In this document: positions 1 to 64,000 of the stretch, piece after piece
Layout of the letters: each line of letters starts with the position of its first letter
Position numbering within the stretch: the stretch's first letter is position 1
Source of the DNA: Ostreococcus lucimarinus
Taxonomy: Eukaryota
Assembly (NCBI GenBank): GCA_000092065.1
Contig: CP000592.1
Length of the DNA: 64,000 bases
Direction: 5' to 3' (one strand)
The notes under the pieces: model-generated
Told to the model about the DNA's origin: nothing
Databases searched by the model: none
What the model saw: the letters and a program-made list of their open reading frames with translations, nothing else
Translations under genes and position numbers: made by a program

Positions 1-223
1 TGCGAGATTTAAAGCGAACGCATCAGTCAGTCACGAGTTCGCGCGCCGCGTCAACGCGTCGTCATCCTCATTGCGATCCTTTGAGCGCGCATCGTTCGTC
101 GTCACCGCGCGTCGCCCTCGTTCAAAGACGTCCCGCGCGCGCGCCGCGCCGCGCCTAGGGCTTGGTCCTCCGTCCCGCCGTCGCCCGCGCCTTCGTCCGA
201 GCTTCACCGTCGATCGCACGCAC

Positions 224-629
224 CTGTTCGAACAACACTTGGTTATTGGCCTTCTCCTTCATCTTCCCCTTGGACCATTTCTATCGTTCGCGAACACGAT
301 TCGTCGTCGTCGTCAGTCCTCCGTCCTCGCGTCGATCGCCCGCGCGCGCCCCGCGCCATCGTCGCGCCGCGCGCGTCGCCCTCGATCGCGCTCGATCGAG
401 CGCGACGCCGGTCCCGGACGCATTAAAATCCCACCGCCGTCCGTTCGCCCGCCGATCGCCGCGCCGGCGCGTCCGCGCCGACGCCCCGCGACGCGCGCGT
501 CCCGTTCGTCTTTAGGGTCTCCGCGGATCGCGCCTCGCCGTCGCGCGCGCGCACCTTGGCCTTCTTCTTCCCGCCGGCCATGGCCTTGGCGGCCTTGGCG
601 GCCTTCGATTCGGGGGCTTTAGGCGGCAT
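224..629 (-). CDS. RPS25: 40S ribosomal protein S25 (eS25), 5' part only. Exon 1 is 555-629 and exon 2 is 224-280; the remaining exons lie left of the window.
   Basis: The spliced translation [25 protein letters not shown]|[19 protein letters not shown] matches the eS25 N-terminus (KKWSKGK...NN.VLF). Donors are GTGCGC (554) and GTGCGT (223). Intron 1 has a CTGAC branch (312-316 on plus) and an AG at 281-282. Intron 2 has CTGAC at 26-30 but no acceptor before position 1. Confidence 0.75.
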
Positions 630-881
630 GTCTTCGCTCTACGTCCGTCGTGCGCGCGCGCGTGGGAAAGGCGGTTCGCGCGCGTCGCGCCTCGCCCGCG
701 AGGCCGGCGCGGCCGATGGTTCGTGTTTGGTCTCGCGATCCGTCGATCGCGCGCGCGACGCTCGATCGTCGCCGCGTCGATCGCGCGCGGCGCGTCGACC
801 TCGACGCGTCGATCGATCGACCGCATCGTCGATCGATCGACGACCCGCGCGTCGGTCGACGCGGCGTCGGCACCGCGCGAC

Positions 882-911
<30 letters not shown>

Positions 912-912
<1 letters not shown>

Positions 913-2246
913 TGGACGACGATCGCGGACGACGCGGGCGAGGACGACGACGACGACGAGGCGGCGTGCGAGGCGGTGACGCGCTGCGCGCGCTCGGCCT
1001 CGGGCTCGGACTCGTCGCGACGGGGGCGCGCGCGGCGCGACGCGCGGGCGCGTTTGAAACGACCGAAACGACCTCGACGATGGCCGATGCGTTTTGGACG
1101 GTGGCGACGAACGCGATCGAACGCGCGTGGGCGCCGAGAACGCAGAGCGCGACGGTGACGCCGCGCGATGCGTTCGGCGCGGCACGGGCGACGGCGACGG
1201 CGCGAGAGGTCGGTGAGGCGGACGCGGCGACGCTCGCGCGTCGGTTTGAGCGCTGGTGCGTCGAACACGGAGTGGAGGAATATCTGCGAGACGGAGAGGA
1301 GTACGCGAAGCGATTGGCGATTTTCGTGGAGAACGCGGCGTTTGTGGTGGAGCACAACGCCAAGTACGTTTTGGGAGAGATTTCGCATTGGGTGGCGTTG
1401 AACGCCCTCGCGGCGACGACGCGGGAGGAGTTCAAGCGCATGCTCGGGTACAAGCCCGAGTTGCGCGACGCGACGCAAACCGTCGGAGCCACGCGCGATG
1501 CGGACGAATACAAGGCGAACTGGAAGTATGCCAGCGTCGAGCCACTGGAAAACGTCGATTGGGTCGAACGCGGCGCCGTGACGGCGCCGAAGAACCAAGG
1601 ACAGTGCGGCTCGTGCTGGGCGTTTTCGACGACGGGCGCGATCGAGGGCATCAATCAAATTCGTACTGGCAGGCTCGTGTCGCTCTCTGAACAAGAGCTC
1701 GTGTCGTGTTCGACCCAGAACATGGCGTGCAACGGTGGACTCATGGATAACGCGTTCAAATGGGTGCAAAAGAACGGCGGAATTGACTCTGAATTTCAGT
1801 ACCCTTACGCCGCGGAGAAGCTCTCGTGCAACAAATTCAAGCTTCAACTCCACGTCGCCACCATCGACGGGTTCGAGGACGTACCTCCGGGAGATGAGAA
1901 AGAGCTCGAGAAAGCTGTGTCGCAACAACCTGTTAGCATCGCCATCGAGGCCGACACAAAAGCGTTTATGCTCTACCAAGGCGGCGTTTTCGATTCCAAA
2001 GAGTGCGGTTCTCAAGTCGATCACGGCGTTCTCGTCGTCGGTTACGGCTACGACGATCATCCCAACGCAACGGAAGCGACGCACCATCACCACAAAAACC
2101 ACCACAGGCACTTCTGGAAAGTCAAGAACTCGTGGGGCAATCAGTGGGGCGAAGGTGGTTTCATTCGCATGGCTCGACGAATCAGCGCTGAAACGGGTCA
2201 GTGCGGAATCACGACGGCACCATCCTTCCCGACGAAGAGCGCGTGA
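912..2246 (+). CDS. Papain-family (C1A) cysteine protease, cathepsin L-like, with an I29-type propeptide
   Basis: Catalytic motifs are [11 protein letters not shown] (Cys), [10 protein letters not shown] (His) and KNSWG (Asn). A propeptide helix [21 protein letters not shown] is present. The ORF is open from 723 (GTG). ATG 912 precedes a hydrophobic signal-like segment [18 protein letters not shown]. An alternative ATG lies at 1080. Confidence 0.88.
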
Positions 2247-2616
2247 TTTCTACTTTACAAAGACGATACGATTTTCATACTTGTACGATACGATTCTGTA
2301 AACTAAAACGATACCATACGTCGATGTTGTGATACAATTACGCTTTGATTCTTGCAAATTTCCTTCTAGGTTGTTCTATTTCCTTAGCTCGTAACGCCTA
2401 CAGTTCGTCAAATCGTCAGTCAAGCTGGTGAGATCGGTGCGTGATTTCTCCCAGCACATTCGCGGCACACGCGCGAGGAAGCTCAGAAGGATCCATTGGT
2501 ATTTACTAGTTTCACCGAGCTTGCTCTCACCGTAGTAGTGCGAAAACGAGCGCAATCATCATCGCTTCCTCGCGTTGGATCGATCTCAACGACGACGATG
2601 ACGACGACATCAGGAA

Positions 2617-2684
2617 AGGCTCAGTCCTATCGATCGTTTATCATGGGTAATCAGGATTAGCATGATTATAAGTCATCATCGCCT
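2617..2684 (-). ncRNA. Candidate box C/D snoRNA (68 nt)
   Basis: The minus strand reads AGAGGC-G-ATGATGA(C box)-CTTATAATCATGCTAATC-CTGA(D')-TTACCCA-TGATAAA(C'-like)-CGATCGATAGGA-CTGA(D)-GCCTTT. AGAGGC and GCCTTT form a 6-bp terminal stem (one G-U) directly flanking boxes C and D. The candidate lies in the 543-bp spacer downstream of the LSm1 stop. Confidence 0.5.
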
Positions 2685-2789
2685 CTGTTCCGTCTTCGTC
2701 GTCCTCGTCGTCGCCGTCGAGCGATCGTCGCGTCTTCAATCTCCACACGCACCTCTCGTCGTCCCATGCGCCCCCTTTGCGTTCGATCA

Positions 2790-3170
2790 TCACTCATCTA
2801 AAAAGTCCATTCGTTTCAAGATGTCTCCCTTCATCGCCTCCGCGGTCTGATCCGCCTCCCTCGCCCGTATGATCTCCGCGTTGTCCACCTCAATCAACCC
2901 TTCCGTGCCGTCCAAGTCCCCGTTCGCCCCGACGTCGCCCATGAGCACGACGTTCTCGCCTCGCACGATGTACAATCCGAGTGGGATATCGCTGAACATC
3001 TTTCCGACGATGATGCGCTCGACCGCGCTCTCGAGGACGATGTTTGCGAATTGGTCGAACGATCGCAGCGTGCCGATGATGTTCGAGCCGTCGCGCAGCG
3101 CGACGAGCAGGCGCTTGTCCAGGTTCTCCACCAGGCTCGCCACCGCGCTGAGATGCCACGTGTCCGTCAT
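2790..3170 (-). CDS. LSM1: Sm-like protein LSm1
   Basis: The 126-aa product is collinear with LSm1. Matching segments are ASLVENLDKRLLVALRDGSNIIGTLRSFDQFANIVLESAVERI and GLYIVRGENVVLMG (Sm1/Sm2 motifs). Confidence 0.9.
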   Translation of the reverse strand: MTDTWHLSAVASLVENLDKRLLVALRDGSNIIGTLRSFDQFANIVLESAVERIIVGKMFSDIPLGLYIVRGENVVLMGDVGANGDLDGTEGLIEVDNAEIIRAREADQTAEAMKGDILKRMDFLDE

Positions 3171-3266
3171 CGCGCGGCTCGTGCGCGCGGTCGCGAGGGA
3201 CGCGAGACGGAGCGCGAGATGCGTCGCGCGCGCGGGAGTGCGGCGCGACAGTGTCGCGCGCGCGTC

Positions 3267-3405
3267 ATGGACGACGCGCGACGGGGCGAGAACGAGGTCG
3301 AGGCGGGGACGAGGACGACGGTCGAGTACGATGACGCGTCGGACGGGGAGTCGTTCGGCGCGTTCGCGACGCCCGCGCGCGCGTTCGCGGATGGGACGAC
3401 GGAAA

Positions 3406-3448
<43 letters not shown>

Positions 3449-3992
3449 TTTCGGGGATTTCGCGACGCCGGCGACGACGATGAAAACGGTCACGACGCCG
3501 GTGATGCGTGACGAACCGCCGCCGACGCCGCCGCCGACGACGACGACGGGCGGTGGGGAGTTTGATTTGATTGCTTTGACGAACGAAGGCGAGTTCGCCG
3601 AGGCGGCGCGGCGGTTGTTGAAGAGAGGGAAGGCTCGATCGACGAACGACGGCGCCGAAAAGGAGTCGTTCGGCGGGTTAGGTACGGCAGCGGTCGTAGG
3701 CGATGGACGGTTCACGAAGGAGGCGTTCGATCGCTTTAGAGACAACGTCAAACGCGAGGCGAGCGCGGAGGCGTCTGCGTCCGAGGAGGACGAGGAAGAG
3801 ACGTCCGTGGATGACGCAGCACCGAGAGAAATCTTGGCAGAGTTTGATTTGATTTCTCTCGAGTCAGCACCGAAAGTCGCCGAGTCGACTCCGAGTATGG
3901 ATCCGTTCGCTGGATTTGGCGACATCGCCGTGGAGTCTCCATCGCCACCGCAAAACGCCGACAATGACGATGAATTTGGCGATTTTGTATAG
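3267..3992 (+). CDS. Acidic, probably disordered protein rich in DFGDF / DPF / EFDLI short linear motifs (possible clathrin-adaptor accessory protein)
   Basis: The ORF contains a 14-residue poly-D run and the motifs SFGAF, DFGDF, EFDLI (twice), DPFAGFGD and a C-terminal DDEFGDFV. The first ATG clear of the LSm1 overlap is 3267; the ORF is open from 3051. Confidence 0.5.
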
Positions 3993-4024
3993 ACATTAGA
4001 GCTGTTGTATGCTATAGTAGTGGA

Positions 4025-7000
4025 TTAGACTTTGACTGAGCGCAGCGCGAGAAGTTCATTGAGACACGTGGTATGCGCTTCCGTGAGATTCAACACTTCT
4101 CTTTCAACATTTGAGATGTCTTTTTTAATCTCTCGCAGCTCACGCGCATTCTCCAGCTCTTGTACCTTGAGCTTGTCGCGTAAATCTTCTGTGCCTTGAC
4201 CATTATTCACAACCTTGTCTAAATCTTCCAGAACGATGAGCTTTCCAAACTTTCGGATCTGAGTCTCAGAGTATTTGCGTTGCAGACTCTGAAATTCTTT
4301 CGCCTTAGCGGAACGTTGCGCGATGAGCGAGGAGTGCTCTCGCTTTAACTCCTGCTGCTGACGTTTCAATTTTAAGACTTCTGCATCCCACTCTACGACT
4401 TTATTCTCAAGTTCTGCTAAGCGAGTCTTGGAGAAAATAATCATGTCGTCCATGTCGCCTTGACTCGTCTCGACGCAGCTCACCGGCAACACGAATGCAG
4501 TCCTGAGCCCGTTCAAACTTTGCTGCTTTACCTTCTCAAAAGCATCCGCATCTCTCTCGAGTACCCGTACGTTTTCCTCCAAACTTCGCAACTTTTTCAG
4601 TGCGGCATCGTGAATCTTTTTCTTCCCATCCAATGCCCGTTGTATTTCAGTTATTGCGTCCATGGCTTCGATTCTTTGCAAACGAAGATCGCACACGCGC
4701 TCGTAGACAGCACTGTCGCAACCTTTTGGGCAAGTGTCGCCATTTTCTTCGTCTGACGACGAATAGTACGAATCATCGTCAAAATCAGAGTCTAAGTCGG
4801 AATCGGAGTCACCTTTGTCGCTCTTTTGTTCGGTTTTATTGACGACGCGTTTGTGGAAAACTTTGAGCAATGCCGCTCGCGGGACGCCTGGAATCATGAA
4901 TTTGTCAAATGTCGCCTCGATTTCCGCTTTTACTCCGTTCTGCCCCTCTAATTTGGTCTGTTGATCGTTTACGGCCGTCTGGGCATTTTCTACCGCCGCA
5001 CGAGCGGTTTCGACCTCTTCCTTTGCTTGCCGTTGAGCATTTTGCATTTCGGTGTTCTTCACGTCATATTCAGGCATGACGCTCAGCTCGCGATGCACTA
5101 CAATACGAAAAAGTTCAATGACTTTACTTCGCGCGATGATATCTGCTTTTAGATGGCATAGCGAGATAAGATCTTCATCGGTGACAGCGTCCTTCGCATC
5201 GATGCAATCAAACTCTCGATTGAACCGGCTCTGGTTGCCGCGTAGTTGACCATCGACATATCTCAATTCGGAAAGTTTACCCTCCGTCGTTAATTTGTCT
5301 TCAGGTGGTACACGTGAATCCGGAACGCAACGCAATGGAAACCCATCGCCAAGATTGTCGCGTTTCAACGCTTCGCTGTCGTCTGTTTGGTCTTTCAAAG
5401 GCTCTGCCTTCTCCAATTTTCTCAACTCTTCGTTCCTCCGTAATCTTTCGAAGCGCCGTCGAGCCTCTGAACTCATTTCAGAGCCTTCGATGCTCTGTCT
5501 TTCGTGCGCATTTTCACTTATGCAAGTATTTTGCACATGAACGACACGCATCTCTTGTTCGCATTCATGAACTGTCGCCTCTGCGACCGTAGTTGTCTGC
5601 CAATCACCCTCGCTTCCAGCGCGCAACGCAAAAGATGAGCACGTCAAAGCTTCGCTAGATGAATGAATCATACGAGGAAGGGCCATTATTTTGTCGTAAT
5701 AACTTTTTTGCAGTTGATTTGAGACAGATTCAGCACACATAACTGAGCTTTGAAGCTTGTCGTGAGTCGCTTTTAACCAGTGTACTGAATCCTCGCGAAT
5801 TCGGCGCATTTGTGTATCGTCTACGAGAAGTTCTGCGCCAGAGATTCGCATCTCTCGAGGAAGTTTTGCATTTTCTTCAATGATGACATTGAATTCATCT
5901 CGACAGAGCGCCACCAAGCTCGAGAGTCGTATAAGTGCTGCCGCTTCTTCCTCGCTCAATTCCTTCGCGCGTTCTCGCTGCAGTACCTCTTCGATGGACG
6001 CGCACTGTGCGGAGAGTGTGTCGATCGCTTCGACTTCTGGATAGATGCACAGCGCCTCGTCGATTGAAGAGTGTGTGTTTGATGGAGAAGCATCGCTTAA
6101 CGCGTGTACTTCAAAAGATCCCGATTTACAGATTTTAACGCAGTAAGAATTATCATACGTTATCGCGCTGAAAGATTCATCAACGGCGTTCTTGGTTTCT
6201 ACATCGGTGGTAATACGAGGAGTGACATCGATTTCGTACGAATCTTTACGAGACTCACCCAAGTCACGATGGACGGCAAAGCAGTGCATCTCGTCCTCGA
6301 TTTGAGCACCAAAAATACTTTCACCATCCCAAAATATCTTCTTCGGGCGAGCACTCAGGCGTATGAAACCAATTGGCTCAAATTGCAACGTCGATGCGAA
6401 GGAAGATGAACTGAAAATAAACACAGTATTATTAGCAGCAGCGATTGCCAAATACTCACCATCAGAACTCCATGTGAACTGCTCGACGGCATGCGCGTGT
6501 GGCTTGAGCGCGAGAGCCAAGCGCCAAGAGGACGTGTTTCTCACGAGAACGCGAACGACACCATCGGCAAATCCAACGACGATACATCTCCCATCTTCAT
6601 TGACATTCAAAGGTACGTTAGTAAGTGCCGTCGCCGAACAGCTGAACCGACTTTTGTAGAGAAACGCACGGGATAAATAATCATAGCAGTGCACTTCTCC
6701 GATATTGTCGCAAGTGATCAAGTGAGTACTGTTCAGCGAAGTCTCGCATGCAGTGATGACACCACTGTGCGCAGAAACAACAGGACGCTCCATATCATCA
6801 TCGTCCAAAGAACACACTAACCCTCGCCCGCTGTCTTGAATGAATAACTTATTTTCAAGCGCGCAAATGTGGCGGATATTGGCTCCATCGATTGAGCGCT
6901 CTGAGATGGGTTTCATACAAACCACCCCTTTGCTTTGCGACGATATGACGCGACGAATCTCGTCAATATTCCATTCTCGAACCCACCCATCATCGCCCGC

Positions 7001-7798
7001 CGTGAGAATCACTGAACCGTTGTTGATATAAATCATCGTCTCGATCGAACCGCCGTGGCAGTCTTCATCGTCGCTCGACGCGTTTGCTCGCATTATTTTG
7101 TACTGAACGCGCCCATCGACCCAGATTAGTAGAGCGCCATACTCTGTGCTCGTCAAAATCATATCATTAAAGGGTAACTCCAACACGCACGTGATATTGG
7201 ACAGAGGTTCGCCGTTGAACTTTCCAAGAGTACCTTGTAACTTCAATCCAGTAAACGTCTTGACCATCTGCCAAAACTGAATGTGACCAGCGCCGTGAGT
7301 GATCATTCGCTCCGAGTTAGCGCCTAGGAAGGATAAGTCAAACACTTCTTGTCCATACGCTTTGGCACGAAGGACTGTCTTTGCTGTCTTCCAGTCCCAC
7401 AAAGTGAGCCAATAGTCTGGGAGCCCACTCACGCTCGCGAGAAGCTGTCCGTCTGGAGAAAATTTTCCAGTCGAGTAACACGCCGCGGCGCCGCCGTGAA
7501 TCGTGTTTACGAGCTCAAGTGAAGGGTAACTATATATTGATATTCGGGGCGCCGCACCATTCTCGCCGATCGCAATGTGCGTGCCATCTCCATCCACGGC
7601 GACCAAGCCGATATTGCCCCCCTCCGCGCTCCGCAGGTACGTCTGCCTTTGTGTTTTCACGTCTCGCAAGGTCAAGAGATTTCCAACAGTGTACGCCACG
7701 ACTGAATCGCGTACTCGAGTCAAGTTGCCCCGTCGCTTGAAATCAAATCCAAAGCTGCACGCCAGGCAACCATGCTCGAGAGACTTATTTTTAGCCAT
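4025..7798 (-). CDS. Cilia/flagella-associated WD-repeat plus coiled-coil protein (CFAP43/44/57-like)
   Basis: This is an uninterrupted 1257-aa ORF. The N-terminal half has WD/beta-propeller-type repeats (ISIYSYPSLE, YWLTLWDWKTAK, HGAGHIQFWQM). The C-terminal ~600 aa are heptad-rich coiled coil. Size and layout match axonemal CFAP WD proteins. The sequence is visibly AT-richer than its neighbours. Confidence 0.7.
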   Translation of the reverse strand: MAKNKSLEHGCLACSFGFDFKRRGNLTRVRDSVVAYTVGNLLTLRDVKTQRQTYLRSAEGGNIGLVAVDGDGTHIAIGENGAAPRISIYSYPSLELVNTIHGGAAACYSTGKFSPDGQLLASVSGLPDYWLTLWDWKTAKTVLRAKAYGQEVFDLSFLGANSERMITHGAGHIQFWQMVKTFTGLKLQGTLGKFNGEPLSNITCVLELPFNDMILTSTEYGALLIWVDGRVQYKIMRANASSDDEDCHGGSIETMIYINNGSVILTAGDDGWVREWNIDEIRRVISSQSKGVVCMKPISERSIDGANIRHICALENKLFIQDSGRGLVCSLDDDDMERPVVSAHSGVITACETSLNSTHLITCDNIGEVHCYDYLSRAFLYKSRFSCSATALTNVPLNVNEDGRCIVVGFADGVVRVLVRNTSSWRLALALKPHAHAVEQFTWSSDGEYLAIAAANNTVFIFSSSSFASTLQFEPIGFIRLSARPKKIFWDGESIFGAQIEDEMHCFAVHRDLGESRKDSYEIDVTPRITTDVETKNAVDESFSAITYDNSYCVKICKSGSFEVHALSDASPSNTHSSIDEALCIYPEVEAIDTLSAQCASIEEVLQRERAKELSEEEAAALIRLSSLVALCRDEFNVIIEENAKLPREMRISGAELLVDDTQMRRIREDSVHWLKATHDKLQSSVMCAESVSNQLQKSYYDKIMALPRMIHSSSEALTCSSFALRAGSEGDWQTTTVAEATVHECEQEMRVVHVQNTCISENAHERQSIEGSEMSSEARRRFERLRRNEELRKLEKAEPLKDQTDDSEALKRDNLGDGFPLRCVPDSRVPPEDKLTTEGKLSELRYVDGQLRGNQSRFNREFDCIDAKDAVTDEDLISLCHLKADIIARSKVIELFRIVVHRELSVMPEYDVKNTEMQNAQRQAKEEVETARAAVENAQTAVNDQQTKLEGQNGVKAEIEATFDKFMIPGVPRAALLKVFHKRVVNKTEQKSDKGDSDSDLDSDFDDDSYYSSSDEENGDTCPKGCDSAVYERVCDLRLQRIEAMDAITEIQRALDGKKKIHDAALKKLRSLEENVRVLERDADAFEKVKQQSLNGLRTAFVLPVSCVETSQGDMDDMIIFSKTRLAELENKVVEWDAEVLKLKRQQQELKREHSSLIAQRSAKAKEFQSLQRKYSETQIRKFGKLIVLEDLDKVVNNGQGTEDLRDKLKVQELENARELREIKKDISNVEREVLNLTEAHTTCLNELLALRSVKV

Positions 7799-7987
7799 AA
7801 CTTGAGAGGTGCGAGCAAACTCTGTTCAAGACTCACACGGGGCGATGCGATCCGTACGCGCGCGTGAGTGTATCGTGTGTGCGCGCGCGCGTTTGCTGTC
7901 ACTACTTCTTTTGCGCCACGTACGGCGTCGTCGAGTGCAGAATCATTTATGCTTGTATTACAAAATAACCGACGTCGGCTCGGGCGC

Positions 7988-9223
7988 TCACTTCCCCGAC
8001 ATTTCTGCGTTCAATTCAGCAAGCTTTTCTTCTTGTTCCAAAGCCTGCATGCCCCCGATCGCACCCTTGATGTCGCCGTCTAAGAAATTTTGAAGAGAGA
8101 AGTTAGCGCCGATGCGATGGTCCGACACGCGGCTATCTTTCCAGTTGTACGTTCTAATTTTTTCCGACCGAGACCCCGAGCCGACTTGCGATTTACGCTT
8201 GTCCGATACCGCTTTGCGCTGCTCTTCGAGCTGCAACTCAAATAATTTCGCGCGAAGAATTTGCATGGCACGAATGCGATTCTTCATTTGTGTACGTTCT
8301 TCCGTGCAGAACACGCGAATGCCGGTCGGCTTGTGCATCAGGTCGATAGCGGTTTCGACTTTGTTGACGTTTTGCCCACCCGCACCGCCGCTTCTGGCGG
8401 TGGAAATATCGAGGTCATTGTCGTCAATCTTCACCTCGACTTCGTCGACTTCAGGCATCACCGCGACCGTGGCCGTGGAAGTTTGAATGCGTCCTTGAGT
8501 TTCCGTCGCCGGCACGCGCTGCACGCGATGCACACCGGCTTCCCACTTGAGACTGCTGTACACGTCGTCGCCCTTTATCTCCACGACGATTTCCTTATAC
8601 CCGCCGGCGTCCGCCGGGTTGTTCGTCACGACCGACGTTTGCCATCCCTCGCGCTCGGCGAATCGCATATACATTCGATATAAATCCCCAGCCCAAATAC
8701 CAGCCTCATCCCCGCCAGTACCGGCGCGAATCTCGAGCATGATGTTCTTCTCGTCGAGCGGGTCCTTCGGCAGCAGCGCCAACGTCATGGTCTCCACCAG
8801 CGCATCACTCTCCGTCGTCAGCGCATCGATCTCTTCCTTCGCCATCGCCACCATCTCATCATCCCCAGCCGCATCCTTCGCCATCGCGCGCGCCTCGCTA
8901 ATCTCTTTCATGCACTCCTTGTACCGCGCGTACTGCTCCACCACGCTCGTCAGCTCCCCGAGCGCCTTGCTCAGCTTTTGAAACTCCTTCGGATCGCCCG
9001 TCACGCTCGGATCCGCCATGCGCTCGCTGATCTCGCCGTGCGTCCGCGTCGTCGCCTCGAGTTTTTGCACCAGAAACTCCGGAATGTCCACCGCGCGCGT
9101 TCGCACCCCTCGCCGCGTCGTCGTCGTCCCGCGCGCCGGCGCTCGTCCACCGTCCCGAGCGTTTTTCGCGCGCGCGTTCGCGCGCGACGCCGCGTTCGTC
9201 GCCGGCGACGCGCGCGCCATCAT
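7988..9223 (-). CDS. prfA: Organellar peptide chain release factor 1 (RF1-type)
   Basis: It carries the PxT anticodon tripeptide ([10 protein letters not shown]) and the GGQ motif ([11 protein letters not shown]). An R/A/T-rich presequence follows MMARASP (ATG 9223). The ORF is over-extended to 9688. Confidence 0.9.
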
Positions 9224-9557
9224 GTCGTCCGCGCGTCGTCGCGCGTTCGATCGAGCGAGCGATCGATCGCGCGCGCGCGTCCGCGAGTGTCGCGGCGCCG
9301 TCGCCCGACGCGCCCTGAGCGCCAAAACCCCGAGCCGTCGCCGTCCCCGACGCGCGCCGTCCTCGAACCCGAGGTCGGGTTCGGGCGATTCGGACGATTC
9401 GGACGGTTGGTTTCGGGCGCGCCGGTGGTTGATGGTTGACCGCGCGCGCGACGCGCGAGAGGACCGCGCGCGGACGACGACGACGGACGCGACGACGACG
9501 CGCGACGACGACGCGAGAAACGACGACGACCGACGGTAAAAGCGCGCGATCGACGAC

Positions 9558-10658
9558 ATGACGCCCGCGGTGACGCGCGAGGACGCGCGCGAGAAAGTCC
9601 CCACGGTGTCGCTCGAACTGTACGCGAAAGATTTCGAAAAGTTTGTCCACGACCTGGGAGAGGCGTACGAGCGATACGGATTCGTCATCTTGGAAAATCA
9701 TGGGATCGATCTGGAACTCATCGAACGCGCGATGGAACGCTCGAAGGCGTTCTTTGCGTGCGATGAGGAATGTAAGAAGAAGTACACGCTGCGCGGGTTG
9801 GGCGGCGCGCGCGGGTACACGGCGTTCGGAGTGGAGACGGCGAAGGGAGCGAACGCGCCTGGTGCGTGAAGGCGATGCGAAAAGTGATACTTTTTTGTTT
9901 TGATGCGTCGCGCTATAGCGCGTGTGATGGATTCGACGACGCGATTCGTTTGACTGACGCGAAGGATAACGTCGCCTCTCGCGCGCGCAGATTTGAAAGA
10001 GTTTTGGCACCTCGGGCGAGACTTGCCGGCGGGCCATAAGTACGAGTCGACGATGCCGCCGAATGTGGATGACGTGGTGGAAGTCGAAGGGTTTAGCGAA
10101 GTGAATAAGCAAATCTTCAACGCTCTAGATGAGCTCGGGAATTGCGTGCTCGAGGCGCTGGCGGTGCATCTGGAACAACCGCGCGAGTATTTCGCAGATA
10201 AGACGAACGAAGGCAACAGTATTTTGCGTATCATTCACTATCCACCAATTCCGCCTGATGCTGCGGGGCGCGTGCGCGCTGGTGCGCACGAGGATATCAA
10301 TCTCATCACGCTCCTGCTCGGCGCCGACGAGGGTGGTTTGCAACTCTTGGGAAAGGATGGAGAGTGGCTCGAAGTCAACCCGCCTCCCGGATGCGTGACG
10401 TGCAACATCGGTGACATGCTGCAACGCCTGTCGAATCACAAGCTTCCTTCGACGACGCACCGTGTCGTGAATCCTCCCGCGGAACGGGCGCACATTCCTC
10501 GATATTCCATGCCATTCTTTTTACATCCAAATCCAGACTTCGTCATCAAAACGCTGGAGTCGTGCATTTCGGATCAGTATCCCAATCGCTATCCAGAGCC
10601 CATTAGCTCTGATGAATACTTGCAGCAACGCCTTCGAGAGATTAAACTCAAATCATGA
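9558..10658 (+). CDS. 2-oxoglutarate/Fe(II)-dependent oxygenase (two exons: 9558-9861 and 9991-10658)
   Basis: The HxD...H iron triad is present ([18 protein letters not shown]). Intron 9862-9990 has a GTGCGT donor, a CTGAC branch and a CAG acceptor. It joins ...GANAP|DLKEFWHLG in frame (972 nt total). Confidence 0.8.
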
Positions 10659-10764
10659 GTCCAAACGGATACATTTAGCACGCTGAACGATGCACATAGA
10701 AATAATAGCGCTACGACAAAATTTCATTTTGTAATGATGATGGTACATTGATCACACATTATCA

Positions 10765-11424
10765 CTAGTTCACGAGGTGTGCCGCGATCGTATCGTCTTC
10801 GATGATAAGATTTTCCATTTGCGGTGTCTCGTCGGCTTCTATAGCGCGGCAGATGTGAGTTTTGATGTCAAACTCATCGAGAAATTCATGAACCGTGAAG
10901 AGAAACTTCCTAGCATTTGCGACGATGCGAGTAAGACATTTGTCCATATTCACCGTATTCGGCTCTGCGTTCTCGAGAAGCTCGTAAGTGATGCGCGCGA
11001 TCGCGTTGACGACTGCGCTTTCGTCATAATCTTTGATTTCGAGATCGCTCGCGCTCTTTCCTTCGCCGCTGCCTACGACAGTTTGCAGGTCACTGAATAC
11101 TCTTTCGACGCCCTCTTCCGAAGAACACACATACGACGTCCAACGGTGAGAACTCCTGAGTGACTTCAGCACGCAGTCAATTTTTTTCGATGTATTTTCT
11201 AGCACGAGCAACGTGGAAGACTCGTATCGAATCATCAATCCTGTGTTTCCACAAACGTCTGTGACGCGCGCCTCGAGAGACTCGGATTCCCCGGAATCGT
11301 CCTCTATCGACTGACAAAACAGGAACACTCGGCACAAATAATCTGCAGGGTCTGAGCTAGCGTTGCGCTCTAGTCTTTCTTTCGCCGCCAGAATCACCGC
11401 AGGATCGCAATCGAACGATACCAT
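10765..11424 (-). CDS. Hypothetical protein (219 aa)
   Basis: A clean ATG-to-stop ORF with non-repetitive composition. It sits in a tight tail-to-tail arrangement with the oxygenase gene. No family is assigned with confidence. Confidence 0.5.
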   Translation of the reverse strand: MVSFDCDPAVILAAKERLERNASSDPADYLCRVFLFCQSIEDDSGESESLEARVTDVCGNTGLMIRYESSTLLVLENTSKKIDCVLKSLRSSHRWTSYVCSSEEGVERVFSDLQTVVGSGEGKSASDLEIKDYDESAVVNAIARITYELLENAEPNTVNMDKCLTRIVANARKFLFTVHEFLDEFDIKTHICRAIEADETPQMENLIIEDDTIAAHLVN

Positions 11425-11466
11425 GATGGTTTCGCTAAAAATAAATCCAACGCCGCAGCAGCACGT

Positions 11467-12255
11467 TTAACGCGGAATGATGAAGAGTCTTTCGCTCGGT
11501 TTACGATTCTTCAGCGAGTGAAAGTAATACACGTCTCCTTGTATCGCGCCAAAATCACCTTCAAACGTCGTGTGAAGCTCTGGGACAGTAAGAAGTTCTC
11601 GCAAGGACTCGCTCGAAGTGTCCAACCAAGCCAACAACGCGCAGGAGTCCAGAGATAACCAAAGCACGTTGCGTTGGCTCATGCCTTTTTCGTCCAAACA
11701 CAATGTGGAGTCGCATTGGCATTTTCCTAGATCAATGGGGAAGTTTTCATCGTCCTTCGCCGGATACTCTTTCGCGTGAAACAAGATTCCGAGTCGAACC
11801 ACAGACGACTCGTTCGTCGCCCGCCAAGCAAACGCGTGCGCATGAAACAGATCGAACCGATTTAGCGACGTCGAGGAAGACGATGACGCTGTTTCAAATA
11901 ATTCGACCATGTAAGCGTTGCTCTTGCGATCGCGCATCCGTCGTCCGTATCGTTCTTGCGTCAACTCGCACCCTCGACTCGCCGCGTTCTCGACATTTGG
12001 CACCGCGCGGTGGCGCCAATGCAGCCCATCACCCCATACCCCGGGCGCACGTACCATCGCGCACGGCGCCGGAGGCACACGCACAATCTTTCGCACGCCC
12101 TCGATGTCGTTCGTTCCTCGCGCGAGCGCATCCAACAGCTTTTGCGCGCTCGAGCGCCGTCGCTCTTCGCTCGACCCATCGGCGCGCGCACCGCGGACGC
12201 GCACGACGCGCGCGCGCGGCTTCACCGAAATCCACGTGGATATCGTCATTTGCAT
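11467..12255 (-). CDS. Hypothetical protein
   Basis: The C-terminal ~200 aa are non-repetitive (NVLWLSLDSCALLAWLD, DVYYFHSLKN). ATG 12255 (MQMTIST) was chosen because the upstream part of the ORF overlaps the divergent F-box gene and is low-complexity. Confidence 0.45.
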   Translation of the reverse strand: MQMTISTWISVKPRARVVRVRGARADGSSEERRRSSAQKLLDALARGTNDIEGVRKIVRVPPAPCAMVRAPGVWGDGLHWRHRAVPNVENAASRGCELTQERYGRRMRDRKSNAYMVELFETASSSSSTSLNRFDLFHAHAFAWRATNESSVVRLGILFHAKEYPAKDDENFPIDLGKCQCDSTLCLDEKGMSQRNVLWLSLDSCALLAWLDTSSESLRELLTVPELHTTFEGDFGAIQGDVYYFHSLKNRKPSERLFIIPR

Positions 12256-12391
12256 GGACTTTCGCGGCGCGGCGCGGCGCGGCGCGGCGCGGTTACTTCG
12301 TCGGTTCCATCGCGCGTCGGCGTGTACTGATGTAACGACCGCGCTCGCGGAGCGCCACTCGCGGTCGTGCGACGACGTGGCGTCGCGAGCG

Positions 12392-13282
12392 ATGGAGACG
12401 AGCGCGACGGACGGCGACGGCGACGATGACGACGACTTGGAGGCCGAAATCACGCGCATGATGCTAGAACGACGCGACGATGACGGCGAGAACGCGAAGA
12501 AGCGACCGAGAGTCAGTCGTGCTGCCGACGAAGGCGCGGTCGAGGAGGCAGAGGCTGGGCCTTTTTCGACGCTGCACGACGACGTCGTGTCGCTCATCCT
12601 GCGCTTCCTCGCACCGAACGAATTAACTTCCCTCGCGCAGACGTGTAAATTTTTCGCTGCGCGCTGCGATCAAGACTTCCTATGGAGGCAGTGCTACTTG
12701 GAGAGGTTCGGGAACACAAAGCAGGCGCAAGGAAACGGGATGAAGAAGCTATATCTTGCGGCGGACGCGATGGAAATCAATAGAGAACGTACAAAAGCGC
12801 CCGCAGGCTTCGAGAAAATATGCGCCGAGGCTTGCGCGGCGAAGCGTTCACGCCAAAATGCAGTCCTCGCACCTTTGTGTGAACAGCTAGCGACGGACCG
12901 CGCCGCGAGCGAATGGAAGTCACATAGACAATTTGCCACCGACGCCGACTCGCACGTGTGCAGTCGCCGCGCTGGTTGTTCATACGCCGAATTACCGAGT
13001 AATGTGTTCGTCTGTGAACGCACGGGTAAGGTGCACGTGTGCGATGACACATGTTCAGAGCGCTACTTGGATACTGAAATCGGTACCGAGATATGCGAGG
13101 TTTCTGGGCGAGTCCTGGACACCGTTGCCGCGGATGACGAAGATGAAGATCCACAAGCTGCTGCAGAGCAAGACCAGCATTACTTCGAAAAAGGTTACTT
13201 CGGTCGTGCTTTCGAAGTTGGTTACGGCTGCGACAATGAAGCAGAACTCGCGACGGCGCTCTGGGGAGGCCGACGCTATTGA
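12392..13282 (+). CDS. F-box protein (SKIP31-like)
   Basis: The F-box is LHDDVVSLILRFLAPNELTSLAQTCKFFAARCDQDFLWRQ. A C-terminal Cys-rich segment reads VFVCERTGKVHVCDDTCSERYLD..ICEVSG. ATG 12392 (METSATD) is used; the ORF is open from 11918. Confidence 0.72.
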   Translation: METSATDGDGDDDDDLEAEITRMMLERRDDDGENAKKRPRVSRAADEGAVEEAEAGPFSTLHDDVVSLILRFLAPNELTSLAQTCKFFAARCDQDFLWRQCYLERFGNTKQAQGNGMKKLYLAADAMEINRERTKAPAGFEKICAEACAAKRSRQNAVLAPLCEQLATDRAASEWKSHRQFATDADSHVCSRRAGCSYAELPSNVFVCERTGKVHVCDDTCSERYLDTEIGTEICEVSGRVLDTVAADDEDEDPQAAAEQDQHYFEKGYFGRAFEVGYGCDNEAELATALWGGRRY

Positions 13283-13515
13283 CAAATTCCTAGTCGCATT
13301 AGGTTTAGAGTTTAGCAAAAAGAACTGCAAAAAATCATTTCTTTCGTTTAATCGCGTTTCCTCGAGATCTCTCGGCGCGTTCGGACACGAGCGCACGGTT
13401 CGCGAAACAACGACAGCCGCGCGCAAATTCAAAACTCTTCACAACCCAGCGCATGCACGCGCGGTGTTTGCGCGTGCCTTACTCGTTCATCCACCCTCGT
13501 CGCTCGTCGTCGGTC

Positions 13516-14424
13516 ATGAGTGACTTAAAGCGCAAAGAGCGTCCAATCACGAGCTTTTTCAAGCCCGTCAACGCGCGCGCGAGCGGGGCGGACGAGAACA
13601 CGTCCGATGGCGTGGCTCAAGATGTGAAAAAGTTGAAGGAAAACATGCCGGTGATCGCGGCGACGCCCACGGACGTCGTCAAGACGCCGATGACGACGAG
13701 TGGGGTGTCATCACCGTCGCAGCACGCCTACGCGAGTTTGCTCAAAGATGAACAATGGCGAAAGGTCCTCGCCCAAGAGTTCACCAAGCCGTATTGGGAT
13801 AAACTGGAAAAATTTTTAGAGAGCGAAGAAAAGGCGCGCGCCAAGATTTTCCCACCGAAGCAGCATGTGTTTCGTGCGTTCGATTCATGCGCGATGGAAG
13901 ACGTTAAGGTGGTGATCATCGGTCAAGATCCCTATCACGACGATGGACAAGCGATGGGATTGTGCTTTTCCGTGCCGAGGGGCGTCAAGGTACCGTCGAG
14001 TTTGCACAATATTTATAAGGAGTTGAAATCGGATTTGAACTGTAAGATCCCGATGCACGGAGATTTGGATAAGTGGGCGAAACAAGGGGTGTTCTTGTTA
14101 AACGTGTCTCTCACTGTTCGAGCGCATCAAGCGAACAGTCACTCCAAGAAGGGTTGGGAAAATTTCACAGACGCGGCGATTCGCGAAATTGCGAAAAATA
14201 GAAAAGGTTTGGTATTTTTACTGTGGGGAAAGAATGCGCAAGAGAAGGAAAAGTTGATCTCTAAGCAAAACAATCATTTGATTCTCAAGTGTCCGCATCC
14301 GTCTGGTTTGTCGGCGCACAGAGGTTTCTTCGGCTCAAAGCACTTTTCTCAGTGCAACAAATTTATCGAATCGAACGGCGGCGAACCAATCGATTGGCAA
14401 ATCGAGGGACCGTACAGGAATTAA
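13516..14424 (+). CDS. UNG: Uracil-DNA glycosylase (family 1, UNG)
   Basis: Motifs present are VVIIGQDPYH (water-activating loop), GVFLLN and CPHPSGLSAHRGF (Leu-intercalation loop). An N-terminal RPITSFF resembles the PCNA-interacting box of nuclear UNG. Confidence 0.9.
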   Translation: MSDLKRKERPITSFFKPVNARASGADENTSDGVAQDVKKLKENMPVIAATPTDVVKTPMTTSGVSSPSQHAYASLLKDEQWRKVLAQEFTKPYWDKLEKFLESEEKARAKIFPPKQHVFRAFDSCAMEDVKVVIIGQDPYHDDGQAMGLCFSVPRGVKVPSSLHNIYKELKSDLNCKIPMHGDLDKWAKQGVFLLNVSLTVRAHQANSHSKKGWENFTDAAIREIAKNRKGLVFLLWGKNAQEKEKLISKQNNHLILKCPHPSGLSAHRGFFGSKHFSQCNKFIESNGGEPIDWQIEGPYRN

Positions 14425-14460
14425 GGCTTGTTTGTAATGTTGTTTTAATTCACATATTCG

Positions 14461-15820
14461 CTATCGTTCGACTAATTTTGTTATCGTCTCAACTACTTCG
14501 TTGAGTGTGTGCGACACGCTTATTACGTTTGCATTCCAGACAGAGACGGGATCGTCGTGAGACGGCGACACGTTGTCAAAGTACACAAAACGATCAACTT
14601 GGTCTATGTATCCTTGCACACGCTGATCGTAGATCAACTTCGCCGCCAACTTCTCTGCCTCAGCATCACTCACACCCAAAATTTCCCCAAGATGATCGAA
14701 ACTTATGTTCTCGTATGCATACTTCATGCTCTCTAAATTGTGTTCCATAATAGCCTGCTCAAACGCAGACACGCCGTCGGCGCGAACTTCGACATGATGC
14801 GGACTTAGGAAGGTCTGGAATTCTTTCGCTTCATCTGCTCTGATGATGCGTCTGAATTCAATCTTCTCAAGAAACGGGTAAACGGGTAATTCTCTCACGT
14901 TCGTATCTAGCCGAAACGAACGAAGCAAACGATCTCTCTGAACAGAGGAGGAAAGAATCGCACACACAACTGCGCGCGTCATCGTTCCTGCGTCGCTTTG
15001 ATTTTCTAGTCGAGACATTTCGGTATAGCGCAACGCAGCATCCATAAACTTGCCCACTCTATCAGAAACTTTTGCCCAGCACGCATGGTATTCATGCAGC
15101 AGCTCGGGCTTTTTTTGAAGCTCAGCCGGCAGCTGCGAGAGCAACGCGTGCGTCTTGTTTACGTGCTTCTCTGCCTTGTCCAATTCATTCGCTTCCAAGT
15201 ACATGTTCGCGGTTTCAAGCGTTATCTTGAGCTTGTACTCACCCGAACCCGCACTTGAGGGTTGCACTTCGATTCCCGCCAGCACGTCAGCGGCCTCGGA
15301 CCAATTCTTTGCCTCAGCTAACCGTCTCGCCAACGCCTCACGCACCGGCCACACACTCTCCTCAAACGATACCAGTCGCGGTTGCGTCTTCGCCAACACC
15401 GCCGCCGCCAATCTCTTATGCGTCGTCGCATCTAAATTTATGAAAGTTTTCGACACTTGTGCTATGATCTCTCGCGATATCGCCAGCGGTACGCTATCCG
15501 AAACGACTACTCGTCGAAGAATCAATCGATTGGTTACGCGCCGTCGTCAGTCTCCGGTCTCCGTTCGCGTCCCGTCCCGTCGCGTCCCGTCGCGTCGCAT
15601 CGCGTCGCGTCGCGTCGCGTCATCGCGTCGTCGCGTCGTTATCGCACGCACTGTGATCCATGAACGCCTCGAATCCGTCCTCGACGTCCATCGAGGTCGA
15701 CGTCGTCTCGACCGATGCCATCACCTCTCGCGCCAACGCTTCGTACGCCCTTTGACGCGCCGCGGAATCGTGTTCGAGCGTGATGGCGCGCAGGCGATCA
15801 TCGAGCGACATCGACGTCAT
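14461..15820 (-). CDS. CSN4: COP9 signalosome subunit 4 (two exons: 15652-15820 and 14461-15506)
   Basis: A PCI-domain protein collinear with CSN4 (TQPRLVSFEESV..., EYKLKITLETANMYLE..., AIMEHNL...). Intron 15507-15651 has a GTGCGTGCGAT donor, CTGAC and TAG. It joins ...EAFMDH|IVSDSVPLAISRE in frame and restores the N-terminus and a ~400-aa length. Confidence 0.85.
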
Positions 15821-15870
15821 CCACCTCGCGCGTCCTCGCGCGCGTCGCGCGCGCGTGTGTCGGGACGCGT

Positions 15871-15921
15871 TCGATTCGATTCGATTCGATTCCGGTTCGG
15901 TTCGGTTCGGTTCGGTTCGGT
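15871..15921. repeat. Compound pentanucleotide microsatellite (TCGAT)4 followed by (CGGTT)5
   Basis: Direct reading: tcgattcgattcgattcgat tc cggttcggttcggttcggttcggttcggt. It lies in the divergent spacer between the CSN4 and Kelch/EGF genes. Confidence 0.95.
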
Positions 15922-16214
15922 CTGTCGGTCCGACGCCGCGGCGTTCCCAGAGCGCGACGGGCGACGGGCGACGGGCGAGCGCGCGAGCGAGGCGCGCGAG
16001 CGAGTCAAACGCGCGTCTCGCGCGTCGCGCCCGTCGCGCGTCGAACGCGATGCCGCGCGCGCGGTCGTCGCGCGTCGAACGCGCGACGCGGTCGTTTAAA
16101 GATGACGAGCCGCGGGGACGTCGAGAGGGATCGGAGGCGAACGAGCGCGGCGACGAGACGCGCGAGGGCGAGAAACGACGATGGAGTCGAAGATTTCAAA
16201 GCGCGTCGCGCGCG

Positions 16215-18578
16215 ATGGTGATGGTAATCGCCCTGACGTGCGCGCTCGAGACGCCGAGAGGAGCGCGCGCGGGGAACGCGTTCGCCAGGCAAACGCCGGT
16301 CGGGGACTTGGGATTCCTCGGCGTGCCGGGACCGCCGGGAAGAAGCGGACACAAGGCGGTGGTGACGGATGATTCGCAAATGTTCATCTTCGGCGGACGC
16401 GCGAAGTCGACGAACGGGGATTTTTTGAACGACTTTTGGATGTACGACTGGGAGACGGGCTCGTGGGTGGCGTACACGCCAAACGAATTGTTGTGCGATC
16501 AGTGTTCAACGTGTCAGGACACGGGAGCAACGTGTTACGATTGGACGGGATTGCGACCTTATAGCGAGCCGACGCTGAAGGAAGGGAAAAATAGGAAGGA
16601 GCGTTCGATACCGAGCGGGCGAATCCATCACGGGATGGCGCTCACGCTCAACCGCGAGACTGGGATTCGGGATACCATCATCATGTATGGAGGCGAGAGC
16701 ATCGATTGCACTGATTACTGCGACGATGTTTGGCACTACAATATTCCGAACAATCTATGGAGCAAAAGATCCTTCACCGGACAGGAACAGCGACCCGTGA
16801 GACGATGGAAGCACGCCATGACGGATTACTACGACGCTGTCTTCTTATTTGGAGGACACTCGCAAAGATTACTCTCGACGACTGCGAATGCGGCGAACCA
16901 GACCAACGATACATCGTTTTATTACGACACTGATGTCGTTTATGACGGCACTAGGCCGTTATTCATGGAAGATCTTTGGGTTTACAACGCTACGAATCGC
17001 CAGTGGGAGTACCTCGAGCCTTCATGCACGACGTGTTCTAGTACCACGACAGAGAGTGACGGTACGGCGGACCGAGATTTATACGGCCCTCGTGGCCGAA
17101 CTGGTGCAAGCCTGGTGAGCTATGAAGACTCTTTGTACCTTTTTGGCGGCTACTCCTATGGAGGTGAATCAAACTTCAAAGAGCTGTATCCCGTACCCAA
17201 GAATGAAACGATCCGTCAGTTGCTGTACCCATCGCTGGAGAGTAAGTATTTTCTTAACGACCTTTGGCGGTACGACATTTTGACAAACTCTTGGACTGAG
17301 TTAATGCCGAGAACAAATTACACTGCGAAACCTGAGCGGAGGCACGGACATTCTGCCACAGTTGTGTTGAAAGATTCTGTCGCGGTGATGCTCATTCAGG
17401 GAGGTCGCACGTGGGAAGACGAAATCGGAGATATGTGGCAGTATAACATTTCATCCAACGTGTGGACTGAGATCGTTCCAGAAGGTGATTATCCCTCACG
17501 ACGAGAAGGATCGACAATGGTCTCTGTTGGTCAGACTTCGACATTTAGATCTGGTTCATCACGTCAGGCTGGTCGCGCGTTGATATTCGGAGGTCATGGT
17601 TGTCTGAAAGGCAAGACATATGCTGAAGCTGTGGCCGCTGCAGCCGCTGCAAGTACGGGTACGGTCGGTAGAACATATGTGGACGATCTTTCTGGGGTGA
17701 CTGTGGACTGGCAAAGCAAGTATAGTGTAACTACGACGGGTAAGCTTGTGATAAACGGCGTGACGATGGAAGACGCCAGCGATCCTACATTTTTGGCTGT
17801 TGAAGATGGAACAACACAAGTGCAAACAGTCACGAGCTATGGTGAGACGGTTTGTACTGAAGAACTCAGTGATCTTTGGCAGTATCTTCCAGATGAATGC
17901 CCGAACGATTGCAGTCGATCTGGTACGTGTAGCTTCAACACGTGCATGTGCTCAAAAGGGTATTACGGCAACGATTGCTCGTTGCCAGAGTGTCCTCAGT
18001 CAAATTGCACATTTGATAGCGTTGGACGTAAAATGGTGTGTAATCACTGCAGTGGCCGAGGTGAGTGTAGTAACGGTGTGTGCGTGAACTGCGCTTACCC
18101 GTCGAGTGGCACCTATTGCGAAATTAAAGTTGGTTTGTGTACGACATGCGAGTGTTACGAAGACAACGGTGAAGAACCCCCGGAGGGCTTGGACTGTGGT
18201 TTGGTGTTGGTTTGCCCGAAGAATCCTTCTGTTCCAAGTTCTGCAGAGTGCTCGGGCAACGGTATTTGTGTAGAAGGCGTGTGTAACTGCTATCCTGGGT
18301 TCACTGAAAGCATGGTGGTTACTCGAGTCGGCGACGCTCGATTTCCTGCCAATCTCGACGTGAATGGCACAGTTGTTCCCGCCCCAGAATGCGGTTATGA
18401 TGAGACGGCGCCCAACAAGTACAACAAAGCTCTAGTGACAGATGCGTGTATACCGACGTACATCAAAGATTGTGGTGACTTTCTGTACGAGATGGCGGGT
18501 TCAAGAAGGACTGCTGGACTCGGCGTCGCCGCACTCATAGCGATACTGACGTTTCAAGCATTGGTCGACCTCGGGTAA
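16215..18578 (+). CDS. Type I membrane protein with Kelch-type beta-propeller repeats and EGF-like Cys-rich modules (attractin/MEGF8-like)
   Basis: A signal-like MVMVIALTCALE is followed by repeated GH..V....MFIFGG / LYLFGG / LIFGG kelch signatures. EGF-like modules read CPNDCSRSGTCSFNTCMCSKGYYGNDC and CSGRGECSNGVCVNC. The C-terminal TM segment is GLGVAALIAILTFQALV. The start is uncertain (ORF open from 15780). Confidence 0.72.
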   Translation: MVMVIALTCALETPRGARAGNAFARQTPVGDLGFLGVPGPPGRSGHKAVVTDDSQMFIFGGRAKSTNGDFLNDFWMYDWETGSWVAYTPNELLCDQCSTCQDTGATCYDWTGLRPYSEPTLKEGKNRKERSIPSGRIHHGMALTLNRETGIRDTIIMYGGESIDCTDYCDDVWHYNIPNNLWSKRSFTGQEQRPVRRWKHAMTDYYDAVFLFGGHSQRLLSTTANAANQTNDTSFYYDTDVVYDGTRPLFMEDLWVYNATNRQWEYLEPSCTTCSSTTTESDGTADRDLYGPRGRTGASLVSYEDSLYLFGGYSYGGESNFKELYPVPKNETIRQLLYPSLESKYFLNDLWRYDILTNSWTELMPRTNYTAKPERRHGHSATVVLKDSVAVMLIQGGRTWEDEIGDMWQYNISSNVWTEIVPEGDYPSRREGSTMVSVGQTSTFRSGSSRQAGRALIFGGHGCLKGKTYAEAVAAAAAASTGTVGRTYVDDLSGVTVDWQSKYSVTTTGKLVINGVTMEDASDPTFLAVEDGTTQVQTVTSYGETVCTEELSDLWQYLPDECPNDCSRSGTCSFNTCMCSKGYYGNDCSLPECPQSNCTFDSVGRKMVCNHCSGRGECSNGVCVNCAYPSSGTYCEIKVGLCTTCECYEDNGEEPPEGLDCGLVLVCPKNPSVPSSAECSGNGICVEGVCNCYPGFTESMVVTRVGDARFPANLDVNGTVVPAPECGYDETAPNKYNKALVTDACIPTYIKDCGDFLYEMAGSRRTAGLGVAALIAILTFQALVDLG

Positions 18579-18818
18579 ATCATTACTACTAGAAGCTAGC
18601 AAACCATAATGTGATGAATTCTCGAAACTTAGAAGATTTTGACCCCTGCACGAGGGAGATTCGTCGTGCACGTCGCAGCGACCCGCTCGAGACAAAGATT
18701 GCCTAGCACCAAAGCAACAGACGTCACAGTGTGAGGGGCGGCGAAGCGCTAGCGCCGCGTGTGTGACTCGATAAAGACGAAAGAGTCGGTCTCGCACAGT
18801 CCTTAGCCTCACGCTGCG

Positions 18819-19742
18819 ATGACGACGCTGGAGGCGAGCTCTAACGAACGCCGCGCCGGCGCCGCTGAAACGATTTCTGAACAGCTCCTCGTTGAGGAAC
18901 TGGTGTCGTCGGAGTCCGAGGGCGACAACGTTCGCTCGGTTGACATACAAGCCATTGCGCGTCGAGTGCAGCGAGCGAATAGGACTCTGTCCGCTGAAAC
19001 CGCGGCCACGATCAGTGGAGAGCAGGAAGAGAAACTTGCCCTCGCTGCAGTGCATCTTTGGCGGGCAAAGATGCACGTGCGGCTTTCAAATCTTTACTCG
19101 GAGAAGGCCTGGGATAGCAAAAAGTTTCCACGTAAATTTTATTTGAAGTACAGGGGCTTCGGACCGACACATCAGCGTAGCGACTTGGTTGAATTTAGAA
19201 AGCTCTACTTGCGGTGTGCGTTATCCAGCTCCGAGCGTGCCGTTGAATTGGCACCGTTCTCCTACGAATGCGTGATGTTGAAGGCATGCATATTGTGTCT
19301 ACTCATTAGTTTCGGAGGATATATGCGCGACATTTACTGCGAGAAAGCGTTGACGAGTTGCCGGCGAGCAATGTCGCTGCACCGCATGCCGCAAATTGCC
19401 GACAACAGAGAAAGAGCCATCCTGTACAACTCTACGCAAGATAGAACGAGCGCGCAGGCGACGGAATCAAGCCGATCGGATGCACGTATGGCGTCCTTGT
19501 GGAATATGGCCATTTTCGCCGCTCACACAGTCGCGACGAAACGAGGGTCTTGGGATGCGGATACGTTGTGGGCTGACAGACAAAATTCACTCGGTTCAGG
19601 CACATCGTGTGAGCTGCCATCAGGCGATTTACCGACGAGCTCGCTCGAAGAACTCGTTTCATGGAACATGTGGGGTAATAATTGGACTGGTTTGGGAGAG
19701 AATAGCACGCTGCAGGATGTACTCGCTGACTGCAAGGAATAG
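18819..19742 (+). CDS. Hypothetical protein (307 aa)
   Basis: An ATG-to-stop ORF with non-repetitive, AT-richer sequence. No family was recognised. Confidence 0.45.
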   Translation: MTTLEASSNERRAGAAETISEQLLVEELVSSESEGDNVRSVDIQAIARRVQRANRTLSAETAATISGEQEEKLALAAVHLWRAKMHVRLSNLYSEKAWDSKKFPRKFYLKYRGFGPTHQRSDLVEFRKLYLRCALSSSERAVELAPFSYECVMLKACILCLLISFGGYMRDIYCEKALTSCRRAMSLHRMPQIADNRERAILYNSTQDRTSAQATESSRSDARMASLWNMAIFAAHTVATKRGSWDADTLWADRQNSLGSGTSCELPSGDLPTSSLEELVSWNMWGNNWTGLGENSTLQDVLADCKE

Positions 19743-20285
19743 ATAGATATCTGATTTAATTTAGATGTATTATTAGTAGCACTCATTTTCGATCGATACG
19801 CGCATCATCGCGGAAGTTCGACAGGATCGCAACAATAAACTCTTGTATACATTTTATCCCGTATTTTCGATCGAAATCAAGAGCAAAACGCATCGTGCCA
19901 AGGTACAAATACAAATTAAAGTTTGGGCGATGGTCAAAATAAATAATTTAATTCAACAGCTATCGGCGAATAAGTCGCCGAAAGAGATCTCAATGAAGCC
20001 ACGGAGGCGAACTTCTCCTCGTATTGTCAGACTGACGCTTGTAACGCTGATTCTCCGCGTCGTCGTGCATTGAGGCGTCGATATGAGCGATCGAGTTGTT
20101 AATTATTCTCACCTGACGAACATTAATTAAAAAAGTAATTCCGATCTTCGTGTTATCGAGAATCGCACGTCAAATCTCGATGCAGACGCCCACGAACGCA
20201 CGTCAGCGACGATAGCGCAAAAAACTTAACGGAAATGACGGAAACGGGCGAAGGAGTAAAGCAATTACTTTCGATATTTATTTAA

Positions 20286-21702
<1,417 letters not shown>

Positions 21703-21865
21703 CGCCACCGATCTCGACGCGCGCGCGCGAGTCCGGTGACGCGCCCCGATGTTCGCATCCAGCCGCCCGGGTCGCCGGCGCGTTTGGCGCGCGACTGATT
21801 GCGATTCGGCGTCACCGCGCGCGTCCGCGCCGCAGTGCGCGGCGCGAGACGCGCGGTCGGGAACG

Positions 21866-22936
21866 ATGGGCGACGAAGGCGACGCAATCGTCCCGACCGA
21901 CGCCGCGGCGACGAAGAAGGCGTCGTTCGGCGGCGGTGGGTTCAAGAAACGCGGCGCGAACGCGCGCGCGAACGCGCGAAAGCGCGCGGCGGCGTCGAGT
22001 TCGGACGACGACGACGGCGGTGGTGGTGGGTTCGATGACGGCGAAGACGAACAGAACGTCGGGCGTAAGAAGCGGAGTCAAGGCATCGTGGCATCCTCGC
22101 GCGATGGTAAAGGCAAGTACGAGAGGTTCGCATTTGAAGGTTCGAAGACGGTGCGGGCGCGCGGAGACATGGGGGCGACGGCGGAACTAGAGATCGATAC
22201 GAGCAAGGAGATGGATGGACGAGCGATGCGAGAACAGGTGCTGAAACAAGCCATCGACCGCGCCGATGGATTCGAGGACGACAAGAAGTATCGCGGGACG
22301 AATGCGTACGTGGACTATCGAGCCGGGTTCCGTCGCGAGCAGACGATTTCGAGCGAGAAGGGCCGAGGGGCGCACGGTCCGATGCGAGCGGCGACGAATA
22401 TTCGGTCGACTTTCGTCATGGACTACAAACCAGACATTTGCAAAGACTACAAGCAAACCGGTTTCTGTGGATGGGGCGACGCGTGCAAGTTTTTACACGA
22501 TAGAGGAGATTACAAACAAGGCTGGCAGCTCGACAAGGATTGGGAGCAAAAAGAACAGGCGCGCAAAGCGGCCGAAGCTCGCATGGCCAAGCTCGGCGAA
22601 GATGGCGTCGCGGAAGAGTCCGATGAAGAGTATGTCAACGACATCCCCGAATCTTGCGCGATTTGCGACACCTCCTGGCTCGAAGCGAAGTTTCCAGTCG
22701 CGACGGCGTGCGGACACTTTTTTTGCGAGCGCTGCGCGTTGCAACACAACGCCAAGCAAACGACGTGTTTCACGTGCGACAAAGAGACTGGAGGCACGTT
22801 TAACGCCGCTAAAGAAATCATCAAGCGCGTGAAAGAGTGCAAGGCCACCGGACGCGCGTGGGGGATGCGACAAAAGAAGGAAAAGCGCGCCGACGACAAG
22901 GCGCAATCCAATCAAGCGGGTTGGGTGCTCGGTTAA
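21866..22936 (+). CDS. CWC24: CCCH zinc-finger / RING protein, spliceosomal CWC24 / RNF113 homologue
   Basis: The C3H1 finger is CKDYKQTGFCGWGDACKFLH. It is followed by the RING CAICDTSW..ACGHFFCERCALQH....CFTC. ATG 21866 is used (ORF open from 21749). Confidence 0.85.
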   Translation: MGDEGDAIVPTDAAATKKASFGGGGFKKRGANARANARKRAAASSSDDDDGGGGGFDDGEDEQNVGRKKRSQGIVASSRDGKGKYERFAFEGSKTVRARGDMGATAELEIDTSKEMDGRAMREQVLKQAIDRADGFEDDKKYRGTNAYVDYRAGFRREQTISSEKGRGAHGPMRAATNIRSTFVMDYKPDICKDYKQTGFCGWGDACKFLHDRGDYKQGWQLDKDWEQKEQARKAAEARMAKLGEDGVAEESDEEYVNDIPESCAICDTSWLEAKFPVATACGHFFCERCALQHNAKQTTCFTCDKETGGTFNAAKEIIKRVKECKATGRAWGMRQKKEKRADDKAQSNQAGWVLG

Positions 22937-23015
22937 TAGTCACTAGTTAGAGTACGTTGATAAAAACAAGCAGCTAAGGCGGCGCAAATAACACAATCTT
23001 CGACGCGCTCGAACG

Positions 23016-23405
23016 TCACTTCGACGCTTCCTCCGGCGTCAGCGTCACCATTTCGTTCACCGCGTGCACTTGGTCTTGCAGTTCCATCCAAATGCACTTG
23101 TACACCATGCGTTGTCTATTCACCGAACTCTTCCCCTCGAACGCCTTGGACACGACTTTGATCGACACGTGTCGCGCGTTCCCGCTCTCGTCTCGCACGT
23201 CCACCGCGTCAGCCTCTAAGCCTTCCGCGATTTTCCCTCGCATCTGTTCCACGAGCGCGCTCGTGATGTTATTGCCCTCCCCCCCGCTCGCGAACGTTCG
23301 CGTCGCGCGCGCGGTCGCTCGCGCGGTCCGCGCGCACGCACCGCGCGCGCGCGCCGCGTGATTCACCCCCGCCGTCACCGCCGGTCGCACCAGCGCTCGC
23401 CACAT
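23016..23405 (-). CDS. BolA-like protein with presequence
   Basis: The C-terminal BolA fold signature is VDVRDESGNARHVSIKVVSKAFEGKSSVNRQRMVYK...VHAVNEMVTLTPEE. ATG 23405 (MWRALVRP) is used. The track ORF is over-extended through the 8-bp repeat to 24041. Confidence 0.8.
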   Translation of the reverse strand: MWRALVRPAVTAGVNHAARARGACARTARATARATRTFASGGEGNNITSALVEQMRGKIAEGLEADAVDVRDESGNARHVSIKVVSKAFEGKSSVNRQRMVYKCIWMELQDQVHAVNEMVTLTPEEASK

Positions 23406-23507
23406 CGTCGTCGTCGTCGTCGTCGCGGGTGTGACGTCGAAGTTCGTAAACCCCCGTCCGGGCGCCCCGAATCGAACGTCCCGGCGCGATTGCCGAAATC
23501 GGGAAAA

Positions 23508-23651
23508 ATCGAACAATCGAACAGTCGAAAAGTCGAACAATCGAACAGTCGAAACATCGAAAAGTCGAACAATCGAAAAGTCGAAACATCGAACAGTCGA
23601 AAAGTCGAACAATCGAAAAGTCGAAACATCGAACAGTCGAAAAGTCGAACC
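23508..23651. repeat. Tandem array of 18 copies of an 8-bp unit RTCGAAMM, with a 40-bp higher-order repeat
   Basis: The unit phase was verified copy by copy (ATCGAACA, GTCGAAAA, GTCGAAAC and similar). Segments 23572-23611 and 23612-23651 are identical except for the last base. The array lies between the divergent BolA-like (ATG 23405) and hydrolase (ATG 23757) genes. Confidence 0.97.
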
Positions 23652-23756
23652 GGCGTGCCCGGGCCCGGGTGCGGGTGCGGCCGTCGCGGACGACGACGAC
23701 CCACTTTGCGACGACGGTCGCGGTGCAGACGGCGTCGCGGCGTCGGGAACCCGACG

Positions 23757-24803
23757 ATGATGCTTCGTCGCGCGGCGACGACGTCGCGCGGCGCGGCGCG
23801 GCGCGAGCGCGCGTCCGCGGGACGACGACGTCGCGCGCGCGCGATGCCGACGCGGAGGCGAACGCGCGCGACCGCGGAGGCGTCGACGAGCGATGAGGAG
23901 GTGAAATATCACACGTGGCGAGGCCATCGCGTGGGGTATCGCGCGAGCGGCGATGAAGGGCGGGCGATCGTCCTCATTCACGGGTTCGGGGTGTCGAGCT
24001 TTCAGTTTAGAGATAACGTGCGCGCGCTCGGCGAACGCCATCGAGTGTACGCGTTGGATTTAGTGGGATTCGGAACGAGTGATCAACCAGACGTACCGTA
24101 CGCGATGGAATTTTGGAGAGATCAAGTGATCGACTTCGTGGAAAACGTCGTGGGCGAGCCGGCGGTGCTGGTGGGGAACAGCATCGGCTCGCTCGCGGCG
24201 GTGCACGTGGCGGCCGAGTCGCCGAAGACGACGGCGGGCATCGCCCTCATCAACTGCGCGGGGGGGATGAATAACAAAGTCAAACGCTTAGATGGAGATT
24301 TTGATGGATATGGGTGGCAATACAAGGCCGTGGTACCCATTTTCAGCGTCGTGTTGGCCATCATAGACGCGGTGTTGAAGGTGGAGCCGATCGCGAAACC
24401 GCTCTTTGAAAGCGTGAGAGGCGAAGAAAATGTGCGCGGCGCGCTCGCAAATGTGTACATGAATCCCAGTCGCGTCGATGACGGGTTGGTGAACTCTATT
24501 TGCGGCGCGGCGAACAGAGAAGGCGCGTTCAAGGCGTTCGTGAACATCTTAACGGGTCCCGCCGGGCCGCGTCCCGAGGAACTCATGCCTCGCGTCGCGT
24601 GTCCGATGCTCATCTTGTGGGGAAGCAAAGACACCATCACCCCGCTCGATTTCCCGCTCGGTCAATACTTTCTCAACCTTCCGAAAACACGACAGACGTC
24701 GCGAACGGACTTCATACAGTTTGAAGGCGAAGGACACTGCGTGCAAGACGACAATCCAAAACTCGTCAACGACGCGTTGACCGATTGGGTCGCCGCGCTT
24801 TAG
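23757..24803 (+). CDS. Alpha/beta-fold hydrolase with presequence (pheophytinase/epoxide-hydrolase-like family)
   Basis: Motifs present are IVLIHGFGVSS (oxyanion region), the nucleophile elbow GNSIGS and the C-terminal catalytic His in GEGHCVQDD. ATG 23757 (MMLRRAATT) is used. Confidence 0.85.
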   Translation: MMLRRAATTSRGAARRERASAGRRRRARAMPTRRRTRATAEASTSDEEVKYHTWRGHRVGYRASGDEGRAIVLIHGFGVSSFQFRDNVRALGERHRVYALDLVGFGTSDQPDVPYAMEFWRDQVIDFVENVVGEPAVLVGNSIGSLAAVHVAAESPKTTAGIALINCAGGMNNKVKRLDGDFDGYGWQYKAVVPIFSVVLAIIDAVLKVEPIAKPLFESVRGEENVRGALANVYMNPSRVDDGLVNSICGAANREGAFKAFVNILTGPAGPRPEELMPRVACPMLILWGSKDTITPLDFPLGQYFLNLPKTRQTSRTDFIQFEGEGHCVQDDNPKLVNDALTDWVAAL

Positions 24804-24876
24804 GACGCGACACTAGACGCTGTATGTATATGATGAAGCTCGCTGTATCGTACACAATCGACTAAATTCCAAACCA

Positions 24877-24898
24877 CGCGCGCGCGCGCGCGCGCGCG
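24877..24898. repeat. (CG)11 alternating purine-pyrimidine tract
   Basis: The tract cgcgcgcgcgcgcgcgcgcgcg lies in the 100-bp tail-to-tail spacer between the hydrolase and costars genes. Confidence 0.95.
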
Positions 24899-24903
24899 GC
24901 GCC

Positions 24904-25258
24904 TCAGGTCGCGCCCGCGCTCTCGACGACGACGACGTCGACGTCGTCGTGCGCCCCCTGCAACAACAGCTCCCCCGCGAACGTCAACTTTCCTCGCTTC
25001 TTCGCCGCTCGCAGCGTCCCGTTCAGCGCCTCGAACGTGTTCGCCACCTCATCGTCGCGCACGAGCGCGCCGAACTTCACCTGCGTCGCGCGATCGCGCG
25101 ACATCGCGCCGTCAGTCGCGCGCGACGCAAAGAGTCGTTTCGCGCGCGCGCGTCGCGCCGTTCGTCGTCGCGCGCGCCTTGCACGTCCCGCCCGCGTCGA
25201 CGTCGCCGAGTCGTCGCACGGCGTCGACGAGGGCGTCGACTTCACCGTCCACGTCCAT
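24904..25258 (-). CDS. ABRACL: Costars-family (ABRACL-like) protein, two exons with an ambiguous donor
   Basis: Exon 1 (MDVDGEVDALVDAVRRLGDVDAGGTCK) and exon 2 (VKFGALVRDDEVANTFEALNGTLRAAKKRGKLTFAGELLLQGAHDDVDVVVV) together match the costars consensus. The two lie in different frames. The acceptor CAG at 25081-25083 is preceded by CTGAC. Confidence 0.78.
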
Positions 25259-25473
25259 GACGGCCGCACCGCGCGCGACGCCGTGCCGACGCGACGGCCG
25301 CGCGCGCGTCGCGCGCGTCGCATCCCGTCGCGCGCGTCGCATCCGTCGGTCCGTCGTCCGCCGTCTCGCCCGTCGGCACCGCCCCGCGAGGGACTCGCCC
25401 GAGGGTCGCGAACCGCGAAATTTTAGCCGAACGTGACGTGGCGGGCGAGGATGAAGGACGTGAATGAGAATGA

Positions 25474-27729
25474 ATGAAACGCGTGGGTCCGATGATGACG
25501 CGCGCCCGACCGACAGTCCGAGGCGCGCGCGCGGCGACGGTGCGTCGTGGGAGCGACATGACGGCGCGCGACGCCGCGCGCGACGCGGAGGCGGCGGAAT
25601 CGCGCGAAAGCGACGCGCGGGGGGGGGATTCCGAACGCCCGGGGACGCCCGGACGGGACGACGACGACGACGCGCGCGATGGGATTTGGAACACGGCTGA
25701 GTTGCATCAGAGACTGATGCACTTGAACGTACACTCGAGCACGTCGAGCACGAGCTCGAGAAAGTCGGGCGATCCGAGCGCGAGCGGAGACGGGCTGCAG
25801 ACGACGACGAGCGGGTCCGCGAGCGGCGCGGGGGCGTCGAGCGGGACGCCGACGGGGGTGCTGCCGACGAAGTTGACGTCGAAAATGACGACAAAGGAGG
25901 TGAAATTCGGTGCTCAGAGTTTTGATTCGCTGAATCAGTACATATTGATCAAGGATCTCGGACGAGGATCGCATTCAAAGGTGAAGTTGGCGATGAATCA
26001 ACAGGATAATCAGCTCTACGCGGTGAAGTGGACGGACTCTCGAGTGAACTCCTGGAAAGCCGTTCGCAAGGAGATTGCCGTGCTGAAGAAGTTGCATCAT
26101 CCAAACATTCGTACTTTACACGAGGTCATCGATGACGAGTTCAAAAAGGAACTCATCTTAGTCTTGGAGTATTGCCAAACGGGACCCATTTTCACGCGTT
26201 TCAGCACGGTGGCGGTGGACGAAAAGGTTTTACTAGGATACGCTCGCGACATCGTGCTCGGATTGGATTACTTGCATTCGCTGCACATCGCGCACATGGA
26301 TCTTAAACCAGAAAATATGCTTCTGTGCACCGATGGCGAAGTCAAGCTCGCAGACTTTGGCGTGAGTTTCATACACGACTTGGTTTCGTCCGACGGCGTT
26401 GAGAAACGACTTGTGGGTACGCCGGCGTTTTTAGCGCCCGAAGTTCTTTCGGAAGACGGTTACGACCCATTCAAGGCAGATATATGGTCCCTGGGGGTGT
26501 GTTTCTACAATATGGCTATGGGCAAACTGCCGTTCCCAGGCAAGACGGTGTACCAAATCGTCGCAAAAGCGCGCGCAAACGAATTAGTATTCGACGAAGA
26601 CGCGCCGCTCTCAGAAAATTTCAAGGATCTTTTGCGCAACATGATGTGCGTTGACCCCGCGAAACGGCTGGATATTGCTGGCGTGATGCAGCATCTTTGG
26701 ATCACGCGCGATGGGGAAGAGCCTCTCGCGCGACCTCTCACCGAGCTGCCGCACGCCATCGTGGAGCTCACCGAGGAAGAAATCGCGAGCGCCATCAGAA
26801 CCGATCCGCTTGCCGCTTTATTGCAGCCTTCCTTCAACTTGGTGGAGTTCAACGATGGCGATATTCTTATGCACAAAGGTGCTATCGGTGAAGTGATGTA
26901 TTTCATCAACAAAGGTCACTGTGAGGTGTTGATGGACGCGATCGGAGTTGATTTAGACACCATCGATCGAGAACGCGAGACGGACGTTTTGGTCGTGCGA
27001 GAGGCTGGAGAGATTGTGGGGGAAATTGCGTTCCTTAAAGCGATGCAAGGGATCCGAGAGAAGTCGCACGTGCACGGCTATCGCACAGCGACAGTCAGGG
27101 CGAAGGGGCCGGTTGAGTGCCTCGCTGTAACCGTCCAAGACATGTTGACGGCGCTCGGTAAGGACGAACTTTCTCGAGTACGCCTCGTGCGCAGTGCGAG
27201 TTTCAAACTCGACCAAAACGAGGAGGTTCGCCTGCAGCTCAACATGAGAACCTCTAGAACGAGCAATGACTCGGACAGGAGCGAAGAAGCGCATCCTTTT
27301 AATCCGACTCGGAGGATCAGTGTGCTGTACGCCGAGGATAGCATGCCGACGCAGATGATTGTCAAAGCCTTTTTGAGGAAACTTGGCGACGTCGACGTAA
27401 CGATCGCCGCCGACGGGAAAAAGGCATTGGATGCGCATAAATCTATGAACTCTAACTTTGACTTGATTCTCATGGATTGTCAAATGCCTGTGATGGATGG
27501 TTTGGAAGCGACGACGCGCATTCGCGAACTCGACTCCGCCAAATCTGTGGTACCCATCGTGGGCGTGTCTTCTGGTGTTGAAGGAATGAGTGAAAAAGAG
27601 TGCCGCGACGTCGGGATGAATGACTTCGTCCTCAAACCACTGAACGTGCGGAAGTTGACAGATGTCATTCGCAAGACGCTACCTGAGCTCTTCGTCGAAG
27701 ATCCAGTTTCAAAAGACGAGAGAATCTGA
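25474..27729 (+). CDS. Ser/Thr protein kinase fused to a cyclic-nucleotide-binding domain and a response-regulator receiver domain
   Basis: Kinase motifs are GRGSHSKVKLA, AVK, HMDLKPEN, DFG and GTPAFLAPE. The CNB motif is GEIVGEIAFL....RTATVRA. The REC domain reads VLYAEDS......LILMDCQMPVMDG....KP. The start codon is uncertain within the GC-rich first ~250 nt. Confidence 0.85.
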   Translation: MKRVGPMMTRARPTVRGARAATVRRGSDMTARDAARDAEAAESRESDARGGDSERPGTPGRDDDDDARDGIWNTAELHQRLMHLNVHSSTSSTSSRKSGDPSASGDGLQTTTSGSASGAGASSGTPTGVLPTKLTSKMTTKEVKFGAQSFDSLNQYILIKDLGRGSHSKVKLAMNQQDNQLYAVKWTDSRVNSWKAVRKEIAVLKKLHHPNIRTLHEVIDDEFKKELILVLEYCQTGPIFTRFSTVAVDEKVLLGYARDIVLGLDYLHSLHIAHMDLKPENMLLCTDGEVKLADFGVSFIHDLVSSDGVEKRLVGTPAFLAPEVLSEDGYDPFKADIWSLGVCFYNMAMGKLPFPGKTVYQIVAKARANELVFDEDAPLSENFKDLLRNMMCVDPAKRLDIAGVMQHLWITRDGEEPLARPLTELPHAIVELTEEEIASAIRTDPLAALLQPSFNLVEFNDGDILMHKGAIGEVMYFINKGHCEVLMDAIGVDLDTIDRERETDVLVVREAGEIVGEIAFLKAMQGIREKSHVHGYRTATVRAKGPVECLAVTVQDMLTALGKDELSRVRLVRSASFKLDQNEEVRLQLNMRTSRTSNDSDRSEEAHPFNPTRRISVLYAEDSMPTQMIVKAFLRKLGDVDVTIAADGKKALDAHKSMNSNFDLILMDCQMPVMDGLEATTRIRELDSAKSVVPIVGVSSGVEGMSEKECRDVGMNDFVLKPLNVRKLTDVIRKTLPELFVEDPVSKDERI

Positions 27730-27768
27730 TTTATTAAAATGTAATGTACAATGAAAGCGCGAGCATTT

Positions 27769-28527
27769 TTATTGTTTCGTTTTCGCCATCTTCTTCGGCA
27801 TCGTCAGCGCCGCGGCACTCCACAGTGCGCTCTCGAGCTTGGCTGGTGTGAGGTCATCTGCGCCGAGATCGTCGCATTTACGGTGCAGAGCTTTCATAAA
27901 CTCGTGATACCGCGCTGCGGAGTATCTATCATTTCCCCCGTTTCCGACGACGACGGCAAGCGCCTCGTCGCTAAAGAATGGAAACCGCTCGTCGCCGACC
28001 GCCATGAGAATCGACGCCGTGGCTGGTCCGCATCCTTTCAGCGCGATGAATGGTGCCATAGCATCGACGATTTTACCCTTACTATTTCTTTTGCCCCCTT
28101 CGCTCGCGTGTGCGAGTCGATACGCCTCTCGACTCGCGCTCTCCACGTCGCGTTCCGACAACGCTTGCGCGTACTTCATCAACCCAGGTCTCGTTTTCCC
28201 TCGCGCCAGCTTCCACTCCACCACGCGCACGTACTCATCCTTTTTTATGTATCCCCAATCATCGCTCGTCGCGCTCGTCGCGCGTCTTTGCGCGATGGTT
28301 TTCGGAAGTTCTTTGCGCACGAACGCATCCAACTTGGATAACCGCTCGCCTAGATTCAACGCTCGCAAGCGCTCGTCGTACGCCGCCGCGTGCGCTCGCC
28401 ACTGTTCTCGATCCCCGCCGTTCCAAAGCTTTATCGCGCCCTCGTGCGCGATCGGTGGCATCGTCGCGCGATCGGGACGACGACGCGGCGCCACACTCTG
28501 ACGCGTCGTCGTCCCGTCTCGTCCCAT
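27769..28527 (-). CDS. Conserved hypothetical protein with a helix-hairpin-helix-like LKGCGPATASILMAV motif
   Basis: A 252-aa ORF with non-repetitive sequence. An alternative start is MPPIAHEG at 28461. Confidence 0.5.
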   Translation of the reverse strand: MGRDGTTTRQSVAPRRRPDRATMPPIAHEGAIKLWNGGDREQWRAHAAAYDERLRALNLGERLSKLDAFVRKELPKTIAQRRATSATSDDWGYIKKDEYVRVVEWKLARGKTRPGLMKYAQALSERDVESASREAYRLAHASEGGKRNSKGKIVDAMAPFIALKGCGPATASILMAVGDERFPFFSDEALAVVVGNGGNDRYSAARYHEFMKALHRKCDDLGADDLTPAKLESALWSAAALTMPKKMAKTKQ

Positions 28528-29500
28528 GGGGCGCGACGCCCGAGGTCAAGCCGCGAAGACGGCGCCCGGGGAGCCGCGATCGGCGCGCGCGAGCGCGGAG
28601 AAGAAGAAGAACCCCGCGGCGAGCTTCATCGGCGGCGCGAGCGCTGGTTTAGTGTCCAGCGCGCTGTTGCAGCCGTTCGAGGTGGTGAAGACGAAGATGC
28701 AAGCCGAAAAGCTGCGAGGCGCGCGCGGGATGGTGAACGTCGCCGCGGACGTGGTCAAAACGAACGGGATGAAAGGGCTCTGGAGCGGCGTCAGCGCGTC
28801 GTGCGTGCGAACCACCGCGGGGGCTGGGTTGTACTTCTTCTTGCTCGAGCGCGTGACGAGGGAGCTCGCGGCGAGTTTTAACAAGGAGAAAGCGACGCCG
28901 TTCGAACGCTCTGCGATGACGTTCGGCGCTGGGTGCTCGGCGAGAATGGTCGCGGCGGTGCTGCTGAACCCTATAACCGTGGTGAAGACGCGGATGGAAT
29001 ACGCAGGGGCGAACGCGGGGGTGCGGCAAGGCATGGTGGCTACGTTTGCGAGCGTGGCGCGGAAAGAGGGCGCCGGGGGGTTGTTTTCGGGGCTCGGAAG
29101 CACGGTCGCTCGAGATGCGCCTTTCTCAGGGCTCAATTTGTTGCTCTTCACCCAGACTCGGCATTTGATGCACGAAGTCGCGCGCATGCAGAACCGCGAA
29201 GCCGGAGCGGCGGACACGTTCATCGCCGGCGCGCTCGCGGGGGCGGGGGCTACGTTTCTCACGCACCCTCCCGATGTCATTCGTACCCGAGTTCAGCTCG
29301 GGCGAATAATGACGCAACAAAGCGGTAGCAAAATGCCAGCCGTATCACTGGCGAAAATTCTCAGGGAAGAGGGTGTTCGCGCGCTGTGGGTCGGTTCGCT
29401 CCCTCGCGTAACGCGCAGAACGTTTCAGCAAGCCATCACGTGGAGCATGTTTGATTTCGTCTCTCGCGCTTTGGGGGGGACGGACATCTTTCAGCGTTAA
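28526..29500 (+). CDS. Mitochondrial carrier family protein, SLC25A38-like (candidate glycine carrier)
   Basis: Three carrier repeats carry the signatures PFEVVKTKMQ, PITVVKTRME and PPDVIRTRVQ. The overall length of 324 aa is typical of the family. Confidence 0.82.
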   Translation: MGRDARGQAAKTAPGEPRSARASAEKKKNPAASFIGGASAGLVSSALLQPFEVVKTKMQAEKLRGARGMVNVAADVVKTNGMKGLWSGVSASCVRTTAGAGLYFFLLERVTRELAASFNKEKATPFERSAMTFGAGCSARMVAAVLLNPITVVKTRMEYAGANAGVRQGMVATFASVARKEGAGGLFSGLGSTVARDAPFSGLNLLLFTQTRHLMHEVARMQNREAGAADTFIAGALAGAGATFLTHPPDVIRTRVQLGRIMTQQSGSKMPAVSLAKILREEGVRALWVGSLPRVTRRTFQQAITWSMFDFVSRALGGTDIFQR

Positions 29501-29547
29501 TTTCTAGGAAAATCGGTATTATAATGTTAGTGGTAGACGATAGATAC

Positions 29548-30341
29548 TCAAATGTCGATGAACAAATTAGCCCTGACGACGGCGTCGAGCGGCATGCGCA
29601 GACGCCACTCGCGCGATTTTTTGTTCATCCCTTGTCCTTTCTTCGCTGGACGATTCGCCGGCACATCTGCGAGCTTCCATTCGACCTCCGTGTCCGATAT
29701 ATCGGTGACTTCCATCGTCTTCGTCACGTTTGAGGTCGACTCGGGGTTCTCGATCGCTTCCTTGTACGTCACGTCCATGACGAGGTCGCGAAATCGTTCC
29801 AGTTCCCGCGGCACGCGCAAACTCCTCATCGCCCCCGGACTCGCCAACTCCACGGCGACGTCTTCCGGAAATCCACGTTCATCTAGTATCGCGTTATGCG
29901 CGCGGACGATCGTCGTCAATTCATCCAACGTCGGTGATCCGTACTTGTCGTTCAACTTGTCCACGCTCGCCAACACGCGTCGCCGCGACGCGTTCACTTT
30001 AAATGAAAAAATATCATACTCTCCCGCGAACGCATCGCTCGCCAGCGCGTCCCTGAGCGCCTCGAGCGCCATCTCTCCGTAATCCGTCCCCCCCGCATCG
30101 ATCGCTTCGCCTCCCACCTCCAATTCCTCATCCGCCGCCACCTCCTCCTCGACGTCGAAGTCTTCGTCCAGCGCCTCCTCGTCGTCCTCGTCCTCGTCCT
30201 CGTCCGCCGCCGTCCTCCCTCGATTGTTCGACTTCGCCGCGAGCGTCCGCGCGCCCCACCCTCGCCTCGCGCCCTCGATCGCGCCCTCGATCCCGATCCC
30301 GCGCCCGCGCGCGCGCGCGCGCGTCGTCGCCGGCCGCCACA

Positions 30342-30372
<31 letters not shown>

Positions 30373-30462
30373 GCGCGCGCGCGTCGCGAGCCGTCGTCGC
30401 GCGACGACGTCGCCGCATCGCGCGCGCGTCATCACCGCGCGCGCCGTCGCCATCGCTCGCAT
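29548..30462 (-). CDS. rimP: RimP-like ribosome maturation factor with organellar presequence
   Basis: The C-terminal half resembles RimP (SPTLDELTTIVRAHNAILD....VELASPGAMRSLRVPRELERFRDLVMDV). An acidic linker and an R/A/T-rich presequence precede it. ATG 30462 is used. Confidence 0.65.
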
Positions 30463-30590
30463 CGTCGCGCGTCGCGACGTCGCGTCGTCGCGATGTCGCG
30501 ACCGAACGCGCCGAACGCGCGACGACGCGACGACGCCGCCGATCGCGACATCGCGACGCCGACGACGCCGACGACCCGAGCGCGACGGCG

Positions 30591-31277
30591 ATGAGCGACG
30601 CGCCACCGACGAGCGACGCCGGTGCGGGACGCGCGCGACGCGTCGGCCTCCTCGAGGCGCTCGCGGGGACGCTCGCGCGATGCGAGGAGCGATTGAACGA
30701 GGTGAACGATAAGTACACGTTCGAGCTGTGCCCGGAGTACAGGCTGAAGATGGGAAAGACGATCGGACGAGCGACGAGGGTGGGGATGACGTACGACGCC
30801 CACGCGCGAAGGTACAGGGTGGCGGTGAAACACGCGGTGAGGGGAGGTAAAGACGAAGACGAAGACGAAGACGAGGACGAGGACGAGGCGACGGCGCGAG
30901 CGAGGCCGATGTTTTGGAAGGCGATGAAGAAGATCGTGTTCGATCCGGAGGAGAAAAGAGTGGAAGTGTTCACGCAGCGATTGTCGTGCGGGCCGCTGTC
31001 GCTTCGAGGGGTCGGAGAGTACGACGTCGAACGAAGCGAGTGGGGACTGCGGTGGCAGCTGCAGACGTTTCACAAGGAAAAGAAACGATTGCGTTCGGCG
31101 GAAGTGAAGCTCACGGAGCGCGTGCGAGGGTGCATGCGTTGGGATGTGTCGAGCGCGGCGCCGGAAGTTGAGGGAAAGGTTGGATCGGGGGAGAAGTTCA
31201 CGTTTGACGTCGACGTGGGATCGTACCACGTCAGCGTTCCGCGTTTAGAGTTGAAGATTGATCTCGACCATATGTGA
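30591..31277 (+). CDS. Hypothetical protein (228 aa)
   Basis: An ATG-to-stop ORF that is non-repetitive apart from a D/E run. No family was recognised. Confidence 0.5.
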   Translation: MSDAPPTSDAGAGRARRVGLLEALAGTLARCEERLNEVNDKYTFELCPEYRLKMGKTIGRATRVGMTYDAHARRYRVAVKHAVRGGKDEDEDEDEDEDEATARARPMFWKAMKKIVFDPEEKRVEVFTQRLSCGPLSLRGVGEYDVERSEWGLRWQLQTFHKEKKRLRSAEVKLTERVRGCMRWDVSSAAPEVEGKVGSGEKFTFDVDVGSYHVSVPRLELKIDLDHM

Positions 31278-31345
31278 TGCGTAAGCATAGGTTACAATTT
31301 TTCGCGGTTCGCGTGCGCGACTAAGGCTACGAGTTGCTTCAGAAC

Positions 31346-33103
31346 TCACCCGAAGAGAGTTTTGAAGGCGATGTTCGAACTCATGTCGTCGTACTTGTAC
31401 CCGCAGCCGTCTAAGCACTCCTCAAACACCTCGCGTTCTTCTTCAGCGACTTGCACGCCGAAAAGAACCTGACCGACGCGACCACCGTCGTTGCGGTAAT
31501 GCGTCATTGAGATCGACCACTTAGGACTGATGAACTCGAGGAAGTTTCCGAGCGCGCCCGCGCGTTCGGGAATTTCAACCTTGTACAACCTTTCGTTTTC
31601 AACTCTGCCTTGCCCACCAGTCATGTGGCGAAGGTGAAATTGCGTCGTCGCATCGTTAGACAAGTCGACCGTCTTGAAACCTAACGCTTCCATCCGCTGC
31701 ATCGTGTTCTGAACGTCCTTTAAATCGGAAACCTCGATCGAGTACAGCACGCGCGCGTCCGCCCCTTGCACGCGATATTTAAATTCTGAAATATTGATAT
31801 CCCCGACGGTCTCCACAAATCGCTTGAATTCGCCATTCTTCTCGGGAATGATACTCAAAAGTGTGGCTTCTTCCTTACCCCCTTGATCTGCGATCTCAGA
31901 AATCACGCGAAGACGATCAAAGTTCATGTTCGCCCCCGATGTCACGGCGATGACTTTACCGGTGACGCCGTGCGCTTGGCAATACGCCTTGGCGCCAGCC
32001 ACTGCGACTGCACCCGCTGGTTCGAGGATCGAACGAGTGTCACCGAATACGTCTTTGATCGCGGAAGCGATTTGATCCGTTTTCACGGTGATGATACCGT
32101 CAATCATGGTTTGAATAATCTCAAAGCAATCGCGCCCTGGCTCACGAACTGCGACGCCGTCGGCAAAGCCGTCCACTTTCGACAACTTCACAATCTCACC
32201 GCGAGCCAAAGATAAAGTCATCGCGTTTGCGCCCGCTGGTTCAACACCAATCACGCGAATTTCGGGTCGAATAGCCTTGATGTACGCCACCATGCCCGCC
32301 GCGAGCCCGCCGCCGCCGATGGGCACAAAGATGATTTCCGCCGAGGGCAACTGACGCATAACCTCTACGCCCACGGTGCCCTGACCCGCTATGACGTAAG
32401 GATCATCAAACGGGGGAATATATGTCAGGCCTTCCGCCGCGGCGCGCTCTTTCGCGTACGCCTGGGTGGCGTCGTAGTTTTCCCCGACCAATTCCACCGT
32501 CCCACCGAGTCGACGAACCGCCTCCACTTTGATGGCGGGCGTCGTCACCGGCATGGCGATGATCGCCTTACAGTTCAGCTTTTGCCCTGAAAGCGCCACC
32601 CCCTGCGCGTGGTTCCCCGCACTGGACGTAATGACCCCTCTCGCTCGCTCTTCTTCCGTCAATTGCTTCATCTTATTGTACGCCCCTCGAATCTTAAACG
32701 AAAACACCGGCTGCAAGTCTTCTCGTTTGAGATAAATTTGCGCCCCGACCCGATCGCTCAATCGCGGGGCGAGCTCAAGCGGGGACTCGATCGCGACATC
32801 GTACACATCAGCGGTCAAAATCGCTCGCACGTACCACGCCTCTCGCGCCACGTCCGAATCTTTTGCCTCTGGCCGCATCACCGGCCCGATTTCCCCGTCG
32901 AGCAAAATCAAATCCTCTGGATCGACGAGCGGTAACTCCCCCACGAACGGGGCGGGGCGCACCAGCGGCGCGAACACATTCGTGCGCGTGCGTCTGGCGC
33001 GTTCATTTGTCGTCGTTCGACTCGACGTCGACGGGCGACGCGAACATCTTCGAGCCGTGAGCCCTGGCGCTGGGACGGCGGCGGCGAAGCCTCGCGCGAG
33101 CAT
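31346..33103 (-). CDS. ilvA: Biosynthetic threonine dehydratase (threonine ammonia-lyase) with presequence
   Basis: The PLP lysine motif is QPVFSFKIRGAYN and the glycine loop is PIGGGGLAAG. Two C-terminal ACT-like regulatory repeats are present. Confidence 0.92.
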   Translation of the reverse strand: MLARGFAAAVPAPGLTARRCSRRPSTSSRTTTNERARRTRTNVFAPLVRPAPFVGELPLVDPEDLILLDGEIGPVMRPEAKDSDVAREAWYVRAILTADVYDVAIESPLELAPRLSDRVGAQIYLKREDLQPVFSFKIRGAYNKMKQLTEEERARGVITSSAGNHAQGVALSGQKLNCKAIIAMPVTTPAIKVEAVRRLGGTVELVGENYDATQAYAKERAAAEGLTYIPPFDDPYVIAGQGTVGVEVMRQLPSAEIIFVPIGGGGLAAGMVAYIKAIRPEIRVIGVEPAGANAMTLSLARGEIVKLSKVDGFADGVAVREPGRDCFEIIQTMIDGIITVKTDQIASAIKDVFGDTRSILEPAGAVAVAGAKAYCQAHGVTGKVIAVTSGANMNFDRLRVISEIADQGGKEEATLLSIIPEKNGEFKRFVETVGDINISEFKYRVQGADARVLYSIEVSDLKDVQNTMQRMEALGFKTVDLSNDATTQFHLRHMTGGQGRVENERLYKVEIPERAGALGNFLEFISPKWSISMTHYRNDGGRVGQVLFGVQVAEEEREVFEECLDGCGYKYDDMSSNIAFKTLFG

Positions 33104-33394
33104 CGTCGTGCGCGAAGCGACGCGTGCGGTGGAACGAGATCGTTCGCGTTAGATGCGTGCGACCTCGTCGAGCGGTCACGCGCGGTTTGACGCGCGCGCG
33201 TATGTGACGAAAGACTGATTTTCCACGAGGAGGATTCGAGGAGGATTCGTCGTTTGGAGCGCGTCGGCGCGAACGCGTTTGAGGTTCTAATTTCGACTAA
33301 CATCGCTCTATCGTTTTCATCGTTCGCGTGCGCTAATTCTATTTTTACGTTTTTGACGTTTCGTTCGTCGGTGGGCGTTGGTCGCGCGTCGGAA

Positions 33395-34414
33395 TCACTG
33401 CGTCGGGGCGCCGTGGATGTTGTTTGATCCTATGCGATATTTGACGGGCTTGGCGGAGACGCCGTACACGATGGAGGCGCTGTGCCAACCAGTGCCTGGA
33501 ATCTTGGATAACCGTATCCGACGGTGCGGCACGGCCGTCCAACGCGTCCCGAGAGCGGGCTTCAAGTTACTCCCGTGATCGTCCGCGAGTGAATCTTGAC
33601 CGGCGCTCACCGTGTGGTTGGTGTAGAGCGCCGCCGTCTTTCGCGTCGTCGCCAGGCCGCGAAGCATGGCGGCCACCGTGGCCATGATGGTGTACCCTTG
33701 ATGATGCGCCTTCGTCAGCAAGGGTGACAGCAACGCGGAAAGCGAATCTATCACGAGTAATCCCATGGTGGCGCGCTCCGGATTGTTATCGTCCTCGCTC
33801 GCCTCTTCGCCGAGTTGCGACAGTAAAGTTAACAACGAAAACACGTCGTGACACTTGTGAACGGCGATCAAATTCAGCGTCTTGTCCAAGTGCTCCTCCA
33901 CCACCGCCTTTTCCGCGTCCTCGGCGAAGAACCCACGATGTAACTGCTTGATTCGGGTCGCCGAAAACCCGCCGGTGGTGTCCACGTACACGACTCGATT
34001 ATCGAGCGCCGCGAAACTCGCCGCCGCGCTCAGACACAACTGCGTCTTCCCGCTCGCGCTCGGCCCCGTGATCTCGATCAACTGCCCTTGTCGTAATCCC
34101 CCCCCCAACAGCTCATCGATCGCGTCGCATCCCGTGGGTAAGATCTCCAACAAGCTCAACTGTCGCTCGACGTCCGAGCCGTTCACCGCGTTCGCGCACG
34201 TCTCGTTATAAATCTCCTCCACGATCGCCCGTCGTCGCGCCTCCGCCCCGCCGCGCCCCATCGACCGTCGTCGCGCTCCCCCACCGCCCGTCCCGTCCCC
34301 GTCGCGCCCGTTTCCGTCGTCGTCGCCGCACAGCGCGTCCGCGAGCGCGCGATTTTTCGCCAGCGCCCGTCGCGCGCGCGCCGTCTCGCGCGCCCTCGCG
34401 TCGTCCGCCTCCAT
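33395..34414 (-). CDS. RAD51 paralogue (RecA-fold ATPase; the subfamily among RAD51C, RAD51D and XRCC3 is unresolved)
   Basis: Walker A is ITGPSASGKTQLCL and Walker B-like is LLVIDSLSALL. A C-terminal KPALGTRW motif is present. Confidence 0.72.
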   Translation of the reverse strand: MEADDARARETARARRALAKNRALADALCGDDDGNGRDGDGTGGGGARRRSMGRGGAEARRRAIVEEIYNETCANAVNGSDVERQLSLLEILPTGCDAIDELLGGGLRQGQLIEITGPSASGKTQLCLSAAASFAALDNRVVYVDTTGGFSATRIKQLHRGFFAEDAEKAVVEEHLDKTLNLIAVHKCHDVFSLLTLLSQLGEEASEDDNNPERATMGLLVIDSLSALLSPLLTKAHHQGYTIMATVAAMLRGLATTRKTAALYTNHTVSAGQDSLADDHGSNLKPALGTRWTAVPHRRIRLSKIPGTGWHSASIVYGVSAKPVKYRIGSNNIHGAPTQ

Positions 34415-34727
34415 CCGTCGAGGCGCGCGCGCGCGTCACCGATCGTCGCCGATCGCGCGACCGCCGGCGCGGCGCGCGCGCGTCGCGCGGTGCCGCGGTC
34501 GCGCGGTCGACGCGACGTCGCGTCGACGCGCCTCGGACGTTCGCACTGTTTACCCATACACAAACCAGTACTCTTGAGTCATGAACCGTCAATAAAAGGG
34601 ACTCCCGGCGGCGCCGATCGATCGACCGCCGACGACGACGCGACGCGACCGACGGCGACACATCGCGACGCGCGCTCGAACGCGCGAACCGCTCGAACGC
34701 CGCGACCGACGGCCCGCGAACGCGCCG

Positions 34728-35948
34728 ATGCCGCTCGTCGAGCGCGCGAGCGACGGCGGCGCGTCGCCGGCGCTCGTCGCGGCGTGCGAGACGCTCGGGG
34801 TTTTGATCCACGGCGAGACGGAGCGACGCGCGACGGAGCGCGCGGACGAGGACGACGCGAGCGAGGCGCGGGAGACGGCGAAGGAGGGCGCGAGCGACGT
34901 CGAGGATGGAGAGGCGGAGAAGTTCGCGAGGGCGCTGAGCGCGAAACCGCGAGGGGAGGTTTTGGAGGCGCTGACGGGACACGCGGAGACGCTGTTCGGC
35001 GACGGGGGGGATAAGGAGGTGAGCGGCGTCGTGGCGGTGATGGCGAATCTGGCGGGAGACGATGGGGGGGCGATGAAACGCGTGATGGAGTGCGTGACGG
35101 CGAGCGTGAGCGAACGAGTGAGTCTGCGGGTGCGGTGCGCGATTGCGTTGTACAACGACGCCGACGCGAAGGATGGGGAGACAAAGCTTGAATTGTTTGA
35201 AAAGATTGCGGCGTATTGCGTCGCGGCGAAACAAAAGCAAGTGTTACCCATGCTCGTCGCGCACGCGAGCGAGGCCAAGGCGTGGGGCGGCGAGGTCAAG
35301 ACGCAGCGCAGAGTGTTGAAGTTGTGCGTCGATTTGCTCCGAGAGTTGGAGGGTCGCGAGGAGGAGTTGTTCTCGTGCATGATCAAGTATTTAGCGACGT
35401 TTGAAAACGACAGTGGAGCCGTCGCGGAGGCGGCGGATATCGCCAAGGAAACCGCGCGCATATTCATCAGCTCGCCGACGATGTTCCACGGGGATTTCTT
35501 AGCGCTCAAGGGGATGCAACATTTGCAATCCGCCGACGCCAACGCGCTCAAGCTCTTGTCCACCATGCTCACGGGCTCCGTGGCCGACTACAACGCCTTG
35601 GTCAAGGCGAACGGGTCGATCGTCTCCGGTCTCGGCTTAGACGCCGATGACTGCGTGGCAAAGATGCGCATGATGGCGCTGGCGGCGCTCGGTAAGAAGG
35701 GCGACGCGTCGTACTCTGAAATCAAGGAGGCGATGCAGTGCGACGACGGTGAGGTTGAGGAATGGGTCGTGCGCGCAGTTGGCGCGGGTGTGGTCGACGC
35801 GAAGATGGATCAAATGAAGCAACGCGTTGTTTTCACTAGATGCACCGACCGCGTATTCACTGGTGCCGAGTGGCAAGAGTTGAGCTCGCGCATAACGCAG
35901 TGGCGAGGCAAGATCGCCGCGCTTCAAAAGACGTTGTCGGCAAACTAA
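34728..35948 (+). CDS. EIF3M: Translation initiation factor eIF3 subunit M (PCI domain)
   Basis: The C-terminal PCI region is collinear with eIF3m. Matching segments are VAKMRMMALAALG...SYSEIKEAMQ....VEEWVVRAVGAGVVDAKMDQMKQRVVF.R...R.F....WQEL...I..W. Confidence 0.78.
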   Translation: MPLVERASDGGASPALVAACETLGVLIHGETERRATERADEDDASEARETAKEGASDVEDGEAEKFARALSAKPRGEVLEALTGHAETLFGDGGDKEVSGVVAVMANLAGDDGGAMKRVMECVTASVSERVSLRVRCAIALYNDADAKDGETKLELFEKIAAYCVAAKQKQVLPMLVAHASEAKAWGGEVKTQRRVLKLCVDLLRELEGREEELFSCMIKYLATFENDSGAVAEAADIAKETARIFISSPTMFHGDFLALKGMQHLQSADANALKLLSTMLTGSVADYNALVKANGSIVSGLGLDADDCVAKMRMMALAALGKKGDASYSEIKEAMQCDDGEVEEWVVRAVGAGVVDAKMDQMKQRVVFTRCTDRVFTGAEWQELSSRITQWRGKIAALQKTLSAN

Positions 35949-36013
35949 CTCTCTAGTCGATTGAATGTTCATCAATACAACGAACCTATCTATAAACTAC
36001 AACTTTGAATGCA

Positions 36014-37696
36014 CTATTCCCACAGCAGACACACGCCATTTTTGCACGCCGACGCGAGCACGCCCGCCGCGTTCCACGCGCACGTCGCGACGACGGCGTC
36101 GTGACCGTGCAACGTCGTCATCAAGCGTCCGCCCTGTACACGCCAGATGAATAACGCCCCGTCTGCCCCGCCAGATGCGATATGTTGTCCATCCGGTGAC
36201 ACGCAAGGATTACTCCAATCAGTGCCGACGCGATATTTTGGCGCGGAGAACGTTTGCACGACGTCCATTGTTCGAATATCGACGAGTTTCAACGTGTTGT
36301 CGCGACTGTTTGTCAGAATTTCGTTTTGATTTGGCGTATCGAAGACGGCGGTGATTAAACCATTATGCACCTTCGTTTCGCGCGCTACGTTCCCCGCGCG
36401 AAGATCCCACGCGCGAATCGCGCCATCAAAGTGACCGGAATACGCTTGCTGTTCGTTTGCGTCGAAGACGACCGAGTACACGCCGCTTGAAGTCAACATG
36501 GATGACGTTACGTGTCCACGATTGAGATCCCAAAGCTTCACGTTCCGGTCCTGAGAGCACGAAATCGCGCGCTTAGCATCAATCTGGCTGATTCGCGCCG
36601 ACGTCACCTTTTGCGCGTGCCCAGTGAGTCGGTGCCGTACGCGACCGGTGAGCGCGTCCCAAAGCTGGAGCGAGCAATCGGTCGAGGTCCCGAGGACGAG
36701 CGAGTCGTCGGCGCTAAATGTAACATCTAATGCTGCACCGAGCAAACCAGTCAATTCGCTGGTTCGTGCGCCCGTATTCGTGTCGAACATAGCGATTACC
36801 TTGTCCTCTCCGGCGCTTGCTACGGTGAAACCATCGTGCGAGAGGGCGACACGGTGCGTCCCACCCTTGTTACTTTGTAAAATATGTCTCTTCTTCGAAG
36901 GCACGACGTTGCTCATGACGGTAGACATCGAAAGCGCCTTCATACTCGCCGCCGAGGCCTCAGCGAGACTCTCCGCCCTCGCATTCAATTCTACGCTCTT
37001 CTTTTGTCGCAACAAATCAGCGTACAAATCGTTAATTTCATTCATCTTCTCCGCCTCCTTCGTCTTCATCTCCATCAGTCGCTCCACAAGCTCTGCATTC
37101 TCCTTTTCTAACTTTTCTACCTTCCCCAACACCGCGTTCTTCATCGCCGATTGGGATTCTGCCTCGTCCAACGCCTGCGATTCTGCCCGCCGCGCCGCGC
37201 TCGAAGCCTCCTCCGCGTCCCTCACTCGTCGTTCCAATCGCTCTTTATCCGCCGTCAACGTCTCCACGACGCGTTCAGAGTCTAAACGCGCCATTTCCTC
37301 GCGAACCAGCGCCTCTTTCGCCTGAATCGCTTCTCGACTCGCTTCGTCGCGTCTTCCGTACGCCTCCGTCAGCTCGACGCGCGCCCGCGTCGCCGCATCG
37401 TCGCTGTCGTCGCCCTCTTCCCCCCCCCGCGCGCGCGCGAGCGCCAACTCGCGCTCGGCACGCATTGTTCGCGTCTCCGCCACCTCAAGCGCGCGCATCG
37501 CTTTACACAGCGCGTCGTCGCGGTCCATCACCGCGCTGCGCCAACGCTCCAGCTCGGCAAACAATTCATCAAACGTCGCCTCTGTCGGCGCTCTCGCGCG
37601 TCGATCGCGCTCGACGACCGCGTGACGAATGATCGTCGTCGCGTCCGCCGCCCCGCTGACGTCGAGCGCGCCGTCGGCGTCGGCGTCGTCCGCCAT
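36014..37696 (-). CDS. ATG16: ATG16-like autophagy protein (coiled coil plus 7 WD40 repeats)
   Basis: An N-terminal coiled coil is followed by a C-terminal WD40 propeller (GHAQKVTSARIS, LWDL, IRAWDL, LFIWRV, HGHDAVVATCAWN). ATG 37696 (MADDADADG) is used. The track ORF runs on to 38239 through low-complexity sequence that overlaps the divergent gene. Confidence 0.8.
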   Translation of the reverse strand: MADDADADGALDVSGAADATTIIRHAVVERDRRARAPTEATFDELFAELERWRSAVMDRDDALCKAMRALEVAETRTMRAERELALARARGGEEGDDSDDAATRARVELTEAYGRRDEASREAIQAKEALVREEMARLDSERVVETLTADKERLERRVRDAEEASSAARRAESQALDEAESQSAMKNAVLGKVEKLEKENAELVERLMEMKTKEAEKMNEINDLYADLLRQKKSVELNARAESLAEASAASMKALSMSTVMSNVVPSKKRHILQSNKGGTHRVALSHDGFTVASAGEDKVIAMFDTNTGARTSELTGLLGAALDVTFSADDSLVLGTSTDCSLQLWDALTGRVRHRLTGHAQKVTSARISQIDAKRAISCSQDRNVKLWDLNRGHVTSSMLTSSGVYSVVFDANEQQAYSGHFDGAIRAWDLRAGNVARETKVHNGLITAVFDTPNQNEILTNSRDNTLKLVDIRTMDVVQTFSAPKYRVGTDWSNPCVSPDGQHIASGGADGALFIWRVQGGRLMTTLHGHDAVVATCAWNAAGVLASACKNGVCLLWE

Positions 37697-37836
37697 GACG
37701 CGTCGCGCACTGATGCCACCGGTCGCGTCACTCGTCGCCGCGTCGACTCGGACGACCTCCGACGCGCGCGCGTCGAGCGACGGGCGCGCGCGAGGCGCTC
37801 TCGGCGACGCTCGGGGCGCGCGCGCGCGTCGAGTCG

Positions 37837-38985
37837 ATGCGCGTCGTCGGCGCCGTTTCGTGTGCCCCAACGACCTCGAATCAGGACGACGACGACGACG
37901 ACGCACGCGCGGTGGCGTCGCTGCGCGCGCGCTTGCACGCCCCGCGACACGGCGAGACGTTGCGCGCGAAGTGTGTGCGTCTGCGCGACGCGGTTCGATC
38001 GCGGACGTGCTCGAGCTCGGAGATAAAGGGGAGACTCGCTCGCCGCGCCGAGACGAGCGCGCTGGCGGCGCTCGAGCGATGGGCGACGACGGCGCGAGCG
38101 ATCGAGGTTGATCTCGAACGAATCGTGCGAGGTGATGTCGATAAAAAATCGTTGAGCGCGATGGGAGAGGAAGTGACGCGAGCGTTACGAGATTTTGAGT
38201 GGTATTTGCGAGAACATGACGTGATGGAAGATTTGCCATTCGTCGTCGACGACGACTGCGAGACGCGCTCGAGCGATGAAACGACGATCGATTTGATGCG
38301 TAAGGTGCTCGAAAAAGACGTTAAAGACGATGATGCATCGATACTGGACACGATGTGCGATGAATTACGCGCGCGCGAGAGTGATTACGCGTGGCGAGGG
38401 GCGTTGTTAGGGGAGGTGGAAAACCAAGCTCGCGCGCGCGGATGGAGTTCGGAGAATTTCTCTTACGGATCGACGCCGTTCGCGTCGTGGGTCGCGGTAT
38501 TCGTGCAATGCGATGAATTGCGCGAACGCGCGAAAACGCTAGAGGAAGATGACTTAAAGTACGTCGTTTTCGGAAGCTCTGCTGGGTGGTTGGTGTTCTA
38601 TGCCGCGACGACGTTTCGCGGCGCGCGATGCGAAGGATTTGAAATTCTCGAGACTCTCCACGCAACTGCTTCGCACGTGTTGGAGGGCGCCGAAAAAAAA
38701 GCATGCAAAAAGTTCAATGTGAATTTTTGCAACGCTGACATGCTTTCGTCATCGCTGTGCGACGTCGGTATCATCGTTCTCACCTCCATGTGTTGGGACG
38801 ACGCCGTGTACGACGCCGTGCTCGAAAAACTCGCCGAAGAGCTCCGAGCGGGTGCGTTTGTGATCGATTACCGGGGAAATCTCGCGCAAAAAGACAAGTT
38901 TGCGCTCGTCTCAAAAGATTCCTTGCGCGCGCCGGTGAGTTGGAATCCAGGTCAGCGATTTTATGTCTTCAAAAAGGTGGCGTAA
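37837..38985 (+). CDS. Hypothetical protein with a class I methyltransferase-like (DOT1-like) C-terminal region
   Basis: The sequence YVVFGSSAGWLVFYAA...CEGFEI......FCNADML....VGIIVLTSMCWD resembles AdoMet-binding motifs I-IV. The assignment is tentative. Confidence 0.45.
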   Translation: MRVVGAVSCAPTTSNQDDDDDDARAVASLRARLHAPRHGETLRAKCVRLRDAVRSRTCSSSEIKGRLARRAETSALAALERWATTARAIEVDLERIVRGDVDKKSLSAMGEEVTRALRDFEWYLREHDVMEDLPFVVDDDCETRSSDETTIDLMRKVLEKDVKDDDASILDTMCDELRARESDYAWRGALLGEVENQARARGWSSENFSYGSTPFASWVAVFVQCDELRERAKTLEEDDLKYVVFGSSAGWLVFYAATTFRGARCEGFEILETLHATASHVLEGAEKKACKKFNVNFCNADMLSSSLCDVGIIVLTSMCWDDAVYDAVLEKLAEELRAGAFVIDYRGNLAQKDKFALVSKDSLRAPVSWNPGQRFYVFKKVA

Positions 38986-39077
38986 ACGCCGCCTTTCGAG
39001 GCGCGCGGACAAGCGTTAACAAACAAGCGCCATCAACCCTGGCGCGCGCGCGCGCGTAGGGTTTGAGCTTTGGGTCC

Positions 39078-40151
39078 ATGCGGCCGCAGACCGCGGCGTC
39101 CATGCGCGATGGCGACGGTGTGGTGAGCGTGCGCGATGCGAAAGAACGCGTCACGATCATCATCACCACCTCTCCGTGTCGCGCGCATCCGAGCACGTGG
39201 CTGATCGAAGAAGTCGCCGCGAGCATCGCCGGGCGAAGCGGCCTCGCGACGGCGACGGGGACGCGACTGTTGGTCGTGTGCGATGGGTACAAAGTGCGAG
39301 AATCGAATAAATTCCGCGCCGGCGCCGTCAACGAGGAAGGGTTGAAGAATTATGAGACGTATCTGTCCAGATTAGTGTGGTTGAGCGAACAGAGCGACGG
39401 CGCGCTGCGCGGCGCGGAGTTGATTCGGTTAAAACAGCGCCACGGGTTCGGTCACGCTTTGAAGCGAGCGATGATGCGCGTGACGACGGAGTACGTGCTC
39501 GTGGCCCAGCACGACCGCTTATTTACACGCGTCGTTCCCATGAGTGCGGTCCTCGACGCAATGGACGCGGACCCACAGATCAACTACGTCGGCTTCCCTA
39601 CGAAGACGACTCAAAACTACGACGTCAAGTGCGTAGGGCGAGTATTCACGAGCGAATATGGACAGCTGCGAATGTCACGAAAGCAGTTTCGCGACGTCGA
39701 ACTCGTACCTTTGGTTCAACACTACGATTCCATGCACGTCGCGCGCACATCCTTCTACCTCGGTCGCGTGTTTGGACAGCGCCGTTGGACAAATTTGCCC
39801 GTCGGGGGCTTCATCGAGGACACCGTCGGCCAACACATGCTCGCCGAGTTTCGCAAAATAGGCGCCGACGCGCACTCCATCTTCAACATGTACATCGTCG
39901 AAGACGCCATCGACGACGAACCCATGGCTGGTCACCTCGACGGCCACGATCCCGCCCACGCCCACGAAGACGCCGGCGCCGAGTTTTCCTTTGCCCGCGC
40001 GCGCTCCGCCGAGCGCGACTGGTTCGAGCGCGCGCTCCGGCCTTCCTCGACCATCGAAACCCTCCTCGGCACCGGGCATTTCAGCGAGCGTAAAGCCTAC
40101 CTCACCGCCATCGGTCGCGCGGATTTACTCCCGATCCCACCCACCGCCTAG
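39078..40151 (+). CDS. Hypothetical protein, possibly a GT-A-fold glycosyltransferase-like protein
   Basis: The segments VTIIITTSPCRAHPS...LLVVCDGY...VLVAQHDRLF resemble an N-terminal nucleotide-sugar-binding beta-strand pattern. This is weak. The first ATG is at 39078 (the track start 39063 is TTG). Confidence 0.4.
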   Translation: MRPQTAASMRDGDGVVSVRDAKERVTIIITTSPCRAHPSTWLIEEVAASIAGRSGLATATGTRLLVVCDGYKVRESNKFRAGAVNEEGLKNYETYLSRLVWLSEQSDGALRGAELIRLKQRHGFGHALKRAMMRVTTEYVLVAQHDRLFTRVVPMSAVLDAMDADPQINYVGFPTKTTQNYDVKCVGRVFTSEYGQLRMSRKQFRDVELVPLVQHYDSMHVARTSFYLGRVFGQRRWTNLPVGGFIEDTVGQHMLAEFRKIGADAHSIFNMYIVEDAIDDEPMAGHLDGHDPAHAHEDAGAEFSFARARSAERDWFERALRPSSTIETLLGTGHFSERKAYLTAIGRADLLPIPPTA

Positions 40152-40290
40152 CTTCTAGCCATAGACTTCTACTTCTAGCCTCGCGAAGACGCGCGCAACA
40201 AAAAAACTTTGAACTTCGTTCGAGCTGTCTTCGCGTCGCGAGATCGCGTCGCGCGCGGCGCCGAACCGCGCCCGCGCGGCGTCCGACGCG

Positions 40291-41598
40291 ATGCAGCGAC
40301 GCGAGCGCGCGTTGTGGTCGTTAGAACACGCGCTGTCGAGCCCCGAAATCCCGCTCGACGTCAAGGTGGAGGTGAAAAACGCGTGCGCGGCGTCGCTCGA
40401 CGACGAGACGCTGGCGTCGTGCGATTCGCTCGTCGTGCGATTGTTTGACGTTTTATCCCGCGCGCGCGATGCGTTGATCGCCGGTGAGGGCGCGATGCGA
40501 GGAAACAGCGCGCGCGCGTGCGCGGACGCGCTGCACGCGGTGACGACGCGACGCGACGCGCCGGAAACGCTGAAAAGGAGAGGGAAAGACGTCGTCGAGG
40601 CGCTGCGCGGCGAGTGGTGCTTCGCGGCGGCGAGAGAGACGCGGAACGAGGGAGGGACGAGCCCGGTGCGAGGATGGAAAGCGATGGAGAATTTTTGGAT
40701 GCGGTGGCGAACGCTGACGATCGGTGACGGAGGGCTGGGCGATGGGAGCGCGTTGGGAACGAAGGCGAAGAGGACGTACGACATGGTCGAGCGCGCGGAG
40801 AGCGATATGCGGTTGCCGAGCGACTGGGAGAGTCGCGTGCCCACGGCGGAGGATATAGCGCAAGATTTACAAACGTTGTTCACAGATCTGTGCGAAAGCG
40901 GTGAATTGATGAGTTTCTTGAGCGTCGTGAGGAACGATATCTCGAGCGGGAGGTACAAGGTGCAGGTGAGAGGAGACGGGCGCGTGGCGCGGCAATCGGG
41001 CGCGATGACGGATTCGATTGGACTCGAGCCGCACCTCGAGGGATTGGGTCGAAAGCTCAGGGCGGAGGCGACGAGACACCGACAAGAACCGCCGTTAGGT
41101 GCTCTAACCGCCGTGCCGGAAAGCTTTTCCTCGCCGCCGAAGCGCGTACACATAGCGGCTCAACGAAAAAAGAACGCGCGAACCGTGGAGTGGGATTCGC
41201 AAAACGACCAACCAGACGACAACGACAAAGAAGAAGAAGACAAAGATGAACACGAAGATATCGCGCCCACACAGCAAACCCCTCGCGCAAAGCCATCACC
41301 ATTAACCAATTTATCTTGGGAAGAGGTCGGATACCGCACGCCACGCGCGAATCTACCCGCCATTTCGCCGGCGCCCAGGGCTGCGCTGAAATCGCCGTCG
41401 ACGCGCAAGAAGCTTCACGTGAAGGTGAAGTGGACGGACGCCGAAGTCACGTGTTTGCACCTCGGCGTGCAAAAGTACGGCATTGGGAATTGGGCGAAGA
41501 TTTTGAACGATCCGACGCTCACCAACGGCTTTCACACGTCTCGCACCGGCGTGCATTTGAAGGACAAGTGGCGCACGATACAACGACAAGCGCGTTGA
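40291..41598 (+). CDS. Myb/SANT telobox protein (TRF-like telomere-repeat-binding candidate)
   Basis: A C-terminal single Myb repeat, KWTDAEVTCLHLGVQKYGIGNWAKIL...TGVHLKDKWRTIQ, carries the telobox LKDKWRT. Confidence 0.7.
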   Translation: MQRRERALWSLEHALSSPEIPLDVKVEVKNACAASLDDETLASCDSLVVRLFDVLSRARDALIAGEGAMRGNSARACADALHAVTTRRDAPETLKRRGKDVVEALRGEWCFAAARETRNEGGTSPVRGWKAMENFWMRWRTLTIGDGGLGDGSALGTKAKRTYDMVERAESDMRLPSDWESRVPTAEDIAQDLQTLFTDLCESGELMSFLSVVRNDISSGRYKVQVRGDGRVARQSGAMTDSIGLEPHLEGLGRKLRAEATRHRQEPPLGALTAVPESFSSPPKRVHIAAQRKKNARTVEWDSQNDQPDDNDKEEEDKDEHEDIAPTQQTPRAKPSPLTNLSWEEVGYRTPRANLPAISPAPRAALKSPSTRKKLHVKVKWTDAEVTCLHLGVQKYGIGNWAKILNDPTLTNGFHTSRTGVHLKDKWRTIQRQAR

Positions 41599-41650
41599 CG
41601 CACAGATAGATTAGATTGTAAAACCATCGCACCACCGCAGATTTAAACGC

Positions 41651-42571
41651 ATGTCTTTTTTCACCGCCGCCGTGCGCCGCGTCGTCAATCATCGACGTCG
41701 CGCTCTCACGCGCGCGTTTTCCGATCACGCGCGCGTCCTCGCCCACGAAGTCCACGGCGCACCGTTCGGTTCAAAAGTCGATGCCGATGCGTCGTCAACC
41801 ATCTTCATCTTACACGGGCTCTTGGGCGCGGGCCGAAACTGGCGCAGTTTTGCGAAACAGTTGCGGCAGCGCCTCGGCGAACAAGATTGGCGCGTGGTTT
41901 TGGTGGATCTGCGCGGACACGGCGCGAGCGCGAGCATCGGGCAGCGGACGCCGGCGTGCGGCGTGGTGGAGGCGGCTCGGGACGTCGACGCCCTGGCGAA
42001 GATGATCGGGACGGCGCCGAGCGTGGTCGTGGGACACAGCTTGGGAGGGAAAGTCGCGCTGGAGTATTCAAAATTGGCGACAACGGCGCCAAAGCAGACG
42101 TGGTCCTTGGATTCGGTGCCGGGGAGAGTGGAGGCGGATCCCCACGGCGTCGCGGAGGTGTTGTCGGCGATTCGAGCGCTGCCGAGGCGCATACCCAGCC
42201 GCAAGTGGCTCGCGCAGGCGCTACCACAGTTCTCCACTGAGTTGGTGGATTGGATAGGGAGTAATTTGAAAAACGTGTGCGATGGTGGGAGTGAATTAGA
42301 GTTAGTTTTCAACCTCGATACCGTCATGCAGCTTTACGATTCATATCAAAAGACAGACAGTTGGCACGCCATCGAGGACGAGGCTTCTGGCATTTACGTC
42401 GTGAAGGCGGAAAATAGTACGCGCTGGAGTACGGCATGCGTCGAGAGGTTGAAAAGGTCGCCGGCGAATTTCCAAGTGCTAGCAAATGCTGGTCATTGGG
42501 TGCACACCGACAATCCAAACGGGTTGCTCGAGATTCTCACGACGTCCATTCCGAAAAGTAGACAACTATAG
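41651..42571 (+). CDS. Alpha/beta hydrolase, ABHD11-like
   Basis: Motifs present are IFILHGLLGAGRNW, the nucleophile elbow GHSLGG and the catalytic His in NAGHWVHTDNP. Confidence 0.8.
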   Translation: MSFFTAAVRRVVNHRRRALTRAFSDHARVLAHEVHGAPFGSKVDADASSTIFILHGLLGAGRNWRSFAKQLRQRLGEQDWRVVLVDLRGHGASASIGQRTPACGVVEAARDVDALAKMIGTAPSVVVGHSLGGKVALEYSKLATTAPKQTWSLDSVPGRVEADPHGVAEVLSAIRALPRRIPSRKWLAQALPQFSTELVDWIGSNLKNVCDGGSELELVFNLDTVMQLYDSYQKTDSWHAIEDEASGIYVVKAENSTRWSTACVERLKRSPANFQVLANAGHWVHTDNPNGLLEILTTSIPKSRQL

Positions 42572-42605
42572 CAAGTGCGTTGTGTATTTCTAGAAGCTAG
42601 GTATG

Positions 42606-45245
42606 CTAGGTCAACACGTCTATGGATGCTCGACACGTCGGGCATCGTAATGCATTTCGAAGAGAACAGAGTAAGCACGAGGCGTGGAATATGTGCGAGC
42701 AGTCTGTGCGAATCAATTTTTCATTCGTTCGACATTCGTTCAAGCAAATGGCGCACGTAGTACATTCCACGTCTTTGTCAGCGACGTACGCGCGCTTTGC
42801 GATCTCTCGTAACGTCGTGTCTCTGCGATCACGCTCGACGTCTTCAGCAGTAGTGTACAAAAGTCGGTCGCTCTCCCAAAGATTCGCTCCGAATTGTCGC
42901 GCGTCAGCGGCAAATAGATTCGAATCCGTCGCGGTCAAGTCGGCGCCAAAACGTGGTGTTCCGTCGCGAAAAAGCGCCGAATCGCTCGCATAGAGATGTG
43001 CATCGGGATAGAGATTCGAACGATGAGACACTCCGGCGATAATTCCCAATCTACTCGCAATATCTAGCAGAACTTCCGCATCGAGCGCAGCGTAAGTGAT
43101 CTGGGCTTGCGCGAGTGGTCTGGCATCCCAGTTGCTTCGCTGACAGCGCTTATCGAGCGCGTATCCGAGCGTTTCGGAAACGATGGAAGCCAACGAGTTC
43201 ATGACATCGCCTTGCAAGTCGATGACGTTGGCGTCCTGAAAACAGCCGGGTAGAGGGCTCGAGGACGACGACGGATATGACTTGCTCGCGACACGAAGTC
43301 GTTTCCAGTCTTGCTCTGGGGCAAACGCAATCTTTTTCATACCCGATTCACCGAACACGTCTGCGATGAATGTAGACATCCGCGTCCGTTCGATTCGTAA
43401 ACAATCGATGACGAATGTTTCGCAATTGTGCACTGGAGAAATTTGGAGCGTTGAAATCGGTCGCGGATCACGCCATTCGCAATCAAATGCGAAGGCGTCA
43501 CAATGTGGCGACGCAAGAACTTCTTTGATTCGCTCTAATCCGCACTCGTCTTCCACGACGATGATTCTCTTCTTCGGCACCAGGAGGGGAAGTTCAGAAG
43601 AAATTGTCATACTTTGAAGGTTTGCGTCGACGTCGAGAAACTCGTCCGGCGCGCGAAGATCAAATGTTTCGCGCAACGTTTCGCGCGTCAAAGCGTACGC
43701 CTTTGCCTCCAACCAGTCGCCTCGATCCATTAGATCGTCCAAAACTGATATTTCCATGCACTCCACGATCGCATTGCTGGCAATCGTCGTGATGTCGTTT
43801 TCCCACGTGTCCACCAAACGTCGCGCCACTTTTGACACGGTCTTTGAATCCAATGTGGCAATGGCTTCGTCCAATCCCGCGAAAATTGGTTGCCTCCACG
43901 ACTCGACGCGTCCTCCAAGATCAGCTAAACTTACCGCTGTATGTGCGACTGAGGTGGGATCGCTCGCATCGATGGCGCTGCACATGCGTTGCGCAAAATC
44001 CGTGACGCTCTCAAGCGCTCGAGACGTTGTCGTCATCGTCTTGGCGTCTGTTATTTCGAGAAGCGCCGCGATATCATTCAACTCACGGCAGTTGGTCTCT
44101 TCGCACGCACGCACGATGGCAGATACAATTTGATCTTCCGTAAACATCATCTCGCGATCCTTCATCGTCGTGACGAATGTTGAAACCGATCCGCAAATGT
44201 CAAACATTTGTCGCGACGTCACTGAACTCCACGCGCCGTTGTCCATCGCGCTCGCGACGGCGGAGGCTAAAATCCTACACGCAGTTCTACGCGCCTTCTC
44301 TTCGCGAACGCGCACACGATCGGATATTCCACAGTCACGGAGTCGCACACCCACCAAAGCTCGCAATATCGATAAATTGCCATCGTCGTCGGCGACGCCC
44401 GCGAGTGTCTCCGCGGCGCGCGAAGAAACATCCGGCTTCTCCCCGCTCACCGCAATGGCTGTCTCAGCACGCAATATCTTCGCCACTAACTCAACCATGG
44501 CGTCACTTTCGACGTCTTTCGACAATCTTTGGTCCCGCAACAACGTCCCAAACTCCTCCCACGCCGTCTCCGCGTCTTTTTCTCGCTTCTGCTTCGCCGC
44601 CGCTTTTCGCTCCAGCGAACGATCAATACCGTCGGGATTATCCCACGACACTCCTTTATTCAATCGACTAAAATTGCCTCGACGAGATTCCCTCGTCGAC
44701 ACCCCCCGAGCCGGTTCGTTCGCCACCTCATCCGGAAAAAATCGCTCATCCAGGTCGCCGTACTTTAAGCCGTCCGAGTGCGACGCTCGAAAATTCCACC
44801 ACGTCGTCTCTCGCCGCTCGGCTTCCTCGATCGCCTCGATCGTCGCCCTTTCGCAGTGCGACAGCGCTAACGATCGCACGCTTTGTCCCTTATTATTCAC
44901 TATTTTCACCTTTGCCCCGCGCTGCAGCAGGTACAGCACGACGTCGTCGCGACATCGCGTCGTCGCGTAAAACACCGCCGTCTTTCCGTAGTTGTGTCGC
45001 CCCGTGCTGATCTGATCGATCGCCCCTCCCCTCTCCAGCACGCACTTCACCACGTCGAGCGACCCTCGCCACGCCGCGAGGTGCAGCGGCGCCTTCCCGG
45101 ACCTCGCCGCGCGTCGCGCGAGCAATTCGTCGTCGCCCTCGGGTCGCGCGTCGAGCCACTCGCGCAGACCGTCGACGTCGTCGGCCACGAGCAGGCGCTG
45201 CGGCACGCACGCCTCGGCGCGTCGCGCGCGGGCGACGATGGGCAT
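42606..45245 (-). CDS. Ankyrin-repeat, DEDDy 3'-5' exonuclease (WRN-exo/Mut-7-like) and RING-H2 fusion protein
   Basis: The ankyrin region reads GKAPLHLAAWRGSLDVVKCVLERGG...TAVFYATTRCRDDVVLYLLQRGA. Exonuclease motifs are AFAFDCEW, KIAFAPEQDWKRL and YAALDAEVLL. The RING-H2 is CAICLNEC....CSHIFHASCL...CPTC. ATG 45245 (MPIVARARR) is used. The track ORF to 45851 runs antisense through the BolA gene. Confidence 0.8.
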   Translation of the reverse strand: MPIVARARRAEACVPQRLLVADDVDGLREWLDARPEGDDELLARRAARSGKAPLHLAAWRGSLDVVKCVLERGGAIDQISTGRHNYGKTAVFYATTRCRDDVVLYLLQRGAKVKIVNNKGQSVRSLALSHCERATIEAIEEAERRETTWWNFRASHSDGLKYGDLDERFFPDEVANEPARGVSTRESRRGNFSRLNKGVSWDNPDGIDRSLERKAAAKQKREKDAETAWEEFGTLLRDQRLSKDVESDAMVELVAKILRAETAIAVSGEKPDVSSRAAETLAGVADDDGNLSILRALVGVRLRDCGISDRVRVREEKARRTACRILASAVASAMDNGAWSSVTSRQMFDICGSVSTFVTTMKDREMMFTEDQIVSAIVRACEETNCRELNDIAALLEITDAKTMTTTSRALESVTDFAQRMCSAIDASDPTSVAHTAVSLADLGGRVESWRQPIFAGLDEAIATLDSKTVSKVARRLVDTWENDITTIASNAIVECMEISVLDDLMDRGDWLEAKAYALTRETLRETFDLRAPDEFLDVDANLQSMTISSELPLLVPKKRIIVVEDECGLERIKEVLASPHCDAFAFDCEWRDPRPISTLQISPVHNCETFVIDCLRIERTRMSTFIADVFGESGMKKIAFAPEQDWKRLRVASKSYPSSSSSPLPGCFQDANVIDLQGDVMNSLASIVSETLGYALDKRCQRSNWDARPLAQAQITYAALDAEVLLDIASRLGIIAGVSHRSNLYPDAHLYASDSALFRDGTPRFGADLTATDSNLFAADARQFGANLWESDRLLYTTAEDVERDRRDTTLREIAKRAYVADKDVECTTCAICLNECRTNEKLIRTDCSHIFHASCLLCSLRNALRCPTCRASIDVLT

Positions 45246-45370
45246 GCGCGCGCGCGCGGTCGCGAGGCGCGACGACGACGGCGCGCGCGCGCGCATGCGT
45301 GTGACGACGTCGCGAGCACAGACGGCGAAACAATTGGATTCGCCGAGGACGCACACGTCGTCGCGCGCGC

Positions 45371-45604
45371 ATGAGCTCGACGCGCGAGGTGCGCGAGCTG
45401 CTCGAGCGCGCGTTCGCGCCGTGCGCGGAGCTGGACGTCGTGGACGTGAGCGGGGAGTGCGGGAGCGCGTTCGAAGTGCGCGTGGTGAGCGAATCGTTTC
45501 GAGACAAGAGTCGGATTGAGAGTCATCGCGCGATTCACGACGCGCTGGGGAGCGTGATGGGAAAGATACACGCGCTGAGCGTGAAAGTGGCCAAGGCGCC
45601 GTGA
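45371..45604 (+). CDS. BolA-like protein (77 aa)
   Basis: The sequence VDVSGECGSAFEVRVVSESFRDKSRIESHRAIHDALGSVMGKIHALSVKVAKAP matches the BolA signature (..F.G.....H R.....L....IHAL.). Confidence 0.8.
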   Translation: MSSTREVRELLERAFAPCAELDVVDVSGECGSAFEVRVVSESFRDKSRIESHRAIHDALGSVMGKIHALSVKVAKAP

Positions 45605-45673
45605 ACGAGGCGCGACGTAGGGGCGCAGAGGATCGTGATGGACCGTTGTTATGGAATGAATGTTGGCTACGAA

Positions 45674-46675
45674 TCAACGCACGGCGAGAAATTTCTCGAG
45701 TTTGGCCACCATCACGGGAGGCCAACGACGTATGCGCGTGACGTAATCGATATCGCGATATTTGGCGCAACCACTCTCGCGCGAACACGCTCGTTCCCAC
45801 GCATCTTCGGCGTCTTCGAAGCGGGCCGCTGAATAATATAAAGCGGCGCACGCCGCGCGCACGTCGGCGCTGTTCGGCGCGCGGCGGACGAGAGATTCGA
45901 GCTGTTTCAGCGCTTTATCTTCGTTTCCAAGCTGAGCTTCGGCGAGGGCAAGGTTGGAGAAGGCGTAAATAGCGCCGTCCAGGCGTTGCGTCGTCGAGGC
46001 GCCGACTTTGAAGCCGCGCGCGCCTTGGAAAAGATTCGCCGCGCTTTCGTAGTCATCCTTTGCCTTGTCCCAATTTCCGAGCGAGCCGTGGACGTTACCT
46101 CTAGAGTTCAAAACGTACGGATCCGGCGCGAATCCCGAGACTTCACACAACCGCAACACCTCGTCATAGTCGCGCAGGGCGTCCCGGAAGCGGTACACTC
46201 CCTCCAGAGCTAACGCCCTTCCCGCGAGAACGCGCGCCGAAGCGCTCGCATCGCCTTCGCACATCGCCACGGCCTCATCGTACGCTTTCAACGCATCGTC
46301 AAACTGTTTCGCGTCCACGCTCACCGTGGCCTTGGCCTCGATCCACCGCAGCTCGTTCGGCTCGGCTCGGCGCAGGGCGTCCAGCGCGTCGAGAGCGCGG
46401 CTAAAGTCTTGCACGTCGTACGCCTCTACCAACGCGCGCTGTAATTCGTCGATGCTCTCAGATGCAAACGCGCGGGAGTTTGCGCGCAACGAGCAACAGA
46501 ACGCGCCGATGACGGCGCTTCGGCGCGTCGTCGTCGTCCCGGAAGTGCTCGGGACGTCATCGGTCGGTGCTTTGAACCGTCGCGTTTGGTTTTGTCCACG
46601 TTCGGGGCGCGCGTCGGCGCGAACGCAGCGCGAAGACGACGCGATGATCGGTGTCGCGCTATACGAAGCGCGCAT
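45674..46675 (-). CDS. TPR-repeat protein with presequence
   Basis: Several 34-aa TPR-like units are present (ALKAYDEAV, ALRDYDEVL, AKDDYESAANL, ALKQLESLV). A conserved C-terminal YRDIDYVTRIRRWPP motif follows. Confidence 0.68.
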   Translation of the reverse strand: MRASYSATPIIASSSRCVRADARPERGQNQTRRFKAPTDDVPSTSGTTTTRRSAVIGAFCCSLRANSRAFASESIDELQRALVEAYDVQDFSRALDALDALRRAEPNELRWIEAKATVSVDAKQFDDALKAYDEAVAMCEGDASASARVLAGRALALEGVYRFRDALRDYDEVLRLCEVSGFAPDPYVLNSRGNVHGSLGNWDKAKDDYESAANLFQGARGFKVGASTTQRLDGAIYAFSNLALAEAQLGNEDKALKQLESLVRRAPNSADVRAACAALYYSAARFEDAEDAWERACSRESGCAKYRDIDYVTRIRRWPPVMVAKLEKFLAVR

Positions 46676-46762
46676 GGCGCGTGGGACGTCGTGAATGCGA
46701 GTTTGATTGACTCGCCGGCGCGCAATGGCGCGACGGCAGTTCTGCTTACAACGTTTTCCGGC

Positions 46763-48259
46763 CTACAAGCGCATCTCGTGAATCTCGCAATTCTTCATGC
46801 TTCGCTCTGACTTGGAAAACTCCTTGAAGAATGTGGAGTGTCCGAAGACCACAAACGTTTCCTCCGGTCGCTTGAGGAGCCAGTCGCGGAAACGCGCGAC
46901 GCGGCGCTTGAAGTTCGTCTGCGGCTCGAGAGACTTGAACTGTTCTGACTGTGCGTCGTTGGGCCTATGTTCGCAACCCTCCCACCACCAGCGATCTTCA
47001 GGGATTCTAGATAGTGCTAATTCTAATTCCGGAAATTCCGCCTCAAGGCAGCGTCTGGGACGACCGACGTCTCCCGAGCAGCTGAGTTTCTCAGTCAATT
47101 CTTCGCGAATCATGAGTCGGCTTGTCCACTCTTCAAATTCCCGCTCGGGGTTGAAAGCCTTCTTTGACGAAGTACTCAACGGTGTATTTAAGTCGTCGAC
47201 ATTCTCGTCCGGTGAGGCATCGTCCGCGACGTTCGCTCCGCCGCGCTGAGCCTTGTTCAGTTCCGCCGCTTTCGCCTCGAGCGCCGCCTTGCGTCCGATG
47301 ATGCACGTCTCTATCGCCCTCGTCAAAGGTGACGTGATCCAAAGCGCATTTTTCGGCATCTTCGAAAGAGCCATGCCTAAAGCCTTCGCTTGCTTCCTTC
47401 CCAGCTCGGTCAGCGCGGCGTCGAACATCTTTGGCTCGTCCCAGGACCCCGGGCCCGAATTCGCGGCGTTCCACGTACTCTGGCCGTGACGAACCAAGTG
47501 CACCTTCTTCTGACCCGTGCGAAAGATTGGATATAACTTGAGCTGCCGATCCTTTTCCGCCTGAACGCGTGCTGCTGCAGCATCCCTCTTACACTCATCA
47601 TCGCGAATCTTCTCCGCCCTCGCTCTCGCCGTCCGATCTTCGTCGCTATCGCACTGCGAAAATTCGCGCGCCGGCGATATGACGTACTGCGACCCTCCGT
47701 ACTCTCCCGGCGACATCCCTCCCCACTCACTCCTCGGCGTGTCTTCCTCGAACCCCGGCGTTTCATTCCCGTCGCCATCGTCATCATCCACAGTCCCTCG
47801 CTTCCCTCCTGACGCGCGCGCCGAACTCGAATCCCGCCGCGTCCGCCGCCGGCGTTCCCTCCCAATCGACCCCCCCGCGCTCCCACCCGCGACGTCCACG
47901 CTCTTACACGCGCTCATAGACCGACGTTTCGCGATGTTGAACCCTCCCAGCCCGACATCGTCGCTCTCTACTCTCGGCGTTTGCATCGGCGTCGTCTTCA
48001 GGTCTCCCATCGTCCCCAACGGCCCGAGTTCGCTCCGTCGTCGTTTCCGTCCCGTCGTCCACGTTCTTCCGTTCGCGCTCGCCGTGCGCAGCGCACGACC
48101 GTGATGCGCCGCGCGCGCCTGCGTCACCGCGGGCGTCACGGCGTCGTCACGGAACCCATCGTCGTCGTCATCCGTTCGCACGACAGCCGAGACGTGCGCA
48201 TCATCTTTCGACGTTTCCACGCCCGCGCGAGCGTCAACGGGCGCGCGCGCGGACGACAT
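46763..48259 (-). CDS. Histidine phosphatase (phosphoglycerate mutase family) protein with a long low-complexity N-terminal region
   Basis: The RHG catalytic motif is VHLVRHGQSTWNAA. A later VVFGHSTFF motif supplies the second His. ATG 48259 is used (ORF open to 48388). Confidence 0.72.
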   Translation of the reverse strand: MSSARAPVDARAGVETSKDDAHVSAVVRTDDDDDGFRDDAVTPAVTQARAAHHGRALRTASANGRTWTTGRKRRRSELGPLGTMGDLKTTPMQTPRVESDDVGLGGFNIAKRRSMSACKSVDVAGGSAGGSIGRERRRRTRRDSSSARASGGKRGTVDDDDGDGNETPGFEEDTPRSEWGGMSPGEYGGSQYVISPAREFSQCDSDEDRTARARAEKIRDDECKRDAAAARVQAEKDRQLKLYPIFRTGQKKVHLVRHGQSTWNAANSGPGSWDEPKMFDAALTELGRKQAKALGMALSKMPKNALWITSPLTRAIETCIIGRKAALEAKAAELNKAQRGGANVADDASPDENVDDLNTPLSTSSKKAFNPEREFEEWTSRLMIREELTEKLSCSGDVGRPRRCLEAEFPELELALSRIPEDRWWWEGCEHRPNDAQSEQFKSLEPQTNFKRRVARFRDWLLKRPEETFVVFGHSTFFKEFSKSERSMKNCEIHEMRL

Positions 48260-48432
48260 CGACGCGAGCGATCCCCACGCGCGCGGCGACTGCGCCCGCG
48301 CGCGTTCACGCGCTCGATGCGCGCGCGCGCGAGCTCCCGAACGTCTCGTTTTGACGTGTTTGAAATTCAAATCGCGTCGACGCGTCAATACGCGACGTCG
48401 CGATCGCGATCGCGGCGCTCTTCGCGCGCGCG

Positions 48433-49475
48433 ATGGCGACGAAGTCGTTGGTGATGACGACGCGCGATGATCGCGCGCTGACGCGGTCGACGCGCGACGC
48501 GGAGACGATCGCGACGCTGCAGCGAGAGCTCAGCTCGAGTGAAATAGAACGCGCGACGACGGCGCGCGCGATGGCGGCGCACGAAGAGCGCGCGCGAGAG
48601 CTCGAACGCGCGTTGGCGCGCGCCGAAGACGCGCTGGAGGAAGCGACGAGCGAGATGGAGACGAAGGAGCGAACGCGGAGGGACGGCGCCGAACGCCTGG
48701 CGCGACGATACGAGGCGTTGGCGCGGCGAGTGGAGGAGACCGAACGCGCGGCGAGGCGCGAGCGAGAGGAGTGCGTGATGTATAAAACGGAATGTGAGAG
48801 CCTCAGACAGGCACTGGAGGCTTCGACGCGGGAATTAGGGGCGATGCAGGTGGACGCCGCGCGCGGGAAATCGGCGGCGAGCGAGGCAAAGAATTTTAAA
48901 AGAGAGATTGACAGAGCGCGACGAGAGAAAGACGCGGCGATGAGCGCAATTAGAGCCGAGTTGGCGGATGCGCGGCGGCGGGCAACGTCGTTGGAGGCAT
49001 CGAGCACGGAGGTTAAAAGGATATTGGGCGACGCGTTGGGGGAGGAGTTGGGCGAGCGCGACGCCGCGACGGTGGCGGCGAGACGCGTGGCCGACGCGAT
49101 GCGCGACGCCAAGGCGCGATTGCAAGCGCTCGAACGCGTTCAACACGCGAATAGTGCAGATGGTGCGAGCACGCTCAGAAACTCGACTTCTTCGGCGATG
49201 GAAGACGACGTCGCACTCGTCGCCGAGACGGAGGCCGCGCTCGAAGAGGCCCTCGGCACCGCGCGACGATGGAAGTCAGCGGCCGAGAAAGAGCGCACTT
49301 CGCGAGAACGCATCGAAAATGAGCTCGACGACTGTCGCTCGTCCCTCGCGCGCGCGATCGAGGAAAGGTCTCGAGCCGAATCGTACGAGCGCGAGCTCGA
49401 AGCCGTCGTCGAGCGACTCGGCGATAGAATTCGCGCCCTGGAATCCGCGTCGCCCGCCGTGCGCCGCGACAACGT

Positions 49476-49506
<31 letters not shown>

Positions 49507-49509
49507 TAG
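48433..49509 (+). CDS. Coiled-coil protein (358 aa), function unknown
   Basis: Heptad-rich E/R/A sequence runs throughout. The protein ends in (DT)n encoded by a (GACACC)4 repeat. Confidence 0.5.
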
Positions 49510-49781
49510 CCAAGCCACCCGGACCGCGCCCGCGTAGCCGCTTGCCCGCTTTCTGATTAATCTGACGACAACATGCCCGCACACTCGGGTTGAGACATAT
49601 CGGGTTTCCGTCGAAACCGTCCGGTGATCTATGAAAAACGACCTCGAATACGCAACACATCGCTGAGATTTCCCAAACCACGCGTTCACTGATTGCCAGC
49701 GCCGAGTCGTCCCCTCGACCGCGCCCTCGGGGTGCGGCGCGACATCGCGACGTCGGGCGCGTCGACGACGCCCCCGACGCG

Positions 49782-51038
49782 ATGCAGACGACCGCGATCC
49801 CGTCGCGAACCGCGGCGCGCGCGCGCGGGTGGACGAGAGCGCGAGAGGGCGCGCGCAACGCGACCATCGTGCGCGCTAACCCACCCGGAAGTGCGCGACG
49901 CGAAGGCGTCGCGCGACGCGGCGACGACGCGGCGACGACGCGCGCGATCGCGGTGGATGAAAGAAAGTCATCATCATCGACGGACGCCGTTCGCGAGTGC
50001 GCCGTGGGGGACGCGCTGCGGGTGCGATTGCCCGGGGAGACTCGAGCGAGTTATCTAGAGGTGGAGGCGACGAGCGCGAACCGCGCGCGCGGAGCGTTTC
50101 GAGGCGTCGATGCGGTGCTCGAGGTGTGCGAAGAGACGAATAGAGTGTTGTTGAGTGAAATTGTCGATGGGAACTTTGGAAAGGATGGGAAGAGGAAGTC
50201 AACGCGATTGTTGCGGGAAAGGTTTACGCGCTCGTACGACGGTTTGACGACGACGCTGGAGACGCTGCGAAGGTCGGGAGAATATCCGGCGCCTGGGTTT
50301 TCGGGCGCGATCGAGTGCGAAGAGGTGTCGAGACTTTGTAGTTTGGAAGAGTTACGCGCGCGAGTTTCGGAAGATGCGAGCTTTTGGGCCGACGGAAGTC
50401 CGAAAGATTTCCAAGGCTTGTCCGCGGACGAGCACGCAACGCTCAACGCCGGGGAGATTTTGGCGTTTCAGTGTGGATGCAGACCGATGTGCATGGTGCA
50501 GCTGTGGACTGGTTGGGAAGACGATTTGGGTCGACGACAAAGCATTGACATGCCTTTTGTCGCCCGATTGCTGAAGGAAATCACCGAAGACGATGAAATT
50601 GGTGTCATCACCGTCGCGCCTCCAGGGGCATCAGAAAAGCTCGGAATCACCGCGCTGTTGTATCCTCGAAAGTCGCCGTATAAAGAGCGCGCGAAGCTGC
50701 TCGCCTCTTTCGGCGCCCAAGCAGCCATCGTGGCGGGTTCAGCGTACTATCAAACGCTGATAGGACGGTGCCTCGGGTACAAGGAGGAGAACATCAATGC
50801 GCACGTGCAGCAATACAACAAGGGCGTCGGCGTCTCGAAGCAAATCAGCGACTTGGTCGAAGAAGAATTGGCCGGGCTTAGCGCAGTTCCCGCGTCAAAA
50901 CGGTGGAGAGATGGGTTCGCGGTCGCTACGGTGTCGAACGACAAGTCGCGAAGTCGAAGGAAAAAGAAGTCCAATCGAGCGTCCTCAAACTTGGAGGACG
51001 TGGAAATGATGTTTGGCCGACGCGGGCGCGCAAAGTAG
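49782..51038 (+). CDS. Hypothetical protein with presequence (418 aa)
   Basis: The C-terminal 300 aa are non-repetitive (QCGCRPMCMVQLWTGWEDD, GRCLGYKEENINAH). No family was recognised. Confidence 0.5.
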   Translation: MQTTAIPSRTAARARGWTRAREGARNATIVRANPPGSARREGVARRGDDAATTRAIAVDERKSSSSTDAVRECAVGDALRVRLPGETRASYLEVEATSANRARGAFRGVDAVLEVCEETNRVLLSEIVDGNFGKDGKRKSTRLLRERFTRSYDGLTTTLETLRRSGEYPAPGFSGAIECEEVSRLCSLEELRARVSEDASFWADGSPKDFQGLSADEHATLNAGEILAFQCGCRPMCMVQLWTGWEDDLGRRQSIDMPFVARLLKEITEDDEIGVITVAPPGASEKLGITALLYPRKSPYKERAKLLASFGAQAAIVAGSAYYQTLIGRCLGYKEENINAHVQQYNKGVGVSKQISDLVEEELAGLSAVPASKRWRDGFAVATVSNDKSRSRRKKKSNRASSNLEDVEMMFGRRGRAK

Positions 51039-51077
51039 TATGACTGTAAAAAACAATGAAACAATTTTTTATTAATC

Positions 51078-54000
51078 CTATGAGAGCGTGCCTATTGCTT
51101 CGAAGTCATTCAGCATGTTACGCGAATGCACGGCTTCGAAGATTTTCGTACCGTCGCCTCCGCCGTATCGCAAAATTGCGTCGGCGCCGGCGGGATGGTC
51201 ATCCAAGAAATCGGTAAAGTCGTAAACACGGCCGTACAAAGCCACCCAGCAGTCATCCGCGGAGGCGTGTTTAGCGAGTTCCTCATGCGTGATAATGCGA
51301 TCTCGTTTCGGTATCTTCAGTTTCGGTACCTCCGTCGCGGCAGATGGCGCATCCGTGTTTGAGACAATGTTCACGTTCGTGCCGACGAGCCGCCCGAACA
51401 CCGCGCACTCAGTGAGCGCATTTCCACCTAGACGATTCTTGCCGTGCACACCACCGATGATTTCCCCAGCGGCAAATAATCCAGCGACGGGCGTTCCATC
51501 AGCTCGCACGACTCGTCCATAGCTATCAACCTTGACACCACCCATGGTGTAATGTACCACTGGCGTGACTCGCCCGGCGTAAAACGGCCCAGAAACTTTG
51601 AAAGGCGCGTTAGCAAAGTATGTCTTGTTGAATTCATCGAGACCCGCATTGGCTTGGTCGTTGTACTGCTCCAACGTCGCACGAAGCTGAGACTCCGTCG
51701 TGTTTCCACGGACGGACATCCACTTCGTCAAATCCGCGAGTGTGTCGAACTTGGTCATCAGGTTCTTCTTCACGTAAAGCGGCACATGCTTGTTCGCTTC
51801 GCTCGCGCCTTTTTCATCAAGCAGTAACACGAAGTCGAGCTTTTCTGCGTCTTCTTCTTGCATGCGAGCGCTGACGTAATCACGCGTGCCAAGCTCGTTG
51901 GCAAATCGTTTACCCGAACGATTCAATAGAATACCACCCGCACCTCGGAGTAATTCTGCGGCAAGCGTTTTCGTGTCGGCGCCCTCGTCTTCAGGATTGA
52001 TGAAGCCCGTGGGATGTACTTGAACGCGTTGCATGTCAACAGCACCAGCGCCTAATCCAAAAGCGAGCTTGTGTCCATCACCGGTCGTGCCTTTCGTGTT
52101 TGTCGTGGCGAACTTTGTGAGCTGAGGCGCGTACTTGCTCAGTAATGCGTCTTCTCCTTGCTTGTCATTCGAGTATCCCCCGGTGGCGAGCAGCACGTGG
52201 CGTGCTCTGACTTCGCCGCCTACATTACTACCATTCGAACCATCGGATGGCGTCCAACGCACGGCATTGATCGCGCCATCTTCAGCAGTGATTATTTCAC
52301 TCACCCTAGCCTTTTTCACCACTTTAAATCGCCCAGATTGAATGTAGTCTTCGCATTTCCCTTTGAGTGCGAAAACGAGAGACGATCCCGCCATACCTTC
52401 GTTCGGTCTGTACGTACGAGCGTAGCTGTGCCCTCCAAGCCTCGAAAGTAGGCTTAAATCGGCGCCAACGCGTCGACGAAGCCATTCAATCGTGGCACCA
52501 GCCTGGCTAGTGAGCGTCGGGATATGTTCGACGGTTTCGGGATCGAGATTTTCGCGACCGTTGCCGTTTCCGTAGGAGGATTTTTCGCAGTCGTCTGAAT
52601 ACGCTTCGACGCTGTCGGGATTATCTTCAAACGAAGTCTTGATCACTCCGTTGATCCCCGAAGACGCCCACTGAGAATTACCACCAACATATGCCTCTTT
52701 CTCTACCAACGTCACCCTACCGCCACGATCGAGCACGGTGAGTGAAGCCGTCAAGCCCGCTAAACCGCCGCCGACGACGACCAAGTCAACCGGGGGGTCA
52801 TCTTCAATGCCGCCTTTGGGTAGGGGTACGCCGAGTGCGCGAAGCGCGTGTTCGATGAATCTCCACGGCATGCTCTCAGCGTAGTACTTTGCTAAGACGA
52901 CAACTTTTGGATTATCCTCGAGCATTGCGCTCACGATGGCTGCCTCTGATTCTGGCGTCAACGCGCCAGATTTCACGTACGTCGCGGTAGCTGCAATCGC
53001 CGCCTCCAGTGGGCTCTGCTCCACCTTTTGACCGCCTTCAGTTTCGCGCAGATGTAAACCAACGCTTTCCAAATCTACTGAGCTCTTCAACGCGTCCTGC
53101 CTCGCCGCATTCATGAGTTCGGGCACTTTGCGAATGGCGTGACTAAACTTTGCAATGGTGTTCACAAGAGCCACCACCTCTTGCTTGTTCAAAGAAGACT
53201 CCAAGAGATCTTCGGGCAAGAGCAAGACTTTCAACGCCGAACCAAGACCCAAGAGTTGAAGTTTACCGTGAAGCTTGCACTTTTGACACGAAATGCAGTC
53301 CATGACTTCGCTAATGTTCAAGAAGATGTCTTTGAACTGGCTCTTCAGCGACACCGGCGCGAGAAGCTCTTCTCCCACTCCGCTGATCATTCCCGAGTTC
53401 GCACTCAACGTCGACTGCACATCGCGAAAAAGAGACTTTTCATCGAAAGCACCGAAGACATCGCGACAAGACGACAAAATGTGGCTTTCCAGCAAGCGAC
53501 TCATCAAAGCGTGCGTTCGCTCGTCCTCTTCGGCGTCTTGACCGATGCGAACGTCCATCTTCGACAGCGCCGGGGCCGCCTTACGAAGCGCTCTCAAGAG
53601 GACGACGAAAGAAAAGTGCAAGTTTTTCAGACGTTCTGGGTGCTTGGCGAATATTTCCACGAACTTTTTGGGATCGCTTCCCCACTCCGTTTCCCCGAGC
53701 GCGCGTTTCGGAGGCTTGGAGTGAAGCGCGATGTGGATGTTGATGCTCGAATGCATGCCGGACAAAAGGCGATACAGCACCCGCTCTTCGTAGCACATTT
53801 CATCCACGCTCGACGCCGACTTTAAGCAATTCTCTTCGTAAATGGCCCGCCAAACGTGCGATCCGTTGTATCCAGTCCATCGCTCTGGATTCAGCTGCAA
53901 GTTTACGTACTCTGTTTGCTCCTCGGGCGCAAACTTGTGGCACATGTCCGTCCAAAACGTCGGCAAATCCTCATCCGAGCATTCCGTTTCCGGGACGTCG

Positions 54001-54593
54001 ATGGACGTCAACGCCTCCGCCTCGGGCGTACTGATGGTTCGATCAACGCTATCCGTCACCGGGCTCCGCAGCGTCGGTTCCGAGCCATCCTTATGTTCCA
54101 AATCTAGCGAGCACATCGTCTTCGGCGGCGACGCCGACGACGACGACGCGAACGGGGCGGAAGAAAAACCACCACCGCCGTGACCACCGTCACCGAACGC
54201 CGCGGTCGCACCGGACGGCGCCTCGCACGACGGCTCCGTCTCCGTCTTCGTCTCCGCGCCTTCCGTCGCCTTCCAAAACTTACACGTCCGTTTCAAATCC
54301 ACTTGAAACAACCTAAAATACGTCGTATTCGTCAACTCACTGAGAATAGAGTGTAACTGCGCCTCGTTCGCGCCCTCGACGTCCTCCACGTCGCACGACG
54401 CGTCCCCGACCGCGCCTCGCACCGCGTCGCGCGAGCGCGTCTCGCCTTCGCCTTCCCCTTCGCCCGTCGCCACCCCCGCGCCCCGCGCGCCGACGCTCGA
54501 CGCCACCGCGACGACCGCGATCGCGCCCACGAGCACCATCCACCATCGTCCGCGTCGTTCGCGTCCGCGTCCGCGCGTCCGCGTCGTCGCCAT
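51078..54593 (-). CDS. Tri-domain fusion of ERO1 (ER oxidoreductin), a soluble FAD-dependent fumarate reductase (OSM1/FRD-type) and cytochrome b5
   Basis: One uninterrupted 1171-codon frame starts at ATG 54593. The signal-anchor is [23 protein letters not shown]1 motifs are [16 protein letters not shown] and [12 protein letters not shown] (~54395-53124). FRD motifs are [40 protein letters not shown] and NRLGGNAL (~52790-51369). The b5 domain reads [22 protein letters not shown] (~51299-51081). Confidence 0.85.
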
Positions 54594-54627
54594 CGTCGCG
54601 AACCAATCAATCAATCCGTCGCGCGGT

Positions 54628-54710
54628 CGAACCGAACCGCGCCGAACCGCGCCGAACCGCGCCGAACCGCGCCGAACCGCGCCGAACCGCGCCGAACCGA
54701 ACCGATCCGC
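54628..54710. repeat. Tandem decamer array (GCCGAACCGC), 5 exact plus 2 near copies
   Basis: Exact copies of gccgaaccgc start at 54641, 54651, 54661, 54671 and 54681. They are flanked by accgaaccgc and gccgaaccga. The array lies 35-117 nt upstream of ATG 54593 of the ERO1-fusion gene (minus strand). Confidence 0.95.
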
Positions 54711-55294
54711 GACGCCCGCCCGCCCCCTCGCCCGCGCCCCCCCGCGCGCGCGTCGCTCGCGTCGCGCGATGCCGCCGCGATCGGTCGCCCGCGCCGTCTC
54801 CATCGCACATTCGTCGATCGCTCGTTCGCGTCGATCGACGATCGACCGATCGCCCGTTCGACGCGCGATCGGTCGAACGGCCCTCGGGGGCGAAACACAC
54901 CACCGCGGGCGGACCCGAAACACCGCGACAGCGGACCAAACGATGTTACGTATTTAACATTCACTTTACACTAGATGGTATTTTCCGCGACTCGCCGATC
55001 TCGACACGCGCCCGACGTCTTTCGGTCGCCGTTTCGCGCCGCGCGACGACGGCGGCGACGACGCCGCGCGACGGCGACGACGCCGCGCGACGCGACGCGA
55101 CGCGAAGAGTCGACGCTCGACGCTCGACGCTCGACGCGCGCGCGTCGCGACGCGTCGACGCGTTCGGCGCGCGTCGAGCGGCTCGGATCGGAGTTCGTTG
55201 GGCGCCGCCGCCGATCGACGATCGCGCGGGCGCGACGCGGATTCGAGGGCGCGCGCGACGCGCGGCGACGAGCGATCGACGACGATCGTCGACG

Positions 55295-56224
55295 ATGGGG
55301 AGGGGGACGGGGAGCGACGCGACGGCGCGGGCGGCGGAGGCGAGGACGAGGGCGCGGGACGACGACGCGAGGGCGGACGCGCGGGGCGACGCGAACGCGA
55401 ACGCGAACGCGAACGCGAACGCGAACGCGAACGCGGCGAGACCGCCGTATGCGGCGATGACGGTGTATCCGGCGGTGTACGGGGCGTACGATGCGATGCG
55501 AGCGATGTCGCCGATGACGTACGACGCGTACGCGGGCGCGGCGCGCGCGGTGGCGGTGCCGGGGGATTCGTTTTCGAGACAGATTCAGGAGCGGGCGTAC
55601 GCGAGCGCGTTTACGTTTACGCGGCAGTGGAATTATTTGCAACACGCGGCGGCGGCGCAGCACGCGGCGTTCGCGTCGGGGAGTCGTGGGGGTGGAACGA
55701 TGATGGATCTTCTCGCCGCCACCGGTTCGGCGGCGGCTGAGCGCGATATCGGCGTCGAGCGCGAGGTGGAGCTGAGCAAGCGACAGCGGTTGGTGTGGAC
55801 GCCGCAACTGCACGCGCAATTCATCGCGGCGGTGCAAAAGCTCGGGGTTAAGACGGCGGTGCCGAAGGCGATTATGAAAATAATGAATGTCAAAGGGTTG
55901 ACGCGTGAAAACGTCGCTTCGCATTTGCAGAAGTATCGTCTGACGCTCAAACGAGCGCAGGATAGCTCTGAATCGACCCGGGCGTCGGGAGACGCGACAG
56001 ACGCGAAGAGAAGCGACGTCCGCGCGGGACGTAAGAGGAAAGATCGCGAAGAAAAAGGTAAAACCAACAGTGGAAGCGGCCAGGGAAGCGGCCAGGGAAG
56101 TGACGGTGGAAGTGCCGAGCATAGCGCGAGTGAAAACCTCGAGAATCGCGCCAAGCGAATTTCTTCCAGCGAAGAAGAAGAGACGCGACAAATTACGCTC
56201 GCCGTCGACCACAACGACGAATAA
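55295..56224 (+). CDS. GARP (G2-like) Myb-related transcription factor
   Basis: The GARP domain is [55 protein letters not shown], containing the SHLQKYR signature. The start is uncertain between ATG 55295 and ATG 55457, the latter just after the (GCGAAC)7 array. Confidence 0.8.
55391..55435. repeat. Hexanucleotide array (GCGAAC)7
   Basis: The sequence gcgaac repeats 7 times. It encodes (AN)7 if ATG 55295 is used, or lies 22-66 nt upstream of ATG 55457. Confidence 0.95.
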
Positions 56225-56410
56225 TTAGCGCAGCACGCGCTTGTATGTAGACTACGCCGACGCTCGATGATTCACAGGGCGCGCAAGAACGCCGAAATCG
56301 TCGACATCACCCTCCAATTTTGTTGTAAACAAGAGACAAGCACAATTTCTATGCACACGATGCAATGTCTGAACTACAATTTCTAAACTCTACGCGACGG
56401 ATCGATAGAT

Positions 56411-57670
56411 TCACACTTTGTTTTGCTCCTCCTCGAGAAAGTAAATCACGGGTTTGAGCTCGAACGGAAGGGGAGAAGTATTGTCGTACGCGGGCAGATC
56501 AACTGGACGTTGCGACGGCGGTAGCGACGCGTACGCCGACGCCTTGGTTCGCTTCGTGTACTCGTCTCGCAACTCCTTGACGGTTTTCAGCGCGTAAAGC
56601 AGCATCGCGTACGCTCGAGGCGGCGACTCGGGCGAGCGAGATGAACGCTTGAGCTTGGACAAAATCACTCGAAAGCAAGCCTCCATGCGATCCCACGCCT
56701 CGGTGAGCTCGGCGATTTTTCTCGTCCAATACGTATCGTGCCACGCCGCGTGTGCTTCGCCTTGCAGGTGAAACATTCTAATCCATTGAAATTCAACCTC
56801 GCGATGGACGTCGGCTAAGAACTGTATCTGTTTCGCATCCAAAGGTTTATTCTCGCGCTCTAAGTCTGGTACAATTGCGAGCGCATCGATACACCGCCTT
56901 TTGATGTACTGGAACGTATCCTTGGCCACCACGGCGACTCGATGTGTCGAAGAATATCTCGCACTCGAGCCGGTGAGCACGGCGTGATGGTGAGTGGCGT
57001 TGAACTCACCACACATGTAATACGTCGCTTTATCCTCCAAAGGCACGCAAAGCACCTCGCACTCCGCGTTCAACGCCCTCAGCGCCACTCGCCAGTCTTT
57101 TCTCTCTGGCGCCTCGTATGTGTGATACACCGCCACGGTGGAGTTTTCTCGCAACGACGAATCGCTGTGCCAACTCACCGACGTCGTCCCGAGATCGAAC
57201 TTCTCCTCATTCCGTAGCTCTATTTCGCTCTCACCCTCTGTTTCCATGTAATTAATCAGCGTCACGTTGTATTCGCACTCACTCTCCGCGAACGCTCCGC
57301 CGAGCTTTTCGCATCGCTCTCGCGCGCTCCTCGTCAGCGTCTCGTTCAACCGTCTCACCACTTCGTACGCCTCCCGTCCGCGCCACGGTTGCGCAAACAG
57401 GCGTAACTTCTGATAATGATACGTCATTCCGTCCTCACCGAGCAGGCAGCGCCGCACGTACGTCGTGGACACTTTATTTCCGGCGGAAACGACGTCGTGC
57501 GTGAATTCGCCTCGGCTGCGCATGTCGTCGAACGCGCGTTCGACGTCGTCGTGAAGCGACGCGGGAAGCACCGAGGGCGCGTCCACGACGAAACCGCGGT
57601 AGTGCGCTCGATGGACGCGCGCGAACGGTTCGCCGTCCTCGGGTTCGAGCACGGAGGATGACGGCGACAT
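56411..57670 (-). CDS. FTO: FTO-like 2-oxoglutarate/Fe(II) dioxygenase (AlkB-related nucleic-acid demethylase homologue)
   Basis: The product is collinear with human FTO. Matches include YNVTLINYM, VSWHSDSSLRENSTVAVYHTY (HxD), NATHHHAVLTGSSARYSSTHRVA (His plus 2OG-binding Arg), HREVEFQWIRMFHLQG and the C-terminal SPLPFELKPV. Confidence 0.9.
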   Translation of the reverse strand: MSPSSSVLEPEDGEPFARVHRAHYRGFVVDAPSVLPASLHDDVERAFDDMRSRGEFTHDVVSAGNKVSTTYVRRCLLGEDGMTYHYQKLRLFAQPWRGREAYEVVRRLNETLTRSARERCEKLGGAFAESECEYNVTLINYMETEGESEIELRNEEKFDLGTTSVSWHSDSSLRENSTVAVYHTYEAPERKDWRVALRALNAECEVLCVPLEDKATYYMCGEFNATHHHAVLTGSSARYSSTHRVAVVAKDTFQYIKRRCIDALAIVPDLERENKPLDAKQIQFLADVHREVEFQWIRMFHLQGEAHAAWHDTYWTRKIAELTEAWDRMEACFRVILSKLKRSSRSPESPPRAYAMLLYALKTVKELRDEYTKRTKASAYASLPPSQRPVDLPAYDNTSPLPFELKPVIYFLEEEQNKV

Positions 57671-57876
57671 GACGCGAGGGACAGTGACGGCGGCGGTTGT
57701 GTCGCGCTTTTCGCTCTGAGCAGTCGTTCGCGAACGCGCGCGAGCGGCGAAGTCATGAAGCGCGTGAAAGTGCGTGAAAGAGTTTAAATTACACGATTCT
57801 AAATGCGGTTAAGTTGCTTATTCATTTCTCGTCCAAGATCGACGGGCGATTGAGAGACTTCGGTTTCGCGGTTTGC

Positions 57877-58780
57877 TCACATGGCGGCGAAGAGCGTGGC
57901 GCCGAGTCGGGCGACGCCCATGGTGAAGTGCTTCGTGAACTCGGCAGCCTTGAAGGCGGCGGCGTGCTTACGCATCATGTAAAGGTTCATCAAGTTGTCC
58001 ACGGCGTGGAACTTGGCCACGGTGCCGAGAGATTCCTCGGGAAGGATGGTGAACATCTTCATTGTGCCCATCCAGCGAAGAAAGCCGATGGTGGCGGTCC
58101 AGTGGATTGCGATATAATCGGTGGCTTTGATCTTGGACGAGAACCAGCCCGCGACGGTGGCGTCGCCGAAGTGAAGCATGAGCATGTAGTACAACTCCAT
58201 AAGCAAAGAGGCGGCGATGATCTTTTGCTTGACAGTCTTGGAATCCGTGATAAAGTTGCGCATCGGAGTAAGACGCGTCGTACCGCGTTGCGACTCGGCG
58301 AGCAAGATAAACGTGAGCAAGCCCACCTTGGATCCCATCGCGAGCTCCTTGGTCACTTGAAGACCACCGATGCGCGACTTGGCGCCGTGGCACGACATAA
58401 CGGTGATGCGAGAGAAGCATCCGATCATCTGCGCGAATGTGAATCGGTGCAGCGTCGGCTCGGATTGCGTCCTCGCGACGTACACGAGGGCGACCATGGA
58501 CGTTAAGAGCATGATTCCGGTCGCGTGCATCATAAAGTCAGAGATAACGGTGCTCTTAAGACCGTAGTACTTCATCATCGGCTGCGCGAACGCTGTGGCA
58601 TTTAAAATCGCGTATACTCCGTCAGTTCACACCGCGCAACGGTAATTCAGTCAATTCTCCGAACGCATTCGCGCGGTCCGTCGACGCACTCGGAAGTTCG
58701 GGCATGAACTGCAGCCCGTAGCCGAAGCCCGTGGCGGCGGTGAATAACAGGGCGTTTTTTTGTGAAATCATAGTGGCCAT
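57877..58780 (-). CDS. Multi-pass membrane protein of unknown function, with candidate exons 58633-58780 and 57877-58592
   Basis: There are about 6-7 hydrophobic segments (GIMLLTSMVALVYVA, KVGLLTFILLAE, IIAASLLMELYYMLMLHF, YIAIHWTATIGFLRW). A 40-nt GT-AG interval with an internal CTGAC joins an upstream ORF in frame. If that interval is not spliced, the alternative start is ATG 58578. Confidence 0.6.
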
Positions 58781-59024
58781 CGCGCGAGTTCGTGAGCGTT
58801 TGACGCGCAAAGTTGTGAAGAGTTCGTAATTCGTTTCTCCCGCCAAAAACGTCGCTTCGATCGAATCTGAGCGCGGGGTGGGATGGATCTGCGCGAACCC
58901 AGAGGGCGAGCGAAGAGGGAGAAGAGAGAGGTTGCCTTGGCGCTGGCGCTGGTGGTAAATGAAATAGTTTACAATGTTGTGGTGATGGGTGGTGTGTGAA
59001 ACGGTAAGAGCCGGTCGAGCGCGT

Positions 59025-60293
59025 TTACTCGATGGCGCAACCGTCGGCGTCTTTCCCGTCGATAACGTTGCGCCACCGGCGATAATGTAAACCGAGCTTA
59101 TCATAAGCTACGGGATGGGCCCAAACTCGGGCACCACGCTGCATGCGGTCTTGTTGACCCGTGACTAGACGTAAATCCTCGCCGAGAACTTGGTTCGCCA
59201 TCTCGGTCCAGATGTATTCGATGCCCGGGACGTATTGGGCCCACGAGGCAAAATCGAGGGACATACGGTAGAGCAAACGCGTGTGACCTGGAGTGCTAGG
59301 CAAGCACACGTGGAGCTGATGCAAGTGCTTCTCGCACTCCAACGCGCTGACACCTTCCTTAAACTGCGCACCCTTACCCACTGCGCCCGCTTGCGCCAAG
59401 CCAATGTGGCTGTCAACCATGCACGGCGCCAAAAACTTCATGTCGATGGGGTACGGTTTCCAGCTCCCTTCGCTGCGACCGTTGGCGAGAAAGTTACCCA
59501 TATCGTGCCACCCGTCGCCGTCTTTTCTTAATTTGCGAGACGCAAACTTGACCATGTTTGGCACGCCCCAACCCTTGGCAAAGGTGCCGGTGTGCGTAAA
59601 CGGCGCGTGCGCCAAATCGAGCAAGTTCTCCATCAACAACCCGTGTTCGACGGGAACGTCCTCGATGATGAGTTCTGCGTGAATGGTGTACCCTTCTGGC
59701 GCCGCAAAGTGCGACGGAAGCTCCTCCGTGGGTCCACAATTCATCGAAGGCCACACCATGACGAGCCCGTCCCTCGTCCCCGTCGCCAGCATCGTACGCG
59801 GACTCTTCTTACTCTCGCATTCGTACTGCCCTTCCGCAACCTTGCGCACCACCCACGTCTCATCTAGCAAAACAACCTCGACTTCTTCGTCGATTTCCTT
59901 AAACTTGCTCTCAAACATCACCGGATACCAAAACTCCCGAATCTTACTCTCCTCCCGCGGCGTCTCCAACGAGCTCTCGTCGCAAAACACCCGACGCATC
60001 CCCGGTCGCACCTTTCGACTCACCGCCGCCGCGCTCGTCGCGACGCTCTCCACTTCCGTCTTCACCACGAATCTCTCATCCGCGACGACGCGCGTATCGT
60101 TCGAATCCGTCACCGCTCGCGTCCGCGTCGTCCTCGCCGTCGATCGCGTCCGTACCTTCCCGTCGTCTCTCCCTCGCCCGACCCTCTCTCTTCGCGCCCT
60201 TTCTCCCGCGCGCGCGCCCGTCGACGTCGGCGCTCGCATCGCGCGCATCTTCACCGTCCCTCGTCCCCGTTCGCTCGTCCGCGCGCGTCGCAC
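59025..60293 (-). CDS. CAO: Chlorophyllide a oxygenase-like protein retaining the mononuclear-iron domain but lacking Rieske [2Fe-2S] ligands
   Basis: There is a strong collinear match to plant CAO. Matching segments are EFWYPV, VEHGLLMENLLDLAHAPFTHTGTFAKGW, PYPIDMKF, HLHQLHVCLPS..TRLLYRMSLDFA, QVLGEDLRLV.GQQ.RM and PVAYDKLG..YR.WRN. The CxH...CxxH Rieske segment is replaced by ECESKKSPRTMLATG. The start is ATG 60293, 60248 or 60239. Confidence 0.88.
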   Translation of the reverse strand: MRRARTSERGRGTVKMRAMRAPTSTGARAGERARRERVGRGRDDGKVRTRSTARTTRTRAVTDSNDTRVVADERFVVKTEVESVATSAAAVSRKVRPGMRRVFCDESSLETPREESKIREFWYPVMFESKFKEIDEEVEVVLLDETWVVRKVAEGQYECESKKSPRTMLATGTRDGLVMVWPSMNCGPTEELPSHFAAPEGYTIHAELIIEDVPVEHGLLMENLLDLAHAPFTHTGTFAKGWGVPNMVKFASRKLRKDGDGWHDMGNFLANGRSEGSWKPYPIDMKFLAPCMVDSHIGLAQAGAVGKGAQFKEGVSALECEKHLHQLHVCLPSTPGHTRLLYRMSLDFASWAQYVPGIEYIWTEMANQVLGEDLRLVTGQQDRMQRGARVWAHPVAYDKLGLHYRRWRNVIDGKDADGCAIE

Positions 60294-60586
60294 GACGCGA
60301 ATGCGTTCGCTCGATTCGTTTGGATACGCTATCCACGATCGCGACGCGCGCGACGCGAAACGCGCGCGCGCGTCGCGTCGTCGCGCGTCGCGCGTCGGCT
60401 ATCCCGAGCGGAGGCGTCTTCGGGCGACCGCGCGTCGACCGGGCGCGCGCGCGGGCGTGCGCGACGGCGTGTGACGCGGCGCGCGCGCGCGTATCCCGGT
60501 ATCCCGGTTGGCGCGCTGCGCTGGCGCCGCGCGAGGTGTGATTTCGTGCATTTTTGGATTTTTGATTTCGCATCCGTCCGTCTGCG

Positions 60587-61591
60587 CTACGCCGCGGTCG
60601 ACGACGAGGAATAATTAATCGCGCTGTCGCCGACGGCGTAATCGCCGCGAAGATCAGTCGGGGCGATCGAACCGTCGCGAGGGGGCACGGTCAGGTCGAC
60701 GCATCGAACCTGCCCGAGCTCGAACGGGTAGTCGAGGTGGTGGCGGGAGAGGTCGGTGCCGTTCAACGCGGCGGCGAAGACGCTGAGGGTGTCCTGATGG
60801 GAGACGATGATGATGTCTTCGCCGTAATACGTGGCTTCGAGACGCGTGAACGCCTCGAGGGCGCGTCGATAAATGTCTAAGCACGACTCCACGCTCGCCG
60901 ACGGTTGCAACGAACTCGGCACCGGAGGCGGCGTCGAGGAGGGGTCGTCGAAATCGTTCTTCCAAACGTCAACCCACGCCTCTTGCGAGCCGAAATCCAA
61001 CGCACCCATCTTTCTCGGATCTAATAACCCGCTAAACTCGGTGCGCATCTGCGAAAACAACAGCCCGATCTCTTCCCTGAGCACCAACGCGCTTTGAAAC
61101 GACCGCTGAAAATTCGACGTGTACAACCACGCCGGCGCGCCGTCGAAATCCCTTAAAATAGTCTTCGCCGCCTCTTGCATCTGCGCTCGGCCTCTCGCCG
61201 TCAGCCCGAACGTGGTGTCGTACTTGAAGCTCGGGTTACTCAAAATCATCCCCCCGTTCCGCACGTCCAGCACCGATTCTCCGTGCCTCACGAAGAAGTA
61301 TCTGTTGTGGAGCCGACTCGGTAAATCTATGAACGCCCGCGCCGGCGCCGCGCCGATCTCGCCCGCCCCGACCGCGCCCACGAGCGCGATCCCTCTCCCC
61401 AGCGCTCCTCGCCTGCTCACGCCGTCCTCGCGCGTCGTCGCGCCGCTTCGCGCCCCCTCGCCGTCTCGCGATGTCCCGCGCGCGCGCGCGCGTCGACGTC
61501 CATCCGCGCGTCCTCGCGACGTCTTTCGCGCGCGTCGCGGCGTCGACGGACGCGCGATCGTCGGAGACGAGTTCGCACGCGCGCACGGCAT
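60587..61591 (-). CDS. Histidine phosphatase (phosphoglycerate mutase family) with presequence and a twin-arginine-like signal
   Basis: The RHG motif is YFFVRHGESVLD and a later IIVSHQDTL supplies the second His. The N-terminus reads ...VSRRGALGRGIALVGAVGAGEIGAAPARAF. ATG 61591 is used (ORF open to 61765). Confidence 0.72.
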   Translation of the reverse strand: MPCARANSSPTIARPSTPRRARKTSRGRADGRRRARARGTSRDGEGARSGATTREDGVSRRGALGRGIALVGAVGAGEIGAAPARAFIDLPSRLHNRYFFVRHGESVLDVRNGGMILSNPSFKYDTTFGLTARGRAQMQEAAKTILRDFDGAPAWLYTSNFQRSFQSALVLREEIGLLFSQMRTEFSGLLDPRKMGALDFGSQEAWVDVWKNDFDDPSSTPPPVPSSLQPSASVESCLDIYRRALEAFTRLEATYYGEDIIIVSHQDTLSVFAAALNGTDLSRHHLDYPFELGQVRCVDLTVPPRDGSIAPTDLRGDYAVGDSAINYSSSSTAA

Positions 61592-61772
61592 CGCGCGCGT
61601 CGACGCGTGACGCCCGTCGTCGCCGTTCGCGCGCGCATCGTGCGCCGACACGCGCCAGCCATCGCAACCGTCACGAGGTCCGAGTTTAGCGCTACATGCC
61701 GAGTCTCGCACCGTCGTATGGGTAAACAGTCGGAACCGTCGGACGGCGGCGCGTCGACGGCACACGGCGACG

Positions 61773-63246
61773 ATGCGCGCGCGACGACGACGCGACGGCG
61801 ACGACGGCGACGACGAGGACGCGCGCGATGATGACGTCGATCGCGACGACGACGACGACGCGTCGACCGACGACGACGACGACGGCGAACGCGGGATGGA
61901 TTCGGACGACGAACTCGAGCGCGAGATGGCGGCGCTGGAATCGGTGAAACGCGAGCGCGCGGGCGCGCGGGACGGCGCGACGGCGAGGAAGAGTTACGCG
62001 AACAATGAAAAGGGGTTGGAGGCGAGCCTGGAAGGTGCGACGCGACGCGACGCGCGGCGGATGAGGGAAGGATGGGATGGGACGGGAACGGGACGGAGGC
62101 GCGCGCGGGGTTGTCGAGACCGAACGCGAAGACTGACGACGACGGTGATGGAACCGCGCGGTGCGGCGTAGATTTTAAATGGACGCATAAGGCGAAATGG
62201 ATCGATCACATGACGATCACGGGGACGAATGCGGAGCGCGTGGTGGATGTGAACGACGACTTGACGAGGGAAACGTTTTTTTACGAGCGAGCGTTGGAGA
62301 GCGCGAACGAGTGCGTGCGACGGTTGAAAGATCTCGGAGTTCCCGTGCGAAGACCGGATGATTACTACGCTGAAATGGTGAAGAGCGATGAGCACATGAA
62401 GCGCGTGCGAAGTGAGTTATTGTTCGAGCAACAACAGTTGGAGATTCGCGAGGAGCGCAGGAAAGCGCGCGAATCGAAAAAGTACGGTAAACAAGTGCAA
62501 GCCGAGAAGATCAAGCAACGAACGCTCGACAAGAAATCGCAAATTAAAAGTTTGGATAAGTGGAGGAAGCAGCGCCAGAAGAGTGGGTTCGCGGACGACG
62601 GCAAGGCGCCGTTCGAGGGCGCGGGTGGCGACGCCAAGCGCAAGCGCGAGGATCGGGATTCCAAATACGGCTTCGGTGGACGTAAAAAGGTACGTGCGAT
62701 GCTCTCGTCGAAACGCGCGCGAAGATGTTAGTATTTCCGTCAATTTTTCGTTTTTTTCTCATTTCGGTGGACCCTGGGGTGCTGCCCGCATCCCAGGATG
62801 TCAACGCGACGAGGCGTCGAAACTCCACGACGTATATCTCTACGTAAACACCGTATATAGACTCTTCGGTCGTAGGCTCTTCTCACGAAGACGCCTCCCG
62901 AAAGAGCAGGACCATATTCCATTGCCTAGGCGGGCGCGACGTCGTCGCAATTACGTCACGGGACAGACCATGGGCCTGTTATCACAGAGCCTCGCTCGCT
63001 CGCGTTCGCGTCCTCGGCGGAGAACTTTCTTCGCTCAAACATTCGACTGACGGCCGCGCTCATCATTTTTCATCATCGTAGACGGCGAAACGAAACGATA
63101 AATTCAGCGCGAACGACATGTCCGACTACAAGCCTTCTTCGTTCGATAAGGACATCAGAAGCGGCAAGACGGGCGGTTTATACGTCAAAGGTCGCGGCGG
63201 CGGTCGCGGCGGCGGTCGCGGCGGCGGTCGCGGCGGTCGTCGATGA
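61773..63246 (+). CDS. EBP2: rRNA-processing protein EBP2 (three exons: 61773-62034, 62172-62689 and 63082-63246)
   Basis: The Ebp2 core is DDLTRETFFYERALESANECVRRLKDLGVPVRRPDDYYAEMVKSDEHMKRVR..L. It is followed by KYGKQVQAEK and FGGRKK. Introns 62035-62171 (GTGCGA...CTGAC...TAG) and 62690-63081 (GTACGT...CTGAC...TAG) join in frame (945 nt total). Exon 3 ends in RGG repeats. Confidence 0.85.
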
Positions 63247-63295
63247 CGAATCGTCCGTGTTAATATCCAAAACTAGACTAGAGAACCTACCACCC

Positions 63296-63813
63296 CTACG
63301 CGAGAAATCGATCGTCGTCTTCGTCGTCGCCGAATCGACACTCGTCCCTGCGTCCCAAGATCGAGTACCGATTATCCGCCACGCGATCGTACACCCAATC
63401 CCCCACCACCCGAGGCACCGCCCACATCGCCACTCGCGCCGCCCCCCCGAACGGCGCCCCCAACAAATCTCTCCCTATGCGCAGTATCGCCTCCGACTTC
63501 GCGTACGCCGTCCCGCTCGCCTCCACGTACACGATGCTGCTGATGTCGTCCGCGTCCCGTCCCGCCTCCACCAACAGCGCGCGCCCGACGGACGATTGCA
63601 GCGCGGCGAACCGCACCGACCCCCTCGCGCGGTCTCGATCGTGCCGCAGCGCGAAGTTCACCGCCCCGTTGCACAGATTGCACACGCCGTCGTACAGCAC
63701 GATTCCGCGGTCGTCGCTCGCGAACAGCGCGCGCGACCGCGGTTCGCTCGCGGCTCGCGTCGCGCACGCGCGTCGTCGCGCGCGCGTCGTCGCGGGCGCT
63801 CGACGCGTCGCCG

Positions 63814-63846
<33 letters not shown>

Positions 63847-63850
63847 GCAT
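63296..63850 (-). CDS. DCC-family thiol-disulfide oxidoreductase (DUF393) with presequence
   Basis: The signature VLYDGVCNLCNGAVNFALRHD (DxxCxxC) is present. The first ATG is at 63850 (the track start 63862 is GTG). Confidence 0.78.
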
Positions 63851-64000
63851 CGCGTCACACACTGGCGCGCCGCATGCGCGCCGCGCGGGTCGGGACGCGC
63901 GACGCGCGCGGGACGACGACGACGACGCGCGTCGGTGGCGTCGGTGGCGTCGTCGCGCGTCGCGCGCGTCGCGTCGCGGTCGCGATGCGCGCGGCGCGCG

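Follow-up and report, generated by a model that had tools for sequence, protein, structure and literature searches.

Which electron acceptor serves ER disulfide formation when O2 is absent is a long-standing question, and to our knowledge the sole answer proposed for eukaryotes is transfer from yeast Ero1 to the fumarate reductase Osm1, resting on an interaction with a Kd of 150–200 μM and on in-vitro reconstitution. A locus of Ostreococcus lucimarinus (assembly GCA_000092065.1, contig CP000592.1) raises the question of whether one polypeptide could carry the whole path from protein thiols to fumarate. Within the 64,000-nt stretch of DNA analysed here (the window), a first-pass annotation had described a single open reading frame joining ERO1, a soluble fumarate reductase (FRD) and cytochrome b5, and had read this fusion as Rosetta-stone-type evidence for a direct electron path from ERO1 to fumarate.

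The complete coding sequence occupies 51078..54593 on the minus strand, with 1171 codons and a stop at 51078-51080, and translation from the ATG at 54593 gave zero internal stops, in agreement with the uninterrupted frame originally reported. In the ORF listing, this minus-strand frame spans 51078..54923 and stays open upstream of the ATG, with an earlier in-frame ATG between 54593 and 54923. However, a 10-bp tandem repeat, CCGAACCGCG x8, lies at 54632..54711 in the probable 5′ leader, and as this period is not divisible by three, the upstream open stretch is most likely 5′ leader, which argues against the upstream ATG as the start. The start is most likely ATG 54593, alternatively ATG 54539. 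The RefSeq model at the locus (XP_001420806.1) is a partial protein, 100% identical to residues 604–1164 and covering the FRD and b5 only, so that the reference annotation does not reveal the fusion.

From the N terminus, the protein contains a signal or anchor segment, ERO1, a four-helix module, the FRD, a flexible tether and a C-terminal cytochrome b5. The HMM domain search suggested along with the first-pass annotation, run against Pfam and NCBIfam, found ERO1, FAD_binding_2 and Cyt-b5 in the order claimed, each full length by profile match, and the quoted motifs were located at residues 92–104 (ERO1 motif), 433–439 (CISCQKC) and 1133–1136 (HPAG). Kyte-Doolittle analysis in 19-residue windows gave an N-terminal maximum of 2.16 (residues 16–42), confirming the hydrophobic segment that had been called signal-anchor-like; residues 17–36 (54486..54545, minus strand), preceded by an Arg-rich n-region, are the predicted signal peptide or signal anchor. 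The second strongly hydrophobic window corresponds to the Rossmann GxGxxG strand (602–622), with no other strong one, and heuristic hydropathy analysis found no later membrane span in the query or its homologues, most full-length members of which have a comparable hydrophobic stretch at the N terminus. Given a lone targeting signal at that end and no other span, all domains should share a single, ER-luminal compartment, the whole protein being predicted to enter the lumen via this signal, as judged from sequence features. The protein carries no KDEL-type tail. The AlphaFold model had a pTM of 0.57.

The ERO1 domain (residues 79–489; 53127..54359, minus strand) matched PF04137 over profile positions 1–353 of 354 (293.1 bits against a cut-off of 27; 3.9e-87) and could be aligned to human Ero1-alpha and yeast Ero1p. 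In the inner active site CISCQKC (433–439; 53277..53297, minus strand), alignment to 3ahr and 3m31 equates the structural Cys433 with human C391 and yeast C349, and the FAD-proximal CxxC, Cys436/Cys439, with human C394/C397 and yeast C352/C355. All three cysteines are invariant in 121/121 family sequences, so the loss of active-site cysteines that would have spoken against a working ERO1 was not observed. Within the flavin-contacting core (NPERxTGY, W, SGxHxSI), W248 and H281 can be aligned with the yeast and human enzymes, and T240, W248, H281 and N324 are invariant across the 121-sequence family. In these alignments the predicted FAD-binding residues, like the inner CxxC, are of the canonical type. 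His442, in CKLHGK where yeast and human ERO1 have the Trp of CRLWGK, was considered as a unique marker of an altered electron exit and rejected: it is invariant in the fused family, and several stand-alone ERO1s also carry His or Tyr there.

By contrast, the region that would hold the shuttle loop (residues 104–218; 53940..54284, minus strand) is remodelled, as judged from cysteine conservation and low pLDDT. The canonical outer shuttle pair is a C-x4-C on a flexible loop, which we take to be human C94/C99 and yeast C100/C105. A C-x4-C following the structural cysteine was present in 36/40 canonical ERO1 representatives and in 0/92 fused-family sequences, which instead have two conserved loop cysteines spaced roughly C-x(10-40)-C. 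The region here contains the structural Cys104, the candidate shuttle cysteines Cys123 and Cys161 (C-x37-C) and the Cys205/Cys218 pair, and conservation of the loop cysteines in the 121 sequences ranges from 82% (Cys123, 99/121, with gaps in 18 others) to 100% (Cys218). The AlphaFold pLDDT is <50 at residues 111–179, suggesting a flexible loop. In phylogenetic analysis the fused ERO1 sequences formed a clade apart from canonical ERO1 with 99/100 bootstrap replicates, and by this sequence evidence they constitute a divergent, separate subfamily. The first identification as ERO1 thus stands on a full-length profile match and an intact inner CxxC, but does not extend to the canonical shuttle pair, and given that the C-x4-C motif is missing, the hand-off from PDI may differ from that of canonical ERO1. 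Short fused-type ERO1 matches of 400–900 aa were also considered as stand-alone versions; this was rejected for most of them, which BLAST showed to continue into an FRD and to be truncated predictions; a few (P0243, P0246–P0248) terminate near the ERO1 boundary and might be stand-alone.

Between ERO1 and the FRD, a linker of ~100 aa had been described. An inter-domain segment is indeed present, but it is not a plain linker, because residues 526–590 (52824..53018, minus strand) form a conserved module with a gap fraction of only 0.03-0.04 among 121 homologues and four modelled helices (528–541, 547–558, 562–572 and 576–586; 10-residue block-mean pLDDT of about 78–94 in AlphaFold). A Pfam search of the module gave zero matches even at E<=10.

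The following domain (residues 603–1073; 51375..52787, minus strand) is a soluble FAD fumarate reductase of the Osm1/flavocytochrome-c3 type, matching FAD_binding_2 at 603–1060 (1.1e-76) and NCBIfam TIGR01813 (flavocytochrome c) over profile positions 1–443 of 444 (340.7 bits against a cut-off of 285.45). The OSM1/FRD-type assignment was borne out, with yeast Osm1 (5glg) being the closest solved relative both by sequence (8e-80) and by fold of the AlphaFold model (TM 0.86, rmsd 3.0 Å, E 2.4e-36); Fcc3 (1qjd) matched with a TM of 0.69. Alignment to 1ksu, 1d4c and 5glg assigned the catalytic residues H860, E880, R883, R904, H1014 and R1054, corresponding to H365, E378, R381, R402, H504 and R545 of Fcc3. 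Loss of catalytic Arg or His, likewise a possible objection, was not seen, all six residues being kept in 121/121 sequences, which suggests that selection maintains fumarate reduction. The local motifs LAAE..RG, VHYTMGG and HGxNRLGGN also agree with Osm1.

A second, free-flavin pocket is a feature of Osm1 and not of the wider family, and we compared its residues (W295, F297, L298, N359, F362, Y363, K76, S78 and P162) with the fused sequences. In the fused family W295 is replaced by T/G/S/N, F297 by T/I/V and N359 by the invariant His936; L298, Y363 and S78 are kept, P162 falls inside a gap, and the pocket-adjacent H936, Y940, S644 and L877 are invariant or nearly so. By alignment, the fused sequences thus lack the aromatics W295/F297 of this Osm1-specific pocket, a pattern that fits a partner built into the protein better than the docking of free flavin on this surface.

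The FRD is followed by a predicted flexible tether (residues 1076–1100; 51294..51368, minus strand), which shows 14% identity to the query and 34% gaps across homologues and where pLDDT falls to 48–63. The C-terminal cytochrome b5 haem-binding domain (residues 1102–1169; 51087..51290, minus strand), reported at first from its HPAG motif, matched PF00173 well above threshold (70.8 bits against 23.7; 9.7e-20), and both predicted axial haem ligands, H1133 of HPAG and H1156, are invariant in 121/121 sequences. All 120 homologues listed carry PF00173. Like mobile haem domains, b5 is attached by a tether of low conservation and low model confidence.

The orthologue survey suggested at the outset found the fusion across most major protist groups, with >120 homologues containing ERO1, FAD_binding_2 and Cyt-b5, and 120/120 of the best homologues listed keep all three in the same order. 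They come from green algae, cryptophytes, diatoms, labyrinthulomycetes, diplonemids, Rhizaria, Amoebozoa and one choanoflagellate, that is, from Archaeplastida, Cryptista, Stramenopiles, Rhizaria, Discoba and Amoebozoa plus the choanoflagellate. This distribution, with many members being complete Trinity/MMETSP transcripts from many species, strengthens the Rosetta-stone argument, but the idea of an algal speciality had to be abandoned, because the homologues are pan-eukaryotic and include Amoebozoa, diplonemids and a choanoflagellate. Whether the architecture was already annotated had been left open at first; it is present in public databases under generic automatic names, whereas we found no paper that discusses it. 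A full-text literature search returned no natural ERO1-FRD fusion, although absence there is no proof of absence elsewhere, and PMC6242907, PMC5638582 and PMC9516139 do not mention one. The separate ERO1 subfamily, the C-x(10-40)-C loop replacing C-x4-C and the conserved four-helix module are new points.

In yeast, Ero1 together with Osm1 and fumarate forms disulfides in the absence of O2, and docked Ero1 takes up the position that the N-terminal haem domain has in Fcc3 (Kim et al. 2018, PMC6242907), so that it sits at the N-terminal side of Osm1, which is the place of ERO1 in the fusion order. Osm1 has an ER form, and ero1-1 shows synthetic lethality with delta-osm1 (Neal et al. 2017, PMC5638582). 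The yeast pair and the fusion share their enzyme families and the proposed route from dithiol to the Ero1 CxxC, the Ero1 FAD, the Osm1 FAD and fumarate. However, yeast uses two separate ER proteins rather than a covalent fusion with a four-helix module, Osm1 has no haem whereas b5 is obligatory here, the fused ERO1 is a separate subfamily lacking the C-x4-C shuttle motif, the free-flavin pocket aromatics of Osm1 are not conserved, and the fusion belongs to aerobic protists and algae whereas yeast is a facultative anaerobe. Shewanella Fcc3 resembles the fusion as a soluble single-chain FRD with an N-terminal electron-input domain, haem feeding a non-covalent FAD, and identical catalytic residues, but its input is a c-type cytochrome with four haems, located in the bacterial periplasm and supplied by the respiratory chain, in contrast to a thiol-oxidising flavoprotein and a single C-terminal b5 haem.

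The methanogen thiol:fumarate reductase TfrAB converts two thiols to a disulfide and fumarate to succinate, and so shares the net reaction type proposed for the fusion, but it is cytoplasmic and archaeal, with an unrelated Fe-S HdrD-like thiol subunit acting on the small substrates CoM-SH and CoB-SH; at 128.7 bits against a cut-off of 718 for the NCBIfam TfrA model, the present protein is not a TfrA member. The E. coli DsbA-DsbB-menaquinone-FrdABCD pathway follows the same logic in linking the oxidative folding of proteins to fumarate where O2 is not the acceptor, but is membrane-bound, quinone-mediated and built of separate proteins, with DsbB unrelated to ERO1 and the FAD of FrdA covalent. 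In flavocytochrome b2, whose yeast haem domain ranks among the best matches of known structure to the b5 domain here, and in other b5-fusion flavoenzymes, the tethered haem exchanges single electrons with the flavin domain of the same chain. The b2 haem hands electrons out to cytochrome c, whereas the partner flavins in the fusion would be those of ERO1 and/or the FRD, and electrons might flow in either direction.

Taking these observations together, we consider that the fusion is, on balance, probably a single-polypeptide ER-luminal protein-dithiol:fumarate oxidoreductase in which electrons travel intramolecularly to fumarate. Reduced PDI-family proteins would be oxidised via the loop cysteines Cys123/Cys161 and then the inner Cys436-Cys439 pair, which would reduce the ERO1 FAD; oxidation of PDI by the fused ERO1 is an assumption here, given the absent C-x4-C shuttle. 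From the ERO1 FAD, electrons would pass not, or not only, to O2 with release of H2O2 but onward inside the same chain, reaching the FRD FAD most probably one at a time by way of the mobile b5 haem, which would take the role of the haem domain in bacterial flavocytochrome c3, or alternatively by direct flavin-to-flavin contact. The haem potential could make b5 a poor relay to the low-potential FRD flavin. At the FRD site fumarate would be reduced to succinate, with R904 as the proton donor and H860, H1014 and R1054 binding the substrate. Fusion would thus exchange the very weak yeast Ero1-Osm1 encounter (Kd 150–200 μM) for an intramolecular one, and O2 may stay an alternative acceptor. The proposal presupposes that fumarate enters the ER lumen, a question in yeast too (PMC5638582).

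Several other explanations would fit parts of these data. The partial RefSeq protein XP_001420806.1, covering residues 604–1164 only, would suit a gene-model or assembly artefact in which two or three adjacent genes were merged through stop loss or a frameshift, or are transcribed separately. We regard this as extremely improbable, because the uninterrupted three-domain ORF recurs in >120 clusters from independent assemblies and on many independent contigs (for example, P0133 on 13 contigs), near-identical full-length O. lucimarinus ORFs lie on many contigs, complete Trinity/MMETSP transcripts exist for many species, including the congener O. mediterraneus with a complete transcript product 74% identical across residues 58–1170, and the segment between the domains is likewise conserved and modelled as folded. 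It is also unlikely, though far less so, that the domains are fused for co-targeting and stoichiometric expression alone, with ERO1 acting as an ordinary O2-dependent sulfhydryl oxidase and FRD-b5 as an independent luminal redox valve passing electrons from free reduced flavins or other donors to fumarate, like free Osm1. Such co-localisation is in keeping with the oxidation of free FADH2, FMN and riboflavin by Osm1 in solution (PMC6242907), the canonical ERO1 FAD-binding residues and inner CxxC, the oxic water that these organisms inhabit and a pTM of 0.57, which lends no support to a fixed interface between the domains. Nevertheless, co-targeting alone poorly explains a strictly kept order in 120/120 best homologues across supergroups, and the conserved helical module between ERO1 and the FRD, the loss of the Osm1 free-flavin aromatics W295/F297 and the distinct, co-evolved ERO1 subfamily argue against it as well.

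The b5 domain could instead be a gateway, through which electrons from ERO1 or the FRD exit via haem to an outside acceptor, or an outside donor feeds the FRD, so that fumarate reduction would not be primarily coupled to disulfides. It is established that b5 domains in flavocytochrome b2, sulfite oxidase and nitrate reductase trade electrons with external partners, and here b5 is present in every family member and flexibly tethered at the extreme C terminus; yet the invariant FRD catalytic machinery indicates that fumarate reduction is selected, the ER lumen offers no known candidate partner, and bacterial Fcc3 provides a precedent for fused haems feeding an FRD flavin, making this reading quite improbable. 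Lastly, the relatives with significant scores include urocanate reductase (6t85, 8.5e-45; TM 0.86), and the label 'fumarate reductase (NADH)' is automatic, on a protein lacking an NADH-binding domain, which might point to another α,β-unsaturated acid as the substrate. Because all Fcc3 fumarate-binding and protonating residues are kept and invariant in the family, the three local motifs match those of Osm1, a proven fumarate reductase, and TIGR01813 scores above its cut-off, we judge another substrate very unlikely.

If the protein is indeed a dithiol:fumarate oxidoreductase, many eukaryotes may use fumarate, in place of oxygen, as the sink for folding electrons. A covalent fusion kept so strictly across the eukaryotes provides independent evolutionary evidence that an Ero1-Osm1-type partnership is real and old, and it offers a single recombinant protein for measuring the whole thiol-to-fumarate path, while the ever-present b5, like the remodelled shuttle loop, suggests that the mechanism departs from the yeast model. 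Aerobic protists and oxygenic algae grown in oxic culture have the fusion, and it is not obvious what such hosts would gain from a route independent of O2. An ERO1-only phmmer search against 1.84 billion representatives, together with searches with canonical ERO1 queries, named no canonical ERO1 from Mamiellophyceae, a diatom or a labyrinthulomycete among the matches listed, most of which are nameless; the named matches hint, suggestively only, that fused and canonical ERO1 may have complementary distributions. Oxic hosts and this hinted complementarity together suggest that the protein makes ER disulfides constitutively, possibly as their main source, and is more than a stand-in for anaerobic conditions. 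The bolder reading, which we hold to be doubtful, is that ERO1-FRD-b5 is ancient, possibly dating to the last eukaryotic common ancestor, and replaces canonical O2-dependent ERO1 as the principal or only ER disulfide generator in many protists and algae (Mamiellophyceae, diatoms, labyrinthulomycetes, cryptophytes, diplonemids and others), wiring folding to fumarate/succinate with no H2O2. Were it the main ER oxidase in marine phytoplankton such as Ostreococcus, Micromonas-like algae and diatoms, ER folding would be tied to organic-acid metabolism and H2O2 spared, which would have consequences for the physiology of phytoplankton exposed to darkness, hypoxic microzones or oxidative stress.

Database names for members of the family include 'flavocytochrome c', 'fumarate reductase (NADH)' and 'Cytochrome b5 heme-binding domain-containing protein', of which the second is an automatic UniRef name. 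The Hondaea homologue is called 'Succinate dehydrogenase ubiquinone flavoprotein subunit 1', a misnomer given that the protein scores below the SdhA/FrdA cut-offs (TIGR01812, 138.9 bits against 567.3; PRK09231, 86.2 against 854). The reference annotation of O. lucimarinus needs correcting, as its partial model conceals the ERO1 half.

Translation of a minus-strand open frame at window positions 51078..54923 from the ATG at 54593 gave 1171 residues with zero internal stops, confirming the uninterrupted 1171-codon frame (51078-54593) described in the first-pass annotation. A Pfam search of the product bore out the proposed joining of ERO1, a soluble fumarate reductase (FRD) and cytochrome b5 (b5), with ERO1 at residues 79-489 (3.9e-87, profile positions 1-353 of 354), FAD_binding_2 at residues 603-1060 (1.1e-76) and Cyt-b5 at residues 1102-1169 (9.7e-20), none overlapping and each essentially full-length; the protein motifs quoted earlier, HPAG included, were all found in the translation. 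Strongly hydrophobic windows comprised only residues 16-42, in agreement with the N-terminal hydrophobic segment claimed before, and the Rossmann strand 602-622. Upstream of 54593 the frame remains open as far as 54923, with another ATG in it, and just 5′ of the start codon lies a 10-bp tandem repeat (54632-54711; CCGAACCGCG x8, 92% matches), which would read as 10-residue peptide repeats in that frame. The period of this repeat is incompatible with coding and the stretch is probably 5′ leader; since the upstream frame carries it, a start at ATG 54593, or at ATG 54539 as in the metagenomic model P0001, is reasonable.

Across residues 604-1164 the product shows 100% identity to XP_001420806.1 / ABO99099.1, 'predicted protein, partial [Ostreococcus lucimarinus CCE9901]'. 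This RefSeq entry is a 561-aa 'partial' model comprising FRD and b5 only (window 51081-52784), without the ERO1 half, the helical module at residues 526-590 and the last 7 residues, so that neither the ERO1 half nor the fusion is visible in the reference annotation. Automatic database names for the architecture include 'flavocytochrome c', 'fumarate reductase (NADH)', 'Cytochrome b5 heme-binding domain-containing protein' and 'Succinate dehydrogenase ubiquinone flavoprotein subunit 1'. A full-text search and the key papers yielded no description or interpretation of an ERO1-FRD-b5 architecture, and the natural fusion has apparently gone unremarked. Two family members are filed under prokaryotic metagenome-assembled genomes, MDA9097914.1 'FAD-dependent oxidoreductase [bacterium]' (1431 aa; P0225, in the cluster of homologue P0014) and the 92-aa fragment MGB1606666.1 'Promethearchaeia archaeon' (P0393, in the cluster of P0247); both are probably mis-binned eukaryotic contigs.

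The full-length protein retrieved 277 relatives at E<=1e-10, and PF04137, PF00890 and PF00173 occurred together in 120/120 matches listed, with lengths of ~1000-1430 aa. Other Ostreococcus-like clades showed 74-80% identity across 87-98% of the query, coverage being >=95% in all except one N-terminally truncated prediction, and the complete transcript product of O. mediterraneus (UniRef100_A0A7S0PSI9, 1135 aa) aligned at 74% identity over residues 58-1170, inter-domain region included. Complete Trinity or MMETSP transcripts account for many of the family members, and many independent contigs, 13 for the homologue P0133, yield near-identical full-length ORFs of O. lucimarinus. Gene merging or misassembly, the explanation that would make the fusion an artefact, is excluded by the three domains in 120/120 matches listed, the complete transcripts and the many independent contigs, and we regard its probability as negligible. 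Named sources are green and streptophyte algae (Ostreococcus, Prasinococcus, Mesostigma), the cryptophyte Guillardia theta, diatoms (Thalassiosira, Skeletonema, Stephanodiscus, Mediolabrus, Mayamaea and, as printed, 'Detonul...' and 'Step...'), labyrinthulomycetes (Hondaea, Mucochytrium, 'Aplan...' as printed), diplonemids (Diplonema papillatum, D. ambulator, Rhynchopus, Namystynia), Rhizaria (Paulinella micropora, 'Norri...' as printed), Amoebozoa (Copromyxa protea, Pyxidicula operculata) and the choanoflagellate Savillea parva. Contaminants are possible among the records from single-species transcriptomes, but the overall taxonomic breadth is robust to them.

By alignment, C433/C436/C439 of the ERO1 domain are the counterparts of C391/C394/C397 in the human and C349/C352/C355 in the yeast protein, and the domain also has NPERxTGY, W248 and H281, the motifs predicted to contact the flavin. 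The middle domain was assigned to TIGR01813 'flavocytochrome c' (340.7 bits; curated cut-off 285.45) and fell far under every cut-off of the SdhA/FrdA, L-aspartate oxidase and TfrA models in NCBIfam. Its best solved relative is yeast Osm1, by sequence (5glg, 8.3e-80) as well as by fold (TM 0.86, rmsd 3.0 Å), which upholds the earlier assignment to the soluble OSM1/FRD type, followed by Shewanella Fcc3, whose H365/E378/R381/R402/H504/R545 correspond residue by residue to H860/E880/R883/R904/H1014/R1054. When the query and 120 homologues were aligned with MAFFT, the ERO1 cysteines and flavin motifs, the FRD catalytic residues and the b5 histidines H1133 and H1156 were invariant in 121/121 sequences; the b5 domain with its HPAG haem motif is thereby corroborated, and the loss of active-site residues that had been named as evidence against the proposal was looked for and found in none. 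The presence, integrity and co-evolution of the parts are established.

The C-x4-C shuttle pair directly after the structural cysteine was present in 36/40 canonical representatives versus 0/92 fused proteins, which have instead two conserved loop cysteines, C123 and C161 in O. lucimarinus, 37 residues apart within a loop (111-179) predicted to be disordered (pLDDT <50). Spacing in other fused members is ~10-40 residues, the second cysteine usually lying in a P-x-C-S-L context, and diatom-type members (P0045, P0051, P0057, P0063, P0069 and others) carry an acidic C-x(13-16)-C cassette in tandem duplicate, for example EGCAGDLPDLDPDAEPAC ... FECDGGKDELDDDAEPLC, giving four loop cysteines. Judged from these alignments, the shuttle loop of the fused ERO1 is remodelled. 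A phmmer search with the ERO1 domain only, against 1.84 billion representatives, gave 2319 matches, 440 of them at <=1e-30; down to ~1e-60 every match with a readable motif (about a quarter were truncated or lacked one) had C..CQ.C[KR]LHGK or the close variant C..C[QHSNE].C[KR]LHGK, and most 'short' matches were truncated fusions continuing into the FRD domain. Canonical stand-alone proteins (C..C[ED]KC[RK]LWGK, 420-600 aa) began at ~4e-59, and neighbour-joining on the ERO1 core (107 sequences, 254 columns) split the two types in 99/100 bootstraps, marking the fused ERO1, at the sequence level, as a distinct subfamily. The fusion protein showed every feature by which membership of the soluble FRD family and of the cytochromes b5 was tested. 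Because the ERO1 profile, inner active site and flavin motifs were likewise found but the canonical C-x4-C pair was not, we file it, on these sequence features, as a divergent ERO1 subfamily member joined to an Osm1-type FRD.

The ~100-aa linker reported between ERO1 and FRD stands as a region but not as a plain linker: practically every member has residues 526-590 (3-4% gaps), a stretch that matched no family in a Pfam search and that the model folds into four helices (pLDDT of ~78-94 as means of 10-residue blocks), so that the conservation and the model together indicate that the 'linker' is partly a domain. Osm1 has a second, free-flavin pocket (PMC6242907), which is partly retained in the fused FRD, the stacking W295 and F297 being replaced by small or aliphatic residues while nearby H936 (for N359), Y940, S644 and L877 are invariant or nearly so.

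In yeast, Ero1p oxidises PDI and its own FAD is reduced, O2 then reoxidising the FAD to give H2O2; an ER form of Osm1 exists and ero1-1 is synthetically lethal with delta-osm1 (PMC5638582). Purified Ero1, Osm1 and fumarate form disulfides without O2, Ero1 and Osm1 bind with a Kd of only 150-200 uM, and in docking Ero1 comes to lie at the site of the Fcc3 N-terminal haem domain (PMC6242907). The ERO1 of the fusion occupies exactly that N-terminal position, and the fusion adds a haem domain. Because most full-length members begin with a signal-like segment and none has a later membrane span, all three redox domains are expected by this hydropathy heuristic to share the ER luminal side. We lean, with modest confidence, towards an ER-luminal protein-dithiol:fumarate oxidoreductase in which electrons would pass from PDI to the loop cysteines (C123/C161), on to C436/C439 and the ERO1 FAD, and then, possibly through the b5 haem, to the FRD FAD and fumarate; what we infer here are the individual electron transfers, the part played by b5, what becomes of the reactivity with O2 and how fumarate is supplied.

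That the activities are independent and joined for co-targeting only, we consider unlikely. The b5 domain, found in all 120 homologues listed, follows a ~25-residue tether that is poorly conserved and modelled with low confidence; that it is the point of contact with an external redox partner is less likely still. An FRD substrate other than fumarate is the most improbable of these readings. For the dithiol:fumarate oxidoreductase, the yeast Ero1-Osm1 pair is the functionally closest system and Fcc3, an input domain and haem joined to a soluble FRD, the architecturally closest. Chemically closest are the known thiol:fumarate reductase of methanogens and the DsbB-menaquinone-FrdABCD route of E. 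coli; the chemistry is not new, and the fusion offers a striking, testable natural experiment bearing directly on eukaryotic disulfide formation without O2.

Since the hosts of fusion members are aerobic or oxygenic and the source transcriptome cultures are assumed to have been ordinary oxic ones, expression is probably not confined to anoxia. Two canonical-ERO1 queries, at the best 120 matches each, named brown algae, oomycetes, raphidophytes, Cafeteria, land plants, bryophytes, Cymbomonas, Coccomyxa and Chlorokybus; no diatom, labyrinthulomycete, cryptophyte or member of the Mamiellophyceae was named among these matches, most of which are nameless, and the fused-type matches listed name all four groups. 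This complementary distribution among the matches listed suggests, as a rather doubtful reading, that the fused form has taken the place of canonical ERO1.

Convergent with the fusion gene, with ~40 bp between stop codons, lies a 418-aa ORF (49782-51038, plus strand) with zero matches in a Pfam search. On the other side, a divergent Myb/GARP-like DNA-binding ORF (55295-56224, plus strand; PF00249, 1.5e-08) contains a perfect hexanucleotide repeat (55389-55435, ACGCGA x7.8) encoding an (Ala-Asn)n run. Two His_Phos_1 (histidine-phosphatase) ORFs (46766-48388 and 60590-61765), a PaO/Rieske-type oxygenase C-terminal region (59028-60293) and a 1081-aa ankyrin, 3′-5′ exonuclease and RING finger protein (42609-45851), all on the minus strand, have no evident link to the fusion gene. 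A full-length FTO homologue (419-aa ORF, 56414-57670, minus strand; FTO_NTD 2.7e-86, FTO_CTD 4.8e-66) lies ~1.8 kb upstream of the fusion gene; FTO homologues have been reported before in marine algae. GC content in 2-kb windows is strongly heterogeneous, from 0.475 (4001-6000) to 0.68 (54001-56000), and the fusion gene is comparatively GC-poor (0.54-0.55) between GC-rich flanks.

Follow-up and report, generated by a model that had tools for sequence, protein, structure and literature searches.

Gene model and features of the locus

The minus strand of the Ostreococcus lucimarinus stretch analysed here (64 kb in full length, hereafter the window) carries an uninterrupted open reading frame (ORF) at positions 59025-60293, which is confirmed as a real gene. 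Read from GTG under the bacterial ORF rule, it encodes 422 aa; its first in-frame ATG lies at 60248 and gives a 407-aa product. This product matched the database protein P0127 residue for residue. A total of 209 contigs carry P0127, one of them an NCBI record of 540,025 bp, and the identical protein is seen again on hundreds of contigs from marine metagenomes; on at least 24 contigs, the gene calls begin at the ATG and yield 407 aa. The ATG at 60248 is thus likely the start of the gene, which we assign below to the iron-only subunit of chlorophyllide a oxygenase (CAO). Since the product from this ATG is identical to P0127, the 15 codons at 60249-60293 are most likely a non-coding 5' leader. 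The features of the locus are as follows.

59025-60248, minus strand: coding sequence assigned to the iron-only CAO subunit, single exon, 407 aa plus stop (ORF; identity to P0127; end-to-end collinearity with orthologues)
60249-60293, minus strand: in-frame GTG extension, probably 5' leader (arises only under the bacterial start-codon rule; contig gene calls start at the ATG)
59952-60248, minus strand: presequence-like N-terminus, residues 1-99, rich in R, A, T and V (composition; low pLDDT; low identity)
59739-59951, minus strand: cluster-less Rieske-domain remnant, residues 100-170, predicted compact beta domain (alignment; AF2)
59766-59831, minus strand: ligand-free replacement stretch GQYECESKKSPRTMLATGTRDG, residues 140-161 (sits where CAO has CxH...CxxH)
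59049-59738, minus strand: catalytic mononuclear-iron domain of the PaO/VanA_C type, residues 171-400 (Pfam; identity; Foldseek)
59592-59630, minus strand: iron motif E207-N-L-L-D211-L-A-H214-A-P-F-T-H219 (invariant in 96 aligned sequences; aligned to DdmC)
59175-59177, minus strand: D358 in GEDLRLV (no variation among Fe halves, full-length CAOs and outgroups)

Across the alignment, the presequence-like region was 9-45% identical to its homologues (22-45% when only the orthologues of the iron-only protein, hereafter Fe halves, are considered), and residues 1-70 mostly had a pLDDT below 50 in the AF2 model (segments 1-6 and 8-70). Residues 1-99 are presumed to serve chloroplast targeting. The following Rieske remnant could be aligned with the N-terminal strands (EFWYPV...WVV) and the C-terminal strands (DGLVMVWP) of the Rieske domain in CAO, and six strands were predicted within residues 101-170 with a pLDDT of 95-98 in each ten-residue block. 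Pfam matched the protein to PaO (1.7e-18) and VanA_C (1.2e-13), found no Rieske domain in it even at E<=0.1, and no NCBIfam family was matched. The sequence contains neither a CxxC motif nor a hydrophobic segment (KD >= 1.6).

As the first-pass annotation had stated, the mononuclear-iron motif is kept: ENLLDLAHAPFTHTGTF occupies residues 207-223 of the 407-aa product (59580-59630 in the window), and E207, D211, H214, H219, and D358 were all invariant in the 96 sequences. Judging from the alignment to DdmC, H214 and H219 would be the iron His ligands and D211 the Asp that bridges to the neighbouring subunit. D358 is presumed to be the third iron ligand, that is, the carboxylate of the facial triad.

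Family placement

Named CAOs matched the window protein beyond chance, with E~1e-80 and 41-48% BLASTP identity; the first-pass annotation had placed the alignment from the EFWYPV strand to the C-terminus. The first ~54 database matches were Rieske-less proteins; these were followed by full-length named CAOs (Marchantia, Volvox, Nephroselmis, Palmophyllum, and others), and all named full-length best matches were CAO. When the 304 tree columns were compared, the identity of the window protein to named CAOs was 51-57%, against 29-39% for the nearest PaO-domain proteins other than CAO. In the NJ tree, it fell into a Mamiellales Fe-half clade (O. tauri, Bathycoccus, and Micromonas) with 99% bootstrap, nested among the named CAOs. 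The node uniting the Fe halves with full-length CAOs had an NJ bootstrap of only 57%, with the Rieske halves on long branches outside. These results agree with the earlier grouping of the gene with CAO rather than with other PaO-domain oxygenases, the outgroups of the tree being unnamed non-CAO PaO-domain proteins and not curated PAO, TIC55 or PTC52.

The O. tauri orthologue XP_003082289.2 showed 82-83% identity to the window protein and is named "Pheophorbide a oxygenase" in RefSeq. In the catalytic domain, the identity was 90% with O. tauri and 72-78% with Bathycoccus and Micromonas. The PaO match does not discriminate between the families, because Chlamydomonas CAO also has the PaO domain. 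Furthermore, the Rieske-only half bears the same name in RefSeq, which points to a name derived from the domain and not from the function.

Loss of the Rieske ligands

Between the anchor residues W132 and D160, the window protein has 28 residues with one Cys and no His. The same interval comprised 71-76 residues in 12 full-length CAOs, all of which carried C-x-H-x17-18-C-x-x-H, indicating a net deletion of ~43-48 residues that includes all four Rieske ligands. Thus, the CxH...CxxH segment is replaced by a short ligand-free stretch, as the first reading of the sequence had it. Among the Fe halves of the Mamiellales clade, the interval varied from 27 to 69 residues. Because Pfam gave no Rieske match and this segment has one Cys and no His, the window protein is not a complete CAO; judged from its sequence, it is a subunit and not a complete or self-sufficient enzyme.

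The deletion sits within a continuous ORF, and CAO-alignable sequence was found on both flanks. The six frames of the 64-kb window contain no CxH-x14-20-CxxH motif, consistent with the earlier statement that the Rieske partner lies outside it. An unrecognised upstream exon carrying the Rieske motif had been named as a finding that would overturn the assignment. In the 352 nt that precede the ATG, all frames lack both CxH and CxxH, and the gap between the ATG and the stop codon of the upstream gene is only 338 nt. The Micromonas MMETSP transcript orthologues P0013 and P0016, flagged "type:complete", are likewise Rieske-less.

The Rieske-only partner

The search for a Rieske-only partner beyond the window, which had been suggested at the outset, was successful. 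Paralogues that have the Rieske motif and lack the Fe ligands were found in O. lucimarinus (XP_001418699.1), O. tauri (XP_003080336.2), O. mediterraneus, and Bathycoccus, and further ones in two Ostreococcus-like lineages. The pairing is shown at the genus level only. In these Rieske-only halves, H214 is changed to E, Q or G, the H219 segment is deleted, and D358 is changed to E or Q (the last in all of them). One partner candidate, P0362, which was chosen for the presence of the Rieske motif and the absence of the iron motif, proved to be an orphan, and its use was limited to leading on to the Ostreococcus partners. PF00355 was absent from all close matches, and no full-length CAO was found in the Mamiellales.

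The two O. tauri halves lie on separate records of 542,657 and 770,246 bp. The O. lucimarinus and RCC809 halves are gene models of chromosome/scaffold 12 and 7 according to a 2025 preprint (bioRxiv 10.1101/2025.02.10.637544). Where the record is known, the partner is on another chromosome from the Fe half.

Compared with Chlamydomonas and Marchantia CAO, the Fe half was 61-66% identical in the catalytic domain and 29-33% identical in the Rieske remnant. Conversely, the Rieske half was 55-58% identical in the Rieske domain and 29-32% in the C-terminal domain. Because each half retains a folded vestige of the domain of the other, the pair originated by duplication and reciprocal degeneration and not by clean fission. 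The description of the gene as half of a split CAO therefore holds for the two-gene arrangement; a clean split it is not, since a cluster-less Rieske remnant remains.

Predicted fold and structural comparison

The AF2 model of the window protein (pTM 0.72) showed the two-domain alpha-subunit fold, with an N-terminal Rieske beta domain and a C-terminal helix-grip catalytic domain, and the models of both halves retained both domains. Residues 211-260, which cover the iron motif and a Mamiellales-specific insertion, were modelled with low confidence (pLDDT ~50-60). A single-sequence search of the PDB gave no match at E<=1, and the profile search found no CAO or PAO structure in the PDB copy searched. 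The closest solved structures to the window protein are DdmC and other alpha3 Rieske oxygenases (NdmA, GxtA/SxtT, CarAa, and KshA), which were matched with E = 8e-22 in the profile search and, by the predicted fold, with a Foldseek E of ~3e-10 over ~370 columns. The Fe-half model matched 7qwt, 3gke, 6icq, and 4nb9 over ~360-420 columns, and the models of both halves matched full alpha subunits of alpha3 Rieske oxygenases over ~340-370 aligned columns.

The iron motif of the window protein aligns to NLMDLGHAQYVH of DdmC, and D211 aligns to the Asp of NLMDLGH in that enzyme. In Rieske oxygenases, a conserved Asp bridges the cross-subunit path from the Rieske cluster to the iron (PMC9939785). The alpha3 oxygenases differ from the window protein in that they are homotrimers in which each subunit has both metal centres, and their identity to the window protein is only ~14%.

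Relation to known systems

The two-gene CAO is already known: that of Micromonas was characterised in 2013, and those of Ostreococcus and Bathycoccus are in the 2025 preprint. The MpCAO1/MpCAO2 numbering of the preprint reportedly conflicts with that in the abstract of Kunugi et al. 2013 and is not used here. The Micromonas CAO consists of two polypeptides, and with VanB/NADPH the purified MpCAO forms chlorophyllide b from chlorophyllide a (Liu et al. 2022, PMC9615114); neither gene product can be dispensed with (Kunugi et al. 2013, as cited in PMC9615114 and bioRxiv 10.1101/2025.02.10.637544). CAO was heterodimeric in 7/7 Mamiellophyceae (bioRxiv 10.1101/2025.02.10.637544). Table S1 of the preprint gives the O. 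lucimarinus pair as "Fe-binding domain" (chromosome 12) and "Rieske domain" (chromosome 7), and the preprint also lists pairs from RCC809 and Bathycoccus. The first-pass annotation, which had referred to a published CAO split in Mamiellales, agrees with both sources. O. tauri XP_003082289.2 and O. lucimarinus jgi Ost9901_3|5015, the latter from that table, represent the same gene in the same genus, and the window protein may be the latter entry itself.

The identification as the iron-only partner is upheld by orthology with the Fe half of Micromonas. The M. pusilla iron subunit belongs to the same 99%-bootstrap clade, with 57% identity overall and 68-78% in the catalytic domain. It has lost the CxH...CxxH segment at the shared position, keeps the iron motif intact, and shares two insertions in the catalytic domain; it differs in having 51 residues between the anchors, compared with 28 in the Ostreococcus protein. 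With the single-polypeptide CAOs of Chlamydomonas, Arabidopsis, Marchantia, and Prochlorothrix, the window protein shares an identical iron motif (ENLLDLAHAPFTHT) and the Asp of GEDLRLV, and its reaction is presumed to be the same. Unlike these enzymes, it has neither the four Rieske ligands nor the N-terminal regulatory region preceding the catalytic domain.

A functional parallel is NdmC of the N7-demethylase NdmCDE from Pseudomonas putida CBB5, a cluster-less catalytic subunit that relies on the Rieske domain of another polypeptide (PMC10380055). However, NdmC has no close sequence relation to the window protein. The Rieske domain of NdmCDE forms part of a fusion with the reductase NdmD, and the system also needs the GST-like NdmE, whereas the Ostreococcus donor would be a degenerate oxygenase paralogue.

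Proposed function and alternative explanations

Taken together, we regard it as highly probable that the product of the gene is the catalytic, mononuclear-iron subunit of a two-gene CAO that arose by duplication and reciprocal degeneration, with the Rieske paralogue supplying the cluster. An ancestral single-gene CAO would have been duplicated in the Mamiellophyceae lineage, after which the copies degenerated reciprocally. The Fe copy would have kept the substrate and iron domain (H214, H219, D358, and the bridging D211) and lost the ~45-residue cluster-binding part, leaving a folded stump of the beta domain. The paralogue on another chromosome would have retained the [2Fe-2S] Rieske domain but none of the three iron ligands, so that one productive Rieske-to-iron path would be rebuilt by two complementary subunits. 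Electrons would pass from ferredoxin or a reductase to the cluster of the partner and then to the iron site of the Fe half, which would activate O2 and oxidise the C7 methyl group of chlorophyllide a to a formyl group in two steps to form chlorophyllide b.

Among the alternatives, it is very unlikely that the window protein is an active CAO fed directly by ferredoxin or another Rieske protein, in the way that the Rieske-less NdmC depends on the reductase NdmD (PMC10380055). All Mamiellales examined have retained the Rieske-only paralogue alongside the Fe half, and its vestigial catalytic domain is folded, conserved, and suited to alpha-subunit assembly. D211, the putative bridge to the Rieske His of the neighbouring subunit, is also invariant. 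Moreover, both Micromonas gene products are needed, according to the preprint (bioRxiv 10.1101/2025.02.10.637544). The gene is slightly less likely still to encode a PAO/TIC55/PTC52-type (LLS1-family) or other PaO-domain oxygenase that acts on a different substrate and is not a CAO subunit. The Pfam match to PaO and the RefSeq name of O. tauri XP_003082289.2 suggest such an enzyme; however, the domain also occurs in Chlamydomonas CAO, the name is also borne by the Rieske-only half, and both the named full-length best matches and the identities (51-57% vs 29-39%) favour CAO. A Rieske cluster, a C-terminal CxxC motif and a membrane anchor reportedly mark PAO, TIC55, and PTC52, as Gray et al. are said to have described in 2004. 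The window protein has no CxxC motif, no hydrophobic C-terminal segment, and no Rieske ligands.

The loss of an essential cofactor site and a replaced loop whose length ranges from 27 to 69 residues in the Fe halves might also suggest a duplication relic, that is, a decaying, non-functional CAO paralogue in an alga whose chlorophyll b is made by another enzyme. Against this highly improbable reading, the ORF remains intact, the catalytic domain shares 90% identity with that of O. tauri and 72-78% with those of Bathycoccus and Micromonas, the iron ligands and the presumed bridging Asp are invariant, and the exact protein occurs on hundreds of metagenome contigs. No full-length Mamiellales CAO was found, with 7/7 species heterodimeric (bioRxiv 10.1101/2025.02.10.637544), and the activity in Micromonas requires both halves (PMC9615114; bioRxiv 10.1101/2025.02.10.637544). 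Least probable of all, with hardly any weight, is that a missed exon or an assembly gap made a complete CAO appear Rieske-less. Bacterial ORF rules were indeed applied to a eukaryotic genome, but the deletion lies inside a continuous ORF with CAO alignment on both sides, all frames of the 64 kb and the 338-nt gap upstream of the gene are free of Rieske motifs, and the same architecture is seen on independent contigs of many samples and in Micromonas transcripts.

Possible assembly and significance

As to the geometry of the two-gene CAO, which we infer, ring assembly is possible because the two-domain architecture of an alpha subunit is complete and foldable in each half. We nevertheless consider it rather doubtful that the halves assemble as the canonical head-to-tail Rieske-oxygenase ring and not as a simple heterodimer, with control by throttling or stoichiometry and with the insertions as interface elements. 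If they did, only the interface from a Rieske half to an Fe half would be productive, and a trimer would have at most one active site. The Mamiellales-specific insertions (residues ~236-258 and ~291-296) would then be interface elements specific to the heteromer. In plants, an N-terminal degron limits chlorophyll b synthesis. In such a ring, throttling or the stoichiometry of two products might replace this degron, which is missing in Mamiellophyceae CAO (bioRxiv 10.1101/2025.02.10.637544).

The split CAO represents a natural Rieske oxygenase rebuilt from two complementary, half-dead paralogues, and would be useful for enzyme engineering and for studies of how electrons pass between subunits. 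To our knowledge, CAO is the sole enzyme that makes chlorophyll b, a pigment in which the antennae of Mamiellales picoalgae are unusually rich; these algae rank among the major primary producers of the sea. To the published picture, the window adds a confirmed gene model, a correction of the misleading RefSeq name "pheophorbide a oxygenase", and an explicit record that each half contains a folded vestige of the domain of the other.

Neighbouring genes

The two genes flanking the Fe-half gene lie on the same strand, as described previously. The gene at 60587-61765 (minus strand) encodes a His_Phos_1 protein (2.3e-16) with SRRGAL, a hydrophobic stretch, and ARA, in line with the histidine phosphatase with a twin-arginine-like signal noted earlier. 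The product of the gene at 57877-58578 (minus strand) is hydrophobic, 233 aa long, and matched by neither Pfam nor NCBIfam. One of its hydrophobic segments is strong and two are weaker; its earlier description as a multi-pass protein is plausible but weakly supported. The first-pass annotation had allowed that this neighbourhood might be meaningful. The His_Phos_1 gene adjoins the Fe-half gene in the lineage of the window only, and it is only within Ostreococcus that the gene for the 233-aa protein and the FTO homologue are adjacent. O. tauri-like, Bathycoccus, and Micromonas-like contigs have instead a divergently oriented CofH-like radical-SAM gene upstream of the Fe half. The neighbouring genes are not conserved partners, and a functional neighbourhood was rejected as not meaningful. 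Elsewhere in the window, a low-GC patch at 4-8 kb corresponds to an ordinary WD40-repeat gene.

Gene model and absence of the Rieske ligands

The gene for the mononuclear-iron (Fe) half of the split chlorophyllide a oxygenase (CAO) is an uninterrupted ORF.

59025..60293, minus strand, CAO Fe half; GTG start if bacterial start codons are allowed

Reading from the first in-frame ATG, at 60248, gives a product of 407 aa, to which all residue numbers refer. This product was identical to the database protein P0127, recorded on 209 contigs, one of them a 540,025-bp NCBI record, and the 407-aa gene call was found again on all metagenome contigs examined. The Pfam domains detected were PaO (1.7e-18) and the catalytic VanA_C (1.2e-13); relaxing the cutoff to E ≤ 0.1 brought up no Rieske domain. 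Both sequence strings quoted in the first-pass annotation were found in the protein.

The protein was then aligned with full-length named CAOs (Marchantia, Volvox, Chlamydomonas, Nephroselmis, Palmophyllum, Pyramimonas, Cymbomonas, Selaginella, and others). As the first-pass annotation had described, it was collinear with them from EFWYPV through the C-terminus and carried a ligand-free stretch in place of CxH...CxxH. Between the anchors W132 and D160, the Fe half has 28 residues with one Cys and no His, whereas the full-length CAOs have 71-76 residues and always C-x-H-x17-18-C-x-x-H. A Rieske cluster requires two Cys and two His; therefore, this segment is unable to bind one.

A hidden upstream exon encoding the Rieske motif, named beforehand as an objection to this reading, was not found. 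It was excluded because the deletion lies inside a continuous frame with aligned CAO sequence on both sides, the upstream gene's stop codon is only 338 nt from the ATG, with neither CxH nor CxxH encoded in between in any reading frame, no Rieske motif occurs in six frames of the 64-kb window, and Micromonas orthologues from transcripts flagged 'type:complete' have the same Rieske-less architecture.

Iron site

The mononuclear-iron motif is kept as claimed: E207-N-L-L-D211-L-A-H214-A-P-F-T-H219 and D358 (in GEDLRLV) were invariant in 96 aligned homologues. In a PDB profile search, the motif aligned to NLMDLGHAQYVH of dicamba O-demethylase. By this alignment, H214 and H219 would be the histidine iron ligands, and D211 would correspond to the Asp that in Rieske oxygenases forms the bridge to the adjacent subunit's Rieske cluster (PMC9939785). 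The conservation pattern suggests that D358 is the carboxylate iron ligand.

Family placement

A search of 5.8 billion proteins with the Fe half returned about 54 closest matches, all without PF00355, followed by full-length proteins named CAO at E~1e-80. Cluster look-up identified Rieske-less relatives in O. tauri (XP_003082289.2, 82-83% identity), Bathycoccus prasinos, and Micromonas pusilla. In a tree of 304 columns, built by neighbor joining (NJ) only, the Fe half and three further Ostreococcus lineages fell together within a clade of Mamiellales Fe halves (99% bootstrap) that was nested among named CAOs; the node uniting Fe halves and full-length CAOs had 57% support. Identity was 51-57% to named CAOs versus 29-39% to the nearest non-CAO PaO-domain proteins. 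The tree and the identities favor CAO over PAO, TIC55, or PTC52, as first proposed, with these nearest PaO-domain proteins, not curated PAO, TIC55, or PTC52, as the outgroups. According to Gray et al. (2004), a CxxC motif and a hydrophobic anchor are reportedly typical of PAO, TIC55, and PTC52; neither was found in the Fe-half sequence.

In the O. tauri RefSeq set, both CAO halves (P0226 = XP_003082289.2 and P0581 = XP_003080336.2) are named 'Pheophorbide a oxygenase'. This name, apparently taken from the Pfam/InterPro PaO domain, is misleading for both.

Rieske-only partner

The Rieske-only partner for which the first-pass annotation proposed a search was found at the level of the genus. The representative search was scanned for sequences with the Rieske motif and without the iron motif, which led to an orphan sequence and, through it, to CAO paralogues forming a Rieske-only family.

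Named Rieske halves identified by cluster look-up.
O. lucimarinus: XP_001418699.1, 783,246-bp record
O. tauri: XP_003080336.2, 770,246-bp record
O. mediterraneus
Bathycoccus: XP_007514845.1

All of these have C-x-H...C-x-x-H intact, with H214 replaced by E, Q, or G, the H219-containing stretch deleted, and D358 replaced by E or Q. In O. tauri the halves are on different chromosomes (Fe half, 542,657-bp record; Rieske half, 770,246-bp record), and for O. lucimarinus and RCC809 the pair is listed as chromosome/scaffold 12 and 7 models, the O. lucimarinus Fe half being on chromosome 12 (bioRxiv 10.1101/2025.02.10.637544). The partner is thus missing from the window because the two CAO genes lie on different chromosomes, in agreement with its predicted location elsewhere and with the six-frame result.

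Split CAO was reportedly described for Micromonas by Kunugi in 2013, in an abstract said to assign MpCAO1 and MpCAO2 in the reverse of the 2025 preprint. The main text of the preprint gives the iron motif to MpCAO1 and the Rieske cluster to MpCAO2. The preprint lists Fe-binding and Rieske pairs for O. lucimarinus, Ostreococcus RCC809, Bathycoccus, and others, reports heterodimeric CAO in 7/7 Mamiellophyceae species (O. tauri being named in the text) and split CAO also in Chloropicon, Caulerpa, and Bigelowiella, and proposes multiple origins (bioRxiv 10.1101/2025.02.10.637544). The Fe-half gene was already known, and the first-pass annotation re-identified it correctly. The Fe-half clade and the Rieske-only paralogues support the reading as the iron-only partner of a split CAO as in Micromonas.

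Rieske-less CAO halves were also observed in chlorarachniophytes (P0098 and P0117; Lotharella and Amorphochlora), where the deletion boundary differs and the Mamiellales insertions are lacking, in agreement with the split CAO outside Mamiellophyceae in the preprint. Several orphan Rieske-only halves (P0371, P0362, and P0399) were seen as well. Together, these proteins fit the proposal that split CAO originated more than once.

Reciprocal degeneration and predicted folds

The Mamiellales pair arose by duplication and reciprocal degeneration, not by clean fission: both halves still carry a vestige of the domain that functions in the partner.

Sequence identity of the domains of the two halves to Chlamydomonas/Marchantia CAO.
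Fe half: catalytic domain, 61-66%; Rieske remnant (vestigial), 29-33%
Rieske half: Rieske domain, 55-58%; C-terminal domain (vestigial), 29-32%

Within Ostreococcus, the C-terminal vestige of the Rieske half was nevertheless 74-81% conserved, and it gave sub-threshold to marginal PaO matches. AlphaFold2 predicted the Rieske remnant of the Fe half as a compact six-stranded beta domain (pLDDT 95-98 in ten-residue blocks over residues 101-170, and 92-98 up to residue 200); confidence was low around residues 211-260, including the iron motif and a Mamiellales-specific insertion. For the Rieske half, a confident Rieske domain and a still folded helix-grip domain were predicted. Both models matched complete alpha subunits of alpha3 Rieske oxygenases (DdmC, NdmA, GxtA/SxtT, CarAa, KshA, and 7QWT) over ~340-370 columns.

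The catalytic domain of the Fe half contains two insertions.

59475-59543, residues ~236-258, LRKDGDGWHDMGNFLANGRSE
59361-59378, residues ~291-296, GKGAQF

Both were present in the four named Mamiellales Fe halves aligned and absent from full-length CAOs and chlorarachniophyte Fe halves; AlphaFold2 confidence was low there. They may be surface or interface elements specific to the heteromer.

Proposed mechanism

In Rieske oxygenases, electrons leave the Rieske cluster of one subunit and reach the iron of the next across an Asp-bridged interface (PMC9939785), so that Rieske-only and iron-only subunits can rebuild one productive path. In such a path, the [2Fe-2S] cluster of the partner would be reduced by a reductase or ferredoxin, the electron would pass via D211 to the iron bound by H214, H219, and D358, and this site would oxidize the methyl group at C7 of chlorophyllide a to a formyl group. 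Purified MpCAO with VanB/NADPH forms chlorophyllide b (PMC9615114), and both halves are needed in Micromonas (PMC9615114; bioRxiv 10.1101/2025.02.10.637544); by orthology, these activities would carry over to the Ostreococcus pair. A heterodimer was first proposed for split CAO, with a more canonical assembly put forward afterwards (PMC9615114 among the sources). If a head-to-tail trimer is formed, we infer that it would have at most one productive interface per ring. NdmC, an oxygenase subunit that lacks a Rieske domain and relies on the one carried by the reductase NdmD, is a conceptual precedent.

Gene neighborhood

56411-57670, minus strand, homologue of the animal FTO demethylase, 419 aa (Pfam FTO_NTD 2.7e-86, FTO_CTD 4.8e-66)
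57877-58578, minus strand, 233-aa hydrophobic protein, no Pfam or NCBIfam family
60587-61765, minus strand, His_Phos_1 histidine-phosphatase protein

Genes around the CAO Fe-half gene in four lineages.
Window lineage: upstream, His_Phos_1 gene; downstream, 233-aa protein, then FTO homologue
O. tauri-like (L014): upstream, divergent CofH-like radical-SAM gene; downstream, 231-aa protein (54% identical to the 233-aa protein), then FTO homologue
Bathycoccus (L005): upstream, divergent CofH-like radical-SAM gene; downstream, Myb gene, then 183-aa ORF
Micromonas-like (L013): upstream, divergent CofH-like radical-SAM gene; downstream, Na/Pi cotransporter gene, then 224-aa ORF

Among these four lineages, the His_Phos_1 gene adjoins the Fe-half gene only in the window's own, and the 233-aa protein and FTO homologue lie downstream of it only within Ostreococcus. 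The possibly meaningful neighborhood was therefore not upheld; the arrangement is ordinary local collinearity and uninformative on function. The 233-aa protein was not at the corresponding position in the Bathycoccus or Micromonas-like contigs, where the 183-aa ORF had no similarity and the 224-aa ORF no significant similarity to it, and it may be a genus-restricted orphan. The FTO homologue keeps its position in the O. tauri-like contig; FTO homologues have been reported previously in marine algae.

A local rearrangement was seen at ~60250-61800, where the window has a His_Phos_1/Ebp2 block and L005, L013, and L014 carry the CofH-like radical-SAM gene. The twin-arginine-like signal noted for the histidine phosphatase was found in its N-terminal region, SRRGALGRGIALVGAVGAGEIGAAPARA, as a twin arginine, a hydrophobic stretch, and AxA; it resembles a thylakoid-lumen Tat signal preceded by a transit peptide. 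Translation probably begins no earlier than the ATG found at residue 59 in the GTG ORF, and metagenome gene calls were 264-357 aa.

Nothing unusual was seen in a low-GC region (0.475-0.50 versus ~0.6 elsewhere in the window), which coincides with the first of two adjacent genes.

4025-7798, minus strand, WD40-repeat protein gene, 1257 aa
7988-9688, PCRF/RF-1 peptide-chain release factor gene, next after it
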